A DNA stretch of 61,903 nt, from the sequence record SRR20825006_104. One strand, given 5' to 3'. Every line of letters begins with the position of its first letter. Positions within the stretch are counted from its first letter, which is position 1. Under the pieces are notes generated by a model. The model was not told where the DNA came from and did not search any database. It saw only the letters and a list, made by a program, of their open reading frames with translations. Positions 1-61,903 of this stretch are shown here, one piece after another. Position numbers and translations under genes: made by a program.

Positions 1-45
1 TCGTTTACACCGAGGGGGTCGGGGGTTCGAGTCCCTCATCGCCCA
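1..45 (+). tRNA. tRNA-Val(TAC), 5' part outside window
   Basis: Anticodon arm TCG-TTTACAC-CGA, T-arm GGGGG-TTCGAGT-CCCTC, acceptor 3' strand ATCGCCC plus discriminator A; CCA not encoded. Confidence 0.92.
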
Positions 46-51
46 CATTAC

Positions 52-82
52 AAAAAGCTGTCCATTCCGGATGGCTTTTTTT
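52..82 (+). terminator. Intrinsic terminator after tRNA-Val, probably bidirectional
   Basis: AAAAAGCTGTCC-ATTCC-GGATGGCTTTTTTT hairpin with A- and T-tracts; lies between convergent genes. Confidence 0.8.
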
Positions 83-144
83 GTTTGTGGTTGTTGTGCT
101 AGCTTTGGTATAGGTTATACAACTTGATTATGTTTTAATAATTA

Positions 145-1038
145 TTAATCTCCATCAAGTCTAAAACCATGTTTGTTAAGTAGTATGAAGAGATCATTTT
201 CTGTGATAATTCTTATTGGAATACCTTTTTCGATAAGTTCTTCTGCTTTTTTAAATTTGACACTTTTTCCATAGCCACTCAAGCGATAATTATTTTGACT
301 GCCAACAACCAATAAAGTAGTTTTTTTAGATACACTATTTGTAACGGTGCAACCTGCATCGGTAGAAACTTTAGCAATTTTATTCCTCGGGTATGAGAGT
401 TCTCCAGTTATAACCAAATTCTCGCCATAAAGAGGTCCGTTTTCATTTCCTTGTATTTTTCTTTTCAATGGAGAAGAAGTAACAGCACTTTTAACACTAT
501 CAGAAGTTTTTGCTAAAAAGGAATTCCAATGTTTGATAGTTGTCTTTGACTCGGAACATGCTTTAATAACTACTTTTGCAGTCAATGTTGAATCTTCTAA
601 TGCATTATGATGGATAAATTCAAAATTGAAATGATTCGCTAGATTTTTTAATCCATATCCTTTTGTTGAAAATTCTTTCCAAACTCGCCTAACAATTTGA
701 GTTGAATCAAGCCAGTATATTTCGGGTCTATCTAAGCTATATAAATCACAAGCTCTATTTATGGCAATTCTATCAAATGCGCCATGGTGTATAAGTGGGT
801 AATTTTGAGTGTGTAAAACTAGATCTTCATAAATTTGTAGAAAATTAGGAGACCCTATTACACTTTCGGGGCTTATTTTATGGATTGAGATGTTTTGATG
901 ATCAAAAATCGTTTCAGGATTAACAAGAGACTCCCAACTAGATACTATTTCGCCGTCTCTAACAGATACAACTGCAACTTGACAGATACTAGAGTAATCT
1001 CGATTAGCGGTTTCAACATCGATTACATTAAAATTCAT
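145..1038 (-). CDS. DEDDh 3'-5' exonuclease (DnaQ/epsilon-like) fused to C-terminal BRCT domain
   Basis: ExoI IDVETAN, ExoII HHGAFD, ExoIII HHNALEDS; BRCT-like LYGENLVITGEL...SVSKKTTLLVVG...KAEEL..KG.PIRIITE. Confidence 0.88.
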   Translation of the reverse strand: MNFNVIDVETANRDYSSICQVAVVSVRDGEIVSSWESLVNPETIFDHQNISIHKISPESVIGSPNFLQIYEDLVLHTQNYPLIHHGAFDRIAINRACDLYSLDRPEIYWLDSTQIVRRVWKEFSTKGYGLKNLANHFNFEFIHHNALEDSTLTAKVVIKACSESKTTIKHWNSFLAKTSDSVKSAVTSSPLKRKIQGNENGPLYGENLVITGELSYPRNKIAKVSTDAGCTVTNSVSKKTTLLVVGSQNNYRLSGYGKSVKFKKAEELIEKGIPIRIITENDLFILLNKHGFRLDGD

Positions 1039-1486
1039 CTGAGAAAGTATTATTGAAATTTACCTTATTGAATTGATTTAGTTTAACACTATCACCCAGA
1101 ATGAATGTGTGCACTTTTTTAAAGAAAATCGGTTCAGGAAGTATGATTGTATTAGGTAAGTAATTTCTATTTTTAAATTTACCATCTTCATTAATACCTA
1201 ATTTTTCTACCAGTAGTTCTAAATTTCGATCCATATTCTGATGTCTAAGATTTCTCCAAGAATTTGTAGGTAGAATTGCAAAATTGATTTTACTAGAGAG
1301 CTCCTTGTTATTGCCGGAAAAGACACCGATATAACCCATTAATTGGTTCCTATCGAGAATAGGTTCAACACAACCTTCAAAAAAATAAATTTCCTTTCCA
1401 TAAAATGGGTTGCCGAATGTGGATTCATCTATGTCACAAATCGCATCATTAATAAATATAAGAAGGGCGCTTAATTTATTGCTCAT
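1028..1486 (-). CDS. Hypothetical protein, possible degenerate BRCT-like domain
   Basis: 152-aa ATG ORF overlapping the exonuclease start by 11 bp; NPFYGKEIYFFEG...ELSSKINFAILP echoes the BRCT pattern. Confidence 0.6.
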   Translation of the reverse strand: MSNKLSALLIFINDAICDIDESTFGNPFYGKEIYFFEGCVEPILDRNQLMGYIGVFSGNNKELSSKINFAILPTNSWRNLRHQNMDRNLELLVEKLGINEDGKFKNRNYLPNTIILPEPIFFKKVHTFILGDSVKLNQFNKVNFNNTFSDEF

Positions 1487-1856
1487 AAACTCAAAATTAT
1501 TAGTGATAAGAATCTATTAATATAATAACAGTAGTAAAATCCTGAACTCTAATCAACCTAATGTGACATTGCCATTTTAATACTGCTTTTATTTCGAGCA
1601 GTTACTCTACCCTAATAATGAAATGACTTCCATATTTCGGTTAGCTATCACTCAAAAGAGCAAAGTAATTCTCTACAAAAATGGTTTTTAATAAGCCTAT
1701 TCTAGCCCACCTACCCCAAATTATAACTTATCATTTATATTAGAATATACATTCTAGTGCAAATATATTTGCATATTAGCGTGTATGAATTATTTTTAAT
1801 GTATGGCTTGTTGTGAAAGACATTAGCCAGTACTCGGAATTAAAAAAGGTATTGAG

Positions 1857-2108
1857 ATGGATATTAAATTTGTAAAGCGCTCGAATATTAAATCTTCGAA
1901 AAAGAGAACGTCAAAGTTTAAACCTTTGTTAGAAGCTCTAGAAAAGCTTAAACCAGGTGGGCAAGCTATTGAAGTGGCATACACAAATGACAAGAATATC
2001 AACTCTATGCGTACTGCTGTGTATCAATTTAGTAAGCTCCATGATATTTCTATAAAGAGTCGTAGAGATTCAAGTACAAAGAAAATCTATTTTTATAGAG
2101 ATAGATAA
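1857..2108 (+). CDS. Small basic hypothetical protein
   Basis: 83-aa Lys/Arg-rich ORF, AAAGG upstream, co-oriented with egtB. Confidence 0.7.
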   Translation: MDIKFVKRSNIKSSKKRTSKFKPLLEALEKLKPGGQAIEVAYTNDKNINSMRTAVYQFSKLHDISIKSRRDSSTKKIYFYRDR

Positions 2109-2172
2109 CAGACTTTTTGGCGAGCTTATCTAACAATTAAAAATTACTGTTACCATTTAAGAGAGCACAATA

Positions 2173-3474
2173 ATGAGTACTTCCATTTCAGCACCAGAAT
2201 TATCGAGGAATAAAAATAAAGAGCGATTTTCTAGGTCGCATATTCTAAAGCAGTTTAAGGCGATTAGAAGTTTTACTCATCATATCGTTGCTCCGTTAGA
2301 AACTGAAGATTTCGTTATTCAGGCAATGGAAAATACGAGTCCAACAAAATGGCACCTTGCCCATACAAGTTGGTTTTACGAGACTTTTGTTTTGGGAAAT
2401 TACCAAGAAGGTTTCGAGAGTTTGCATCCTCAGTATGCTTATCTATTCAACTCGTATTATATACAAACAGGCGTTCCATTTGCTAGAGCGAGTAGAGGAA
2501 TGCTTTCTCGTCCCACTGTAAAAGAAGTGTATGAATATCGTGCTTATGTAGATGAGCAGGTCGAATTGTTTATAAACTCCGTTTCTGATGAAGCTTGGGA
2601 AGAAGCTAGCCAAGTACTAGAAATTGGGATGAATCATGAGCAACAACATCAAGAATTGATTCTCACAGATTTGAAATATTTACTTGCTCAAAATCCTTTA
2701 CTGCCTGTGTACAGAGCTTCAATGATTCCTGAAGCAACCGACCCGGGCGAGCTAACGTGGACAAACTTCAATGAAGCGGTGGTAGAAATTGGGAATGAGG
2801 GTAACGAATTTACTTACGACAACGAACATCCTCGCCACAGAACGCTAGTTCAAGATTTTGACTTAGCCAACAGGCTAATTACCAACAAAGAGTATTTGGA
2901 GTTTATGAACGATGGTGGTTATTCGCGGTCGGAGTTTTGGTTACAAGAAGGCTGGAATAAAGTGAATAGCGAAGGTTGGGAAGCTCCATTGTATTGGTTT
3001 AAAAGAAATGGTGAGTGGACTCAGTTTACGTTATCAGGAGCGCGAGAAATAGCCGATTTTGAACCCGTTACTCATATTAGTTATTACGAAGCGGATGCTT
3101 TTGCGAAATGGAAAGGTTTACGATTGCCAACCGAACAAGAGTGGGAACATGCTTGTGGCGGTTTACCTGTTGAAGGGAATTTTGTAGATGAAGATGTGAT
3201 TCATCCTGTTCCACTTTCCAATCATTCACAAAATGGCTTGCGCCAAATGTATGGTGATGCTTGGGAATGGACCCAAAGCAGCTATAATGCTTATCCAGGT
3301 TATGCACCTTTACCTGGGGCACTTGGCGAATATAATGGCAAGTTTATGGCGAATCAGTACGTGCTTAGAGGCGGATCTTGCGCTACTTCGAAGTCGCACA
3401 TTCGTAAAACATATAGGAACTTTTTCCATGCAGATGCACGTTGGCAGTTCAGTGGAATTAGACTGGCTAAATAA
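2173..3474 (+). CDS. egtB: Ergothioneine biosynthesis sulfoxide synthase EgtB
   Basis: DinB-like SPTKWHLAHT and HEQQHQE iron ligands, FNSYY loop, FGE-like RLPTEQEWE, GEYNGKFM, RGGSCAT, YRNFF. Confidence 0.95.
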   Translation: MSTSISAPELSRNKNKERFSRSHILKQFKAIRSFTHHIVAPLETEDFVIQAMENTSPTKWHLAHTSWFYETFVLGNYQEGFESLHPQYAYLFNSYYIQTGVPFARASRGMLSRPTVKEVYEYRAYVDEQVELFINSVSDEAWEEASQVLEIGMNHEQQHQELILTDLKYLLAQNPLLPVYRASMIPEATDPGELTWTNFNEAVVEIGNEGNEFTYDNEHPRHRTLVQDFDLANRLITNKEYLEFMNDGGYSRSEFWLQEGWNKVNSEGWEAPLYWFKRNGEWTQFTLSGAREIADFEPVTHISYYEADAFAKWKGLRLPTEQEWEHACGGLPVEGNFVDEDVIHPVPLSNHSQNGLRQMYGDAWEWTQSSYNAYPGYAPLPGALGEYNGKFMANQYVLRGGSCATSKSHIRKTYRNFFHADARWQFSGIRLAK

Positions 3475-3480
3475 AAATTT

Positions 3481-4425
3481 ATGACTGATATAGAAATTGG
3501 GGTGCAGAAAATGAGCATGATGGAAGAAGTGTTGGCAGGGCTGACTTCTCCCCAGAAAACATTGCCAAGTAAATATTTTTACGACGAAAAAGGCTCGGAA
3601 ATTTTCGACCAAATCACCGAGCTAGACGAGTATTACCCAACTCGTACCGAACGGCATATTTTGGAAACGTACGTTCATGAAATGGCTACCGTTTTAGGTG
3701 AAGAAGTTGAACTGATAGAACCAGGGAGTGGCAGTAGCGATAAAACTAGAATATTGCTCCAGAATATGCCCAATATTTGTTGCTACATCCCTATGGATAT
3801 TTCAGGGGATTATTTGTTCAAAGTGGCGGAACAGCTGCAGGAAGATTTTCCTAACATCAAAATTGTTCCACTTCAGGCTGATTACACCAAAGAGTTCAAA
3901 TTGCCTATTACAAATCCGAAAGCGAGGAAAGTAGTGTTCTTTCCAGGTTCCACCATCGGCAACTTCAGAAGAAAGAAAATAGAGCAGTTTTTAGAAGTGA
4001 TTTCGAAAATGGTTGGAGCTGACGGCGCTCTTTTAATCGGGGCAGATCTAAAAAAAGATGTTTCCGTACTTGAAGCGGCATACAATGATAGCAAAGGAGT
4101 TACAGCTGCTTTCAATAAAAATATTTTGGTGCATTTGAATCGCAAGTTAGGGACGGAGTTCAACACTGATTTATTCGACCACAAATCTATTTGGAATGAA
4201 GAAGAAGGTCGCATTGAAATGCACCTTTTTGTGAAAGAAACACATCAAGTTTTAGTAGGCGGGAATGAAATCACGTTTACAAAAGGCGAATCCATTCATA
4301 CTGAAAATTCCCACAAATATACGTTGTCAGGTTTTGCTGAAATGGTCTCGAGTTGGTTTGAAGTCAAAAAGGTTTGGACCGATGACAAAGCGTATTTCAG
4401 TGTGCAGTATTTAGAACCTAGATAA
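3481..4425 (+). CDS. egtD: L-histidine N-alpha-methyltransferase EgtD
   Basis: KTLPSKYFYD, EYYPTRTE, EPGSGSSDKT, FPGSTIGN, AYNDSKGVTAAFNKN, IHTENSHKY; follows egtB. Confidence 0.95.
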   Translation: MTDIEIGVQKMSMMEEVLAGLTSPQKTLPSKYFYDEKGSEIFDQITELDEYYPTRTERHILETYVHEMATVLGEEVELIEPGSGSSDKTRILLQNMPNICCYIPMDISGDYLFKVAEQLQEDFPNIKIVPLQADYTKEFKLPITNPKARKVVFFPGSTIGNFRRKKIEQFLEVISKMVGADGALLIGADLKKDVSVLEAAYNDSKGVTAAFNKNILVHLNRKLGTEFNTDLFDHKSIWNEEEGRIEMHLFVKETHQVLVGGNEITFTKGESIHTENSHKYTLSGFAEMVSSWFEVKKVWTDDKAYFSVQYLEPR

Positions 4426-4533
4426 TTAGCTCATCCAATTATACCCTGATTCGGGTATGGTGAAACTCCGTTCATCCCTCTTTCTTATGTAAGCTCAGTA
4501 AGTGCTGAGTTTATATTATTAAAAAGGAGTGAT

Positions 4534-7500
4534 ATGAAAAGGAATATATTTAAATACGGGTGGTTATTTGCTGTTTTAACGGCGTTAATATGGGGACCAA
4601 AAACCAGTTTCGCACAAGAAGTTACGGGCATAGATACCGTAAAAGTGGTGGAGGGAAGCTGGCAGTTTTATGATTTTACGAGTGGTAAAGCCTTTACCAT
4701 TGCCGATACAGCAACCTATACTCCAGATTTTGTAGGAAGTAGCAACGAGGGCGTTAATTTTGGGAAAGAGTTTAATAGCCTAATTCCAGGCAGACATCTT
4801 AGACTGCTAGGAGATGGGTATATCGATTCAGTTGCATCAGTACCTGCTTGGGCGGATGAAGCGCCTTGGGTAGACACCAGTTGGGATTTTACAAACGGAA
4901 CTCAAGGCGCTCCAATTTCAGTAGGTCAACTTTGGGTAGTTTACACAAGCGAGGGTTTGTATGCTGTAATGGAAATTACTGATTTACCAGATGGTAACTT
5001 CGGTGGAAGTTTTGTGTTTAAGTATAAATATATGAGCGAGGGCGGGACTTCATTTCCGAATGCTTCTTTCGCACAGGTTAATGGTTCAGGAACTAGTGTT
5101 TCTGGCGAGGGATTTGATTTCTCTCAACAATCTGTTGGTGGGAAAGAAGATGATGGAGATTACCAACCGGATTTTGTTTTTGTAAATAATGAAGGGGTTA
5201 ATTTCGGGAATGAAGGCAGTACTTCGCTCAATTCAACAGGGCGCCGTTTTATCCTTCTGGGTGAAGGGAATTTAGATTCCTTAACTTCAGTTCCTGAGCG
5301 AGCAGATGCGGCACCTTGGGTAACTGTTTCTTACGATTTTACAGACGGAACAAAAGGAGCACCGATTTCGATTGGCCAACTTTGGGGTGTTTATACCCGA
5401 GATGGAAAGTATGCAGCAATGGAGATTACCGCATTGCCAGATGGTAATTTTGGAGGACTGTTTGATTTCAAATATAAATATCAGACAAATGGAACCCGAT
5501 TTTTTGAAGGCACTGATGTTACAAGTCCGCAACCAACAACGTTGGTAATTACGGGTGGGCAGAACCAAACGGCTTATTTGGGTGATACTGTAGCAACAAA
5601 TTTTGAACTCGCCTTAATTGATGATATAGGTGAGCCGATGAACGGTTTAACAGTTACTTTCGAAGAATTATCAATTCCCGAAGGAGCAGTTTCTGGGAAG
5701 TTTTTTACGCCAGATGGAATAACCATAAATAAAGCGGGTATTTTTAACAATCGAGCTAAAATGAGTTACTCCGTTGGCGATAAAGTTGGCGAATATAAAA
5801 TCAAAGCGTATCTCGCAGAGTATCCTGCGGTTGACTCAGTGGTATTCACTGTTATCGGCGAGTTGGTAAAGGCTCCATTAAACTTAGTTGCCGAAGTAGG
5901 TGGTGGAATAAATCTTGAGTGGGATGAGGCCGTAAGTGCCGACATGTACGCTGTTTATAGAGCTCATAATGATGATAATCCTGCAAATGCTTCGCTAGTG
6001 GCAACAGTAGCAACAACCAATTATCAAGATGATGCAGTGACTGCGGGCGAAACCTATTTCTATTGGGTGGCAAGTAAAGATCAGTTTGGAAACGAAAGCG
6101 AATTCAAGACTGGTCCAGTTATGGCAACAGCAGTCGCAATTGGAGATGTAGTAGCTGGAAATGCAACTATAGAGAAAGTAGAAGGAAATTGGCAATACTT
6201 CGATTTTTCAAAAGGAATGGCTTCGAATGAAGCAGACACAGGCTCTTATGAAGCGGACTTTAGAGGAACTTCGAATGAAGGCGTAAACTTTGGAAGCGAA
6301 GGTGCACCACAAATTGAGGGAAAAAGAATTATTCAGTTAAACGCTTCGAGGCTCGATCAAGTTGTAAGTATTCCAAGTTGGACGGATGAATCACCTTGGG
6401 TAAGTGTAACTTGGGCTGGAACGGGGCAACCAATTGCTGTTGGCCAAGTATGGGGTGTTTACACAAGAGAAGGTCATTACGCTGCCATGGAAATTACCAG
6501 TGTGCCAGAAAATTTTGGCTCTGAATTTTCATTCAAATATAAATACCAGCCAAGCGGTTCCAACCAGTTTGAAGAAGTAGAACCAGTAACACCAACTGTT
6601 TTATTTATTTTTTCGGGGAATAACCAAGTTGGTTTACCGAACACTAAAGTTGCTTCATCGTTAAAAGTGCGTGTTCAAGGCGATGAAGAAATTCCTGCTA
6701 CAGGTACAACGGTTACTTATAGCGTTACTAAAGTGCCAGAAGGTGCAACGGGATATAGTTTGGAATCGAGCTCTGTAATTGCGGATTCTAAAGGTTTTGT
6801 AGAAACTAATTTCACACTAGGCGATAGAGTCGGCGAATATGAAATCACAGTTTCAGTAGATGAGTTGGAGCCTGTAAAGTTCACCGTTACTGCAGCCGAA
6901 GCAGAAGCGCCAGAACCTGTAACGCTATTGGATGTTAATGATGGCTTCCGACCTAAAAGCTTAATGCCAATATGGACGCAAAGTAAAAGCGATAATTTCC
7001 TTCACTATAAAATCTACATGAGTTTTGATGAGGGTGAGTTCACCTTAGTTGACTCTACAAGAAGTGGAGAGAGCTTTATTCAAGACACGGCAAAGACGAT
7101 TGGAGATTTGGAAGATCTAAAAGAGTATACATTTGCGGTTTCTGTTGTAAATCAAGATCTAAAAGAAAGTGTGCTTTCAAATGCATTATCAAACTTCCCA
7201 AAACCAGTTCCAGACCAACCCAAGAATGTGGTGGCAACTCCAGGTGATGGTGCAGTTCAGTTAACATGGGCACCAAATGATAGCGCATATTTTGGCTATT
7301 ACTACGTGTACTCTGGCAAAGATGGAGCCGAAATTCAGCCAAAGGATACGCTTTGGAATGTAATGGATACGACTTTAGTAATTGGTGGACTTAAAAACGG
7401 CGAGTTGTATCAATTCTATGTGATGGCAGTAAACAGATTTGGAAAGGAAAGTTCATTCCCACCAAAAACTACGGCAACTCCAGTATCATCTTATGTTGAA

Positions 7501-9216
7501 GAAACCACAACCCTTCCAAGTTTAATTAATGGCTCAACAGCTTGGGGCGATGTAGATGGTGACGGCGATTTGGATGTAATACTTACAGGTCAAGTTGATG
7601 GAACGAGCGATCCTCTAACAAAGCTTTATCTAAACGATGGAGAAAGTGGTTTTGCACCCGCTGAAGATGAGTTTGTGGGCGTAATAAACAGTAGCGTTTA
7701 CTGGTATGATGTTGATAGTAATGGTTTCATTGATTTAATCATTACCGGAACTTCTAAAGAAGGTCCACTTTCCAAGGTTTACTTAAACGAAGAAGGTTCA
7801 TTTACTGATGCAGGATTTACTCTTCCTGGTTTAGGTGATGGAATAATTTCTCCCGTAGATTTTGACCAAGATGGCGATTTGGATTTATTAGTTGCGGGAG
7901 ATGCTGGCACTAGCTTACAAACTGTGCTTATTGAGAATAATGGCGGTGGAGATTTCTTGCCTCTAGCAATTCCTTTTGAAGGAGTTAAAGATGCTGCCGC
8001 TGCATGGGGAGATTACGATGGAGATGGATTCCCTGACTTACTTCTTACCGGCTTGAATGGCTCTGATGAAATAATTGCTACAATATACAAGAATGATGGC
8101 GAAGGTTCTTTTGAAGCTACGAACATTGAGTTGCAAGGAGTTATCAGCGGAACGGTAGCTTGGAGCGATTTCAACGTTGACGGCCAGAAAGACATTCTCA
8201 TTACTGGTTTTACGAATACCGCTAAAACAGAGCTGTTTACAGGTTTGTACACTAATAATAATGGTGAATTTGCACTGTTTTATTCATCAACAAGTGGAGG
8301 GCAAGGCAAGGCCGTTGCTTCGAGTCTAAAAAGTAAAGCCACTATTGGCGATTACGACAACGATGGTGATGATGATGTGCTTTTAAGCTCTGGTAGTGAT
8401 GCATCTATTCTTAAAAATAATAGAGATGGCATTACCACAGAAAACCTAGACCTTGGCATAGAAGGCTCAGTAGTTTGGGCAGATGTAGATGGCGATGGTG
8501 ATTTGGATATTGTTGCTACAGGAAATAGTAAGAGTGGCGCAAAATCTGTCGTGCTTTCTAATAACACTCAAATCAGAAATACAGCACCAACTGTTCCTAC
8601 AAGTTTGTTTGCCGAAGTATCTTCTGATACAGTTATGCTAAGTTGGAATCACTCTACAGATGCACAATCACCATTCAGTGTACTTACTTATAACGTGCGA
8701 GTTGGTAGTTCTCCTGGCGCGTCAGATATACTGTCTGTGAATGCGAATCTAGAAACAGGAAAGCTAAAAGTGTTAGCAAATGGAAACACTGGTAACCGAA
8801 CAGCATTGCAGCTTAAAAATATGAAAAACGGTACCTATTACTGGCAAGTTCAAGCAATTGACAATGCTTATTTAGGATCATTTTTTGCACAAGAACAACA
8901 ATTTGAGGTAGATTATAATCCAGTTTCCAATGAAAGTGAGTTCGAACTACCAAATGTGTTAGAGCTTAAACAAAACTATCCAAATCCGTTTAATCCAAGT
9001 ACAAATATTCAGTTTTCTGTTCCTAAAGCTGAACATGTAACGCTAAACGTATTTGATATTACAGGAAGGTTGGTTGCCGAGATTGTAAACGGTACCGTTA
9101 AAGCCGGCGCTCATAATTATACTTTTGACGCATCTCACCTGGCGAGTGGTTTGTACATTTACAGATTACAAGTTGGTACGAAAGCTATTACCAGAAAAAT
9201 GACACTGATCAAGTAA
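4534..9216 (+). CDS. T9SS-secreted multidomain protein: 3 HmuY-like repeats, 2 Ig-like, FN3 domains, FG-GAP/VCBS propeller, type A CTD
   Basis: Signal peptide; many WGDxDGDGDLD repeats; C-terminal [13 protein letters not shown]...LASGLYIYRL...RKMTLIK; RBS AAGGAG. Confidence 0.9.
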   Translation: MKRNIFKYGWLFAVLTALIWGPKTSFAQEVTGIDTVKVVEGSWQFYDFTSGKAFTIADTATYTPDFVGSSNEGVNFGKEFNSLIPGRHLRLLGDGYIDSVASVPAWADEAPWVDTSWDFTNGTQGAPISVGQLWVVYTSEGLYAVMEITDLPDGNFGGSFVFKYKYMSEGGTSFPNASFAQVNGSGTSVSGEGFDFSQQSVGGKEDDGDYQPDFVFVNNEGVNFGNEGSTSLNSTGRRFILLGEGNLDSLTSVPERADAAPWVTVSYDFTDGTKGAPISIGQLWGVYTRDGKYAAMEITALPDGNFGGLFDFKYKYQTNGTRFFEGTDVTSPQPTTLVITGGQNQTAYLGDTVATNFELALIDDIGEPMNGLTVTFEELSIPEGAVSGKFFTPDGITINKAGIFNNRAKMSYSVGDKVGEYKIKAYLAEYPAVDSVVFTVIGELVKAPLNLVAEVGGGINLEWDEAVSADMYAVYRAHNDDNPANASLVATVATTNYQDDAVTAGETYFYWVASKDQFGNESEFKTGPVMATAVAIGDVVAGNATIEKVEGNWQYFDFSKGMASNEADTGSYEADFRGTSNEGVNFGSEGAPQIEGKRIIQLNASRLDQVVSIPSWTDESPWVSVTWAGTGQPIAVGQVWGVYTREGHYAAMEITSVPENFGSEFSFKYKYQPSGSNQFEEVEPVTPTVLFIFSGNNQVGLPNTKVASSLKVRVQGDEEIPATGTTVTYSVTKVPEGATGYSLESSSVIADSKGFVETNFTLGDRVGEYEITVSVDELEPVKFTVTAAEAEAPEPVTLLDVNDGFRPKSLMPIWTQSKSDNFLHYKIYMSFDEGEFTLVDSTRSGESFIQDTAKTIGDLEDLKEYTFAVSVVNQDLKESVLSNALSNFPKPVPDQPKNVVATPGDGAVQLTWAPNDSAYFGYYYVYSGKDGAEIQPKDTLWNVMDTTLVIGGLKNGELYQFYVMAVNRFGKESSFPPKTTATPVSSYVEETTTLPSLINGSTAWGDVDGDGDLDVILTGQVDGTSDPLTKLYLNDGESGFAPAEDEFVGVINSSVYWYDVDSNGFIDLIITGTSKEGPLSKVYLNEEGSFTDAGFTLPGLGDGIISPVDFDQDGDLDLLVAGDAGTSLQTVLIENNGGGDFLPLAIPFEGVKDAAAAWGDYDGDGFPDLLLTGLNGSDEIIATIYKNDGEGSFEATNIELQGVISGTVAWSDFNVDGQKDILITGFTNTAKTELFTGLYTNNNGEFALFYSSTSGGQGKAVASSLKSKATIGDYDNDGDDDVLLSSGSDASILKNNRDGITTENLDLGIEGSVVWADVDGDGDLDIVATGNSKSGAKSVVLSNNTQIRNTAPTVPTSLFAEVSSDTVMLSWNHSTDAQSPFSVLTYNVRVGSSPGASDILSVNANLETGKLKVLANGNTGNRTALQLKNMKNGTYYWQVQAIDNAYLGSFFAQEQQFEVDYNPVSNESEFELPNVLELKQNYPNPFNPSTNIQFSVPKAEHVTLNVFDITGRLVAEIVNGTVKAGAHNYTFDASHLASGLYIYRLQVGTKAITRKMTLIK

Positions 9217-9248
9217 GTACAATCGGTTGTGCTATTACTTAACTAAAG

Positions 9249-9278
9249 GTAGCCTCGGAGGAATTCGGGGCTATTTTT
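9249..9278 (+). terminator. Intrinsic terminator
   Basis: TAGCCTCGGA-GGAA-TTCGGGGCTA-TTTTT between convergent genes. Confidence 0.75.
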
Positions 9279-10011
9279 ATTTTGCCCAATCCAAATACAT
9301 AGCTCTTACTTCAGCAATATGATCATCTATTGTTTCGACTTTCCAAGAAGAAGTATCTATTGGCGGATGGATTGTAGCAACGATTTTCCCACTTTTTGCC
9401 ATAATCGAGCCTTCGTAACTGAGCTTGTCATTTCCATCAAAATAAATAGGAACGATAGGATAGCCAAGATCTAATGCCATATGAAATGCGCCTTTCTTAA
9501 AAGGACCAATTTTGCCTTCATGTTTGCGTGATCCTTCCGGTGCCATTACTAGATTCAATTTGTGATTTTGAACTCTGACAAGGGCTTTTTGTAGTGCTGA
9601 AATAGAATGTTCTCTATTGGAGCGCTTAATAAAAACTTGTCCTGTTGAGCGGCCTATTATAAAGAGAAAAGGGATGTACTGCAGTTCCCACTTAATAATT
9701 ACACGAAAACGTTCTAAGGCTAACGAAAGAACAGCAGGGATATCGAGTGTGGAGCTATGGTTGAAAATAAAAATGACAGGTTGCGAAGTGTCTTCTCTTA
9801 AATCGCGTATTTCAAACTCAATACCCAAAATATATAGAACAGGCTTCCCTAAAATAGGGCCAAAAGTTTTCACTGTCCAATTGGTAGCCTTACCAAAGGA
9901 TAAAACTGCAATGAGAAAAATCACTATGGAAGCAAAGAATAACAGTAAGTAAAAAACGATAATAGCGAGGATACTCCGCGCATATTCAGGGATAGTAAGA
10001 GAATGTTGCAT
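9277..10011 (-). CDS. plsC: Lysophospholipid acyltransferase (PlsC family)
   Basis: NHSSTLD (HX4D), FIKR, APEGSR, FKKGAF. Confidence 0.85.
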   Translation of the reverse strand: MQHSLTIPEYARSILAIIVFYLLLFFASIVIFLIAVLSFGKATNWTVKTFGPILGKPVLYILGIEFEIRDLREDTSQPVIFIFNHSSTLDIPAVLSLALERFRVIIKWELQYIPFLFIIGRSTGQVFIKRSNREHSISALQKALVRVQNHKLNLVMAPEGSRKHEGKIGPFKKGAFHMALDLGYPIVPIYFDGNDKLSYEGSIMAKSGKIVATIHPPIDTSSWKVETIDDHIAEVRAMYLDWAK

Positions 10012-10045
10012 ATGGTAAAGTCTGAATTCGAGAACTTAATTCCAA

Positions 10046-10411
10046 TTAACGAAAGGCGTCTTTTAAATGAGTAAATTCAGGTGGTTTTCCTTTTTTGTTC
10101 AGTATCCCAATGATGTCGAAACGCATGGGATTATCCATCAAGTTTTGCTCCTGTATCCACGCCTCGGCTGCTTTAAAAACATGGGCTACTTTGGATTCTG
10201 TGACATATTCTTCAGGTTGACCAAATTTACTGCTTGAACGCATTTTAACTTCAATAAATACGATGATAGATCCATCTTTGGCAATGATATCAACCTCAGA
10301 GTGACCAGAGAAATAATTACGCGTTAGAATTTTCCACCCTTTTTGAACTAGAAAATCACAGGCCAAATCCTCCCCATAATCACCAATTTGTCGAGTAGTC
10401 TTGGTTCCCAT
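10046..10411 (-). CDS. yraN: YraN family endonuclease-like protein
   Basis: GDYGEDLA..FL..KG..IL.RNY, EVDIIA, VFIEVK, RFDII. Confidence 0.9.
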   Translation of the reverse strand: MGTKTTRQIGDYGEDLACDFLVQKGWKILTRNYFSGHSEVDIIAKDGSIIVFIEVKMRSSSKFGQPEEYVTESKVAHVFKAAEAWIQEQNLMDNPMRFDIIGILNKKGKPPEFTHLKDAFR

Positions 10412-10417
10412 AGCTGG

Positions 10418-10978
10418 TTATTTTTTCCCTAAAAGTGATTCTTTCACTTCTACCAACTTAATGAGTTGTTTTAAAAAACCAAGGTTCTTTTTGTTGATGT
10501 ACGGAAGTAGCGCGTCTGTGAAGCGTTCAAACATCTCCAGGAACTCATTGTAATTTTCTATGCGCTCTTTGAACTCTAGGCTTTCTTGGTCTACTAAGCC
10601 GCCTTTCTCTAAAGTCTTTATGCATTCTTTGAGCTCAGCGCGGATGGGTGCAATCTCTCGTTGTTGGCGTTCTCGAATAATCGTAGAAACAATACTCCAA
10701 ACATCTGTTTCAGCAACGTAATAGTCTTTGCGGTCGCCGGGTTTCTGTTCTTTATGAACCAGCTCCCATTCCATCAAACGATGGAGATTCATGTTAGCGT
10801 TGCCCCTGCTAATATCTAAGGTATCCATGATAGCATCGGTGTCTAATGCGTGTGACTCTGCATAGAGTAGCGCATGAATTTGAGCCATCGTTTTATTAAT
10901 TCCCCAAGCGGAAGCCATATCCCCCCACAGTTTTACAAACTGGTTGAGCGCCTCGTTATAAGCTTTGTTTCTTTCCAT
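10418..10978 (-). CDS. GbsR/MarR-type transcriptional regulator
   Basis: WGINKTMAQIHALLY, ISRGNANMNL..L.EW.LV, PGDRKDYY. Confidence 0.85.
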   Translation of the reverse strand: MERNKAYNEALNQFVKLWGDMASAWGINKTMAQIHALLYAESHALDTDAIMDTLDISRGNANMNLHRLMEWELVHKEQKPGDRKDYYVAETDVWSIVSTIIRERQQREIAPIRAELKECIKTLEKGGLVDQESLEFKERIENYNEFLEMFERFTDALLPYINKKNLGFLKQLIKLVEVKESLLGKK

Positions 10979-11045
10979 CTAGTAAAGAAACATCAATTAG
11001 TAATAATGAACAAGTATTAGTCCAAGAATCAATAAAAAAGAATAC

Positions 11046-11282
11046 CTATTCCGTAGAGCTGGAACTAGGCTTTGTGTCTTTGTCTGTAGAAGATGCTTTT
11101 CCGTCTTTTTTATAATCGGTTACGTACCAACCTTCTCCTTTGTAAACAACTCCACCGCCGCCGGATATAACTCGTTTAACAGATTGCCCTGTTGTTGGGC
11201 AGGTTGTTAATGGAGATTCACTCATCTTTTGTGAAACTTCAAAGGTTGAACCGTCTTCTCTTTTGTAATCGTAAGTGGGCAT
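11046..11282 (-). CDS. FmdB-family zinc-ribbon-like protein with degenerate Cys ligands
   Basis: MPTYDY...FEV.QKMSE.PLTTCP...YKGEGWYVTDY. Confidence 0.85.
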   Translation of the reverse strand: MPTYDYKREDGSTFEVSQKMSESPLTTCPTTGQSVKRVISGGGGVVYKGEGWYVTDYKKDGKASSTDKDTKPSSSSTE

Positions 11283-11323
11283 GTTTTAAATAATAATGTG
11301 GGTATAATTGATGTGTTACTCTA

Positions 11324-11340
11324 ATCAAAATGCGTGCCAA
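11324..11340 (-). promoter_or_regulatory. Candidate sigma-54 -24/-12 promoter of the FmdB-like gene
   Basis: Minus strand TTGGCACG-CATT-TTGAT against consensus TGGCACG-N4-TTGC; exact spacing, one mismatch. Confidence 0.55.
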
Positions 11341-11383
11341 TCTAGATGAGGAACAAACGATAATAGGCATAAAAAATGCTGAG

Positions 11384-11800
11384 TTATAAACGGTCGAGGA
11401 AGTTCTGCTCTATAATCTCTCTCAGGTTATCTTTAATAAGAGGTTTATTTACAAAGTCGTGTATTAAAGGATTATCCTTTGCTTTTTTCTCGTCATCGGG
11501 GTTAAGCGAAGTACTTAACATTATCAAAACAATAGATGCTTTTTGGGAGAGCTCTAGTTTGGCGTATTCTTCAAGAAATTCCCATCCGTTCATTCGAGGC
11601 ATGTTAATGTCTAAGAATATTAAATCTGGCTTTGGATATTCACCATTTGTCATAGACTTAAGATACTCTAAAGCATCTTCGGCACTTTCTTTAGCTACAA
11701 TTTTATCAGCACAGCCCATCTTTTTAATCACTCTTTCGTGAAAAAAATTATCTGCGTCGTTATCATCTATAAGTAAAATACAGTCTAATTGTTTATTCAT
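11384..11800 (-). CDS. Single-domain response regulator (Rcp1-like)
   Basis: ILLIDD, PDLIFLDINMPRMNGWEFL, MLSTS, KPL. Confidence 0.92.
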   Translation of the reverse strand: MNKQLDCILLIDDNDADNFFHERVIKKMGCADKIVAKESAEDALEYLKSMTNGEYPKPDLIFLDINMPRMNGWEFLEEYAKLELSQKASIVLIMLSTSLNPDDEKKAKDNPLIHDFVNKPLIKDNLREIIEQNFLDRL

Positions 11801-11807
11801 ATGTGCC

Positions 11808-13754
11808 TCAAATTGGAATTGTGAAATTGAATGTGCTCCCTTTATTAATCTCCGAGTCTACCCAAATAGTTCCTCCATGGAGATTAACAATTTTTTGGCA
11901 ATGGGAAAGGCCTATCCCCGTTCCTGCAAAGTCTTTTCGGCTATGTAAGCGTTGAAAAATAATAAATATTTTTTGCTGATGCTTTTCTTCTATGCCAATA
12001 CCGTTGTCTTTAACGGAGAATTCCCAGAATAGATCGTTCTTTTTTGCTGAGATGGTGATTTCTGGGTTAATATCTTGTCTTTTGAATTTTATAGCGTTGG
12101 TAATTAGATTCTGGAATAAAAGGCGTAATTCAATTTCGAAGCCATTAATAGTTGGTAAATCTCCTAATGTAATGGTTGTGTTAGTCTCATTTATGGTGGC
12201 TTCAAGATCGGCCTTGATCTCCTCAATAAGAGTAGAACAGTTAACCTTGGTTTTTCCTGTAAGTTTTCCCAAACGTGAATAGTCGAGTAATCCCTTTATG
12301 AGTTCGCTCATCCTTGTAGAAGCATCTTGGATGAAACTCAAATATCTATCTGCAGAAGAATCTAGCTTCCCTTCATACTCTTCAGTGAGTGCTTCAGTGT
12401 AGTTAATGACGGTTCGTAATGGCTCTTGTAAATCGTGAGATGCGATATAAGCAAACTGTTCTATTTCTACATTCTTGGTTTTTAATTCTTCATACTGTTT
12501 TGCTAATCGTTCTTCTCCATTTTTCCGATCTGTGATGTCATGTCGAATGGATAAGTATTTGTAGATTCTTCCTTTATCATCTTTAAAAGGAATAATGGAA
12601 GTTAGCATCCAATAGTAACTTCCGTCTTTTGCTCTGTTTTTTACCTCCCCTTCCCAAATATTTCCTTTACTTATTGTTCTCCACAGTGAAAGAAAGAACT
12701 CTTTTGAGTGGAAACCTGAATTAATGACACTATGGGTTTTGCCAATTAATTCTTCTCTAGAGTATTTTGAAATTTCACAAAATTTATCGTTAACACTAGT
12801 AATAACCCCTTTACGATCAGTTGTTGCAAGAATAGAGCTTTTGTCGAGAGCCTCTTTAAAGAAAGTAAGTTCTTGGTTAGAGATACGTAAAGAGTCTTCT
12901 AATGCACTCCTATTGATATCATCTTTATTAAGTTTAGAGGCAATAATAGAAATGTATACAATACTTATTAGTATGAATGTGACGGTATGAAGTGAGAGCC
13001 CAAATTCAAAATCTAGAATATTGTTAGTGCTAGCTCTGAGCAGTATATAACTTAATAAAAGCGGTAGCCCAATAAGAAAAGGTAAAAGCGATCGCATTAA
13101 TTCGCTGCCTGCATTTTTACCAAATAGCAGATTCGCAAAACCTAGAGTAGGATTTCTTAGAGCAAGGGCTAACGTAAGGAGAATGAAAAGTACAGAGGTA
13201 TGAATTGCCATGGAGTGAATGAAAAAGCCTCTGCTTTCCCCGGGAATTTGAAGGGCATATGCAACAATAGAAACTAGAGACACAAGCATAATCACCAATA
13301 AAAAATATTGGGTTGCTAGCCGAACTGTAAGAGAGGAGGCGTATACCCCCCAAAGGCTAATACCTAATAAGATAAAGCAAATGGCTGTAGCTGGTGACAT
13401 TCTTCCGGGGTATTCTGTTGAATAAATATCAGAAATGAAGAGATTGTCAATATTGAAACCTAAACTGAAGAAATAGGTGGCAAAGCTAAACCCTCCGATA
13501 AGAAGGATTCCAAAAACTAAGCAAGTATTTAAAATATGGGTACTTCTATGGTTATTAGGGTAGAGAATTACACCAATACTTGCTAGCTGAAAAAGAAGTG
13601 CAGTATTAAATTTCATGGTAGCACTACCAGGAATAATACTAAGTATGTCTTTGATTTGAAAAAACCAAGCCATTAACACTATAGCACTTACGCTAAGGGC
13701 TATTGATGCAAGAATAGTTATATTTCTAGATTTGTTAATACTAAACAATGGCAA
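11808..13754 (-). CDS. Membrane-bound PAS sensor histidine kinase
   Basis: About 7 TM segments, PAS (NDKFCEISKYSREELIG...GSYYW), H-box FAYIASHDLQEPLR, NAIKF, DNGIG, GTGIGL; TTG start. Confidence 0.92.
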   Translation of the reverse strand: MPLFSINKSRNITILASIALSVSAIVLMAWFFQIKDILSIIPGSATMKFNTALLFQLASIGVILYPNNHRSTHILNTCLVFGILLIGGFSFATYFFSLGFNIDNLFISDIYSTEYPGRMSPATAICFILLGISLWGVYASSLTVRLATQYFLLVIMLVSLVSIVAYALQIPGESRGFFIHSMAIHTSVLFILLTLALALRNPTLGFANLLFGKNAGSELMRSLLPFLIGLPLLLSYILLRASTNNILDFEFGLSLHTVTFILISIVYISIIASKLNKDDINRSALEDSLRISNQELTFFKEALDKSSILATTDRKGVITSVNDKFCEISKYSREELIGKTHSVINSGFHSKEFFLSLWRTISKGNIWEGEVKNRAKDGSYYWMLTSIIPFKDDKGRIYKYLSIRHDITDRKNGEERLAKQYEELKTKNVEIEQFAYIASHDLQEPLRTVINYTEALTEEYEGKLDSSADRYLSFIQDASTRMSELIKGLLDYSRLGKLTGKTKVNCSTLIEEIKADLEATINETNTTITLGDLPTINGFEIELRLLFQNLITNAIKFKRQDINPEITISAKKNDLFWEFSVKDNGIGIEEKHQQKIFIIFQRLHSRKDFAGTGIGLSHCQKIVNLHGGTIWVDSEINKGSTFNFTIPI

Positions 13755-13815
13755 TATGTATAATTACTTAGAGGTCCTTATCAACAGATAAAAACCTCTA
13801 AGTATAGGGTAAGAA

Positions 13816-15009
13816 TTAAGAAAGGCTTTCAAGACCTTTTTTGAATCTACTTAGTGCTTCTTCTAAATCACTTACAGCAGCGGCGTAACTCATGCGCAGG
13901 CCGTTAGGTTCTCCAAAAGCATCACCAGGAACAACAGCTAAACCATACTCATCTAAAAGATACAGACATAAATCTGTAGATGTATCGATGGTTGAACCAT
14001 CTGGCTTTGTGGTACCTAAATAGTGTGAAATGTCTGGAAATACGTAAAATGCACCTCCGGGGGTAAAGCAGCTCACACCTTCAATAGCGTTAAGAGAAGA
14101 GACCATAAAGTCACGGCGCTTTTTAAACTCATCTCGCATAGTGTGAACTTCAGTAAGGTCTCCGTTATAGGCTGCTTCGCCAGCTTTTTGAGAAATAGTT
14201 GAAGGTGCTGAAGTTTCCTGACTTTGAATTTTAGAAACAGCACCAACAATTTCGTTAGTAGCAGCTAGGTAACCAAGTCTCCATCCAGTCATTGCAAAAC
14301 CTTTTGAGAAACCGTTAATGAGCATAACACGGTCTTTTAAATCTGGTGCAACATTTATAAGGCTAACATGCTCTTCATCAAATACGATATACTCATAAAT
14401 TTCATCTGAAAGAATTAACACTTTAGGGTGCTTTCTTAAAACTTCAGCAAGGCCTTCCATGTCTTCTCTGCTATAGCAAGAACCTGTTGGGTTAGAAGGT
14501 GAGCAAAGAATTAAAACTTTAGTTTTATCCGTTATCGCATCTTCAAGTTGTTCTGGTGTTAGCTTGAAATCGTTATCGAAAGAAGTACGAACAATTACCG
14601 ACTTACCTTCAGCCAAACGAACCATTTCAGGATAAGAAACCCAATAAGGTGCAGGGATGATAACTTCATCGCCTTTGTTTACAACTGCTAATAATGAAAA
14701 ACCAACGGATTGTTTTGCACCATTAGAGCAAATAATCTGCGATGGATCGTATTCTAGATTGTTATCGCGCTTTAGTTTTGCTACAATAGCATCACGAAGC
14801 TCAGGTGTTCCTGTGTTCATGGTGTAGCCATGTAACCCGTCGTTAATAGCTTGAATAGCAGCGTCGCAAATATATTTTGGGGTCTTAAAGTCTGGTTCGC
14901 CAGCACTTAAAGAAACGATGGATTTACCTTGTCTTTTTAGCTCTTTAGCTCGGCCTGTTACTTTTAATGTTGCCGATTGCTGTAAATTTTGCGCGCGTTC
15001 TGAAATCAT
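13816..15009 (-). CDS. PLP-dependent class I aminotransferase (aspartate aminotransferase-like)
   Basis: AGEPDF, GAKQ, PYWVSY, PSNPTG, DEIYE, SKGFAMTGWRLG; start moved to ATG at 15009. Confidence 0.92.
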   Translation of the reverse strand: MISERAQNLQQSATLKVTGRAKELKRQGKSIVSLSAGEPDFKTPKYICDAAIQAINDGLHGYTMNTGTPELRDAIVAKLKRDNNLEYDPSQIICSNGAKQSVGFSLLAVVNKGDEVIIPAPYWVSYPEMVRLAEGKSVIVRTSFDNDFKLTPEQLEDAITDKTKVLILCSPSNPTGSCYSREDMEGLAEVLRKHPKVLILSDEIYEYIVFDEEHVSLINVAPDLKDRVMLINGFSKGFAMTGWRLGYLAATNEIVGAVSKIQSQETSAPSTISQKAGEAAYNGDLTEVHTMRDEFKKRRDFMVSSLNAIEGVSCFTPGGAFYVFPDISHYLGTTKPDGSTIDTSTDLCLYLLDEYGLAVVPGDAFGEPNGLRMSYAAAVSDLEEALSRFKKGLESLS

Positions 15010-15128
15010 TGGTTTAATAAATTGATGTTGTAAGTGAGTGAGTTGGAAAATCACCAATCCTACATTAAAAGAAAATATTAATATAGCGTTTTGGTGAAAT
15101 AAGTTGAGTAATGAGAAAACTAGTCAGG

Positions 15129-15629
15129 TTAAGATTGGTTTTCGCCCATCTTGGCTTGTAATGCTTTTGCTACAACTTCAGGAACAAAGGAAGAGAGTTC
15201 TCCACCCCAATACGCTATTTCTTTAACAATAGAGGCAGATATAAAGGTGAACTCTTCGTCGGGCATTAAGAACACAGTATCTACATTAGGAGCTAAGCGC
15301 TTGTTGGTTAAAGCCATTCTAAACTCATATTCAAAATCTGAAATTTGGCGCACTCCACGAACAAGTGTATTTGCTTTTCTTTTTTGAGCATGATTGACTA
15401 GCAGCCCCGTAAATTGATCTACCTCTACATTCTTTCCCCAATCTGTGTCTTTTATACACTCCTTAATCAAGGCTACACGTTCATCACCTGTAAATACAGC
15501 CGTTTTTTCTTTGTTTACGGCAACGGTAACTATCACTTTCTCGAAAAGGTTTGTGGCACGTTCTAAAATATCTAAATGGCCAAAAGTAATAGGATCGAAT
15601 GAGCCGGGATAAAGAGCGATTGTTTTCAT
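15129..15629 (-). CDS. coaD: Phosphopantetheine adenylyltransferase
   Basis: YPGSFDPITFGHLDI, RGVR..SDFEYE, ISASIVKE. Confidence 0.97.
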   Translation of the reverse strand: MKTIALYPGSFDPITFGHLDILERATNLFEKVIVTVAVNKEKTAVFTGDERVALIKECIKDTDWGKNVEVDQFTGLLVNHAQKRKANTLVRGVRQISDFEYEFRMALTNKRLAPNVDTVFLMPDEEFTFISASIVKEIAYWGGELSSFVPEVVAKALQAKMGENQS

Positions 15630-15638
15630 AAGATAGTT

Positions 15639-16193
15639 TTATTGTGAATCTACTGGGTGCTTTTGAAAAATACTAACAGTTGTACGTCCGTAAGCTTTGG
15701 CAAAGAAACAGTGAGGGTGGTCTTTGTATTTGTGATATTTATCATGTTCTAGAATAAACCAGCCATTTTCGTTTAGCCAATTATTTTCTAAAACTAGTGC
15801 GATCATTTCCTCCATAAAAGGATAATCGTATGGAGGATCGCAGAAAATAAAATCATACGGGATGGCTGGGCCCGCAAGATGTTTCTGTACATCACTAACT
15901 TGAGCTCGAATCTGCTTGGCAATGTCGAATTGTGCAGCTGTTTTCTCGATAAGTTTTACGTTATTGGAATCAAGCTCTACAAAAGTAACATGCCTTGCCC
16001 CTCGCGAAATAGCCTCAAAGCCTAAATTCCCAGAACCACCAAATAAATCCAGAATTTGGCTGTCTTCTATATATTTATAAGCTTCAATTTTATTGAAAAT
16101 GCTTTCTTTGGTACGATCGGTTGTTGGGCGCACTTCTAAACCTTTAGGAATATGTATGCGTCGACCTTTAAGTTTGCCGGTTATTATCCGCAT
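15639..16193 (-). CDS. rsmD: 16S rRNA m2G966 methyltransferase
   Basis: MRIITG, RPTTDRTKES, LDLFGGSG, EAISRGA, DPPY; adjacent to coaD. Confidence 0.95.
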   Translation of the reverse strand: MRIITGKLKGRRIHIPKGLEVRPTTDRTKESIFNKIEAYKYIEDSQILDLFGGSGNLGFEAISRGARHVTFVELDSNNVKLIEKTAAQFDIAKQIRAQVSDVQKHLAGPAIPYDFIFCDPPYDYPFMEEMIALVLENNWLNENGWFILEHDKYHKYKDHPHCFFAKAYGRTTVSIFQKHPVDSQ

Positions 16194-16275
16194 GGCGGAG
16201 CGAGATTTTGAAATTCGTAATTAAAATGAAGCTCAAATTTAACCTTTAAATTGAGCAATGTGAATTATCTGGATA

Positions 16276-17136
16276 CTAAAAATCCAGACTTAATATAATG
16301 GCAGGAAATGCAGCTGCAAGATCAAAACCGTACGTTTCCTCATCAGCTATTACACCAATATTTTGAAGAGAGTTAAGGTGGGTAACTTCTGCTGAAGTAT
16401 CCCAGAAACTTTGCAACGCCTGTTCTGTTTCGTGAGTATGGTGCCCAAAAAGATAAATATTCTCGTATAGTCCCTTTAACCATTTAGAGTGTGCGGCTTG
16501 CTGTAGCCAATGGTAAGGAATGTCGGTGTGCTGATCGAATTGTAAATAAGTAGCTGCACGGAATTTCCCTAAAAGAAAAGAGGTAATGGTAACTACATTT
16601 TTGTGGCAGCCCAGCATTAAAAACGAGCCACCAGGCTTGGAAAATTGCGACCATTTTTGGGCAATTTCAAAATCACTAGCAAATTCAGTAATGGCCACTT
16701 TAGAGGTTAAATCATCAAAACCTTGCATGATTGCCCGACGTCTGATACTCAAAAATTTAAATTCACTTTTGCTTAATGTATGCCAAGTAGGCTCGAGGTC
16801 TTCTCGGCTTACACCTTTCATCAAAATAGAAAGGTGATCTTCGCGCTCGTCGGCATTATCATAAACTACTTTGGGCATTATTGTCCAACACTCATCAGCA
16901 GGATGAGTTAAAGCTCTAAACGAATGAATTTCGTAAGTGCTTAAAAGCTGCTCAATAGTTTTATGAATGGGAGGGAAATTCTCAGAATGAAGGTTAGTAA
17001 TGGCTTCATTCACATTAAAATTGAAGTCGTAGGAGCCTATACGAAAAAGGTGTTTATCTTTTTGAGGATCGTTAATCGCATAGAAAAGACGATCTGCAAA
17101 AAAACAAACACCTAAATTTGCGGTGGCTTCACTCAT
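16276..17136 (-). CDS. Hypothetical protein (DUF3822-like by position and size)
   Basis: 286-aa ORF co-oriented upstream of rsmD-coaD. Confidence 0.6.
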   Translation of the reverse strand: MSEATANLGVCFFADRLFYAINDPQKDKHLFRIGSYDFNFNVNEAITNLHSENFPPIHKTIEQLLSTYEIHSFRALTHPADECWTIMPKVVYDNADEREDHLSILMKGVSREDLEPTWHTLSKSEFKFLSIRRRAIMQGFDDLTSKVAITEFASDFEIAQKWSQFSKPGGSFLMLGCHKNVVTITSFLLGKFRAATYLQFDQHTDIPYHWLQQAAHSKWLKGLYENIYLFGHHTHETEQALQSFWDTSAEVTHLNSLQNIGVIADEETYGFDLAAAFPAIILSLDF

Positions 17137-17138
17137 TA

Positions 17139-17606
17139 TTACCAGTTAGGAGCATTACGCATCGTAGTTCGTTCAAGGCTACCAACTAAATCTTTAGAAT
17201 TAGGATCTGTTAGTAAGTAAAGTGGTGGACGAAGCGTATCGTTTAGTGTGTACTGGAATTTAGCACCAGTTCTTGGAGAGAATACTAGTGAGTCGATACT
17301 ATATCTACCATCACTGTCCACAAAAATTGAGTCAGCGCCTGCAGATAACATCGAATCCATTCTCACAAACTGAATAACAGAATCTAACCCGCCTTCTGTT
17401 GGAGGAAAATGGCCTTTCTTAGCTTCGTATCGTACAAGAACATCTTTTACATTAAGCATTCTTTCACGAACACGTTCTGTCATTTGTTCTTTTTCAATAA
17501 CCTCTTGGTATGGCGTAACGATAGCATCGTACAGAAAATAAGCGAGTGCTAAAATTACAATTCCAAGAACAATGCTTAATACTTGATTGCGAGTTTCAAT
17601 ATTCAT
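17139..17606 (-). CDS. Single-TM hypothetical protein
   Basis: N-terminal TM helix then long amphipathic helix (RMLNVKDVLVRYEAKKGHFP); 2 bp from next gene. Confidence 0.7.
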   Translation of the reverse strand: MNIETRNQVLSIVLGIVILALAYFLYDAIVTPYQEVIEKEQMTERVRERMLNVKDVLVRYEAKKGHFPPTEGGLDSVIQFVRMDSMLSAGADSIFVDSDGRYSIDSLVFSPRTGAKFQYTLNDTLRPPLYLLTDPNSKDLVGSLERTTMRNAPNW

Positions 17607-17780
17607 GTGAGGTAATGTTCAGTTTGTTAGTCGGGTTTCCCAAAATCTATTAAGCAGTAAAAATACATGCGCACTCTTATATATGCAACCATGGGAATAC
17701 CACTTAACTTATTTAAACATTAAGTTAATCTTTTAACCTTAAATTACATGCTATGAGTAGAAAAAAATAAAGGGACATTA

Positions 17781-19118
17781 GTGAACAAGCGAGTACTAAA
17801 ACTAGCTATACCCAATATAATAAGTAACATTTCGGTGCCTTTGCTCGGTGCGGTAGACACCGCTGTAGTAGGACATTTAGAGAGCGTATATTATTTAGGA
17901 GCTATAGCAGTTGGGAGCCTAATATTTGATTTTATTTTTTGGGGTTTCGGTTTTTTGAGAATGGGAACAACGGGAGTAGTCGCTCAAGCATACGGTGCGA
18001 AGAATGAAAGAAAGACTCGAATAATACTTTATAGGGTTTTAATAGTAGCTTTTGGGGCAAGCCTAGGAATCCTTCTTCTACAGGTCCCAATTATTGAATT
18101 TGCTCTCTATATGATTAATGCTTCACCTGAAGTGGAATCACTTACTCGGCAATATTATCACATTCGTATTTTCGCAGCTCCAGCTACACTTTCCTTGTTT
18201 TGTTTAAACGGTTGGTTTTTGGGTATGCAGAACTCCCGTTATCCGATGATGATTACTATTTTTATGAACGTTGTGAATATTATTGCAAACCTAAGTTTTG
18301 TGTATATCTATAATATGAATGTTGATGGCGTTGCATGGGGAAGTTTATTGGCTAGTTATCTTGCTTTAGCGCTCGCTTTTGGGCTTTATAAAATGAACTA
18401 TAATGCCATTAGCATTAAGATTTCACTCACCGAGCTTCTAGAATCTTCTGAACTGCGGAAATTCTTTTCGGTAAACAGAGACATTTTTATTAGAACAATC
18501 TGTCTAATTTTCACTTACGCCTTCTTCACTGCTAAATCTGCAGAGATGGGTGATAACTGGCTTGCTGCAAATACCATTTTGCTTCAATTATGGTATATAA
18601 GTTCTTACGCAGTTGATGGATTCGCTTTTGCAGCCGAAAGCTTGGTTGGTAGGTTTGTAGGATCCCAAAACATAGAGAAGCTTAAGGAAACGATAAAAGC
18701 GTGTATGCTTTGGGGAGTAGGACTTGGCGCTCTTGGAACTCTTTTATATGCTCTATTCGATCTGGAACTTGTTTCCATTTTTACAGATAACAAAGTGGTT
18801 ATTGCAACAGCAATGAGTGTTGTAGGTTGGCTTATTATTGCGCCAATTGTGAATAGTATTTGTTTTATCTGGGATGGAATCTACATTGGAGCAACCGAAA
18901 CATCTGCAATGCGCAACTCGATGTTAATTTCCACCCTGTTAATTTTTATACCTGTTTATTATTTGGCAAATGAATGGTATGCTCAGCATGCCCTTTGGAT
19001 TGCCATGACCAGTTTTATGCTATTTCGAGGGCTAACACTTACTTTATATTCTAGAAAGTATTTTTTTACCCGAAATCCCTTCAAAATATTATCTCATGAA
19101 ACAGATTCTTTTACTTAG
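17781..19118 (+). CDS. dinF: MATE efflux transporter, DinF subfamily
   Basis: LAIPNIISNISVPLLGAVDTAVVGHL, FLRMGTTG; about 12 TM; GTG start. Confidence 0.88.
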   Translation: MNKRVLKLAIPNIISNISVPLLGAVDTAVVGHLESVYYLGAIAVGSLIFDFIFWGFGFLRMGTTGVVAQAYGAKNERKTRIILYRVLIVAFGASLGILLLQVPIIEFALYMINASPEVESLTRQYYHIRIFAAPATLSLFCLNGWFLGMQNSRYPMMITIFMNVVNIIANLSFVYIYNMNVDGVAWGSLLASYLALALAFGLYKMNYNAISIKISLTELLESSELRKFFSVNRDIFIRTICLIFTYAFFTAKSAEMGDNWLAANTILLQLWYISSYAVDGFAFAAESLVGRFVGSQNIEKLKETIKACMLWGVGLGALGTLLYALFDLELVSIFTDNKVVIATAMSVVGWLIIAPIVNSICFIWDGIYIGATETSAMRNSMLISTLLIFIPVYYLANEWYAQHALWIAMTSFMLFRGLTLTLYSRKYFFTRNPFKILSHETDSFT

Positions 19119-19611
19119 ACACGCAAAATCTAGCTGGGCGGATGAAGGTGCAAGCGACTTTGACAGACCTCTAGCTAAAAGAGGACTCAAGGATGCACCA
19201 CTTCTGGGGAAGTTTGTTCGCAAAATCGGGAGAAAACCAGAAATTATAGTGTGCTCGCCAGCAAAAAGAGCAGAACAAACGGCATTATTATTTTTGGAGG
19301 CAGCCCGTTGCAACGAAGATATTCTTACTTGGGAAAAAGACTTCTATTTTGGTTCTCCCACAGATTATCTAAAAGCAATTCAGCGATTACCCAACAGCAT
19401 CGAAAGTGTGTTATTAGTAGGACATAACCCGTTAATGGAAACTGTTTCGAGCTCTCTTGTTGGTGGCTCAAATAAAATTTCCCTTAGAATGCCGACTGCA
19501 GCTATGGTTTCAGTATCTAGTTATAGTCCGTCTTGGGAACAAATAAACTGGGGAACTTGTGAGCTTAATTGGATGGTAATTCCCAAAGTATTAAAAGAAA
19601 TAGTTGATTAA
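19096..19611 (+). CDS. sixA: Phosphohistidine phosphatase, SixA family
   Basis: RHAKS, DFDRPL..RG, SPAKRA.QT, VGHNP, MPT. Confidence 0.88.
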   Translation: MKQILLLRHAKSSWADEGASDFDRPLAKRGLKDAPLLGKFVRKIGRKPEIIVCSPAKRAEQTALLFLEAARCNEDILTWEKDFYFGSPTDYLKAIQRLPNSIESVLLVGHNPLMETVSSSLVGGSNKISLRMPTAAMVSVSSYSPSWEQINWGTCELNWMVIPKVLKEIVD

Positions 19612-19686
19612 CTTAGAGGGTGAGAATAATTATCCTTCTTTCTTTATATTCAACCAAAGAAAATCTCAATTAGAAATTATCCGTAC

Positions 19687-20037
19687 ATGAACTTTCAGCA
19701 AAATTATTTTTTTCTATGTAAAACTCCACTAAGTGCAGAAGGTCCTTCTGATGTGGAAGTAATAACCAAAGCTGAAGACAGCGAAGATTTTGCACGTGTT
19801 TTTAAAGACTATGAAGAACTACGCTCTCATGCTTTCAACAAAGATAATATTTATAGTATAGTACGTGCTGATGTTATCTATGACTTAATAAGATCGAACT
19901 CGGTGAAAGCAGCCAAAGATGAAGCTTACGAAAAAGCTACTCCTGAAATTATTACCAATTTGCAGCATCGTGTAGTACAAGCTAAAGATGCGAATGCCAA
20001 AGCAATATTGAAAGAAGTGTATGATATAGAAGCTTAA
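19687..20037 (+). CDS. Hypothetical protein
   Basis: 116-aa ATG ORF followed by a terminator. Confidence 0.7.
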   Translation: MNFQQNYFFLCKTPLSAEGPSDVEVITKAEDSEDFARVFKDYEELRSHAFNKDNIYSIVRADVIYDLIRSNSVKAAKDEAYEKATPEIITNLQHRVVQAKDANAKAILKEVYDIEA

Positions 20038-20063
20038 TAAAGCAGTAATATCAGATTTACTAT

Positions 20064-20097
20064 AAAGCCTGCTAATTTTTTATTAGCGGGCTTTTTT
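20064..20097 (+). terminator. Intrinsic terminator
   Basis: AAAGCCTGCTAAT-TTTTT-ATTAGCGGGCTTT-TTT. Confidence 0.85.
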
Positions 20098-20185
20098 GTG
20101 CGTAGAATTTTTTTAGTAATAATTGGAACATATTTCCCATACTTCAATATAAAACACCATAAATAATAAATTATATTGGAGATAT

Positions 20186-20371
20186 ATGAACGACTTAACG
20201 ATAAAAGGAAATTGGAATCAGTTAAAAGGAAAACTAAAACAAAAGTACTCAGAACTATCTGAAGATGATTTAGTGTATGCAGAAGGAAAGGAAGATGAGC
20301 TTTTAGGCAGATTACAAGAAAAACTGGGTAAAACGAAAGATCAAATTAAAGAAGAGATTAACAGTCTGTAA
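20186..20371 (+). CDS. csbD: CsbD family general stress protein
   Basis: IKGNWNQLKGKLKQKY..L.EDDL...EGK.DELLGRLQ. Confidence 0.92.
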   Translation: MNDLTIKGNWNQLKGKLKQKYSELSEDDLVYAEGKEDELLGRLQEKLGKTKDQIKEEINSL

Positions 20372-20393
20372 TTAACGTTAGATTATTATTATT

Positions 20394-20425
20394 AAAAGAG
20401 GATTAATTAATCCTCTTTTTTTTTT
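20394..20425 (+). terminator. Intrinsic terminator (26-bp perfect palindrome plus T-tract)
   Basis: AAAAGAGGATTAA/TTAATCCTCTTTT, with the T-run continuing to 20425. Confidence 0.8.
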
Positions 20426-20469
20426 GGCGTATATTTAATTACAATAGATAATTAACTAACAAAATATTT

Positions 20470-21288
20470 ATGGACGAATTTAATATTAGTACAGACATGA
20501 TTTGGGACATTGTGATGACTTATGGCCCAAAGATTCTTCAAGCAGTTGCCGTTCTGGTAATTGGATTGTGGATTGTGAAGATAATCACTGGCCTAGTTAA
20601 AAAAATGCTCGTCAAGAGCAATGTAGATCCTTCTTTACAAGGCTTTTTAAAGAGTTTAGTATCAATTCTACTTAAAGTAATGGTTTACATTACAGCTTTA
20701 GGTATGCTTGGTGTAGAAATGACTTCCTTTGTGGCGATTCTTGCTTCTGCAGGTTTAGCGGTAGGTTTGGCGCTCTCAGGGACCTTACAAAATTTTGCGG
20801 GCGGAGTAATGATTTTGCTCTTTAAGCCATACAAAGTGGGCGACTTTATTGAAGCACAAGGGCATTCTGGTGTAATAAAAGAAATACAAATATTTGTAAC
20901 GATTCTTACCACTCCCGACAACAAAACAGTAATTATTCCAAACGGACCACTTGCAACGGGTTCTTTAACTAACTACTCAACACAAGCTACTCGTCGAGTA
21001 GATTGGACTTTTGGTATTGGTTACGGTGACGATGTAGATAAAACGTATGAAGTACTAAAAAGACTGATTGAGGCTGATGATAGAATCCTAAAAGATCCAG
21101 AGCCTTTTTATGCAGTTAAAGAACTGGGTGATAGTTCGGTTAACTTTGTAGTGCGAGCTTGGGTAAATAGTGCAGATTATTGGGGCGTTTACTTTAGAAT
21201 GAACGAAGAGGTTTATAGAAACTTCGACAAAGAGGGATTGAGTATTCCTTTTCCACAAAGAGACGTACATATTTTTCAAGAAAAATAG
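20470..21288 (+). CDS. mscS: Small-conductance mechanosensitive channel
   Basis: GLAVGLALSGTLQNFAGGVMILLFKPYKVGD, IPNG, SIPFPQRDVH. Confidence 0.93.
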   Translation: MDEFNISTDMIWDIVMTYGPKILQAVAVLVIGLWIVKIITGLVKKMLVKSNVDPSLQGFLKSLVSILLKVMVYITALGMLGVEMTSFVAILASAGLAVGLALSGTLQNFAGGVMILLFKPYKVGDFIEAQGHSGVIKEIQIFVTILTTPDNKTVIIPNGPLATGSLTNYSTQATRRVDWTFGIGYGDDVDKTYEVLKRLIEADDRILKDPEPFYAVKELGDSSVNFVVRAWVNSADYWGVYFRMNEEVYRNFDKEGLSIPFPQRDVHIFQEK

Positions 21289-21297
21289 ATTTTTTTC

Positions 21298-21329
21298 AAA
21301 AGCCAGCTTTAAACAAGTTGGCTTTTTTT
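21298..21329 (+). terminator. Intrinsic terminator
   Basis: AAAAGCCAGCTT-TAAAC-AAGTTGGCTTTT-TTT. Confidence 0.8.
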
Positions 21330-21409
21330 GTTTCAAGGCACTGCTAATTATAAAAAATAGGAGAGAAATATTATCTTACCTTTCTTAGAGAAGGCTTATG
21401 CCATAAATA

Positions 21410-23362
21410 ATGAACCAAGTGGAAAGGAAGGTTACAGCGATGAACCTGGAGCAAGACAACAAAACTGATGACGATAAAAAAGAAAATGAATTGGCTGAAG
21501 AGATTACTCAGGCTAATGATAAACAAGATGATACGCAACTTGAGGAAGTTATGTCTGCTGAAGAGAATGAGGAAGATGTTATCCTCGAAAAAGAGGCAGT
21601 TCAGGCTGAAGAGGAGAGTAAAAGTGAAGAAACCTCAGAAGATGTTGTTAGCTCTGAATCTGAAGAAACAGACGCAGATTTGGATGCCGAGGCAAATAAA
21701 TTTTATAACGACCTTGTAAAAAAGGCAAAAGAATTTGCAGAGTCAGCCGATTGGTCATACGCTTCAAATGAGTTTGCTAATCTTGCATTACACATAGAAG
21801 ATGCGCCGGCGCCAGGCTCCGAAGAGAATAAAAATTCGCTAAAAGAATTTGAAGCAATCCGATCTGCATTCGAATTACGTAAGAAAGAGCATTACGAAGA
21901 ACTAAATAAAAAACGAGAAGAGAATCTCGTTAAGAAGAAAGCTTTGCTCAAAGAATTCACAGATATTATAAACGAAGAAAAGTGGGCTGCTACCAAAGAT
22001 GTAGCTCAGATAAGCCATAAATGGGAGCATATTAAGCAACTCCCACATGGGGAAGTAGAAGCGTTGAATGAGCGGTTTTCAGCTCTTGTTACTGAATTTG
22101 AGAGCCATAAAGTTGATAGGTTGGTTAAGAAGCTTCAGAAAGAAGAAGAAAACTTAACGCTGAAACTTGTTTTACAAGATAAAATGGACGCTATCAACGC
22201 GCGTAGCGGTTCAGAAGGAGTCGATTTTGAAGCTTTAAATAAAGAATTCGACGACTTAATTACCCAGTGGAGAAAAGTTGGACGAGTTCCAGTTGAAAAG
22301 AATGATTTAGTTTGGGATCGATTTAATAAAGCTCAAGATGATTTTAGCGACTTAAGGTTCAAAAACGATAAGCAATACCGCAAAGTTATTGAAAAAGCGT
22401 TAGAGCATAAAAAGAAGCTTGTTGCAGAAGCCGAAGTACTTCTTGATCAAGAGGATATTGCAGAAGCTGCTCGTAGAGTAAATAAATTACATAAAGCCTG
22501 GAAGAAGACTAAGAATTTACCCCAAAAAGATGAGAATGAATTGTGGGATAAATTTAAAGCAGCCACAGATGCTTTCAATGAAAAGAAAGCAGATAATATC
22601 GATATGCTTCGCGATCAAGAACAAGAAAATCTCGATGAAAAACTGAAGCTTATTGAAAAGGCTGAAAGTATACAGCATACCGAAGATTATGAGGCTGGTC
22701 ATAAAGTAATGCAGCTTTTGATGGATGATTGGAAGAAAATTGGACCTGTTCCTCGTAAAAAATCTTCTAAAATATGGAAAAGCTTTAAAGCTGCGATGGA
22801 TGTATTCTATGAAGAGCGAAGAGATCATTTCAAAGATATCAGGAAAGACCAAAAAGATAATCTTACAGCAAAAAAAGAGATTATTGATAAGCTTGAGGAA
22901 TTAGGCAAGCATGAAGATCCCGCGAAAGCAGTTGAGGAAGCGAAAGCACTTCAAGAAGATTTCAAGAAAATCGGGCATGTTCCTTTAAAAAGTAAAAACA
23001 AAGTTTGGAAGCAGTATCGTGAAGTTTGTGATACTATTTATGAACGCTTTAGATCACTTGGTGCAGATTTAGGAATGGAGCGTAGATTAGCCTCTCAAGG
23101 GGTTGAGCCAGAAAATAGAAAGCAAGTTATAAAGCTTGAAAAAGAACAGAATAGTATTAAAAAGGACATCTCTAGACTAGAAGCTGAAGCTATCCAATAC
23201 GAAGAAGCTCAGACTTATTTTAAACCAACCAAAAAAGGGAATAAGCTTCTTGATGAGCTACAGGGTAAAATTGAAAAAGCTAGAGAAGAACTTGTAGGAA
23301 AAAGAAAACGACTAACAGCAATAGAAATAGAAATAGAAGGGTTTACGGAATCCGACGAATAA
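21410..23362 (+). CDS. DUF349-repeat coiled-coil protein
   Basis: Repeated WKKIGPVP...W..F..A.D.F units, acidic N-terminus. Confidence 0.85.
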   Translation: MNQVERKVTAMNLEQDNKTDDDKKENELAEEITQANDKQDDTQLEEVMSAEENEEDVILEKEAVQAEEESKSEETSEDVVSSESEETDADLDAEANKFYNDLVKKAKEFAESADWSYASNEFANLALHIEDAPAPGSEENKNSLKEFEAIRSAFELRKKEHYEELNKKREENLVKKKALLKEFTDIINEEKWAATKDVAQISHKWEHIKQLPHGEVEALNERFSALVTEFESHKVDRLVKKLQKEEENLTLKLVLQDKMDAINARSGSEGVDFEALNKEFDDLITQWRKVGRVPVEKNDLVWDRFNKAQDDFSDLRFKNDKQYRKVIEKALEHKKKLVAEAEVLLDQEDIAEAARRVNKLHKAWKKTKNLPQKDENELWDKFKAATDAFNEKKADNIDMLRDQEQENLDEKLKLIEKAESIQHTEDYEAGHKVMQLLMDDWKKIGPVPRKKSSKIWKSFKAAMDVFYEERRDHFKDIRKDQKDNLTAKKEIIDKLEELGKHEDPAKAVEEAKALQEDFKKIGHVPLKSKNKVWKQYREVCDTIYERFRSLGADLGMERRLASQGVEPENRKQVIKLEKEQNSIKKDISRLEAEAIQYEEAQTYFKPTKKGNKLLDELQGKIEKAREELVGKRKRLTAIEIEIEGFTESDE

Positions 23363-23511
23363 ACAGGGCTATTATTTGTAGATAAATAAAAGTGTTGAGT
23401 AAGATAATATGCATGAAAAGGGAGCGGAGCATTTAAGCAAGGTTCCCTAATATTTCTACAAATTTTTCGTGGGTGATTCATATCTGTTTACAACTAATAA
23501 TGGTGCAGTGA

Positions 23512-24372
23512 TTGAGTAATGAATTAAAAATATTCTTTTGGGGAGTAAGAGGCTCAACACCATGTGCAAATGTGCATAACATGGTGTTTGGCGGTAATAC
23601 AACCTGCATTCAATTTGAACTCGAAGGATTTAAAGATTTAATCATTGCAGACTGTGGAACTGGGGTTCGAAATTTAGGGAATGAACTTGCTGATATAAAA
23701 GCGGCAAAACAAGGGCGCATTTTCGTTACTCACCCTCATTGGGATCACCTTCAGGGGTTTCCATTCTTCAAGCCTTTCTATAACTCAAAAAACTATTTTC
23801 AAGTCTATATGCCGCCGCAGGGCGATGTAAGTTGTAAAGAAATACTTCAAGGGCATCTTTCAAATACATTCTTTCCTGTTTCAATAGATATGCTGGAGGC
23901 AGATGTTGAGTGTCTCACTTTTGAAGAGGGAGTGTTAAATTTTGATAATTACTCAGTAGAATACATGTTTGCACGGCATACAGCACCAACTGCTATGTAC
24001 AAGTTCACTTTTGGGGAAAGAAAAATTGTATTTGCTCCCGATAACGAGCTTCCATTTGTTAAGAATGCTAGTAACCAATTATTTCTTGAAAAATTTCAAA
24101 ACTTCGTAGCTGGTGTTGACGTTCTGGTACACGATGGGCAGTTCAACAAAGAGCAGCACCAAAGTCGAATTGGGTGGGGACATAGTGATTGGGAAACTGT
24201 GCTTGAAACAGTAAAAGACTTGCAGATAAAGAAACTCTTTTTAACCCATCACGACCCCGATAGTTGCGATGAAATGCTTTCTAAAAGAGACAAAGAAATA
24301 CAGAGTAAGTATGGGAAATGTTTTGAGCAAGTTTGCTTAATAAAAGAAGGGCAGGAAATTATCCTGCCCTAA
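23512..24372 (+). CDS. Metallo-beta-lactamase-fold hydrolase (RNase Z/phosphodiesterase-like)
   Basis: WGVRGS, GGNTTC, DCGTG, THPHWDHLQG, GWGHS, THHDP; TTG start. Confidence 0.88.
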   Translation: MSNELKIFFWGVRGSTPCANVHNMVFGGNTTCIQFELEGFKDLIIADCGTGVRNLGNELADIKAAKQGRIFVTHPHWDHLQGFPFFKPFYNSKNYFQVYMPPQGDVSCKEILQGHLSNTFFPVSIDMLEADVECLTFEEGVLNFDNYSVEYMFARHTAPTAMYKFTFGERKIVFAPDNELPFVKNASNQLFLEKFQNFVAGVDVLVHDGQFNKEQHQSRIGWGHSDWETVLETVKDLQIKKLFLTHHDPDSCDEMLSKRDKEIQSKYGKCFEQVCLIKEGQEIILP

Positions 24373-24397
24373 AAAATGCGTAATAAGTTGTGCTAGC

Positions 24398-24868
24398 TTA
24401 GAAGTAGAAGCGAACACCAAGAGAGCCATTAACATCGCCATCTGTATCTGGTAAAAAGTCTAAGATAGGTGCTAATTCAAAGAATACACCAACCGGAGAA
24501 TCTTCAATAAGATAGTTAAGCCCGAAAGGTACTCTTACACCTGCAAAAGGATCGTCGGTAAATACAACTCGGCCACCAATACCATAATAGAATGCAAGCT
24601 CACCTTTTTCGACATCTAGCCATTTGTGCCATAGATAATCTGCATGTACATGTATCGCATCTTTACCAGAAAGTGACCACGCTAAGCCAAGGTCCCAAGC
24701 TGTGTTAGAGTTATTCCAAGATTTTAAGCTAATACCAGAAGGCTCGCCGATCATAATCCCGACACCTGTTTTGCCTCCACCAGTTTGCTGAGCCTGAACC
24801 GTTGAAGAAATTGAAAGTGTGCCCAGAAATAAAATTATTGTACAAAAAGTTAGTTTTAAAACGTTCAT
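24398..24868 (-). CDS. Small outer-membrane beta-barrel protein
   Basis: Signal peptide, GVGIMIGEPSGISLK, alternating strands, C-terminal GVRFYF. Confidence 0.75.
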   Translation of the reverse strand: MNVLKLTFCTIILFLGTLSISSTVQAQQTGGGKTGVGIMIGEPSGISLKSWNNSNTAWDLGLAWSLSGKDAIHVHADYLWHKWLDVEKGELAFYYGIGGRVVFTDDPFAGVRVPFGLNYLIEDSPVGVFFELAPILDFLPDTDGDVNGSLGVRFYF

Positions 24869-24965
24869 TCAGTTTATTTTGTTATTTAAGTTCACTGTAA
24901 TATACCTCAAACAATTAATTTCGTTCCCAAATAGTATTCATAATTAGAAAAAAATTTCCATTTAT

Positions 24966-25571
24966 ATGCCTGAGTCAGAATTACTTATAGTTTTTGTTAA
25001 GAATCCAATACTAGGAACTGCTAAAACAAGGTTGGCTCAAACTGTTGGTGATGAGAATGCGCTAGAAATCTATTTAGAGTTACTAGAGATAACAAAAAAA
25101 GTGGTGTTAAGTGTGAAATCTGACAAAGAAGTTTGGATGTCTAGAAGGATTGATGAAAACGATATGTGGGAGGAGTCTAGTATCGTAAAGCGAGTTCAAC
25201 GGGGAGATGGATTGGGAGGTCGAATGAGTAATGCATTTAAATATGCACTCAAAGAAAAAAAGTACGCTAAGGTGGTAGTTATTGGAAGTGATTGTCCAGA
25301 TATAACCTCAGAAACAATAGAATCAGCTTTTACTATGCTAGATGAGAAAGAAGTTGTTTTTGGCCCTGCTAGCGATGGTGGTTATTATTTAATTGGGATG
25401 AAAAATTTCTACCCAGAATTATTTAAAGAGATAACGTGGAGTGTTTCTTCCGTTTTGGAAAATTCTATCCAAAAATTGAAGGAAATGGAAACTAGTTTTG
25501 CTTTGTTAAAAGAGCTCAGCGATGTAGATACATACCAAGATTGGGAAAGATTTCTCAATAATAGAAAATAG
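24966..25571 (+). CDS. TIGR04282/DUF2064-type glycosyltransferase-like protein
   Basis: FVKNP..G.AKTRLA, IGSDCP, GPASDGGYYLIG, DVDT. Confidence 0.88.
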   Translation: MPESELLIVFVKNPILGTAKTRLAQTVGDENALEIYLELLEITKKVVLSVKSDKEVWMSRRIDENDMWEESSIVKRVQRGDGLGGRMSNAFKYALKEKKYAKVVVIGSDCPDITSETIESAFTMLDEKEVVFGPASDGGYYLIGMKNFYPELFKEITWSVSSVLENSIQKLKEMETSFALLKELSDVDTYQDWERFLNNRK

Positions 25572-25578
25572 ACAAACT

Positions 25579-26265
25579 ATGTTGAGTGTAATAATTCCAG
25601 TTTATAATGAATCGGAAGGGATTTCAGACTTACTTACTTACTTGAATGCAGAACTAAAAGGTACTGTTTCAGAAATAATTGTAGTAGATGGTGGTAGTGT
25701 TGATAACACAGTTCAGCTTTGTGAAAAGTATGAAGCTAATGTGTTTGTGAGTGATAAGAAAGGAAGGGCTTCTCAAATGAACTACGGTGCGCTTAAAGCC
25801 AAAGGTGATGTGTACTATTTCCTCCACGCGGATTCATTTCCGCCAACTCAATTTATTAGAAATATACTAGATCAAATTGAAGGTGAGGTTGTTGCTGGTT
25901 GTTATCAATTAGCATTTTCGCCCAATCATCCCGTGTTGAAATTTTACGCATGGTTTACACGGCTTAATATTGATACGCTCAGGTTTGGTGATCAAAGTCT
26001 TTTTGTAACTAAAGAAGCATTCGAGAAAGTTGGCGGTTTTGATGAGCGTTTAATTGTAATGGAAGATCAAAAAATTGTTCGAGACTTAAAGAAAGTTGGT
26101 AAGTTTACAATTATCAATAAAAAAGTAACCACCTCGTCCCGGAAATACTTTCAGGTTGGGCTGATAAAATTACAATTTATTTTTACACTAATACTCTGTT
26201 TGTACTACCTAAGAGTGAGGCAGAGTACACTCATTAACGTCTATAAAAAACTAATGGCTTCTTAA
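25579..26265 (+). CDS. TIGR04283-type GT2 glycosyltransferase
   Basis: SVIIPVYNE, VDGGS, GRASQMNYGA, FLHAD, FGDQ, MED, TSSRKY. Confidence 0.88.
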   Translation: MLSVIIPVYNESEGISDLLTYLNAELKGTVSEIIVVDGGSVDNTVQLCEKYEANVFVSDKKGRASQMNYGALKAKGDVYYFLHADSFPPTQFIRNILDQIEGEVVAGCYQLAFSPNHPVLKFYAWFTRLNIDTLRFGDQSLFVTKEAFEKVGGFDERLIVMEDQKIVRDLKKVGKFTIINKKVTTSSRKYFQVGLIKLQFIFTLILCLYYLRVRQSTLINVYKKLMAS

Positions 26266-26321
26266 GTTGTTATCAAAGTGTTAAGGAAATGATTACGTAA
26301 GGGATTCTGATTAAATATTTT

Positions 26322-26329
26322 TATATTTG
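26322..26329 (+). promoter_or_regulatory. Bacteroidota-type -7 promoter element upstream of uptake operon
   Basis: TATATTTG matches TAnnTTTG about 30 bp before 26359; no clean -33 TTTG. Confidence 0.45.
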
Positions 26330-26358
26330 TCGTCCATAGTAAATAAGTTAAATCCTGT

Positions 26359-28461
26359 TTGAAGATATTTCGAATCCTCCCAGTTATACTTTTAATTTCT
26401 CAAGGTTTGCTAGCCCAACAATCTTTTGAGCGTGCGGAAACCGATGCAGGCACCATTGGTTTGTCTATAACCAACTTTGGCACAATAGGTAAGCCAGATG
26501 TGAGAAATAATCCCGAAAGTGGTTTTAGCATGCGCTTTCCTAAAAACACAGGAACCGAGCATCTTTTTGAAGCCGGCATCTGGATTGGTATGTATAAGAA
26601 TAATAGTGCGCGGGTTTCTAGCTCAGCCGTTACAAATTCTGCGGGATATTCAAGAGGGGCTACAGGGTTTGAGTTTACAGCCGAAGATTTAATTAAGCGA
26701 AGAAGTACAAATCCAGAAGATGAATTTTTCTCTGTTGGAGCGGTAAGCGAACGTGATATTCTTACAAGCTTTTCGGATAGAAGAAGAGAAGTAAATGGTA
26801 CGCCAATTAATGGGCATGACAATCCGCTTTACGTAGATGTAGCTCTAGAGAGTTACAATTGGGGTTTTCCTTTCACTGAAAACTTTACCATTCTACGTTA
26901 CGATATTACCAATATGAGTGATGTGTATGCTACACCAGAAACGTGGGATAGTGTGTATGTAGGAATGTATGCTGATTTAGTAGTTCGAAATGTGAATAGT
27001 ACTACAGAAGTAGGTGGAGATTTTTTCAACAAAAATGGTCTTGGGTATATAGACTCTCTACAAACTATTTATGCGTTTGATGCTGGCTCTCAAGACAATC
27101 CAAGCTTGAACACATACGGTGCTATTTCTATTATGGGCGCCAACTACAGAGATGAGTTTTTCCATCCAGCAAATCCAGATACGGCTGGCGGACAATTTAC
27201 ATCCTCAGGACTAAATGTGCCTAAGGTTGGCCCAAGTTATTGGCTGTTTGGTAATGGTTCTGGTGATTTCTCGCGTCCTTCTACAGATGGGGATAGATAT
27301 ACTAAAATGGCAGAGGAGTTTCCTTATGCTAATAATGAAACAAAACTACGTAATGATGGCCAAACCTCGGCAGGAAACTACATCTCATTTATTTCTATGG
27401 GGCCATTTCCGAAAGTAGAACCAGGCGAGACGATTACAGTATATTTCGTTTTTTCAGGAGCTCTAAAACCGGATAATTTTCAAGGTTTATCGGATAAGAA
27501 GGTTGATACCGAAGAGACAAGAAGCGATTTAGTTAAAACATTGAAATCGGCTAGTAGCGTATTCCGCGGTGAAGATAAAAATAACAACGGTACGCTAGAT
27601 GCTGGTGAAGACACAGATAATAATGGTGAGTTAACCCGCTATTTATTCCCAACCCCTCCTGACAACCCAAAAACAAAAATTGTGCTAGAAGCAGGAAAGG
27701 TTTCCATTTATTGGGATAAAACTGCTGAGCGATCTATTGATAGGGTTTCTGGGAACATGGATTTTGAGGGGTATCGCGTTTATAGCTCTGAACTAGGTGA
27801 TGATTTAAACCCCACACCTAGGCTAATTCGAGAGTTTGACAAGCCGTCTAATAATATTGGTTTTGATGTTGGTTTTGGTGAAGTAGCACTTTCTAGTCCT
27901 GTAACTTTTGAGGGTGACACCACTAATTACTGGTATAAGTATGAGTTGAATGGCTTACTCAACGGTTGGCAGTACTTAGTTTCTGTAACTTCATTCGATA
28001 GTGGTGATGAAGTGTTTGGGGTAGAGAGTCTAGAAACCAGTACCAATTCAAATAGTGTACGAGTATTTCCTGGTACTCCGGTAAATGCTAATTTTGGTGA
28101 GAAAGGATTTGAGGTTGGAGTTTATCCAAACCCATATAGAGTGAACGCAGCGTGGGATGGTTTGAGTGAAGGAGATAGAAAATTATATTTCTACAATTTA
28201 CCTGCAAATTCGGAAATAAGAATCTATTCCATTGCAGGTGATATTGTTGCAGAGTTGAACCATGATGCATCAACATATAGTGGTGATATAGGCTGGTTCG
28301 ATAGCTTTAGTGATAATCCGAGAGTAATGGCAGGTGGAGAACATGCTTGGGATTTACAATCGGAGGCTAATCAAATCTTAACAACAGGTTTATACCTTTT
28401 TACTGTAAAAGATTTGGATTCAGGAAAAATACAAACAGGTAAACTAGCAATCATAAAATAA
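26359..28461 (+). CDS. Secreted hypothetical protein with atypical T9SS-like CTD
   Basis: Signal peptide, HLFEAGIWIG, paired DxNNNG/DxDNNG Ca-binding loops, DFEGYRVY, C-terminal VYPNPY...GLYLFTVKD...GKLAIIK. Confidence 0.8.
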   Translation: MKIFRILPVILLISQGLLAQQSFERAETDAGTIGLSITNFGTIGKPDVRNNPESGFSMRFPKNTGTEHLFEAGIWIGMYKNNSARVSSSAVTNSAGYSRGATGFEFTAEDLIKRRSTNPEDEFFSVGAVSERDILTSFSDRRREVNGTPINGHDNPLYVDVALESYNWGFPFTENFTILRYDITNMSDVYATPETWDSVYVGMYADLVVRNVNSTTEVGGDFFNKNGLGYIDSLQTIYAFDAGSQDNPSLNTYGAISIMGANYRDEFFHPANPDTAGGQFTSSGLNVPKVGPSYWLFGNGSGDFSRPSTDGDRYTKMAEEFPYANNETKLRNDGQTSAGNYISFISMGPFPKVEPGETITVYFVFSGALKPDNFQGLSDKKVDTEETRSDLVKTLKSASSVFRGEDKNNNGTLDAGEDTDNNGELTRYLFPTPPDNPKTKIVLEAGKVSIYWDKTAERSIDRVSGNMDFEGYRVYSSELGDDLNPTPRLIREFDKPSNNIGFDVGFGEVALSSPVTFEGDTTNYWYKYELNGLLNGWQYLVSVTSFDSGDEVFGVESLETSTNSNSVRVFPGTPVNANFGEKGFEVGVYPNPYRVNAAWDGLSEGDRKLYFYNLPANSEIRIYSIAGDIVAELNHDASTYSGDIGWFDSFSDNPRVMAGGEHAWDLQSEANQILTTGLYLFTVKDLDSGKIQTGKLAIIK

Positions 28462-28471
28462 ATAATTACTT

Positions 28472-31171
28472 ATGAAAAAATTGATACAAGTATGCGCAGC
28501 TGCACTTGTGCTGATGTTACCGATTTTGGTACAAGCTCAAGATACAGTTTCGATAAGAGACTTAAATACGTATGACAACCTAACTGAGTATTCTCAGGCT
28601 GCGGTTGAGGCACATCCCTTAAAGAATCAAACAGTAATTTATACTGCTGTTATAGTTTCAAACCCTAGAAGCTCTGGATTATCTACACCTTCAGACACAG
28701 ATAATGATGGCGTTATCGATAGAATTAGCCGTATGCACGTTTTCATTACTGATACTGCAGCAGTTAACCAAGGAAGAGATGGAATGTCTATTCAATTGGT
28801 GGAAGAAGATTTTGGTTTGCTTGCAGGTTTAAACCGTGGTGATGTTGTTACTTTTAAAGGTAGACTTACTTTCTTCAATGCAGTAGCACAAATGAAAGTT
28901 GATGAAGCTCCAACCATTATTGGTAGTGTTTATTTAAACTACCCACAACTTGAAGTATTACTTACCCCTTGGGATGTTACAGTTGATGAATTGATGACAG
29001 CTAATAATGATGGTACATATCAAATAAATATTGCTAATTACCCAAAGTATAATGGCGCTTACGTAAAGCTTTCATCTGCTACTGTAAGTAATGTAACTAT
29101 TGCAGACCGTCCAAACTGGGCGCTAAACGAAAATGGTTCTAGGATTTATGCCTATGACACTTCTCTACGTTACAGAAACGATAGAACAAGTGGTTACTTA
29201 CCGGGCTGGAACTACCGTCGTTTAGATGGTTTAGAAGGTGGTGAGGATGGACTATTTGTTCCTCCAACTCCTGGCGCTATTGTTGATGTGTCTGGTTTCA
29301 TGCTTTTAGATGGCTTCAGTAATGATGGTCATATTGCAGCAAACCAAGTTGCTTTTAAAATTGCACCAATGGAAGATGGTGTTCTATGGGCAACAGATGA
29401 CGATTCTGGAGATGATATCCGTTGCGTTGATGGTGAGCTTTGTAATGGCGAAACTCTTTCTTGGCCAAGTGACTTAACAGTTATTGGTTTACCTCCAGTT
29501 GTTAGCAACGTAGCTCTTTCAGACTCAATGCCTACTAGCTCCAGTGAAGTAGTTGTTACTGCTGACGCTGATGCAGAAGGTGATGCTACTGTAGCTAATG
29601 TTAAAATTGTATACACTAGCGGAGACTCAACTCTTACAGCTACAATGACGAATACTGGTGGTAACTCATATTCATTCACGTTACCTACGTATCCAAACTT
29701 TAGCCCAGTTTCTTTCTACTTATTAGTAGAAGATAGCGACGGCTTAGTTGGTAGAAATCCAATTGCTGGAACATATAATTTCTTTGTTGCGGATGATGTG
29801 GTTACTTCTATTGTTCAAGTGCAAAAAACAGCCGACGAAAGCACTGGTGTAAGCCCATTATTAGGTGTAGGGAAAATTCCAGTTAATATCTCTGGTATTA
29901 TTGTTTCTGATAACAGTGATGGTGTAATTATTCTTCAGGAAGCTGCTGCTGCTTGGAGTGGAGTTTTCTTAGAAAAAACTACTGCAACTCAAGCACTTGT
30001 AAAAGGTGATGCTATTACTGTAACTTCAACCGAAGTTGTTGAAGCAGTTGTTTCTGGAAGTAGTAGTGTTGGTCTAACACAACTTACTAAACTTGAGTTT
30101 ACAGTAAACTCTTCAGGTAATGATGTTTCTACAGTTATTCCTACCGTTGCAACTGATGATGTTGTTCGCATGCAAGCAGCTGGCGAGTTAGAGCCATACG
30201 AAGGTATGCTAGTTAAATTTGCAGGTGTAGAAATTGTTGACCGTGGTAACTACGGTGAGTATACACTTAGAAACACCGATGCGGACTCTACAGGTGGTGT
30301 AATCTTTAACGAAGATATCAGATCTGATGAAGTTGGAGCTGTTAGTATTTCTTATGAAATAAATAACACACTTAGAGAAGGTATTACTTTTGATGCTTAT
30401 GGCATTGTTGCTGCATCATTTGGTGCTCCAAAAGTACACCCACGTAGTGAAGCTGACTTTGTTGGAAACGACGGTAATGTGTTTACTCCGTTACTCGATT
30501 TTGCTCTTAGTACTCCTGCAGATAGTGCAGAAGTAATTGTAAATGGCGACCTAGAAGTTTCTTGGGGAGCTTCATTTGACTTAGATGGAGATGATGTGAC
30601 TTTTGAGTTTGTACTGTACTCTGCTGACGGTACTGCTGTACTTGCAACTGTACCATCGAATGGTGCTTCTACAGCTACAGACGTAACGTTGCCATTTAGC
30701 TTGGTTGATGGACTTCTTGCAAGCGAAGGTTTGACAGTTGGTCAAAATAAAAGCTTCCTCTGGAATGTTCGTGTAAGTGACGGTTCTGATACTTTAGATG
30801 TTCACGGTGCCTATGGTAACTTTGGGGATGATTTCAGTCCGATTTATCGCTTCATCACTTTAGAAAGAGGATCTGCAACTTCAAATGAAGAAATTGCTGG
30901 TTTACCAGAGAAGTTTAGTTTAAACCAAAACTATCCTAACCCATTCAACCCTACTACTAATATTTCTTTCGACTTGCCAAACTCGGCAACTGTAACGCTT
31001 GAAGTATTTGACATGTTGGGAAGAAAAGTGGCAACTATTGTTAATGAGCAATTGACAGCGGGTACGCACAATGTAAGTTTTGATGCTGCAAGATATGCAA
31101 GTGGTATGTATATCTATCGCATTCAAGCAGGTACATTTGCAAGCACTCGTAAAATGATGCTTATTAAATAA
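28472..31171 (+). CDS. T9SS cargo with tandem OB-fold (ExeM/YhcR-like) modules and type A CTD
   Basis: [41 protein letters not shown] plus a more divergent N-terminal copy; [16 protein letters not shown]. Confidence 0.85.
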
Positions 31172-31185
31172 TACATTTCAAATTT

Positions 31186-31217
31186 TATGGGAGTACAATC
31201 ATGTACTCCCATATTTT
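31186..31217 (+). terminator. Intra-operon stem-loop (partial terminator or mRNA stabiliser)
   Basis: TATGGGAGTACA-ATCA-TGTACTCCCATA-TTTT, perfect 12-bp stem. Confidence 0.65.
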
Positions 31218-31234
31218 ATATAGGCCGAATAATT

Positions 31235-32749
31235 TTGATATCACAAAAGCATATTAAAACTTCATTACTAGCAACTATTTTGGTTGGTTTGGTATTTGGT
31301 AGCTGTAAAGAACCAATTACCGGAGATCGAAATGAGAACAAAGCTCCTAGTACTAATCTTACTGTAGAAGCGATAAATAGAGGAAATGATTTTCGCTTGT
31401 CCAGTCAGATTAAGATATCATGGTTTGGAATAGACCCTGATGGCTATGTTATTGGCTATGAATATGCAATAAATGATACCTCCGAAAGTGCTTGGACTTT
31501 CACAACTAAAACAGATAGCACATTTATACTGCCTATTACACCTGGGCAACAAAATGATGATGTCCTATTTAAAATACGGGCTGTAGATAATGAAAATCTA
31601 CGTGATCCAGTTGGGGCGAGATTAGTTTACCCTGTAGTTAATTCTGAGCCTGAAGTTGCTATAAACAGAACTCAATCTCCACCAGACACACTATATTCTA
31701 TTGCAAGTTTCGGATGGTCTTTTAGTGATCCGGATGGAATTCTAAACTTAGATAGAACAGAGATTGCTGTTAATGACACGGTTAATGGCTGGGTTGAAAT
31801 TCCATTTACAGAAAGTGATGAAGGTCAGCTTTTTATTTCGCTTGAAGTTGATAATTCTACTTCAGGTGCTAAAGATGCGAGAGTTTTTCTTGGTAAAAGC
31901 TATTCAACATTACAAGTAGATGGGCAGAGTCTTGTAATTCCAGGCGTTAAAGTAGGTGAGAAGAACACCTTTTATGTTCGTGCAATTGATGCAAGCGAAT
32001 CCAAGAGTAACGTAGATACTCTATCATGGTTTATAAAAGAGCAAAAGTCTAAAACTCTGATACTAAATGACTACTCAGGATCGAATTCTGCGGAAACATT
32101 GGAATTCCATTTAAATATCTTAAATGAAGGTGGTTTAACCCCAGATGTTTGGAATATTAATGACGGCGAAGTAGTACAAGGAAGAGTAGCTCTCTCGGAA
32201 GCTTTTCCAACCGTTGTAGACCCTACTTTGGAAAAAACACTGGCCAAATGGGATCATATCTATTGGATTTCAAATGATATGGACAGAAATATTGTATATG
32301 CTCAAGAAATATTAAGAGAATTTTTTAGTAATGGTGGCACATCGTTTGTAAATATTCCCATTAAGAAAATGAATACAACGGATGAGGTTTTTAATTTTAT
32401 CCCAGTAGATTCTATAGCTACAGGTGATTACTACCTCTTTCAAGATACACTTGTTGTTCCTACCCCACCGCTAGAGGCAACATTGAAAGTTGCTGCGGGT
32501 GGTTTCGCATTAGTAAGTGCAAAACCTGTAAAAGGGATTAGCGGCAGTAAAGCTTTGTACTCAGCAGATTATCATAGAAAGACAAGTAGAGGCTTTAGTG
32601 CCTATAATGGCTATGAACAAGTTGCAATAGAAAACCCTGAAGGTAACTTAGTTTACTTTGCAATCGATTTGAAAAATCTGAACGGAAATAACAATCTAGG
32701 CCAACTGATTCAGGAACTTGTTGTCGGCAGATTAGGATTTAAACAATAA
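31235..32749 (+). CDS. Lipoprotein with FN3/Ig-like domains
   Basis: Likely TTG start at 31235; lipobox VFGSC; ISWFGIDPDG..GYEY and FxIRAVD/FYVRAID strand motifs. Confidence 0.75.
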   Translation: MISQKHIKTSLLATILVGLVFGSCKEPITGDRNENKAPSTNLTVEAINRGNDFRLSSQIKISWFGIDPDGYVIGYEYAINDTSESAWTFTTKTDSTFILPITPGQQNDDVLFKIRAVDNENLRDPVGARLVYPVVNSEPEVAINRTQSPPDTLYSIASFGWSFSDPDGILNLDRTEIAVNDTVNGWVEIPFTESDEGQLFISLEVDNSTSGAKDARVFLGKSYSTLQVDGQSLVIPGVKVGEKNTFYVRAIDASESKSNVDTLSWFIKEQKSKTLILNDYSGSNSAETLEFHLNILNEGGLTPDVWNINDGEVVQGRVALSEAFPTVVDPTLEKTLAKWDHIYWISNDMDRNIVYAQEILREFFSNGGTSFVNIPIKKMNTTDEVFNFIPVDSIATGDYYLFQDTLVVPTPPLEATLKVAAGGFALVSAKPVKGISGSKALYSADYHRKTSRGFSAYNGYEQVAIENPEGNLVYFAIDLKNLNGNNNLGQLIQELVVGRLGFKQ

Positions 32750-32753
32750 ATAA

Positions 32754-35711
32754 ATGAAGAAGTTTAGTTATATACTCGTTCTCTGTTCGTTTCTGCTTCA
32801 TACTGCGGTTTACGCTCAATCTGCAAATGGAAGTTTAGAAGGTGTAATTAAAGAAGACGGAACTGGAGAGACACTCCCAGGTGTAAATATTTTAATTATT
32901 GGTACTAGCTTTGGTGCTGCTACAGATGTTGATGGTGCATACAAAATTCAGAATATTCGACCAGGTGAGTATTCTGTTCGTATTACCTACATTGGTTTTG
33001 AAACCATACTACTTACAGGTATCAAAATTACAGAAGGAGAAGCAACAGAGCTCAATTACACTTTAAAAGCCCAAATACTTACCTCCGATCAAGAAATTGT
33101 AATTATTGGTGAAGCTCCAATATTTGATGTAGAAAAATCATCAACATCCGCTACAATTTCCAGAAAAGAAATTGAAGCTGCACCCGTGAGAAAAGTAGAA
33201 GATGCAGTTTCTCTTCAATCTGGTGTTATTAAGGATCCAACGGGTTTATACATTAAAGGTGGTAGAGCAAATGAAACTGGCTACGTAGTTGATGGCGTTT
33301 CTGCTCAAGATCCATTGGCTGGTACCGGATTTGGTCTCGATTTGGGAGCCAATTCGTTCAGTAATATTGAAGTTATTACTGGTGGCGTTGGCGCCGAATA
33401 TGGTGACATGACCTCAGGTGTAGTTTCCGTACAAACTAGAGATGGTGGAGATCGCTACGAAGGTTCTTTTTCCCACAAAAGAGATAATTTTGGTTCCAAC
33501 GTGATGTCTAATCGCGCTAACTATTTCATGGATGTTTATGAACTAAGCTTAGGTGGCCCAGAGTTATTGACGGAAAGAATATTACCAGCTCTTGGCTTAG
33601 ACCTTCCTGGTAGTTTCTCATTTTATGCTACAGCACAAGTTTCTTTAGCCGATGGCTATACCAAGCTTTCTGCAGATCAGATTAGTTCATCTACTACTAA
33701 TTCTAACTTTTGGTCGCCTCGTCAGGGTAATAGATGGAACGGAATGCTTAAGCTGACATACAATATTAAGCCAGGTATGAGGCTTCAAGGTGCTTATCAG
33801 CGGTCACTTACCATTAATCAGAATACACGAATGTTGCAGATTACTGGTGCAAATACTCAGATTCAGCCAGGATTTCAGTTCAATTTTTCGAATGGCTTTC
33901 TGGATAATGCAAATACTTACACGCACGACTCCAACTTATCTTATTTAAAGTGGACTCAAACTGTTTCGACTTCTGCTTTCTACGAAGTTCAAGTGAGTCG
34001 ATTATTCACTAATCTTAGAGCAGATGCTAACGGTAGAGACTGGCGTCCCGAAAATGTGGATGGCGAATTTGACCCTGAAAGTATTATTACATTTCCAGCA
34101 GAAGAATATGATGCAGGCGAAGATTTTACTTACGTACTTGCAGGGCCTGGCTATTACAACAATGGTGGAATTGCTACACTATGGCACGATCACTTTGCGG
34201 AAGAGATTACAGTAAAATCGAGTATTACGAAATATTTTAATGAGCGTCAAAACCAGTTGGTAATAGGCTTTGAATCCAAATTCAATGATTACCAATGGAT
34301 TGACATTACCCGCCCTTGGATTGGAGCTCCAATTCGAATCGATGAAAACACTGTTTCCGAAACATTCCGAGTTGGTGAAAGTTTTGATGCTTGGAGAGTG
34401 AAACCAAATAGAGGGGCAATTTTCGTTACCGATAAAATTCGATATAATGGACTTATTGCAAATATTGGCGGACGTTTCGAATATTGGGCACCTGGTAAAT
34501 ATGTAGATACTAGAGTGGAGGAAGCATTAGATCCGAATACATTTTCTACCATCCCAGCGTTTGTTGCGCAAGATTATTTAGACGAAACGACCAAGATTTT
34601 TGGGATGAGATATAAGTTTATATTCTTACCAAAAATCAATGTTTCCTTTCCTGTAAGAGAGAACCAAGTTCTATTTTTTAACTATGGCCACTCTGCAAGA
34701 ATTCCTCACCCTAGTTTTGTATATGCAGGTTTAGACCCCTTTTATCAAGATCAATCAGATCTATCAAACTTGGGTAATCCTAACCTAAATAGAGAAATTG
34801 ATATTTCTTATGAAATAGGATTGAGAAACCAAATTTCTCCAAATGATGCAATGAATGTTTCGGCATTTTGGCGTGACAAATACGACTTTGTTACCTCTCA
34901 ACAAATTACAGTGTTGGATGTTGATAACAGGCCAACGACAAAAGCATTTAGAGTTAATGGTGATTATGCCCGTTCAAGAGGGGTTGAACTTACCTATCTG
35001 AAAAGATACCGAGATATTCTTAGTGGTCAGGTATCGTTCACATACAGCCGAACTGAAGGATTAAGCTCTACGACTGATGATAATCTACAAGGTATTTCAG
35101 CTAGTAAAAATGTAGGAAACAATATAGAAACTCCATTAGCTTGGGATCGCCCGTTCGATATTAAGGGGAACATAACTTTCACTTACGATAGAGATAAACC
35201 ATTATTTGATTTAAAACCATTAAATCAAATACAAGTATTCCTATCAGCTGTTTGGAGAAGTGGTGCTAGATATACACCATATGATCTCGCTGGCTATGAA
35301 AGAAATCCTATAACGGGTGATGAGGGTTGGAGACCTATTTATGAAATTAATGATGATCCAGCTCAAAGATATAGTGAACTTGGCCCTGCATGGTTTTACA
35401 TGGACATGAACATCCAGAAATGGTTTACTATTAAGGGAACTAGAGTAAGTACCTTCTTAGAAATAACGAATTTACTAAATAATAAAAGTGCGGTTATTAT
35501 TAACCCAGTAACAGGCGAGGGATATAAGTCATATCCTAACGATCCACAAAAGCTTGTTGCGCTTAGAAGTGACCGCTCCTACGATGTGCCTAATAGTGTT
35601 AGAGATCCTCGTTATATTGATCCTACAGATAATGGCTTGCCTGCTTATGAAAACCCAGCGAATTACTTAGAACAGAGACACATCGTTTTTGGAGTATCAA
35701 TACGTTTTTAA
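32754..35711 (+). CDS. TonB-dependent outer-membrane transporter with N-terminal carboxypeptidase-regulatory-like domain
   Basis: GETLPGVNI..GAATDVDG.Y.I, plug IKGGRANETGYVVDGVS, GGVGAEYG, GNPNL, C-terminal Phe. Confidence 0.92.
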   Translation: MKKFSYILVLCSFLLHTAVYAQSANGSLEGVIKEDGTGETLPGVNILIIGTSFGAATDVDGAYKIQNIRPGEYSVRITYIGFETILLTGIKITEGEATELNYTLKAQILTSDQEIVIIGEAPIFDVEKSSTSATISRKEIEAAPVRKVEDAVSLQSGVIKDPTGLYIKGGRANETGYVVDGVSAQDPLAGTGFGLDLGANSFSNIEVITGGVGAEYGDMTSGVVSVQTRDGGDRYEGSFSHKRDNFGSNVMSNRANYFMDVYELSLGGPELLTERILPALGLDLPGSFSFYATAQVSLADGYTKLSADQISSSTTNSNFWSPRQGNRWNGMLKLTYNIKPGMRLQGAYQRSLTINQNTRMLQITGANTQIQPGFQFNFSNGFLDNANTYTHDSNLSYLKWTQTVSTSAFYEVQVSRLFTNLRADANGRDWRPENVDGEFDPESIITFPAEEYDAGEDFTYVLAGPGYYNNGGIATLWHDHFAEEITVKSSITKYFNERQNQLVIGFESKFNDYQWIDITRPWIGAPIRIDENTVSETFRVGESFDAWRVKPNRGAIFVTDKIRYNGLIANIGGRFEYWAPGKYVDTRVEEALDPNTFSTIPAFVAQDYLDETTKIFGMRYKFIFLPKINVSFPVRENQVLFFNYGHSARIPHPSFVYAGLDPFYQDQSDLSNLGNPNLNREIDISYEIGLRNQISPNDAMNVSAFWRDKYDFVTSQQITVLDVDNRPTTKAFRVNGDYARSRGVELTYLKRYRDILSGQVSFTYSRTEGLSSTTDDNLQGISASKNVGNNIETPLAWDRPFDIKGNITFTYDRDKPLFDLKPLNQIQVFLSAVWRSGARYTPYDLAGYERNPITGDEGWRPIYEINDDPAQRYSELGPAWFYMDMNIQKWFTIKGTRVSTFLEITNLLNNKSAVIINPVTGEGYKSYPNDPQKLVALRSDRSYDVPNSVRDPRYIDPTDNGLPAYENPANYLEQRHIVFGVSIRF

Positions 35712-35712
35712 T

Positions 35713-36711
35713 ATGAGAAAATTGATAAATAAATATAGTTTTATAGTATTGGTACTGGCTTTGGCTTCTTTTGTAGAAGTTAAAGCACAAACATCATATG
35801 GTACTGATAGAGCAGGAACAGAATCATTCCAATTCACAAAAATTACTGTTGATGCTAGGAGTGCAGCTATGGGGAATTCCAATATGGCAGACGCTACCGA
35901 CGGATCTAGCTTATATTGGAATCCAGCATTAGCTTCAAAAATTGGAAGTTCTTACGCAACACTTTCGCATACAGATTATTTAGTAGATACTGGGTTAGAG
36001 TATTTTAGCTATATACACAAGTTAGGCGATTTCGCAGTTGGAGGTTCTGTCCAATATTTTAACTCTGGAGATATTAACGAGACTACAGAATCTCAGCCTT
36101 TTGGAACTGGGCGTACATTTAGGACCAATCATCTATCAGTTGGTTTAACTGGTTCGCATAAAATCACTGATCTTTTTAGCTACGGAATTACTTTAAAATA
36201 TTTAACTATTGGCATTGAAGAGGTTTCCTATAGCACAGGAGCCATCGACTTTGGTTTTTCTTATTTAGTAGGTGATACAGGGCTAAGATTCGCTGTTGGT
36301 ATCAATAACTTTGGTCTTGATGCTTCTCCAAATGGAGAAACTGTAAGAAGCACGCCGAACGGTGATGTTACTGAAGAACCTGATACAGATATATCACTTC
36401 CTACTCGATTTACTATTAGTGCAGCTTATACAGCTTTAAACTCAGAGAATAATAGCTTAATTCTAACTTCGCAAATTACTAACCCAAGTGATAATGCTGA
36501 GCAGTTCAGCATTGGTGCTGAGTACGGTTTTATGAAACAGTTTTTCTTTAGAGGCGGCTACGAATTTGGTATTGAAGAACGCATGTTGCCTAGTTTAGGA
36601 ACAGGGGTAAAAGTACCTTTTGCAAACCGAAAAATAGCTGTCGACTATAGCTTTACTAATTACGATAGATTAGGCTCTATTCACCGTATTACACTTGGAT
36701 TTGAACTATGA
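35713..36711 (+). CDS. PorV/PorQ-family outer-membrane beta-barrel
   Basis: FQFTKITVDARSAAMG...SLYWNPA, SIGAEY, FFRGGY, VDYS, LGSIHRITLGFEL; ATG at 35713. Confidence 0.85.
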   Translation: MRKLINKYSFIVLVLALASFVEVKAQTSYGTDRAGTESFQFTKITVDARSAAMGNSNMADATDGSSLYWNPALASKIGSSYATLSHTDYLVDTGLEYFSYIHKLGDFAVGGSVQYFNSGDINETTESQPFGTGRTFRTNHLSVGLTGSHKITDLFSYGITLKYLTIGIEEVSYSTGAIDFGFSYLVGDTGLRFAVGINNFGLDASPNGETVRSTPNGDVTEEPDTDISLPTRFTISAAYTALNSENNSLILTSQITNPSDNAEQFSIGAEYGFMKQFFFRGGYEFGIEERMLPSLGTGVKVPFANRKIAVDYSFTNYDRLGSIHRITLGFEL

Positions 36712-38003
36712 TGATGAAAAATTCAAAAATAATTTTAGGACTACTTCTTATCACTAGTATCGTAAGTACGAGCTGTGATTCTTTGTTTGGCACAAAAAAT
36801 GATTCGGCAACAGAAGATATTTTTAAAGAAGGGAAGATTGACCCATCTTCAGAAAATGTTGATGGCTATGCACCCGTTTTGCCAGTTTGGGCTGATTTTG
36901 ATGCCCCAACTGATGTCCATATTGGTTTCGATACATTCGTATATGTTACTGATGCTAAAGGTCTCCATTTACTAGATCGCGCAGATTTAACACCACGTAA
37001 AACCATAGCATTTACAGGTGCCGATGTTGTTGTGCAAGACCGTTTATTAAATGTTTATGTAGCTGCAAGAATTGATACTGTTATAAGACAGTCAGGAGTC
37101 GACGTTTCTTATAATTTGCCCGCTATTTTTAAGATTAAAAACATGAATGGCTCAGGCGATGTTGTTATTGTTGATACTCTAATATTCCCTTTTGATGATG
37201 CAAGTTTGAGTACTAGCGCCGCACAAAACGCAAGATTAAATAAAACTTCTCCTAATAATTATGAAAAAGTAAAAATAACGGGTCTAACCGTATTAGTGGA
37301 TAATAATATTTATGCAACAAGAACGGGGCCATTAAATAGTTCTCAACAGATTGCCGCACCCGACAATACAGTTTTAGAATTTGGCCGACGTGTTGTAAAT
37401 GGAGAGAAAATTGATAAAATGGTGAATGTTCGCCAAATTGTAACACTTAATCCTGTAACACCATCACTTAAAAGTGCAGTAGGATTAGGCTCAATAACTT
37501 CGTTTGTGGCTCCTCCTCAGAGAGATCAGTTGACAAGTGATCGTAGTTTTATTGTCACGCAAACCGATCAAAATATTAGTATCGATTTCCGTGTTCTTTG
37601 GATAAAAGCGGAGCTCACAACAGATGGATTGGTGTATTCCCAAAACTCATCATTATTAGCCCAAGACACTTCTAAAGCTAGTGGGTTTCTATATGAGCCC
37701 CAAAAATTTAGTTCCCCTTCAGATGTCGCTTTTTCGGGAGATGATGATGCTTTTATTTTTGTAGTAGATGAGCTTCAGAATATGTTTTACCAATTTCAGT
37801 CTAGTGGCCTAGAAGGTGTAAACCCTCCAGCAGGTGTAGACCAAAGTGGAAAAAAAATTATCGTTTCTTTCGGTGGATTGGGAGTAGGGCCCAAGCAATT
37901 CAATAAACCTTCAGGGGTGGCCTACTACAATAAAGTTGTTTACGTTACAGATAAGGGCAATAACAGAATATTAAGATTTAAACTTACATCAGACTTCGAG
38001 TAG
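36708..38003 (+). CDS. Lipoprotein with NHL-repeat beta-propeller
   Basis: Lipobox STSC; FDAPTDV..G.D..VYVTD, FSSPSDVA, FNKPSGVAYYNKVVYVTDKGNNRILRF; ATGA overlap. Confidence 0.8.
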   Translation: MMMKNSKIILGLLLITSIVSTSCDSLFGTKNDSATEDIFKEGKIDPSSENVDGYAPVLPVWADFDAPTDVHIGFDTFVYVTDAKGLHLLDRADLTPRKTIAFTGADVVVQDRLLNVYVAARIDTVIRQSGVDVSYNLPAIFKIKNMNGSGDVVIVDTLIFPFDDASLSTSAAQNARLNKTSPNNYEKVKITGLTVLVDNNIYATRTGPLNSSQQIAAPDNTVLEFGRRVVNGEKIDKMVNVRQIVTLNPVTPSLKSAVGLGSITSFVAPPQRDQLTSDRSFIVTQTDQNISIDFRVLWIKAELTTDGLVYSQNSSLLAQDTSKASGFLYEPQKFSSPSDVAFSGDDDAFIFVVDELQNMFYQFQSSGLEGVNPPAGVDQSGKKIIVSFGGLGVGPKQFNKPSGVAYYNKVVYVTDKGNNRILRFKLTSDFE

Positions 38004-38043
38004 AAAAGACGAGATAAATGATGTTTATTTAGTAACTATATTT

Positions 38044-38073
38044 AAAGGCAGCTCATTTAGAGTTGCCTTTTTT
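38044..38073 (+). terminator. Intrinsic terminator ending the uptake operon
   Basis: AAAGGCAGCTC-ATTTA-GAGTTGCCTTT-TTT. Confidence 0.8.
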
Positions 38074-38087
38074 CTATAAAACATATT

Positions 38088-39302
38088 ATGAATAGAGTAC
38101 TTCTTTTAATTATCTGCTTGCTTCTGAATTGCACTGCAAAGGAAGCAAAACAAAATGAGAATAATCTTATTCTAATATCCTTTGATGGTTTTAGAGCTGA
38201 TTATCTATCAAAAACTGAAACACCAAACTTTGATATTCTAGCTAATCAAGGTGTTTCAACAGAGGGTTTAATTCCTGTATTTCCTTCAAAAACGTTTCCA
38301 AATCATTACGCAATTGTAACAGGTTTATATTCGGAAAATAATGGCTTAATTGGGAATAGTATGTATGATCCTGATATGGGTTTAATGTATTCGATGGGGA
38401 ATAGAGAACAAGTAGAAAATCCAGATTGGTATAAAGGTGAGCCGATCTGGAATACAGTAGAAAAACATGGTAAAAAAGCGGGGACTATGTTTTGGGTTGG
38501 CTCAGAAGCACCAGTGCAAGGCATGAGACCGAGCTATTGGAAGAATTATGATGGAAGAATGTCTGATTCTACCCGAATTGATACCGTGTTAAAGTGGATG
38601 ACTCTACCTTCTGAAAAGAGCATAGATTTAGGAACATTGTATTTCAGTTTTGTAGATTCTCAAGGGCACCGTTTTGGCCCGGATTCTCCCGAGGTTGTAG
38701 AAGCTATACAGCAAGTAGATGAATTAGTTGGTTATTTAATTGAACAATTAAAAGCGAAAGAGCTTTGGGAAACCACCAATATTATTATAGTCTCAGATCA
38801 CGGGATGTCGGACGTTTCAAGAGAAAGAATAGTGATACTGGATGATTATTTGAATGTAGATGATATCGACATTATCTCGGGTTCCCCAGCTGTAATGATG
38901 AATGCAAAAAATGGAAAGCTGAATGAAATATACAGCAGTTTAAAAGCCAATGAAGATCACTTTAAAGTGTATAAGAAAGAGGAGATCCCAGAACGATATC
39001 ATTTAAAGAAGTCAGGAAGAATGCCAGAATTATTGTTAGTTGCAGACCGAGGATACACTATCAATACCGAGGCGTATTTTGAAAACCGACCAACTGCGCC
39101 AAATGGCGGTACGCACGGGTTTGATAATGAAGACAAAGAAATGTGGGCACTATTTTTAGCTAAAGGCCCAGCTTTTAAAAAAGGAATAAAAGTAGAGGCT
39201 TTCGAAAATATACATCTTTACGCACTTATGGCTAAAATAATGAACCTTGAGCCCGCAAATAACGATGGAAATTTAGATAAAATTTCTTCAATACTGAATT
39301 AA
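38088..39302 (+). CDS. Nucleotide pyrophosphatase/phosphodiesterase (alkaline phosphatase superfamily), probable lipoprotein
   Basis: ISFDGFR, PSKTFPNHY (catalytic Thr), DSQGH, SDHGM, GTHGFD; LLLNC lipobox. Confidence 0.92.
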   Translation: MNRVLLLIICLLLNCTAKEAKQNENNLILISFDGFRADYLSKTETPNFDILANQGVSTEGLIPVFPSKTFPNHYAIVTGLYSENNGLIGNSMYDPDMGLMYSMGNREQVENPDWYKGEPIWNTVEKHGKKAGTMFWVGSEAPVQGMRPSYWKNYDGRMSDSTRIDTVLKWMTLPSEKSIDLGTLYFSFVDSQGHRFGPDSPEVVEAIQQVDELVGYLIEQLKAKELWETTNIIIVSDHGMSDVSRERIVILDDYLNVDDIDIISGSPAVMMNAKNGKLNEIYSSLKANEDHFKVYKKEEIPERYHLKKSGRMPELLLVADRGYTINTEAYFENRPTAPNGGTHGFDNEDKEMWALFLAKGPAFKKGIKVEAFENIHLYALMAKIMNLEPANNDGNLDKISSILN

Positions 39303-39376
39303 TTTGGATTGCATCTAATTGCGCAGGCTCTGATATTCCAATTGATTTAGAACAACCAATTTAAAATAACTAAATA

Positions 39377-39712
39377 ATGGCTTACGTAGTTACCGAACCT
39401 TGTATACAATGTAAATACACCAACTGTGCGGCAGTCTGCCCAGTTGATGCTTTTAGAGAAGGTCCAAATTTTCTAACAATTGATCCAAATGAATGTATTG
39501 ATTGTGATGCTTGTGTTTCAGAGTGTCCTGTTGAAGCTATTTTCCCGGATGATGAAGTCCCAGAAAAATGGGAACATTATATCGACTTGAACGAGCGTCT
39601 TGCTGAGCAATGGGAAGACAAAGTAATTAACGAAACTCACGATGAACTACCTGACGCTGAAGAGTGGGCCGCCAAAGAAGACAAATTCGATCAGCTTCAA
39701 GAAGAATGGTAG
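39377..39712 (+). CDS. fdxA: 7Fe-type ferredoxin
   Basis: CIQCKYTNCAAVCPVDAF and CIDCDACVSECPVEAI. Confidence 0.92.
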   Translation: MAYVVTEPCIQCKYTNCAAVCPVDAFREGPNFLTIDPNECIDCDACVSECPVEAIFPDDEVPEKWEHYIDLNERLAEQWEDKVINETHDELPDAEEWAAKEDKFDQLQEEW

Positions 39713-39721
39713 AAAACCCGG

Positions 39722-40558
39722 TTGAGTCCAAATAGAGTTAAATTTTCTAGTTTAGATGTTAATAATCCCCAAATTATGGGGATTATTAATGCTACCCCAG
39801 ATTCTTTCAGCGACGGCGGAAAATTCCTAGATATTTCTAAGGCTATTCAGCACATCTCTCTAATGAAAGAACAAGGCGCCACCATTATAGATATTGGTGG
39901 CGAATCTACAAGACCAGGCTCCGAGCCAGTAAATGATCTCGAAGAGTTGAAACGGGTAATTCCAATTTTGGAGGAAGCAATTACTGCTTTTCCAACACTT
40001 GTTTATTCTATTGATACAACAAAAGTAGAAGTTGCTCGGCAGGCATTACAAGCGGGGGCTAGTATAGTAAACGATGTAAGTGGTCTCCAAAAAGATGAGA
40101 TGTTGGGTGTGGTAGCCGCAGAGTTTGATGCTTCCTATGTTATTATGCACTCTCAAGGCAACCCAAAAACAATGCAAGAAAATCCAAGCTATAATGATGT
40201 AGTTGGTGATGTTTCTGCTTTTTTTGAACGTCAGATTACTCTCGCAAAGAAAATTGGAATTCAAAATATCGTTTTAGATCCAGGAATTGGTTTCGGCAAA
40301 ACGGTAGTGCAAAATCTAAAATTACTGGCTCATCTTGATAAATTCATGAAATTTGGGTTTCCTTTGTTGATTGGAGCATCACGTAAAACCATGATCGGGG
40401 AAATACTGAATGAGCCTACTCCAGAAAATCGCATTATAGGAACGGTAGCAGTACACTATGATGCCTTAACCAAAGGAGCGCGAATACTTCGTGTACATGA
40501 TGTGAAGCAAGCTTCAGATTCTATACGTATATTCAATGCAATTAAATCACAACGCTAG
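39722..40558 (+). CDS. folP: Dihydropteroate synthase
   Basis: MGIINATPDSFSDGG, DIGGESTRPG, DPGIGFGK, SRK, RVHDV. Confidence 0.96.
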   Translation: MSPNRVKFSSLDVNNPQIMGIINATPDSFSDGGKFLDISKAIQHISLMKEQGATIIDIGGESTRPGSEPVNDLEELKRVIPILEEAITAFPTLVYSIDTTKVEVARQALQAGASIVNDVSGLQKDEMLGVVAAEFDASYVIMHSQGNPKTMQENPSYNDVVGDVSAFFERQITLAKKIGIQNIVLDPGIGFGKTVVQNLKLLAHLDKFMKFGFPLLIGASRKTMIGEILNEPTPENRIIGTVAVHYDALTKGARILRVHDVKQASDSIRIFNAIKSQR

Positions 40559-40570
40559 ACCAAAAACCAC

Positions 40571-41386
40571 TTGATCCCAATCGGATTTTTAGAATTCGGA
40601 ATTAAGGATTTCATTGAAACCTTAATTATCGCCAGTGTATTAGTTTATCTATACCGGTGGATTAGAGGTACGTTTGCTATTCAGGCAACTATTGGTATCA
40701 TCGTTGTTATTCTCATCAATTTCTTTATCCGTTTACTCGGGTTTAGTACCATCAATTTTATTCTTAAAAGTATCTTAGATGTAGGGATACTCGCGGTTTT
40801 CATACTTTTTCAACCCGAAATTAGGAAACTACTTTATCGGTTGGGAAACAATACAAGTTTTGATCGATTTTTTTCGAGAGCAGACTCTTCTGAAATGATA
40901 GATGAGGTAATTGATTCTGTGAAAAAAATGGCTAAAGCTCGTACAGGGGCTTTAATTGTATTTGCTCGTTCATCATCGTTGCAGGATTTAGTTGATGCTG
41001 GTGTTAAGATAGATTCGGTAGTGAAGGCTGAACTTATTACAACTATTTTTCAGAAAGACACTCCGTTACATGATGGTGCGGTTGTGATTAGAAACAATAG
41101 AATTGTTGCGGCTAGTTGTTATTTACCAATTTCGCAGAACCCTAATATAGCTCAAGCGTTTGGAACAAGGCATAGAGCAGCTGTGGGTATAAGTGAAACC
41201 AATAATGTGTTAGTGCTTGTGGTATCGGAAGAAACAGGGCGTGTATCTATTGCTCGAAATGGAATTTTGACCAGTGGACTTACGATTCAAAAACTTCGGG
41301 CAGAAATGGAAGAAGCTTTTGGGACTACACAATTTGATGAAGAAATGACTTTCGGGTCGGCGCAGAATGAGATGAAGCTTAAATAA
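40571..41386 (+). CDS. cdaA: Diadenylate cyclase, CdaA type
   Basis: 3 N-terminal TMs, FQPEIR, PLHDGAV, GTRHRAA, VSEETG. Confidence 0.95.
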   Translation: MIPIGFLEFGIKDFIETLIIASVLVYLYRWIRGTFAIQATIGIIVVILINFFIRLLGFSTINFILKSILDVGILAVFILFQPEIRKLLYRLGNNTSFDRFFSRADSSEMIDEVIDSVKKMAKARTGALIVFARSSSLQDLVDAGVKIDSVVKAELITTIFQKDTPLHDGAVVIRNNRIVAASCYLPISQNPNIAQAFGTRHRAAVGISETNNVLVLVVSEETGRVSIARNGILTSGLTIQKLRAEMEEAFGTTQFDEEMTFGSAQNEMKLK

Positions 41387-41605
41387 GGTTTTTGCATAGT
41401 TTCTGTTGCTTAATTGAGCATCACAAATGCACAAAGAACTTCAAAGTATATATAAAAGCTCGTATAATTCTTTTTAAAAGAAGTATATAAGTTCCTTTTT
41501 AATAATTGAAATGAAACAGCTAGCGAAAAGGTTATCCAAAGAAAGACAAAAGGTTAAAAGATTTGTATCTTTATACCCTATTCGAATTTTAAAAATCATA
41601 CAGAA

Positions 41606-44311
41606 ATGACCAACAAATTTAAAAGCACTAAACAGACTTTTGATACTGGTAATGGAGAATCAAACTATTACAGTGTTCCTAAACTTAAAGAACTAGGCTA
41701 TGCTAATGTAGATAAGCTTCCCTTTTCTATTAAAATTTTGTTGGAGGCAGTCCTTCGGGAATTTGATGGTTATGTTATTACAGAAAGTGATGTTGAAGCA
41801 TTAGCTAATTATGATGCTAGTAATCCTCAAGGCGAAATTCCTTTCAAACCATCTCGTGTGGTTCTTCAGGATTTTACCGGTGTTCCTGCAGTAGTTGATT
41901 TAGCTGCTTTACGCTCTGCTATGAAAAGAATGGGTGGCGATCCAAATGCAATCAACCCTCAAGTTCCTGTAGACTTAGTAATTGATCACTCTGTTCAAGT
42001 TGACATGTTTGGCTCTGATGCAGCGCTCATGTTCAACGTAGAGAAAGAAATGGAGCGAAACCAAGAACGCTATGAGTTCTTGAAATGGGGAAAAGAAGCT
42101 TTTGATAATTTCCGCGTGGTTCCTCCAGGACGCGGTATTGTTCACCAAGTTAACCTTGAGTATTTAGGACGTGGCGTATTTACACGCGAAGAAGCTGACG
42201 GTTCGAGAACATCTTACCCAGATACTTTAGTAGGAACAGATTCTCATACTACAATGATTAACGGTCTTGGAATTTTAGGCTGGGGTGTTGGCGGTATTGA
42301 AGCGGAAGCTGCAATGCTTGGTCAGCCAATCTACATGTTAGTGCCTGAAGTTGTTGGTATGAAATTAACTGGAAAGTTGAAAGAAGGTGTTACTGCAACC
42401 GATTTAACACTTACCGTTACTGAAATGCTTAGAAAGCATGGCGTAGTTGGTAAATTTGTTGAGTTCTACGGTGCAGGTATCAGCAACATGAGTTTACCTG
42501 ATCGTGCAACTATCGCTAACATGGCTCCAGAATATGGCGCGACAATGGGCTTCTTCCCAATTGATAGCGAAGCTTTACGCTACATGCACAGAACTGGCCG
42601 TCCAGATGAGTTGGTTCAACTAGTAGAAAATTATACGAAAGTTCAAGGTTTATATAGAACCGATGATACACCAGATCCAGTTTTTGCTTCAACTTTAGAG
42701 CTTGATTTAGGCACTGTTGAAACATCACTTGCAGGCCCAAAACGTCCTCAAGATCGTATCACGTTAAAGAACATGAAGACAACTTTTGAAAACTCTTTGT
42801 CTAGCAACGATGCTACCATGGGCTTTAATTTAGCGAAAGATAAACTATCTAATAAAGGCATTTACAAAAATGGCCAAGAGATAGAGATGCATCACGGGGA
42901 TGTTGCTATTGCAGCAATCACAAGTTGTACCAACACATCTAACCCAAGTGTTATGTTAGGTGCGGGTATTGTAGCTAAAAAAGCCGTAGAGAAAGGCTTG
43001 AAAGTTCCTGCTTACGTTAAAACATCCTTGGCTCCAGGCTCTAGAGTTGTTACAGAATATTTGAATGAAGCAGGACTTACTCAATACTTAGACAAATTAG
43101 GCTTTAATCTTGTTGGTTATGGATGTACAACTTGTATCGGTAACTCGGGTCCATTACCAGCACCCGTAGAGAAAGCAATTCGTGAAGGTGACTTAATCGC
43201 AGCAGGTGTGCTTTCTGGTAATAGAAACTTTGAAGGGCGTATTCATCCTTATGTAAAAGCAAATTATCTTGCTTCTCCGCCTCTTGTTGTAGCTTATGCT
43301 TTGGCAGGAACGGTTAATATTGACTTGTCTACAGAACCTCTTGGAAAAGATAAAGAAGGCAACGATGTATACTTGAAAGACATCTGGCCAACAACGGCTG
43401 AGATTGCTGCAGAGCTAGATAACGCCATTCGTCCTGATCTTTTTGAAAAGATGTACGGTGATATTTTTGACTCTCCAACATGGGAAGCAATTCCAGTTTC
43501 AGGTGGCGAATTATTCGATTGGAAAGAAGAGTCGACATACATTCAAGAACCTCCTTTCTTCATGAATACTAAGGAAGTAGCAGAGCCAATCAAATCTATC
43601 GAAAGTGCTCGTACTTTGGTTATGGTTGGAGATTCTATTACCACCGATCATATTTCACCAGCCGGTAATATTGAAGAAGATGCACCAGCAGGTGAGTTCT
43701 TAAAAGCAAATGGCGTTGATCGCAACGATTTCAACTCTTATGGTTCTCGTCGTGGTAATGACCGTATTATGACTCGTGGAACTTTTGCAAACGTACGTTT
43801 CAAAAACAAATTGGCTCCAGGCACTGAAGGTGGTTTCACCAAGTATCATCCAACTGGTGAAGTTACTACTATCTTTGACGCTTCATTGAAGTATAAAGAA
43901 ACTGGAACTCCACTTATCGGAATAGTTGGTAAAGAATATGGAACGGGTTCTTCTCGTGACTGGGCTGCAAAAGGAACTATCCTTTTAGGAATCAAATCAA
44001 TTATTGCTGAATCTTATGAGCGCATTCACCGATCTAACCTAGTTGGTATGGGTGTTCTTCCTCTTCAATTTCAAGAAGGTGAAACACCAGCAACACTTGG
44101 TTTAGACGGATCAGAATCTTTCACTATACATTTAGATGATAGCCTAAAAGCTCGCCAAGATGTTAATGTGACAGCTAAGAAAGCAGACGGAACAGAGATT
44201 AATTTTTCTACAAAATGTAGAATCGATACTCCTGTTGAAGTAGATTATTACCGTAATGGTGGTATCCTGCATACGGTTCTTTTAGATTACTTAAAGAAAA
44301 GCCGTAGCTAA
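41606..44311 (+). CDS. acnA: Aconitate hydratase A
   Basis: [56 protein letters not shown]. Confidence 0.98.
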
Positions 44312-44342
44312 GATTCTTTCTGAATCTGTTAGTTTTTAATTT

Positions 44343-44376
44343 AAAAGCCTTGTCATTTTTAATGGCAAGGCTTTTT
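44343..44376 (+). terminator. Intrinsic terminator after acnA
   Basis: AAAAGCCTTGTCATT-TTT-AATGGCAAGGCTTTT-T. Confidence 0.85.
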
Positions 44377-44422
44377 ATTTGGAACTCAATCCTAACATAA
44401 AAATCAATTTCGTTTTTTTATA

Positions 44423-45604
44423 TTGTTATCAAACAATTTAGGATTGGCTACGAAAGAGGACGAGAAATATAAAATTGCTAACGGTGTTGGAAACAATTCC
44501 AATTATCGACTTTTACTGGAAGCGGTAGAAGGCATAAATCGTACCTTTGAGTTAAAAGACTTACTTAAAAAATGCATGGATGCCACATGCATTGTGATGA
44601 ATACCGAGGCGAGCTCATTAATGTTAGTAGACGAAGCTACTGGCAGGCTAAACATCAGTATTCCAACAGGGCCTATTCAAGATCAAATTGTTGGTTTTAG
44701 CATTCCTAAAGATAAAGGCATTGGTGCTTGGGTTATCAAGAATAACAATCCATACATTTCTAATAAAATTGACGATAGTGAATTTTTTTGGAAGGATTTA
44801 TCTAGCGATTTTACCACACGAAATATTATCTGCGTACCGCTTAAAAACCAAGATGGTGACGCATTTGGTGTTCTACAGGCTGTAAATAGAAAGAACGACG
44901 TTCCTTTTGATGATAGCGATGTTTTTGTATTTGAAACCTTGGCAGAACATGTAGCGCTAGCTGTACATCGCTCGCATAAATATGAAAAATTACTGAATAA
45001 GCTAGATGAAAAAACTACTCAACTAGCAGAAGTTCATCATCGCCTAAGAAATAACTTAGCTACTATTTCGGCTTTAATAGAATTAGAGCTAGACGGAATT
45101 GATGATGAAAATTCATTAGGGGTGTTGAAGGCAACAAACTCAAGAATTAGATCTGTTGCTGATGTCCATTCTATGTTGTATGACTCAAAAGAAACAGGCA
45201 CTGTAGAGCTAAATAACTACTTAGTAAATATTGTGCAAAATGTTGCTCGTATCTATGACGACGCAAATAAGGACATAAAAATAAGTTATAACATTGCGGA
45301 ATATAGTCTTGATGTAAATAGAGCAGTTTTATGCGGTTTAATTTTAAACGAACTCGCAGTAAACTCGTTCAAACATGCTTTTCAGGATAAAAAAGCAGGC
45401 AAAATAAATATCTCGGTGCGTAATATAGAAAACGAAAAACTAATTATTGAGATATCCGACAACGGGGTTGGGATGAACTTTGATGAAAAAGGCCCTAAAA
45501 GCTTATTTATTATCAAAGCGCTCTCACGCAAGTTAAATGCTAGAGTTGGGCTGTCGGATAAGTTTGTTGATGGGTCTAAAATTTCCGTAGAGTTTACTAT
45601 TTAG
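44423..45604 (+). CDS. Cytoplasmic GAF plus HisKA_2/HWE-type histidine kinase
   Basis: GAF (KGIGAWV, TRNIICVPL, GVLQAVN), EVHHRLRNNL, NELAVNSFKHAF, DNGVG. Confidence 0.85.
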   Translation: MLSNNLGLATKEDEKYKIANGVGNNSNYRLLLEAVEGINRTFELKDLLKKCMDATCIVMNTEASSLMLVDEATGRLNISIPTGPIQDQIVGFSIPKDKGIGAWVIKNNNPYISNKIDDSEFFWKDLSSDFTTRNIICVPLKNQDGDAFGVLQAVNRKNDVPFDDSDVFVFETLAEHVALAVHRSHKYEKLLNKLDEKTTQLAEVHHRLRNNLATISALIELELDGIDDENSLGVLKATNSRIRSVADVHSMLYDSKETGTVELNNYLVNIVQNVARIYDDANKDIKISYNIAEYSLDVNRAVLCGLILNELAVNSFKHAFQDKKAGKINISVRNIENEKLIIEISDNGVGMNFDEKGPKSLFIIKALSRKLNARVGLSDKFVDGSKISVEFTI

Positions 45605-45613
45605 AAACTGGCT

Positions 45614-46765
45614 TCAAATTACTTTAACTAATCCTCGCATTGCAAACTGCTCTGCTGCAAGCTTTCGCAAAGGCGTATTAAGAAGTACAGAAATGAACGC
45701 TTTTTTAAAGAAAGGTATGGTTCGTTTTCTACCCAATCTCATATTCCACTCTGCTCTTAACGCAACTTTTTTTGAAATCAACTGCTGCTCTTTCTGATAT
45801 TGTGAAAGGTAGTGTTCCGCTTTAGTTGGTTGTTCTTGAATCGAGGACAATGCTTGCGACAGCTTCCACGCGCCAATCCATCCTAAGTTCATTCCTTGTC
45901 CTCCAATCGGGCTAACAACATGAGCGGAATCGCCAGCGAGTATAATTCTATTTTTGAAAAACTGTTCAGCCCTAAAGTATTGAACTCCAAAACTACTCAG
46001 CATGGTGCATTTTGTATCAGATAAATCGTAGCTTAATCGTTTACGGATTAACTCCGCTAACAAAGCTTGAGTCGGTTTATTGACAAACCTTTCGGTTTTA
46101 ACCACCCATCGTCTCATCCCATTAGGCAGTGGGAAGCACTCAAGCATTCCGTCCTTAGGAAGGAAAACAGTGGCTTTAGATCCAAATTCTGTTGTGTCTT
46201 CGAAGTCACCCATGATGTAAGTGTCGGGATATCTCTTCCCTCCAAAAAAGATACCCGTCTTTTGCCTAATCAAACTGTTTTTACCATCACAACCAACTAG
46301 GAAGTCGGAAGATATCTGAAATTCACGACCATCTTTTTTATACCAACACACTACTTCCTTTTCATCATGGCGAATATCGGTTACCTCTGCTTCTTGAATA
46401 AGTCCGCTTGGATTTAGAGCCAGAAATGTTTCTTTCAAGATTTGTTCTGTTTTAAACTGCGGACATGAAAGAATGAAGTTGTATGGCTCCTTGAGGGAGC
46501 TGAAATCTATCTCACCAAGCTTGCGGACGCCATCATGGGCAATGCCTTTTTGAATATGAATTCCCGCTTCTAAAAACTCTGTTTCCATTCCAAGTAATTG
46601 AAACAACTCCATTGAGATGGGATGAATTCCTAACGATCTGGAGTCGGGGACGGGAGCAGCTCTTCGTTCAATGATGAAGCAAGAAATGTTTAGCTTTGCG
46701 AGTGCTATACCAAGGAAAAGTCCAACAGGGCCACCACCTACAATGCAGACACTAATTTTAGGCAT
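45614..46765 (-). CDS. FAD-dependent monooxygenase
   Basis: VGGGPVG, VGCDGKNS.IR, LAGDSAHVVSPIGGQGMNLG. Confidence 0.9.
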   Translation of the reverse strand: MPKISVCIVGGGPVGLFLGIALAKLNISCFIIERRAAPVPDSRSLGIHPISMELFQLLGMETEFLEAGIHIQKGIAHDGVRKLGEIDFSSLKEPYNFILSCPQFKTEQILKETFLALNPSGLIQEAEVTDIRHDEKEVVCWYKKDGREFQISSDFLVGCDGKNSLIRQKTGIFFGGKRYPDTYIMGDFEDTTEFGSKATVFLPKDGMLECFPLPNGMRRWVVKTERFVNKPTQALLAELIRKRLSYDLSDTKCTMLSSFGVQYFRAEQFFKNRIILAGDSAHVVSPIGGQGMNLGWIGAWKLSQALSSIQEQPTKAEHYLSQYQKEQQLISKKVALRAEWNMRLGRKRTIPFFKKAFISVLLNTPLRKLAAEQFAMRGLVKVI

Positions 46766-47459
46766 CTTTTGAATAGCTGAGGATTAACCGAAAAGGAAAT
46801 AAGCGTTGTACATTCCATTTCTCGGGAATTACATGTTTCAATTCTGAAAAAGTAAAAGACCTTTTTACGGAAGTGAGTCCATCTTGGGTGATGAAAGAGT
46901 TTCTGAAAAGTAACCTAGAGAAGATGTTAAAAAGTGCGTATCCAATATCACTTCGTTCGATATCATTAAAAATAACTTTTTTACTCGCTAAGGAAGTCGC
47001 TTCGTCTAAGAACTTTGAAAATGTATCAGAATCGAGATGGTGTAGAACATGATTTGAAATCACAAAATCGAAGGTTCTATTTTCTAGAACTAATTGGGTG
47101 GAGCTGCAATGTTTAAACTCAATTTTTGGATGAGGCTCTAGCTTGGAAACGAAATCAAGAGCTCGTACATCTAGTTCAATTGCAGTGATTTTTAAATTAA
47201 GGCCATCATTCTGAGCCCATTTAGCAAGCGAAAAAGGAATATCACCTCCGCCAAAACCGATATCGAGTAGCGTAAATTCTCTATTGTGCTCTTGCATCAA
47301 AGGTCGGAGTTGGATTGTATAAATTCTTCTCCATTGAGAAAGAATTCCATTAATCCTGTAAAACTGGCGGTATGTATTCTCTAGTTTGTACTGATTGCAA
47401 TCATCCCTATCCATTAGTTCAACTAAATCAGTTCGGCGGGTTTTGAGAAAAAGTGGCAT
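46758..47459 (-). CDS. SAM-dependent methyltransferase
   Basis: ELMD, LLDIGFGGGD, FDFVISNHVLHHL, DGLTSVKRSF. Confidence 0.88.
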   Translation of the reverse strand: MPLFLKTRRTDLVELMDRDDCNQYKLENTYRQFYRINGILSQWRRIYTIQLRPLMQEHNREFTLLDIGFGGGDIPFSLAKWAQNDGLNLKITAIELDVRALDFVSKLEPHPKIEFKHCSSTQLVLENRTFDFVISNHVLHHLDSDTFSKFLDEATSLASKKVIFNDIERSDIGYALFNIFSRLLFRNSFITQDGLTSVKRSFTFSELKHVIPEKWNVQRLFPFRLILSYSKDA

Positions 47460-47461
47460 AA

Positions 47462-48562
47462 CTAAGAGTTAATCATAGTGAAAAGTCCGGACTCTATCGT
47501 TAATCCTGGCCCAAAAGCCATCGGCAGAATAGTAGTATCCGTTTCTAAATTAGATTTCAGAATTTCCTCTAACACAAATAGAATGGTTGCACTGCTCATG
47601 TTTCCGAATTTAGAAAGCACTTTTCGTGAGGCTTCAACCTGTAAATCAGCAAGCTCCATTGATTTTTGAACTTTATCGACAATGGCTCGGCCACCTGGAT
47701 GTACAGCCCATAGATCTACGGCATTAGCAGAGATTGAAAGTGAAGAAAATAAAGGATCGATTACAGAAGCTAAGTTAGCAGAAATGATATCTGGAACGTA
47801 ACTAGAAAGAGTCATCTGAAAACCAGTATTGCCGATAGTCCACGCCATATCTTGTTCGCCTTCATAGGCAAGAGAGGAGGCGAAGGCATTCATCCTAAAT
47901 CCTTTTTGGGTAGGTTTTTGAGACGAAACCAAAACACCAGCGGCCCCGTCTGCAAATACAGAAGAAGCTAGTAGATTATCAATATCATTTTCGGATTGAA
48001 TGTGAATGGTGCATAATTCCGCACAGATTACCAATACACAAGCATTAGGATCGGCTTCGCAAAATGCAGCGGCCATTTTAAGAGCAGGAAATGCCGCATA
48101 GCATCCCATAAACCCGATGTGAAATCGCTGGGTAGATGCAGATAAGCCTAAACCTTTTACCACCTCGAAATCAGGTCCTGGCGCAAAAAAACCAGTACAA
48201 GAAACCGTAATTACGTGGGTTATTTTAGATTTATCGATTTCTGGATTTTGTAGCAGTAATTTTTTCCCAACTTCTAAAAATAATGAGGTGGCTTCTGTTT
48301 TATATAAGACATTTCTTTCAGCGGTAGAAGGAGTATCTTTGCCACTTAATGCTCTGCTGAAGAATGCATCGTCGTTCTTTTCTAGGAAATCGCGTATTAC
48401 TGTATGGCGTTTCTCAATTCCAGATTGAGTATAAATTCGGTGGATAATGGCTTCCGTTTTTCTATCCCTTGCCAAGCGTTCTTTCATAATCTCCCGAATG
48501 GTTTGTTGGGGAATAGCGGTATCGGGATTAGCGATTATAATGTCGTGGATATATGCGGGCAT
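47462..48562 (-). CDS. Type III polyketide synthase
   Basis: Catalytic triad motifs FMGCYA, VHPGG, GNMSS; also SCTG, FADGA, AFGPGL. Confidence 0.95.
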   Translation of the reverse strand: MPAYIHDIIIANPDTAIPQQTIREIMKERLARDRKTEAIIHRIYTQSGIEKRHTVIRDFLEKNDDAFFSRALSGKDTPSTAERNVLYKTEATSLFLEVGKKLLLQNPEIDKSKITHVITVSCTGFFAPGPDFEVVKGLGLSASTQRFHIGFMGCYAAFPALKMAAAFCEADPNACVLVICAELCTIHIQSENDIDNLLASSVFADGAAGVLVSSQKPTQKGFRMNAFASSLAYEGEQDMAWTIGNTGFQMTLSSYVPDIISANLASVIDPLFSSLSISANAVDLWAVHPGGRAIVDKVQKSMELADLQVEASRKVLSKFGNMSSATILFVLEEILKSNLETDTTILPMAFGPGLTIESGLFTMINS

Positions 48563-48762
48563 AGAACAGAATACAAGTTTGGCACTGCATTTAAAACCTT
48601 TGATTTTTTGGGAAGGTTCGGTTAAGGGAAAATTATTTAAAAGCAGTAAACAAATGATGAGTTAAGAGTTGTTTATATTGTAACTCAAGTCATAAATAAT
48701 TAACCTGCTTAGGTTGAAATTACAAGCTCAAATATTGATGTGACTTTAGGTGAAAACGAAAG

Positions 48763-49452
48763 ATGATTTCTAAATTTATCGAAATGAGACCTTATTTCAA
48801 TTTAGTATTGCTTGTTTTGCTCTGTATATCTAATAAAACCAGTGCTCAAGAAAGGCCGCCTGGACAATTTTTTATTTCAGGAGGTGTTGGTGGATATTCG
48901 TTCTCAAAACAAATTCATAAAGAAGCGTATGGTAACACTCTCCTTTTTGAATATGGTGGAGTAATTGGATTTCCTGTTGGGAAACTAACTCACATATATC
49001 TGAAAGGCTCCTATTTTGAAACCAGTGGCACTCATATTTCTCGTAGTATCACTATTGATAAGGATGGGAATGTTATAGATAGGAGTAGAGAACCTAATGG
49101 AACTTCAGATTTTCAGATGAGACGAGTGAATTTTGGTCTTCAAAAGGCATTTCCATTTCCAATGGAGTTTTATCTGCTTTTGAATGGAGGGATTACCACC
49201 GTAAAAACAAAGAATAGAATTAATAGAACGGATTTCGAGCCACATCAAGATAACCGGAATGGTTGGCTAGGTTTTTTTGGAGGTATAGGAATAGAAAAAC
49301 GATTTATAAATTCTCCTTTCTCCCTATACATTGAAAGTCAGTATAATACAACGAACGAAAATTTTATTTTCTACCTAGGCGACTTTGGCGGAAATAGCTA
49401 TTCTTTTGGAGTTCGATTCTATATACCACAATCAAAGACAGCTTTTAAATAA
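48763..49452 (+). CDS. Outer-membrane beta-barrel-like hypothetical protein
   Basis: Signal peptide, Gly/aromatic alternating strands, FGVRFY near C-terminus. Confidence 0.65.
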   Translation: MISKFIEMRPYFNLVLLVLLCISNKTSAQERPPGQFFISGGVGGYSFSKQIHKEAYGNTLLFEYGGVIGFPVGKLTHIYLKGSYFETSGTHISRSITIDKDGNVIDRSREPNGTSDFQMRRVNFGLQKAFPFPMEFYLLLNGGITTVKTKNRINRTDFEPHQDNRNGWLGFFGGIGIEKRFINSPFSLYIESQYNTTNENFIFYLGDFGGNSYSFGVRFYIPQSKTAFK

Positions 49453-49454
49453 CA

Positions 49455-50657
49455 ATGGGCTTGTTAAACCAAAAACATCGAAATCATCAGCCTTTGCTTT
49501 GGGTAGTTTTGGTATGCGTAATAACATCCTGCAACACAAGCACCGACCCCAAAGAAACGTGTGATTTCCCGCCAGGGAATAGAGACTTTACGTGGGCAGT
49601 AGATACGGTGGCGTGGTGGCCTTCAACCGTTGCTGGCATTTGGGCTTTTGCAGACGATGATGCCTATGTAATGGGATATATTGTTGACGACACCTCACCC
49701 TCTACGGTAAGACCAGGAAGACACTGGAATGGTAAGGAGTGGGAAGATGACATTAATGGAACTTGGGGATTTGATAATGTAACCGAAACGTGGGGTGATA
49801 TTAAAATTGACCCGCGAAATGATGTAACAGGAGACGATCACTTTATGGTTGCCGTTGGCAAATGGGGTATTAATAGCATCACTTATGGTGGAGTTGCAGA
49901 GTTTGACAACCGAACCAAAACGTGGAAAAGTTATCAACTTCAATCCGCGGAGGGTGAGTTGCGTGGTGTTTGGACAGATGGCGAAGGCTTTTTTATAGCG
50001 GTTGGAGATAATGGGATGGTTTATAGCAAAGATGGGTACGAAGCGGAATGGGTGTATTCCAAAGCTCCTACAGAATTTAATTTTTTTCAAATAGCTGGAG
50101 TTTCAAAGGTAGAAATTTATGTTACTAGTTATCTGTCTCTAGCCTCGGGAGTAACGTATGAACAGCTGTGGAAATTTAATGGAAGTACTTGGCAAAAACT
50201 TTATGATACTCAAAATCCAAATGAAGGCTTACTTCAACAAGGAAGTATACAATTTGAAGGAGTAAATGATATAGCTCCGTATCGTTGCTCGGTCAGCGAC
50301 TCACTTAAGTTGTACTGGGTCGCTAATGAATCATTTTTGCTTAGCTCTGAAGGGCAATCACTGAATTATGAAGCACAGAATTTAACCGAATTAGGCCTTC
50401 CATTACGCCAGAAAGGACGTACTGGCTTATGGGTAGATTTATTTACGCCCAACGACGTATGGATTTATGGAACTCGATTCAATTTCTACCATTGGAACGG
50501 AATCAGCTTCCAAAAAATGACCATCCCGGAACTTCCTAACGACGATACTCAGTTTGGGCGCCAACGTAAAATGGCAAAAACAAAGAGTGGTAAAGTCTTT
50601 TTACCAACCGAAATTAGTTCACAAGTGTATGTAGTAGCGCAAGGGGTGCTAAAATAG
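49455..50657 (+). CDS. Trp-rich lipoprotein, probable beta-propeller
   Basis: Lipobox ITSC; repeated HWNG/WKFNG, AVG..G, DVWIYG motifs. Confidence 0.7.
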   Translation: MGLLNQKHRNHQPLLWVVLVCVITSCNTSTDPKETCDFPPGNRDFTWAVDTVAWWPSTVAGIWAFADDDAYVMGYIVDDTSPSTVRPGRHWNGKEWEDDINGTWGFDNVTETWGDIKIDPRNDVTGDDHFMVAVGKWGINSITYGGVAEFDNRTKTWKSYQLQSAEGELRGVWTDGEGFFIAVGDNGMVYSKDGYEAEWVYSKAPTEFNFFQIAGVSKVEIYVTSYLSLASGVTYEQLWKFNGSTWQKLYDTQNPNEGLLQQGSIQFEGVNDIAPYRCSVSDSLKLYWVANESFLLSSEGQSLNYEAQNLTELGLPLRQKGRTGLWVDLFTPNDVWIYGTRFNFYHWNGISFQKMTIPELPNDDTQFGRQRKMAKTKSGKVFLPTEISSQVYVVAQGVLK

Positions 50658-50778
50658 AATACATTGGAGAGTAATTATGAATCAAGTGATTGCTTTGTTG
50701 TCTATTCCTTATTGAAAAATAGAAGAATAGTTTTATCCATTTCCACCGTTGAAACCTATAAAGAAAAGGTTATATCCT

Positions 50779-52119
50779 CTAAGAAATCTTAGAGAGCTTA
50801 TTAAATCGGTAGTTGTGTAATACGGCGGCAACGGAAAGTCCTGATATTAAACCAATCCATAAACCTTGAGGTCCGTAGCCTAATTGAATGCCGAGCATAT
50901 ATCCCGCAGGAAAGCCAATGACCCAGTATGCGATGAAGTTTGCAATCATAGGTACTCGCGTATCTTTGAGGCCGCGTAAGGCACCAAACCCGCCAACTTG
51001 GAAGCCATCCGATATCTGAAACAATCCTGCCATAAATAAAAGAGAGATGGCCATGTCTTTAACAGCGGGATCACTTGTATAGATGCGGACAATGGATTCT
51101 GGTATAGTAAAAAGGAAAATAGCGGTAACAGTCATTATCAATCCACAAATTCCAATTCCAACAAAGCCACGAAAACGAGCTTTTGCCATGGAGCCTTGCC
51201 CAAAAGAAAAGCCAACGCGTTGCGAAATCGCCATCGAAAGCCCAAAAGGAATCATAAACATCGTTGAAGCAACATTAAGTGCAACTTGATGAGAAGCCGC
51301 CGCACTAACACTAAGAGTGCCCATCAATAAACTAACACTCGCAAAAAGCAAAACTTCCATAGCTGAACTTACGCCGTTTGGTAAACCTATTCGTAGAAAT
51401 TCTTTGATGAGTGTAATATCGGGCCTTTTTATTCTAGCAAAGATATTGAACCTCATAAAAGGCTTAAATCTCATCGTGAAAGAAATAAAAACAATGGCAG
51501 AGAAAAGGTTTAGAAGTGAAGTGGCATATCCAGCGCCAACGCCACCCATCGCAGGAAAACCAAGTTTCCCGTACATCAATACATAGTTTGCGCCCACATT
51601 CAGCACTAAGCTTACAGCAGCAATATACATTGCAGGGCGAGTTACGGATAATCCCTCACTAAAATAGCGAACACCAGCATAGGCAAAGAGCGGTAAAATT
51701 CCCCAAGAAATTCCTTTCAAATAACCCTGTGCTATCGGTATAATTTCGGGAGTAACTCCAATGAGTCTCATTATGATATCAAGATTTCTGATAATGATAA
51801 TACATGGAATAGTGAGGAATAGAATGACCCAAAACATTTGGCGAGCACTTCTCCCTATCTCTTCAAATTTGCGTGCTCCCAAGAGTTGTGATACCATAGG
51901 ATTTATAGCTACTAGTGTGGCCATGCAAAAAATGGCAATGGGCATATAAATTGCATTTCCAATAGCTACACCTGCAAGGTCTAAAGCAGAAAGATTCCCA
52001 GCCATTACTGTATCAGTAAAGTTTAGGCCCGTTCTCAACAACTGCGTAGCAATGATAGGCCCGCCTAGTTTTAAAAGAAGTGAACTCTCTTTTTGTATGC
52101 TTTTTCTTAGTTCTGACAT
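50779..52119 (-). CDS. MATE efflux transporter, NorM subfamily
   Basis: DTVMAG.LSALDLAGVAIG, GKLGFPAMGGVGAG, DGFQV...GALRGLKDT. Confidence 0.9.
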   Translation of the reverse strand: MSELRKSIQKESSLLLKLGGPIIATQLLRTGLNFTDTVMAGNLSALDLAGVAIGNAIYMPIAIFCMATLVAINPMVSQLLGARKFEEIGRSARQMFWVILFLTIPCIIIIRNLDIIMRLIGVTPEIIPIAQGYLKGISWGILPLFAYAGVRYFSEGLSVTRPAMYIAAVSLVLNVGANYVLMYGKLGFPAMGGVGAGYATSLLNLFSAIVFISFTMRFKPFMRFNIFARIKRPDITLIKEFLRIGLPNGVSSAMEVLLFASVSLLMGTLSVSAAASHQVALNVASTMFMIPFGLSMAISQRVGFSFGQGSMAKARFRGFVGIGICGLIMTVTAIFLFTIPESIVRIYTSDPAVKDMAISLLFMAGLFQISDGFQVGGFGALRGLKDTRVPMIANFIAYWVIGFPAGYMLGIQLGYGPQGLWIGLISGLSVAAVLHNYRFNKLSKIS

Positions 52120-52214
52120 TATGCTTTTTTGGAGCCAGCAATGGTACGAAATGTTGGTGTGAAAGGTAACTTAAAATACCTCTCGCTTTATATATACTCT
52201 CTATGAATCTAATA

Positions 52215-55200
52215 TCATTTTACAGAGAGTGGCAAAGTAATTACAAATGTAGTTCCTTTGCCTTTGGAGGAAGTGAAGGATATTTCCCCATGATGTGCTT
52301 CAATAATTTTTTTGGTGATTGCTAAGCCCAATCCCGTCCCACTTGTTTTGGTACTAAAATTTGGAATGAAAATAACAGATTTGTTCTTTTCAGAAATACC
52401 TTCTCCAGTATCGCTGATACTAATTTCAACATGTTGTGCAGTTATGTTTGTAGCAAGTGTAATAGTACCATCTGCCTCCATAGCTTCAATACCATTCTTA
52501 ATAAGGTTGATGAAAGCTCTTCTAAGCTCGTCTTTTACACCATCTACATAAATGTGTTTTGTAGGAATTAAGGAAGTAATGGCAACCTTTTTTTCATGGG
52601 CATATAGATCTAACACGGAAAGTAGCAACTCTGTGATATCAAACCTGCGGAGAGGTTGGTCTATAGGTTTTGCAAATTTTGAAAAATCCGAAGCAATCCT
52701 ACTTAAAGAATCAATTTGCTCTATCAAGTTGGTGTTTACTTTACTGAATTGGGTTTTTAGCTCCTCAGTGGTAATGTCAGGGCTCTTAAGTTTCCGCTCT
52801 AGATGCTGAAGGTTTAATTTCATTGGGGTAAGAGGGTTTTTAATTTCATGAGCAACTTGTTGAGCCATTTCTTTCCAAGCGGCTTCCCGCTCTGCTTCAA
52901 CCAAGTTTTTTTGAAGCTCTTGTAATCGATAAACCATGATGTTGTAGGCATTGGTTAAAGCACCAATTTCGTCCTGACTTTTTACAGGTAATGTTGTCTC
53001 CAGATTACCATCCGAAATAGTTTTAATCCCCTCGCTTAGCTCTTCAAGAGGCGATGTGAGCTGGTTAGCAATAAAAGTAGCTCCAAGTATGAATAACCCA
53101 AAAATTAGAACAAATAGCCCAAGTAGGTAACTAGTGGTAGAAAGAACTTGCTCGTTAAATCGAGGCGCACGCAGAAAAGTAGGGATCCCTGCAATATTTA
53201 TAATTTTATTATTTTTAATAATTGGCTTAAAACCAATCAACATCTCTTGAGAGCCTAAAGTAAAGAAGCGGATTTCTTGCTCACTACCCTTAAAGTAGAT
53301 TTCATTATAAACATCCCAAGGAATTTGGGTTGGGAGTAAATTTTGTGAGAAAATTTGCGGTGCAGTTGAGCCAATTTCGGTATTGTCTTTATAGAGAATG
53401 GCATCGGCATCTATGATTGATGTTGCGTTGTAAAGAAGCTTTCGAGTATCAGATACCGAATCTTGAATTATGCCATCTATGAGGTTTTCAAGCTTCATGC
53501 TAATTTCATCAGTAACAGACTCATTACTTTGGGAGATTATTGCAGCATAAGAAGCAGCTACTAATGCTAGGAAACAAGCTAAAGAAGCTAATATGAATCT
53601 ATCGAGAAGGCGGTCTTTAAATTTTTTATTATGACCGATGAGCTTAAGACTAGGGCTCCAAAAAAAGAATATTGAAATAAGAATGAGCACAATTAAGAGG
53701 GTAAAAAAGAACCGAAGGAGTGAGTAAATATGGTTTGTCGCCGTAATTCTGAGCGAGGCCACCCTAGTAATGGAGTGCGCATCGTTGGCGATGAACATTT
53801 CTCGAAGTTTAGATCTCGATATCTCTGTGTTTCTTATTAGAATACTATCCTTTTGAATTTGAACAATCAAATCTTTATTTAGACGAGAATAACCTGGGAG
53901 ATCAAGAGGAATACCAACAATCGAGGTTCTATTAAGTAAACCGTCTTCAAATTCATTTAAATGAATGGTTGTGTTAAGCCTCTGAGATTGAGCGTATGAA
54001 ACTACCGCTCTTAAGGCTTTACGGTATTGCGGTTTTTCTTTATACACAGAGCAAATAATCCAGCCAAGGCGCTTTCCATCATCTGAAGAAGTATAGAAGG
54101 GAATCCAACCTTGGCGATAAGAGGAATAACTGGTAGATGGTTGTTCGAGTGCTTTTTCTCGTATAATGGGGCGTAATCGATCTCTTTTAATACGTTCTTC
54201 TTCGAAAGGAACTTCTAGACTTAATACGTCAAAAATTTTGGTCCAACCAGGTGCATTTAAATCGGTAGTATATTCTGAAATGGACTCTCCACCTTGATCA
54301 ACTAATTGAACTGAAAAGGAGTAATCCTCCCACTGTGGAAGAATTAAATTGGGAACTTCACGATCGAAAAAAGCTTGCAAGCTTGGTTTTTGAGTATCAA
54401 CATTGGAATACTGTTGTGCTGAAAGTATGAACTCAAGACTAGTAAGCAAGGTTATTGTTATTTCCTCAGCCTTATCTCCTTCTTGAAGGTTAAATGACTC
54501 CGCCACATTTATCATTTGCTCATTCTGTTCTTGAACTTCACCAAAGTAAGAAGGCACATAACCGAGTATTGAGGCGATGAAACAAACAAGAATAAGTAAA
54601 CGCACTCTAGACTTTCCCTGAAATCGAAACTTTTGCATTCGAATTTGTATGCTAATAAAAGCCAGAGCTAGAAAAAGAAAAGTAGCTTGAATGAGCTGCC
54701 ATATTTCAGGCTTATGGAAACGGAAAGTATAGGCCAACAAAAGACCAATTGAGAATCCTGTAAAAGTAAATAAAAGGATCAAGAACTCCCTTTTTTGGAA
54801 GTAGATAAAGAGGGTCAATAAAAGGTTAACCGTAAGCCACGACAATGAAATCCATAAAAAACCTGTCGCTAGAAAAAATAAAACAGTGGATAGTGCAGGA
54901 ATGGGTTTAATGGCAAATATACTCAACTGTGTATTTGCTACAATTTCAAAAATGTTGGAGGTAGTATTTAAAAATACTTGGGCGAATATTAATCCTAGTA
55001 TAGTGCTAATAAGCAGGCCTAGTAATACAGAAATATTCGAATTTATAGAAGCATTTTTTAGGTAGAATCGAGTTCCAATAATAGCTAAGAGCAGTAGTGT
55101 AAGGGTGTCTAAGAAAAGATTGGCAATCCCAATGATAGCGGGATCGTCCCCGAGTAGATTATTAAATCCGAAACTGGGAAGGCTCAGTCCGAGAAAAACC

Positions 55201-56051
55201 CAACAAAGAATAACTAATGCAAAGGTAATTAGAAGATTAGTAACCTTATGGAGGTAAAAAGTACTTTTGGAGGCTAAAAATGAGACTGTTATTAGTATTA
55301 AGAACAAGCAGAGGAAACGCCATTTGTAGAACGAAGACTTTCTGTGCTCATTAAAAAAATCGAAGTCGCTATACTTTGCATATGCCACACCAACGGTATC
55401 GTCACCATTTACGACAAGGCTTTGTTTAAAATCGAAGCTTTGAGGGAGAGATTGGAAAAAACTAAAATAAACTGGATAATTTAAACTAATATCGAGTGCT
55501 TGAGGTACAGTAACCTCTAAATTCTTACCAATATTTAGTAAATTTTGCTGTTGAAGCCGCTGAAGTGTAGCAAGATGAAATTTTAATGTATCGTTGCCAT
55601 TAATGGAAGTAAAAGACTTTTCACCTTGAATGTAAACTACATTTCCTTCTGTAAGTACTTCCATTGAAAACGGAAGGTCTGTTTCGAAAACGGAAGGTTT
55701 GAACTCTCCTTTTGAGAAGCCAGACCAAACCACTAGACTGTCGTTAAAGTATAAAGCAGTTCCCCAAAATTGGAACTTAGTTGATAATAATTCTTGAATA
55801 CTCTCTAATGAAGCATTTTGTTTATGAGCATTAAGAATAGCCTCAGACAGCTCTATGGTTTCTTCACGAAATGTTTGTTGGAAATCCTGAAAAGCTGAAG
55901 TTGATTTCAAGACATCTTCTTTTGCAATTTGCTGGATTCGTAAATTTGAGGGTTCTAACCCCAAAAATAGAACCTCAATTGCTAAATAAACCACTATTAG
56001 GGCAGTAAAAAACAGCCATGGCAGAGGGGCTCTATGCAGAGTGAAGCGCAT
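52215..56051 (-). CDS. Large multi-TM HAMP sensor histidine kinase (NtrY-like core)
   Basis: HAMP (PLEEL...DEIGAL..AYN.M), AWKEMAQQVAHEIKNPLTPMKL, NLIKNG, DTGEG, GTGLGL. Confidence 0.9.
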   Translation of the reverse strand: MRFTLHRAPLPWLFFTALIVVYLAIEVLFLGLEPSNLRIQQIAKEDVLKSTSAFQDFQQTFREETIELSEAILNAHKQNASLESIQELLSTKFQFWGTALYFNDSLVVWSGFSKGEFKPSVFETDLPFSMEVLTEGNVVYIQGEKSFTSINGNDTLKFHLATLQRLQQQNLLNIGKNLEVTVPQALDISLNYPVYFSFFQSLPQSFDFKQSLVVNGDDTVGVAYAKYSDFDFFNEHRKSSFYKWRFLCLFLILITVSFLASKSTFYLHKVTNLLITFALVILCWVFLGLSLPSFGFNNLLGDDPAIIGIANLFLDTLTLLLLAIIGTRFYLKNASINSNISVLLGLLISTILGLIFAQVFLNTTSNIFEIVANTQLSIFAIKPIPALSTVLFFLATGFLWISLSWLTVNLLLTLFIYFQKREFLILLFTFTGFSIGLLLAYTFRFHKPEIWQLIQATFLFLALAFISIQIRMQKFRFQGKSRVRLLILVCFIASILGYVPSYFGEVQEQNEQMINVAESFNLQEGDKAEEITITLLTSLEFILSAQQYSNVDTQKPSLQAFFDREVPNLILPQWEDYSFSVQLVDQGGESISEYTTDLNAPGWTKIFDVLSLEVPFEEERIKRDRLRPIIREKALEQPSTSYSSYRQGWIPFYTSSDDGKRLGWIICSVYKEKPQYRKALRAVVSYAQSQRLNTTIHLNEFEDGLLNRTSIVGIPLDLPGYSRLNKDLIVQIQKDSILIRNTEISRSKLREMFIANDAHSITRVASLRITATNHIYSLLRFFFTLLIVLILISIFFFWSPSLKLIGHNKKFKDRLLDRFILASLACFLALVAASYAAIISQSNESVTDEISMKLENLIDGIIQDSVSDTRKLLYNATSIIDADAILYKDNTEIGSTAPQIFSQNLLPTQIPWDVYNEIYFKGSEQEIRFFTLGSQEMLIGFKPIIKNNKIINIAGIPTFLRAPRFNEQVLSTTSYLLGLFVLIFGLFILGATFIANQLTSPLEELSEGIKTISDGNLETTLPVKSQDEIGALTNAYNIMVYRLQELQKNLVEAEREAAWKEMAQQVAHEIKNPLTPMKLNLQHLERKLKSPDITTEELKTQFSKVNTNLIEQIDSLSRIASDFSKFAKPIDQPLRRFDITELLLSVLDLYAHEKKVAITSLIPTKHIYVDGVKDELRRAFINLIKNGIEAMEADGTITLATNITAQHVEISISDTGEGISEKNKSVIFIPNFSTKTSGTGLGLAITKKIIEAHHGEISFTSSKGKGTTFVITLPLSVK

Positions 56052-56094
56052 CAAATAAAAGACAAGTTGTTAAGGAACTGAATATGAGTTGATA

Positions 56095-57078
56095 TCAGGA
56101 GTGAATCAAGTTTGGTATCAAATGGGCTGGTTTATTATTCAAAACGGAAATAATTGCATTCGCTGCGAGCATACCAATTTGTTCTCTCGTTTCAAATGTT
56201 GCACTAGCAATGTGTGGTAACAAGGTGCAATTTGGTGCTGATAATAAGTCTGGATGAACTTTTGGCTCCTCTTCAAAAACATCTATACCCGCTCCCGCAA
56301 TTTGATGGTCTTGTAGCGCTTTAGCTAGAGCTTTTTCATTTACTACCGGTCCACGTGAAATATTTATAAGAATGGAATGCTTTGGCATGAGTTCGAAAAT
56401 AGGAGCGTCAATCAAGTGATGTGTTTCTGGCGTAAGCGGACAATTTAGACTTAGAACGTCAGAAATTGCAGCGAGTTCCTCAAGAGAAGAAATATACAGG
56501 GCATCAACTTTTTGGGCAGTGTCGTCAGTAATTTTGCTTCGGTTGTGATACGCTATTTTCATACCAAAGGCTTGTGCTCTTTCTGCAAATGCTAGTCCAA
56601 TTCGGCCCATACCTACTATTCCAAGAGTTTTTCCCCGAAGCTCCATTCCTAAAAAACCGAGAGGTTCCCATCCTTTAAATTTTCCGGCGCGCAGATAACT
56701 TTCAGCAACATTGAACTGCCGTGTAACCGCCATTAAAAGAGCCATCGCAAAATCGCCGCACGCCTCAGTAAGAACGTCGGGTGTGTTTGCAATTTTTATA
56801 CCAAGCTTATGAGCGGCCTTAACATCTATATTGTTATACCCAACTGCAAAATTGGCAACTATTTTTAAATCAGTTGCTACAGATAGAACATTCTCGGTAA
56901 CTGGTGTAGATAACATACATAGCAAAGCATCAAAATTTCCGATGTCTTGCTTTAGATGTTTTTCGATGCTGTAATAACCTTTTTCGCCAACTGTTACATT
57001 CGCGTGCTGCTCTAAAAAATTTATAACCTTCTCTGGGATAGGTTCAGTTATAAGTAGCGAGGGTAAACTAGCAACCAT
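56095..57078 (-). CDS. D-2-hydroxyacid dehydrogenase (glyoxylate reductase/D-glycerate dehydrogenase-like)
   Basis: AVGYNNID, NTPDVLT, GMGRIG, NISRG, DVFEEEP, PHIASA. Confidence 0.92.
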   Translation of the reverse strand: MVASLPSLLITEPIPEKVINFLEQHANVTVGEKGYYSIEKHLKQDIGNFDALLCMLSTPVTENVLSVATDLKIVANFAVGYNNIDVKAAHKLGIKIANTPDVLTEACGDFAMALLMAVTRQFNVAESYLRAGKFKGWEPLGFLGMELRGKTLGIVGMGRIGLAFAERAQAFGMKIAYHNRSKITDDTAQKVDALYISSLEELAAISDVLSLNCPLTPETHHLIDAPIFELMPKHSILINISRGPVVNEKALAKALQDHQIAGAGIDVFEEEPKVHPDLLSAPNCTLLPHIASATFETREQIGMLAANAIISVLNNKPAHLIPNLIHS

Positions 57079-57087
57079 CTCTAAATG

Positions 57088-57501
57088 TTAGGCTTCGTCT
57101 TTAATGTGGGTAATTTTAGCGTCATTCCACATTCTTTCAATGCTATAATAGTCACGTTTTTCTTTTGTCATTATGTGCACTACAATGTTTACATAATCCA
57201 AAATCATCCACGATCGAGCATTAATCCCTTCTTTTTTCCAGGCTTTTTCTGATGTCTTTTCACGCACATCGTCCTCAACAATATCTGCGAGTGCTTTAAT
57301 TTGGGTATCAGAATTACCGTGACAAATAACAAAATATTCTGCAAGCGTAGTAAGTTCAGAAACGTCTAAAACAGTTATATCATTTGCTTTTTTACTAAGA
57401 AGAGACTCAACAATAACCTCAAGAACTTCCGTAGTTTTTAAGTCATCCTCGGAATATGCATTGGAAAATTGTTTGTTATTGGGTTCTTTAATTTCAGACA
57501 T
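57088..57501 (-). CDS. rsfS: Ribosome silencing factor
   Basis: KKANDI..LDV, YFVICHGNS..Q..A, W.ILDY..IVVHI, YY.IE.MW. Confidence 0.93.
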   Translation of the reverse strand: MSEIKEPNNKQFSNAYSEDDLKTTEVLEVIVESLLSKKANDITVLDVSELTTLAEYFVICHGNSDTQIKALADIVEDDVREKTSEKAWKKEGINARSWMILDYVNIVVHIMTKEKRDYYSIERMWNDAKITHIKDEA

Positions 57502-57966
57502 TTAATTTGTGTTAAGCTTGTGATAATCTTTGCCCAAAATTACGGTTACATCTAAATAGAAGTCGGGCGATTCTTCTCTGATGACATTTTCTTCTGATAC
57601 TCCAAGAGCAGCAGCAACTCGCTTTGCATTGTCTATTGAAACTGTTCTTGAAATAACAATTGTCTTTTCGACATCAAAGCGCTCAAAATTCCCAGTTTCT
57701 ACTACATCAAAACCATTATCTCTAAGGATGCCTGTAAAGTTATTAGCAATTCCAGGTTCTCCACAGCCATTTAAAACTTCAAGCTGAATAATTGTTCCGA
57801 TAAGCTCGTTTGAGGTATCCGATCGTTGGTTTAAAATTCTGGGATATAATACGCGAGTAAAAAGCGCCGCCAAAAGTGCAATTAATAAAACGCTTAAAAA
57901 GCCGATGGCTGCGTTTAAATATAAGCTATTTTGGGATGAAAGTTGTTCTTCTTGTTTTTCCGACAT
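57502..57966 (-). CDS. LytR C-terminal domain membrane protein
   Basis: TM helix then EVLNGCGEPGIA...GF.VVETGN...DVTVILGKD. Confidence 0.88.
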   Translation of the reverse strand: MSEKQEEQLSSQNSLYLNAAIGFLSVLLIALLAALFTRVLYPRILNQRSDTSNELIGTIIQLEVLNGCGEPGIANNFTGILRDNGFDVVETGNFERFDVEKTIVISRTVSIDNAKRVAAALGVSEENVIREESPDFYLDVTVILGKDYHKLNTN

Positions 57967-57973
57967 CTATAAG

Positions 57974-58462
57974 TTAGCGATACCAAGGATTATTGAAGCG
58001 ATCGTAACCATAACCATATCCATAAGAAGCAGGAAGTTGTTGGAACTTGACCTGTATCAGCGCATTATCACTAATTTTGTAATTCAGCTCAGCGTTACTA
58101 AGTATTATGCGGGGATTGTTCATATTAGCCCCGTATAAATTAGAGCCGCCGAAAGGAGAATGTAAGAATGAGAGGTCAACCCGAGCGTCTAAACGATCCG
58201 TCAAGTTAACTTGCATCGTATTTGTGTAAGCATTTAAGGATTGGTAGGAACCAGCAAATGAGGAAACAGACATTGAGTATGAATGTGACATATTAATTTT
58301 GCTAAAAAGCTGACCTAATTTACTTTGAATAGTAGCGGATTGGCTATTTATTACAGAGCCTTGGTAATCAAAAGGGGTAGAAACATCGCCCCTAAGTTGA
58401 GCAAATGAGCTAACACTAGCGATTATAAATATACAGAGTAAAGAGAGTAATGCTTTTTTCAT
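57974..58462 (-). CDS. Secreted hypothetical protein
   Basis: Signal peptide, beta-strand-rich body, YGYGYGY tail. Confidence 0.7.
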   Translation of the reverse strand: MKKALLSLLCIFIIASVSSFAQLRGDVSTPFDYQGSVINSQSATIQSKLGQLFSKINMSHSYSMSVSSFAGSYQSLNAYTNTMQVNLTDRLDARVDLSFLHSPFGGSNLYGANMNNPRIILSNAELNYKISDNALIQVKFQQLPASYGYGYGYDRFNNPWYR

Positions 58463-58650
58463 GATAGTTCCTTATTTGGGCTTGGTGAACGAAACACCAG
58501 ACATTTAAGTATAACGAATTGCGACTTAATTATAAATAGCTAGCTTTAGGGCTAGAAAATGATATTCGTTGAATAAGGATTATAAAAAGACTATCTTATT
58601 CGACTTTTCAAAAAGCAAATTCTACAAACTCCCATTCAACCCCAGGAGAG

Positions 58651-59706
58651 ATGAAACTCACTGATTTTAGATTCGAAATTGAAGGCCTTAACGTTCCAGA
58701 AGAACCTCTTGAGCAGCGTGACGCAGCCCGCTTGATGGTTTTAAACCGAGATGAGCAAACCATTGAACATACCAAATTTTCTGAGATTCATAACTATTTC
58801 AATGAAGGTGATGTTGTTGTTTTCAACAATACCAAGGTTTTTCCAGCGCGTTTAAATGGAAAAAAAGAAAAAACCGAAGCTGATATTGAAGTTTTTTTAC
58901 TGAGAGAACTACAGCCTGAGAATATGCTTTGGGATGTGTTGGTTGAGCCAGCGCGTAAAATTCGTATTGGTAACAAACTTTATTTTGGTGATGAAGACGA
59001 CGAACTAATGGCAGAGGTAGTAGATAACACTACTTCAAGAGGTCGTACTATCCGTTTCTTGTTTGAAGGTACGAACGACGAACTGTATGAGCGTTTAGAT
59101 GCGCTAGGTAAAATGCCACTTCCTCCATACATAGAAAGAGAACCTGTTGACGAAGATAAAGACCGATACCAAACAGTGTATGCTACCGAGCGTGGTGCTG
59201 TTGCAGCTCCAACTGCGGGTATGCATTTTACTCGTGAGCTCATAAAGAAGATTGAAGATAAAGGGGTGATTATGGTTCCCGTAACTCTTCATATTGGCTG
59301 GGGTACTTTCCGTAATGTTGAAGTTGAAGATTTGACTAAGCACAGAATGGATTCTGAAAATTATTTTATTTCAAAAGACACTTCTGATAAAATCAATATT
59401 GCTTTAAAATCTAAAAAGAAAAAAGTAGTAGCAATCGGGACAAGCGCTGTTCGAGTTATTGAAACGAGTGTGATGGCTAGTGGTATGTCTAAAATGGGAA
59501 CAGGTTGGACCGATAAATTTATCTACCCTCCTTACAACTTCAAAATTACTGAAGCGATTGTGACAAACTTCCACCGTCCAGAATCTACACTATTAATGTT
59601 GGCAGCAGCATTTGGTGAGTATGACTTCATGATGAAAGCATATGAAGAGGCAAAAAAAGAAAACTATCGCCTATTCTCCTTTGGCGATGCAATGTTGATT
59701 ATATAA
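58651..59706 (+). CDS. queA: S-adenosylmethionine:tRNA ribosyltransferase-isomerase
   Basis: RDAARL, NNTKVFPARL, PLPPYI, YQTVYA, AAPTAGMHF, TNFH.PESTL, FSFGDAM. Confidence 0.97.
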   Translation: MKLTDFRFEIEGLNVPEEPLEQRDAARLMVLNRDEQTIEHTKFSEIHNYFNEGDVVVFNNTKVFPARLNGKKEKTEADIEVFLLRELQPENMLWDVLVEPARKIRIGNKLYFGDEDDELMAEVVDNTTSRGRTIRFLFEGTNDELYERLDALGKMPLPPYIEREPVDEDKDRYQTVYATERGAVAAPTAGMHFTRELIKKIEDKGVIMVPVTLHIGWGTFRNVEVEDLTKHRMDSENYFISKDTSDKINIALKSKKKKVVAIGTSAVRVIETSVMASGMSKMGTGWTDKFIYPPYNFKITEAIVTNFHRPESTLLMLAAAFGEYDFMMKAYEEAKKENYRLFSFGDAMLII

Positions 59707-60399
59707 TTGGAAAAATTGGCGGTCATAATTCCGGCTGCCGGCTCGGGAACCCGTTTGGGTTCTCGGCTTCCTAAGCCATTTATAGAAATTGGTGGTAAGT
59801 CAATTCTTGAGCGAACAATTTCACGTTTTCTTAAGATTGACTGCTTACGCCAAGTTATAGTGGCAACTTCTCCTGAGTATGTTCCTGTCCTAGAACAAAT
59901 GTTCTCTTCCTTTTCTAACTCTACAATAGAGTTTACTGTTGTAGAAGGTGGTAGCGAGCGGCAACATTCAATTTTCAACGCTCTCAAAATGGTGCGGCGT
60001 GAAATCGAGTTAGTAGCTGTACATGATGCTGTAAGACCTTTTGTATCTGTTGAAAATATTCTTCAATGTATATCCGTCGCAGAACAAGTGGGTGGTGCCG
60101 TGCTAGGTGTGCCTGCAAAGGACACTATTAAGAAGGTTAATTCAGAGGGCGTTATTGTAGAAACACCAAAACGAGCACAGTTGTGGCAAGCTCAAACTCC
60201 CCAGATTTTTCAAAAAGCTCTACTTGGTAAGGCATACGATATTGCTATTAAAGAAGGGTTTTTTGGAACGGATGATTCTTCTTTAGTAGAGCATATCGGA
60301 GGTAAAGTGAAAATGGTTGAGGGAGATCGCTCAAATTTGAAGATCACGTACCCTATAGATTTAAAAATCGCTGAACTATTAATTCAAGAAGAGCAATGA
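59707..60399 (+). CDS. ispD: 2-C-methyl-D-erythritol 4-phosphate cytidylyltransferase
   Basis: [41 protein letters not shown] start abutting the queA stop. Confidence 0.96.
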
Positions 60400-60884
60400 A
60401 AAGTATTCGCATTGGGTATGGTTACGATGTACATAAATTTGAGGAAGGACGAAAGCTTATTCTGGGTGGATTAGAAATTCCACACTCAAGGGGTCTTTTG
60501 GGACATTCAGATGCAGATGTTTTGCTACATGCGATTACTGACGCACTGCTAGGAGCTTTAGCACTAGGTGATATAGGTAAGCATTTTCCAGATACGGACC
60601 CTAAATATAAAGGGGTAGATAGTAGAGTATTATTGAGAGACGCTTACGCCTTATTACTTGAGAAGGGTTACGAGTTAGGTAATTTGGACGCAACAGTAAT
60701 TGCGCAAGAGCCTAAGCTATCTCCTTATATAAATAGTATGAGAGAGATAATAGCTCAAGATCTTAATGTTAGTGTAGAAGATGTCTCTGTAAAAGCAACG
60801 ACTTCTGAGTGGTTAGGTTTTGTTGGAAGGAAAGAAGGTATTGCCGCTTCTGCAACTGTGTTAATAGTTAGAAAAGAAGGCTAA
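60396..60884 (+). CDS. ispF: 2-C-methyl-D-erythritol 2,4-cyclodiphosphate synthase
   Basis: [31 protein letters not shown]. Confidence 0.97.
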
Positions 60885-61525
60885 TGGTCGATCACGTTGT
60901 GCAAAGCATAGTAGATTGGATTTCAGTGGCTCCGATATTAGGTGTTTATCTGATATTTTTTGGCATTGCCTATTTGGAAAACATGCTTCCTCCTGCTCCA
61001 GGAGATGTAATAGTAGCTTTTGGAGGTTATCTCGCCGCTGAAGGAGTAGTGTCTTTACCATTACTTTGGGTGATTACGGTTGCAGCTTCAGTTTTCGGAT
61101 TCATGAACATGTATTGGCTGGGGCGTAAATGGGGCGCATCAATTGAAAGTAACAAGAGTAGTCACTTTGTTTTGAAATTCATCGACTATAAGTATTTCGC
61201 AAAAGGTAAGGTTTGGATGGAGAAGTGGGGACAGTGGATTGTTTTTGGAAATAGATTTTTGGCGGGAACGCGCTCAGTAATCTCTCTCACCGCTGGAATT
61301 AGTAACCTAAATATCGGGCTTACCGCTCTGAATTCTCTTATAAGTTCCATGTTATGGAACGCGTTTTTGCTAGGAATGGGCTGGTATGTGAGAGATAATT
61401 GGAAAATAATTGGAAAATATCTTTCTGGCTATGGCGAATTAGTACTAATTATCCTTATTATTGCCCTCCTTTTGAGGTTTGGGTATAAATTCATGACCTC
61501 TCGAGAAAAAGAATTAAAAAAATGA
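60884..61525 (+). CDS. DedA family membrane protein
   Basis: ENMLPPAPGD, YWLGRKWG, RFLAGTRSVIS..AG. Confidence 0.9.
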   Translation: MVDHVVQSIVDWISVAPILGVYLIFFGIAYLENMLPPAPGDVIVAFGGYLAAEGVVSLPLLWVITVAASVFGFMNMYWLGRKWGASIESNKSSHFVLKFIDYKYFAKGKVWMEKWGQWIVFGNRFLAGTRSVISLTAGISNLNIGLTALNSLISSMLWNAFLLGMGWYVRDNWKIIGKYLSGYGELVLIILIIALLLRFGYKFMTSREKELKK

Positions 61526-61556
61526 GTAAATAATTTAATTTTTACTCTTCTATTTA

Positions 61557-61585
61557 TTGACTATAAAATATACGTTCGCTATTTT
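61557..61585 (+). promoter_or_regulatory. Probable housekeeping promoter of the tRNA operon
   Basis: TTGACT-N17-TATTTT ending 17 bp before tRNA-Thr, AT-rich upstream. Confidence 0.55.
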
Positions 61586-61602
61586 TAAAGTCTTTCGCAA
61601 AA

Positions 61603-61675
61603 GCCAGTGTAGCTCAGTTGGTAGAGCAGCGGTTTTGTAAACCGCCGGTCATCGGTTCGAATCCGGTCACTGGCT
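61603..61675 (+). tRNA. tRNA-Thr(TGT)
   Basis: GCCAGTG/CACTGGC acceptor, GCGGT-TTTGTAA-ACCGC anticodon arm, GGTTCGAATCC. Confidence 0.97.
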
Positions 61676-61689
61676 CATATGTGAAAAAT

Positions 61690-61772
61690 GGGGAGATACC
61701 AAAGCGGCCAACTGGGGCAGACTGTAAATCTGTTGTCGTAAGACTTCGTAGGTTCGAATCCTGCTCTCCCCA
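61690..61772 (+). tRNA. tRNA-Tyr(GTA)
   Basis: GGGGAGA/TCTCCCC acceptor, GCAGA-CTGTAAA-TCTGT, long variable arm. Confidence 0.97.
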
Positions 61773-61778
61773 CATTAA

Positions 61779-61851
61779 GCGAGCGTAACTCAATTGGTAG
61801 AGTGTCAGCCTTCCAAGCTGAATGTTGCCGGTTCGATCCCGGTCGCTCGCT
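61779..61851 (+). tRNA. tRNA-Gly(TCC)
   Basis: GCGAGCG/CGCTCGC acceptor, TCAGC-CTTCCAA-GCTGA. Confidence 0.97.
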
Positions 61852-61857
61852 CAAAAA

Positions 61858-61903
<46 letters not shown>

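Follow-up and report, generated by a model that had tools for sequence, protein, structure and literature searches.

A conserved T9SS-linked TonB operon with duplicated OB-fold modules as a probable nucleic-acid capture and uptake system

What is captured by a TonB-dependent uptake operon that has no SusD and carries type IX secretion system (T9SS) cargo? We addressed this question for six genes within a window of 61,903 nucleotides (SRR20825006_104), the whole stretch of DNA analysed here, which had been predicted to encode an alternative uptake architecture for extracellular DNA, RNA or oligonucleotides. Our analysis indicates that its products probably form a machine in the outer membrane, which would trap DNA or RNA outside the cell and use TonB energy to bring fragments in.

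The operon comprises six co-directional open reading frames on the + strand (g1–g6), at the positions and mostly with the tight gaps or overlaps originally predicted. The genes g1 (26359–28461, 700 aa) and g2 (28472–31171, 899 aa) are separated by 10 nt. The g3 frame opens at 31187 and ends at 32749, with a probable start at TTG 31235 that yields a product of ~504 aa, with a lipoprotein signal ending in VFGSC, compared to 498–502 aa in homologues. Four nucleotides separate g3 from g4 (32754–35711, 985 aa), which overlaps g5 (35689–36711) by 23 nt; this becomes a 1-nt gap with the probable g5 start at ATG 35713. The last gene, g6 (36708–38003, 431 aa), overlaps g5 by 4 nt.

If g3 starts at TTG 31235, the gap between g2 and g3 is 63 nt, as predicted for the gap that holds the hairpin. 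The hairpin (31186–31213, + strand) lies 3' of the g2 stop, has a 12-bp stem and a T-rich tail, and is listed as terminator-like. Its stability (−19.1 kcal/mol, z −4.88) was equalled by 0 of 200 shuffles, and its position is conserved: of 44 related loci, 37 have a hairpin just after the g2 stop that outscores each of 20 shuffles. We regard it as a candidate partial terminator or RNA stabiliser. The terminator expected at 38044 was also found, as a terminator-like hairpin followed by a T run that closes the operon (38044–38070, + strand). Upstream, a TAnnTTTG element, TATATTTG, is indeed present 30 nt 5' of the g1 start (26322–26329, + strand) and is a possible promoter element; however, the motif is no more frequent in the window than chance allows (89 matches against 77.6 ± 9.7 expected), and 11 additional + strand copies lie inside the operon.

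We compared this arrangement across related loci. Among 80 loci, 41 retain the full set of six genes in the same order, and 22 others are merely cut by contig ends. The operon is common to Balneola-, Rhodothermus- and Ignavibacterium-like bacteria. The g1 gene stands alone in three loci whose downstream sequence extends for a full 10 kb, and in at least three shorter loci. A quick g4 tree tracks taxonomy, while the class of the neighbouring enzyme shifts by clade.

The transporter, g4, comprises a CarboxypepD_reg domain, a TonB-box-like QEIVIIGE (residues 113–120), a Plug and a barrel. CarboxypepD_reg and Plug are found in 27/27 orthologues, and TonB_dep_Rec_b-barrel was matched in 13/27. Assignment as SusC was rejected, the SusC model giving 40 bits where the cutoff is 368, and HMM and family searches found no SusD or CAZyme family among the six operon proteins. 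No family was found for g3 in domain and profile searches. Its AF2 model (pLDDT 87.9) shows FN3-like tandem domains and a C-terminal α/β domain, and Foldseek matched FN3 tandems only. The SusD fold is all-helical, thus g3 is not a SusD. The nearest named Atlas cluster to g3, DUF4960 (0.90, 166 shared features), is a lead only. The g6 protein is a predicted NHL β-propeller lipoprotein (PF01436), and the profile of its family hits the NHL domain of TRIM71 (E 1.3e-24). The lipobox Cys is present in 33/33 g3 and 26/26 g6 sequences; only 3/33 and 1/26, respectively, carry an export motif of the Bacteroides lipoprotein type, so the surface exposure of both is putative. Thus, the predicted transporter, FN3-like lipoprotein and NHL lipoprotein, and the lack of SusD and CAZymes, are all borne out.

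The substrate is suggested by g2, which has a pair of OB modules of the DUF5689/ExeM type together with an Ig-like domain, one extra domain and a type A C-terminal domain (CTD). The OB modules, N (residues 20–305; 28529–29386, + strand) and M (residues 440–668; 29789–30475, + strand), align to each other in hhalign with 99.5% probability (E 1.8e-22), indicating that the module is present twice. For module M, the g2 family profile matches PDB 9sf8_A, an EEP-domain protein, over residues 8–237 (E 5.6e-9), in the 230 residues at the N-terminus that are not catalytic. Among 31 g2 orthologues, 24 match NCBIfam ExeM_NucH_DNase, seven the Pfam "OB-fold nucleic acid binding domain" and two DUF5689, while CBM_56 is matched by five and CHB_HEX_C_1 by two. 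HMMs of the OB modules also hit DUF5689 stretches in adjoining genes, with E values as low as 1.5e-18. The nuclease (EEP catalytic) domain is absent from g2, which is therefore at most a binder. The T9SS sorting domain (residues 821–896; 30932–31159, + strand), a Por_Secre_tail match, scores 47.3 bits with PF18962, where the cutoff is 27, and 48.7 bits with TIGR04183, where it is 23; it is found in 31/31 orthologues, so the identification of g2 as OB-fold T9SS cargo holds. The protein is strongly acidic (pI 4.17 and net charge −65 in the window copy; median pI 4.24 over the 31 orthologues), which is odd for a putative binder of a polyanion and counts against a nucleic-acid substrate.

The genes adjoining the operon provide the second line of evidence. 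In the window, a type I phosphodiesterase/nucleotide pyrophosphatase (NPP) with a signal peptide (38088–39302, + strand; PF01663, E 5e-101) sits behind the operon terminator. It is also downstream in loci L001, L002, L007 and L013 and absent from L009. The phosphodiesterase that had been taken to point to the substrate is therefore present, but its conservation is limited to close Balneolaceae relatives, and it is an accessory gene outside the conserved six-gene core, which contains no nuclease. In loci outside the close Balneolaceae, 14 of 26 downstream ORFs have EEP, PLDc_2, DUF5689 or LTD domains and two more have an OB module, giving 16/26 nuclease-linked genes, counts that are not independent since the Ignavibacteria loci are kin. 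The other 10/26 are unrelated genes or have no assignment, and only 1/42 upstream ORFs is nuclease-linked. The downstream enzymes have unrelated folds in different lineages: the window has NPP, Rhodothermales have EEP, and Ignavibacteria have either PLD/NucT-like or EEP-CTD enzymes. Their best NCBIfam matches, all weak, are to MnuA nuclease, NucT nuclease and ExeM/NucH. Together, the homology of the g2 OB modules to DUF5689 and the ExeM/NucH N-terminus and the varied nucleases adjoining the operon in other lineages support the predicted nucleic-acid substrate.

Next, we considered the link to type IX secretion. The g1 protein is predicted to be secreted and to comprise an N-terminal β-supersandwich, a linker resembling a Ca loop, an FN3 domain and, at its C-terminus, a PorZ-like domain (AF2 model pLDDT 84.2). 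No Pfam family was matched by g1, and in Foldseek it best resembles N-terminal domains from GH94/GH116 enzymes (E 4e-7, weak TM 0.23–0.28). At E<=1e-3, the family of g1 counts 1640 representatives. The C-terminal β-sandwich (residues 584–700; 28108–28458, + strand) matches the C-terminus of NF052228 (PorZ; E 8.6e-6), but only ~90 positions at the end of the 757-position PorZ model align to g1, and the score of 24 bits falls below the cutoff (260). The PorZ C-terminus is matched by 17/25 g1-family members and the type A CTD model by only 3/25. Thus, g1 bears a C-terminal domain as predicted, of PorZ-like type and without a Por_Secre_tail match. The g5 protein passes NF033709 (PorV/PorQ family; 174.6 bits, cutoff 90) and falls below the equivalog cutoffs of PorQ (90.3 against 220) and PorV (82.2 against 250); a match to FadL/Toluene_X is weak and below cutoff (E 6e-5). 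By homology, g5 is assigned as a 14-strand-type barrel paralogue of the PorV/PorQ family, as had been proposed. Complex prediction of g5 with the g1 tail gave an ipSAE of 0.91 in each of three runs and 0.00 for the best of three controls, the mark applied being reached by 51/78 solved complexes and 2/108 mismatched pairs. Contact agreement between runs was at least 85% and partner pLDDT at least 76. Solved PorV–CTD complexes exist, so this pass may reflect likeness, and the modelled docking is silent on which PorV-family member binds the g1 tail. The family match, the PorZ-type tails and the predicted interface agree with the claimed T9SS coupling via a locus-specific PorV paralogue.

We compared the operon to known systems. 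In the portion of the source considered here, the DUF5689 protein DdbD of the Bacteroides thetaiotaomicron ddbABCDEF locus is the predicted DNA-binding partner of the transporter DdbC, and the locus is needed for DNA depletion (PMC12478041). Both loci encode a non-SusD TonB-dependent transporter with a DUF5689-type OB protein, g4 and DdbC being set together by make-up rather than orthology, both have secreted nucleases within the locus or next to it, and both follow a PUL-like logic for DNA. In contrast to ddb, the DUF5689-like g2 is a two-module T9SS cargo, rather than a lipoprotein, and does not adjoin the transporter; the operon has four extra conserved genes (g1, g3, the PorV-type g5 and the NHL g6); and its nucleases are lineage-dependent and outside the conserved core. 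The main text on ddb has 0 mentions of T9SS, PorV, Rhodothermia, Ignavibacteria or Balneolia (PMC12478041). The two-gene operon of Riemerella anatipestifer similarly combines a CarboxypepD_reg outer-membrane barrel, RA0C_RS04915, with a DUF5689 protein acting on extracellular DNA, RA0C_RS04920, which also bears DUF5017; g4 and RA0C_RS04915 are matched by domains, not orthology. According to the portion of that source considered, both proteins are essential for transformation, a function shown by genetics; the same portion contains 0 occurrences of "T9SS" and reports no PorV paralogue or CTD cargo (PMC8459023).

The g1–g5 pair resembles PorZ–PorQ of the T9SS attachment complex, where a PorV-like barrel retains a secreted protein at the surface via an uncleaved C-terminal domain; PorP/SprF barrels are cognate to type B cargo (PMC10202324). 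However, g1 lacks the PorZ body, g5 fails both equivalog cutoffs, and the pair sits in a transporter operon rather than with secretion machinery. SusCD utilisomes and the BtuG and XusB lids likewise combine a TonB-dependent transporter with lipoproteins that probably bind substrate, and g3 shares its stalk-and-head layout with surface glycan-binding proteins. The window operon differs in having neither SusC nor SusD and in having part of the complex delivered by T9SS; none of the non-SusD lid families in the portion of the source considered matched operon proteins (10.1101/2023.03.17.533168). Finally, the g2 OB module is homologous to the N-terminal non-catalytic region of the ExeM/NucH/Xds/SsnA nucleases, whose EEP catalytic domain it lacks. 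Xds, an ExeM homologue, is reported to require its OB domain for nuclease activity (PMC6746945).

The g2 acidity, the absence of a nuclease from the core, the NPP neighbour behind a terminator, the 10/26 downstream ORFs that are unrelated or unassigned, the GH-like g1 N-domain, the CBM_56 matches and the loci with g1 alone all count against nucleic-acid uptake by this operon, and we weighed other readings. The same machine could serve natural transformation, importing long DNA to recombine it rather than to feed on it, as the Rhodothermia, Balneolia and Ignavibacteria counterpart of the pilus-independent outer-membrane step in Riemerella. The PLD-type neighbours best match NucT, a Helicobacter transformation-linked nuclease, and the operon seems vertically inherited, because the g4 tree matches taxonomy. 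The Riemerella barrel and DUF5689 protein are essential (PMC8459023), and the ddb authors call the ddb and Riemerella systems related in the portion considered (PMC12478041). We nevertheless consider transformation unlikely: the competence genes ComEC, DprA and ComF were not found in the window, the degradative neighbours (NPP, EEP) suggest breakdown to small products, and this analysis found no evidence of transformability in the carrier lineages.

Uptake of a glycan or other non-nucleic polymer appears quite unlikely. Here, the OB modules would bind oligosaccharide, g1 would be carbohydrate-binding and g3 would resemble surface glycan binders of the SusE/F type, consistent with the similarity of g1 to glycoside phosphorylase N-domains, the CBM_56 and CHB_HEX_C_1 matches and acidity of g2, and the DUF4960 lead for g3. 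But the operon lacks a CAZyme, the g1 structural matches are weak, and a single GH (GH67, opposite strand, L011) occurs in 68 flanking ORFs against 16 nuclease-linked downstream genes. A very unlikely reading is general uptake of organic phosphodiesters (phospholipid head groups, nucleotides) for phosphorus scavenging, with a FadL-like g5 passing hydrophobic moieties. The NPP, EEP and PLD families also contain lipid phosphodiesterases, and g5 has its weak FadL/Toluene_X match. The title of a preprint refers to TBDT–lipoprotein complexes with which Bacteroidota use phospho(inositol)lipids (10.64898/2026.09.03.749221). Against this, the neighbouring enzymes are fused to DUF5689/LTD modules typical of ExeM/Xds-type nucleases in the portion of the source considered (PMC6746945), their best NCBIfam names are nucleases, and g5, which scores above the PorV/PorQ family cutoff, has a CTD-like domain as its predicted partner.

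We therefore favour capture and import of nucleic acid, and from sequence homology, predicted folds, the predicted g5–g1 interface, synteny and the hairpin we infer each of its functional steps. At the cell surface, the two OB modules of g2 would keep hold of DNA or RNA. The PorZ-like domain of g1 would be kept on the cell by the operon's own barrel, g5, as PorZ is by PorQ, while g3, with its FN3 stalk and α/β head, and the NHL propeller of g6 would act as accessory binders or as a lid for g4, replacing SusD. The polymer would be cut by a separately encoded nuclease or phosphodiesterase, the type varying by lineage, and g4 would import the products into the periplasm. The hairpin after g2 probably raises the expression of g1–g2 relative to g3–g6. 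The original prediction of an alternative uptake architecture is thus supported, though not as a wholly new kind, since DNA systems of DUF5689 proteins and transporters have been described in Riemerella (PMC8459023) and, recently, in gut Bacteroides (PMC12478041). On our reading, the operon would be a T9SS-built variant of these known DUF5689-plus-transporter DNA systems, in which the T9SS build appears to be new.

ORF calling in the window returned six + strand genes (g1–g6, 26359–38003), matching the coordinates of the original prediction exactly. These are g1 (26359–28461), g2 (28472–31171), g3 (ORF from 31187), g4 (32754–35711), g5 (35689–36711) and g6 (36708–38003). Apart from g2–g3, adjacent genes overlap slightly or are separated by gaps of at most 10 nt. 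The g3 ORF opens with an ATG at 31187, inside a 12-bp hairpin (31186–31213). Taking TTG 31235 as the start gives a normal lipoprotein signal and a homologue-like length, and reproduces the predicted 63-nt gap between g2 and g3. The window derives from a Balneolaceae bacterium, as judged from g3, whose named close homologues belong to Balneola and Balneolaceae.

The hairpin has a predicted stability of -19.1 kcal/mol (z -4.88, 0 of 200 shuffles as stable). In 37 of 44 related loci, a hairpin immediately 3' of the g2 stop scored better than each of 20 shuffles; 40 of the 44 hairpins reach -12 kcal/mol or lower, and 15 carry at least five T in their 8-nt tail. Its position is kept across the related loci, its sequence is not. 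The hairpin is probably a partial terminator or RNA stabiliser that divides g1–g2 from g3–g6, and such a position-conserved element within an operon offers a ready test case for stoichiometry control. The predicted terminator 3' of g6 was also found, as a terminator-like hairpin followed by a T run at 38044–38070. The upstream TAnnTTTG element of the original prediction is present (TATATTTG, 30 nt 5' of g1). The motif is not enriched in the window (89 matches; 77.6 ± 9.7 expected) and thus carries little weight. A scan for sigma-70-type promoters gave 35 sites, fewer than in shuffled sequence (44.5). We also considered an importer controlled by a cofactor riboswitch, and dropped this idea because an Rfam scan found no riboswitch in or near the operon, nor any other RNA family there. 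The scan returned only tRNAs at 61.6 kb, where four clustered tRNA genes, the final one incomplete, close the window (61603–61903, +).

We looked for classical Sus machinery, which the original prediction described as missing. No SusD family was found in the six proteins, and no GH, PL or CE family in the operon or its immediate neighbors in the window. The g3 lipoprotein was modeled (pLDDT 87.9) as FN3-like tandems with an α/β C-terminal domain. Foldseek returned FN3 tandems only for g3, which thus does not have the all-helical SusD fold, and g6 is an NHL-propeller lipoprotein. The transporter, g4, comprises a CarboxypepD_reg domain, a TonB-box-like QEIVIIGE and a Plug, with a barrel family matched by 13 of 27 orthologues. 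Its match to the SusC/RagA model TIGR04056 reached 40.1 bits (cutoff, 368.25) and covered the N-terminal 125 residues only. The likeness of g6 to the RNA-binding protein TRIM71 was not used as evidence, since NHL propellers are generic folds. We likewise dropped the best PDB match to the g4 profile (9gbc_A, a code cited in a paper on Bacteroides siderophore piracy) as a clue to the substrate; it covers the N-terminal domain and Plug only.

The 899-residue g2 protein contains an Ig-like domain resembling that of P. gingivalis arginine deiminase, two copies of an OB module of ~230–280 residues (N and M), and a C-terminal type A T9SS sorting domain. The latter exceeds both curated cutoffs (PF18962, 47.3 against 27; TIGR04183, 48.7 against 23), in agreement with its assignment as T9SS cargo. 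A second type A cargo with a Por_Secre_tail, of 1560 residues and weakly matching a model of inactivated M6-like metalloproteases, lies at 4534–9216 (+). Modules N and M align with each other (hhalign 99.5%, E 1.8e-22), and the g2 family profile matched residues 8–237 of PDB 9sf8_A (E 5.6e-9), the stretch N-terminal to the catalytic domain of an endonuclease/exonuclease/phosphatase-domain protein. Among the 31 g2 orthologues, 24 match the NCBIfam ExeM_NucH_DNase model in its N-terminal part, seven the Pfam OB-fold nucleic acid binding domain and two DUF5689 (PF18942) directly. HMMs of the g2 modules matched the DUF5689 regions of neighboring genes down to E 1.5e-18. The OB fold of the original prediction is thereby specified as a DUF5689/ExeM-type module, present twice in g2. 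Searching shorter proteins with g2 residues 440–668 gave two matches, neither a named DUF5689 lipoprotein.

Unlike the ExeM/NucH nucleases, g2 lacks an EEP catalytic domain; no PF03372 match was found in g2, and the g2 match to NF033681 spans model positions 30–121 of 546 only. In the nuclease Xds, an ExeM homologue, deletion of the OB domain abolishes activity, according to the portion of PMC6746945 consulted, and an OB-plus-nuclease layout is likewise given for SsnA (PMC9744736). Judged from these homologies, the OB modules of g2 point to nucleic acid. In one related locus (L051, 5184–9005), g2 and g3 form a single 1274-residue ORF that includes the sorting domain. We did not take this as a fusion argument, because the sorting domain would become internal; loss of the stop codon or misassembly is likelier than a true fusion.

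We compared g1 and g5 to known T9SS components. The 700-residue g1 matches no Pfam family. Its tail resembles the PorZ C-terminus in 17 of 25 family members, whereas the type A model (Por_Secre_tail) matched only three of the 25, weakly, and not the window copy. The proposed C-terminal sorting domain of g1 thus holds as a PorZ-like tail and not as a type A domain. The barrel g5 passes the PorV/PorQ family model NF033709 (174.6, cutoff 90) but falls below every equivalog cutoff (PorQ, 90.3 against 220; PorV, 82.2 against 250; PorV2, 38.3 against 325). By these profile scores g5 is a PorV/PorQ-family member but a distinct paralogue, in keeping with the PorV-family barrel originally assigned. PDB searches with single sequences of g1, g2 and g4 gave nothing useful, and ESM Atlas queries with g1 and g3 returned unnamed clusters only.

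We predicted the complex of g5 (residues 34–340) with the g1 tail (residues 575–700) in three runs with three controls, without using our own alignments. The tail was predicted to dock on g5 with an ipSAE of 0.91 in all three runs (best control, 0.00), passing a mark that 51 of 78 solved complexes reach, as do 2 of 108 mismatched pairs. Contacts agreed by at least 85% between runs and the partner pLDDT was at least 76. Solved PorV–CTD complexes already exist (the 8glj chain, among the PDB search matches, is one), and the prediction therefore shows likeness to this known binding mode, and not a choice of g5 over the housekeeping PorV. The predicted pairing resembles the cognate barrels PorZ–PorQ and PorP/SprF with type B cargo. 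That cognate PorV-like barrels retain an uncleaved C-terminal domain in this manner is an established idea, as set out in the section consulted of PMC10202324.

At a threshold of E ≤ 1e-3 the g1 family numbers 1640 representatives, falling to 128 at E ≤ 1e-30. Scanning a single genome for each species gave at least 593 relatives, the best 80 of which were compared as loci. The six genes occur in the order g1–g2–g3–g4–g5–g6 in 41 of these best 80, and 22 more are consistent but interrupted by a contig end. The remaining 17 differ, several merely by exceeding the 10-kb flank or holding an extra g2-like gene. Carriers are labeled Balneolales, Rhodothermales, Ignavibacteria, Kryptoniota and Calditrichota, with a few of Bacteroidia type. 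Three loci have g1 without g2–g6 in a full 10 kb downstream (L032, L041, L064), and g1 also stands alone in at least three with shorter downstream sequence (L028, L030, L066); these solo loci are from MAGs labeled Chitinophagales or Bacteroidetes. The most divergent gene of the six is g2, collinear nonetheless. A g4 tree, built by a quick method, follows taxonomy, which fits vertical inheritance of the operon.

We then examined the adjoining genes. The downstream set comprised 26 of 31 ORFs just 3' of g6 (omitting three close Balneolaceae loci, typed beforehand, and two second ORFs) and the upstream set 42 of 101 (omitting the Balneolaceae and more distal ORFs). Nuclease-linked Pfam domains were found in 14 of the 26 downstream ORFs; many of these stop short at the edge of the locus, and kinship links the Ignavibacteria loci to one another. 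EEP domains follow the operon in three loci that group with Rhodothermales in the quick g4 tree (L011, L014, L022) and in L053, and EEP with a sorting domain in L042. DUF5689 follows in seven loci (L033, L036, L048, L059, L065, L067, L073), accompanied by PLDc_2 in all except L059, whose ORF is truncated at the edge of the locus. Lamin-tail domains follow in L045 and L046. The g2 module HMMs added OB modules in L078 and L080, giving 16 of 26. Upstream, the count was 1 of 42, a DUF5689, EEP and sorting-domain protein in L010. The best NCBIfam names of the neighbors, weak and below cutoff, were MnuA membrane nuclease, nuclease NucT and ExeM/NucH. The phosphodiesterase invoked in the original prediction, a type I phosphodiesterase/nucleotide pyrophosphatase (NPP), lies downstream of the operon in the window and four close Balneolaceae relatives; it is absent from another (L009), and other clades differ. 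With EEP, PLD and NPP-type neighbors, three unrelated hydrolase folds adjoin one conserved operon and switch by clade in the quick g4 tree.

Directly 5' of the operon, a TIGR04282/TIGR04283 glycosyltransferase pair (24966–26265, +), which NCBIfam names for arsenosugar biosynthesis, is syntenic in most Balneolaceae loci (not L003–L006) and not elsewhere, and the DUF349 and MBL genes upstream are syntenic in Balneolaceae loci only. In several Ignavibacteria loci (for example L033, L038, L042, L065, L080), 2-oxoacid dehydrogenase E1/E2 and lipoyl synthase genes precede g1 on the same strand, in what looks like lineage synteny with no evident functional link. Further off, an EgtB and EgtD pair (2173–4425, +), both exceeding NCBIfam cutoffs, points to ergothioneine biosynthesis. 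Three genes at 45614–48562 (-) encode, in turn, a protein like type III polyketide synthases (DpgA-like, below cutoff), one of PRK06202 type and an FAD monooxygenase, an order reminiscent of phenolic-lipid (Srs-type) operons.

The strongest argument for a phosphodiester polymer as substrate, most probably nucleic acid, is this switch of hydrolase folds. Several observations count against nucleic acid. The g2 protein is very acidic (window copy, pI 4.17 and net charge -65; median pI 4.24 over 31 orthologues, with exceptions near pI 9). Matches to CBM_56 occur in 5 of the 31 g2 orthologues, and the N-domain of g1 bears a weak likeness to the N-domains of the GH94/GH116 sugar enzymes (E 4e-7, TM 0.23–0.28). 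The six-gene core encodes no nuclease, and the adjacent enzyme in the window is NPP-type. A Bacteroides-type lipoprotein export motif is found in only 3 of 33 g3 and 1 of 26 g6 sequences, and nearly all carry an acidic residue at position +1 or +2.

Comparison with known DNA-uptake systems points to a shared principle. In the parts of PMC12478041 consulted, the ddbABCDEF locus of B. thetaiotaomicron encodes three nucleases, a transporter (DdbC), a DUF5689 protein (DdbD) and DdbE. DdbD, similar to a DNA-binding HIN domain, is predicted to sit on DdbC as a cap. DNA depletion requires the locus, which its authors relate to the Riemerella transformation genes. In Riemerella, the CarboxypepD_reg outer-membrane protein RA0C_RS04915 and the DUF5689+DUF5017 protein RA0C_RS04920 are each essential for transformation, as stated in the consulted part of PMC8459023. 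In these systems as in the operon, a DUF5689-type protein (here g2) is encoded with a transporter, and g4 is likened to DdbC and RA0C_RS04915 by architecture alone (CarboxypepD_reg and barrel). The operon differs in that g2 is T9SS cargo and g3 lies between g2 and g4. Nucleases are part of the ddb locus; the six-gene core has none, an NPP-type enzyme adjoins it in the window, and 16 of 26 downstream genes in relatives are nuclease-linked. A full-text search for DUF5689 returned the ddb and Riemerella works only, one of them also as a preprint, and the main text of the ddb paper makes no mention of T9SS, PorV or the lineages carrying the operon. The literature retrieved on DUF5689, PorV-like barrels and TonB-dependent or T9SS-linked DNA uptake does not describe the six-gene operon.

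We favor reading the operon as a variant of the DUF5689-transporter systems for DNA uptake and utilization, one that depends on T9SS and has no SusD; it may serve either nutrition or transformation. The original observation of the six-gene operon is confirmed and its interpretation as an alternative uptake complex supported by the T9SS cargo, the PorV-family g5, the OB modules and the nuclease-linked neighbors. A bolder and, in our estimation, unlikely reading is that the operon would be an ancestral, T9SS-assembled and TonB-powered DNA importer of Bacteroidota and relatives, its substrate-binding parts being, instead of lipoprotein lids, secreted cargo docked on a PorV paralogue dedicated to them. 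It would carry long DNA across the outer membrane, conferring pilus-independent natural competence in Rhodothermia, Balneolia, Ignavibacteria and Kryptonia, and the two-gene modules of ddbCD and Riemerella would have arisen from it by reduction.

In sediments, soils and sludge, extracellular DNA constitutes a large pool of phosphorus, nitrogen and carbon and, to our knowledge, its uptake by bacteria outside Proteobacteria is barely known. The operon provides a testable candidate for this process, in at least 593 species-level genomes. As far as we know, the DUF5689-transporter principle has so far been demonstrated in Bacteroidales and Flavobacteriales only; if our preferred reading, the SusD-less variant, is true, the principle reaches deep branches of the Bacteroidota group. 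A nutrient-uptake complex would then owe part of its assembly to type IX secretion and to a PorV paralogue of its own, linking two hallmark systems of these bacteria.
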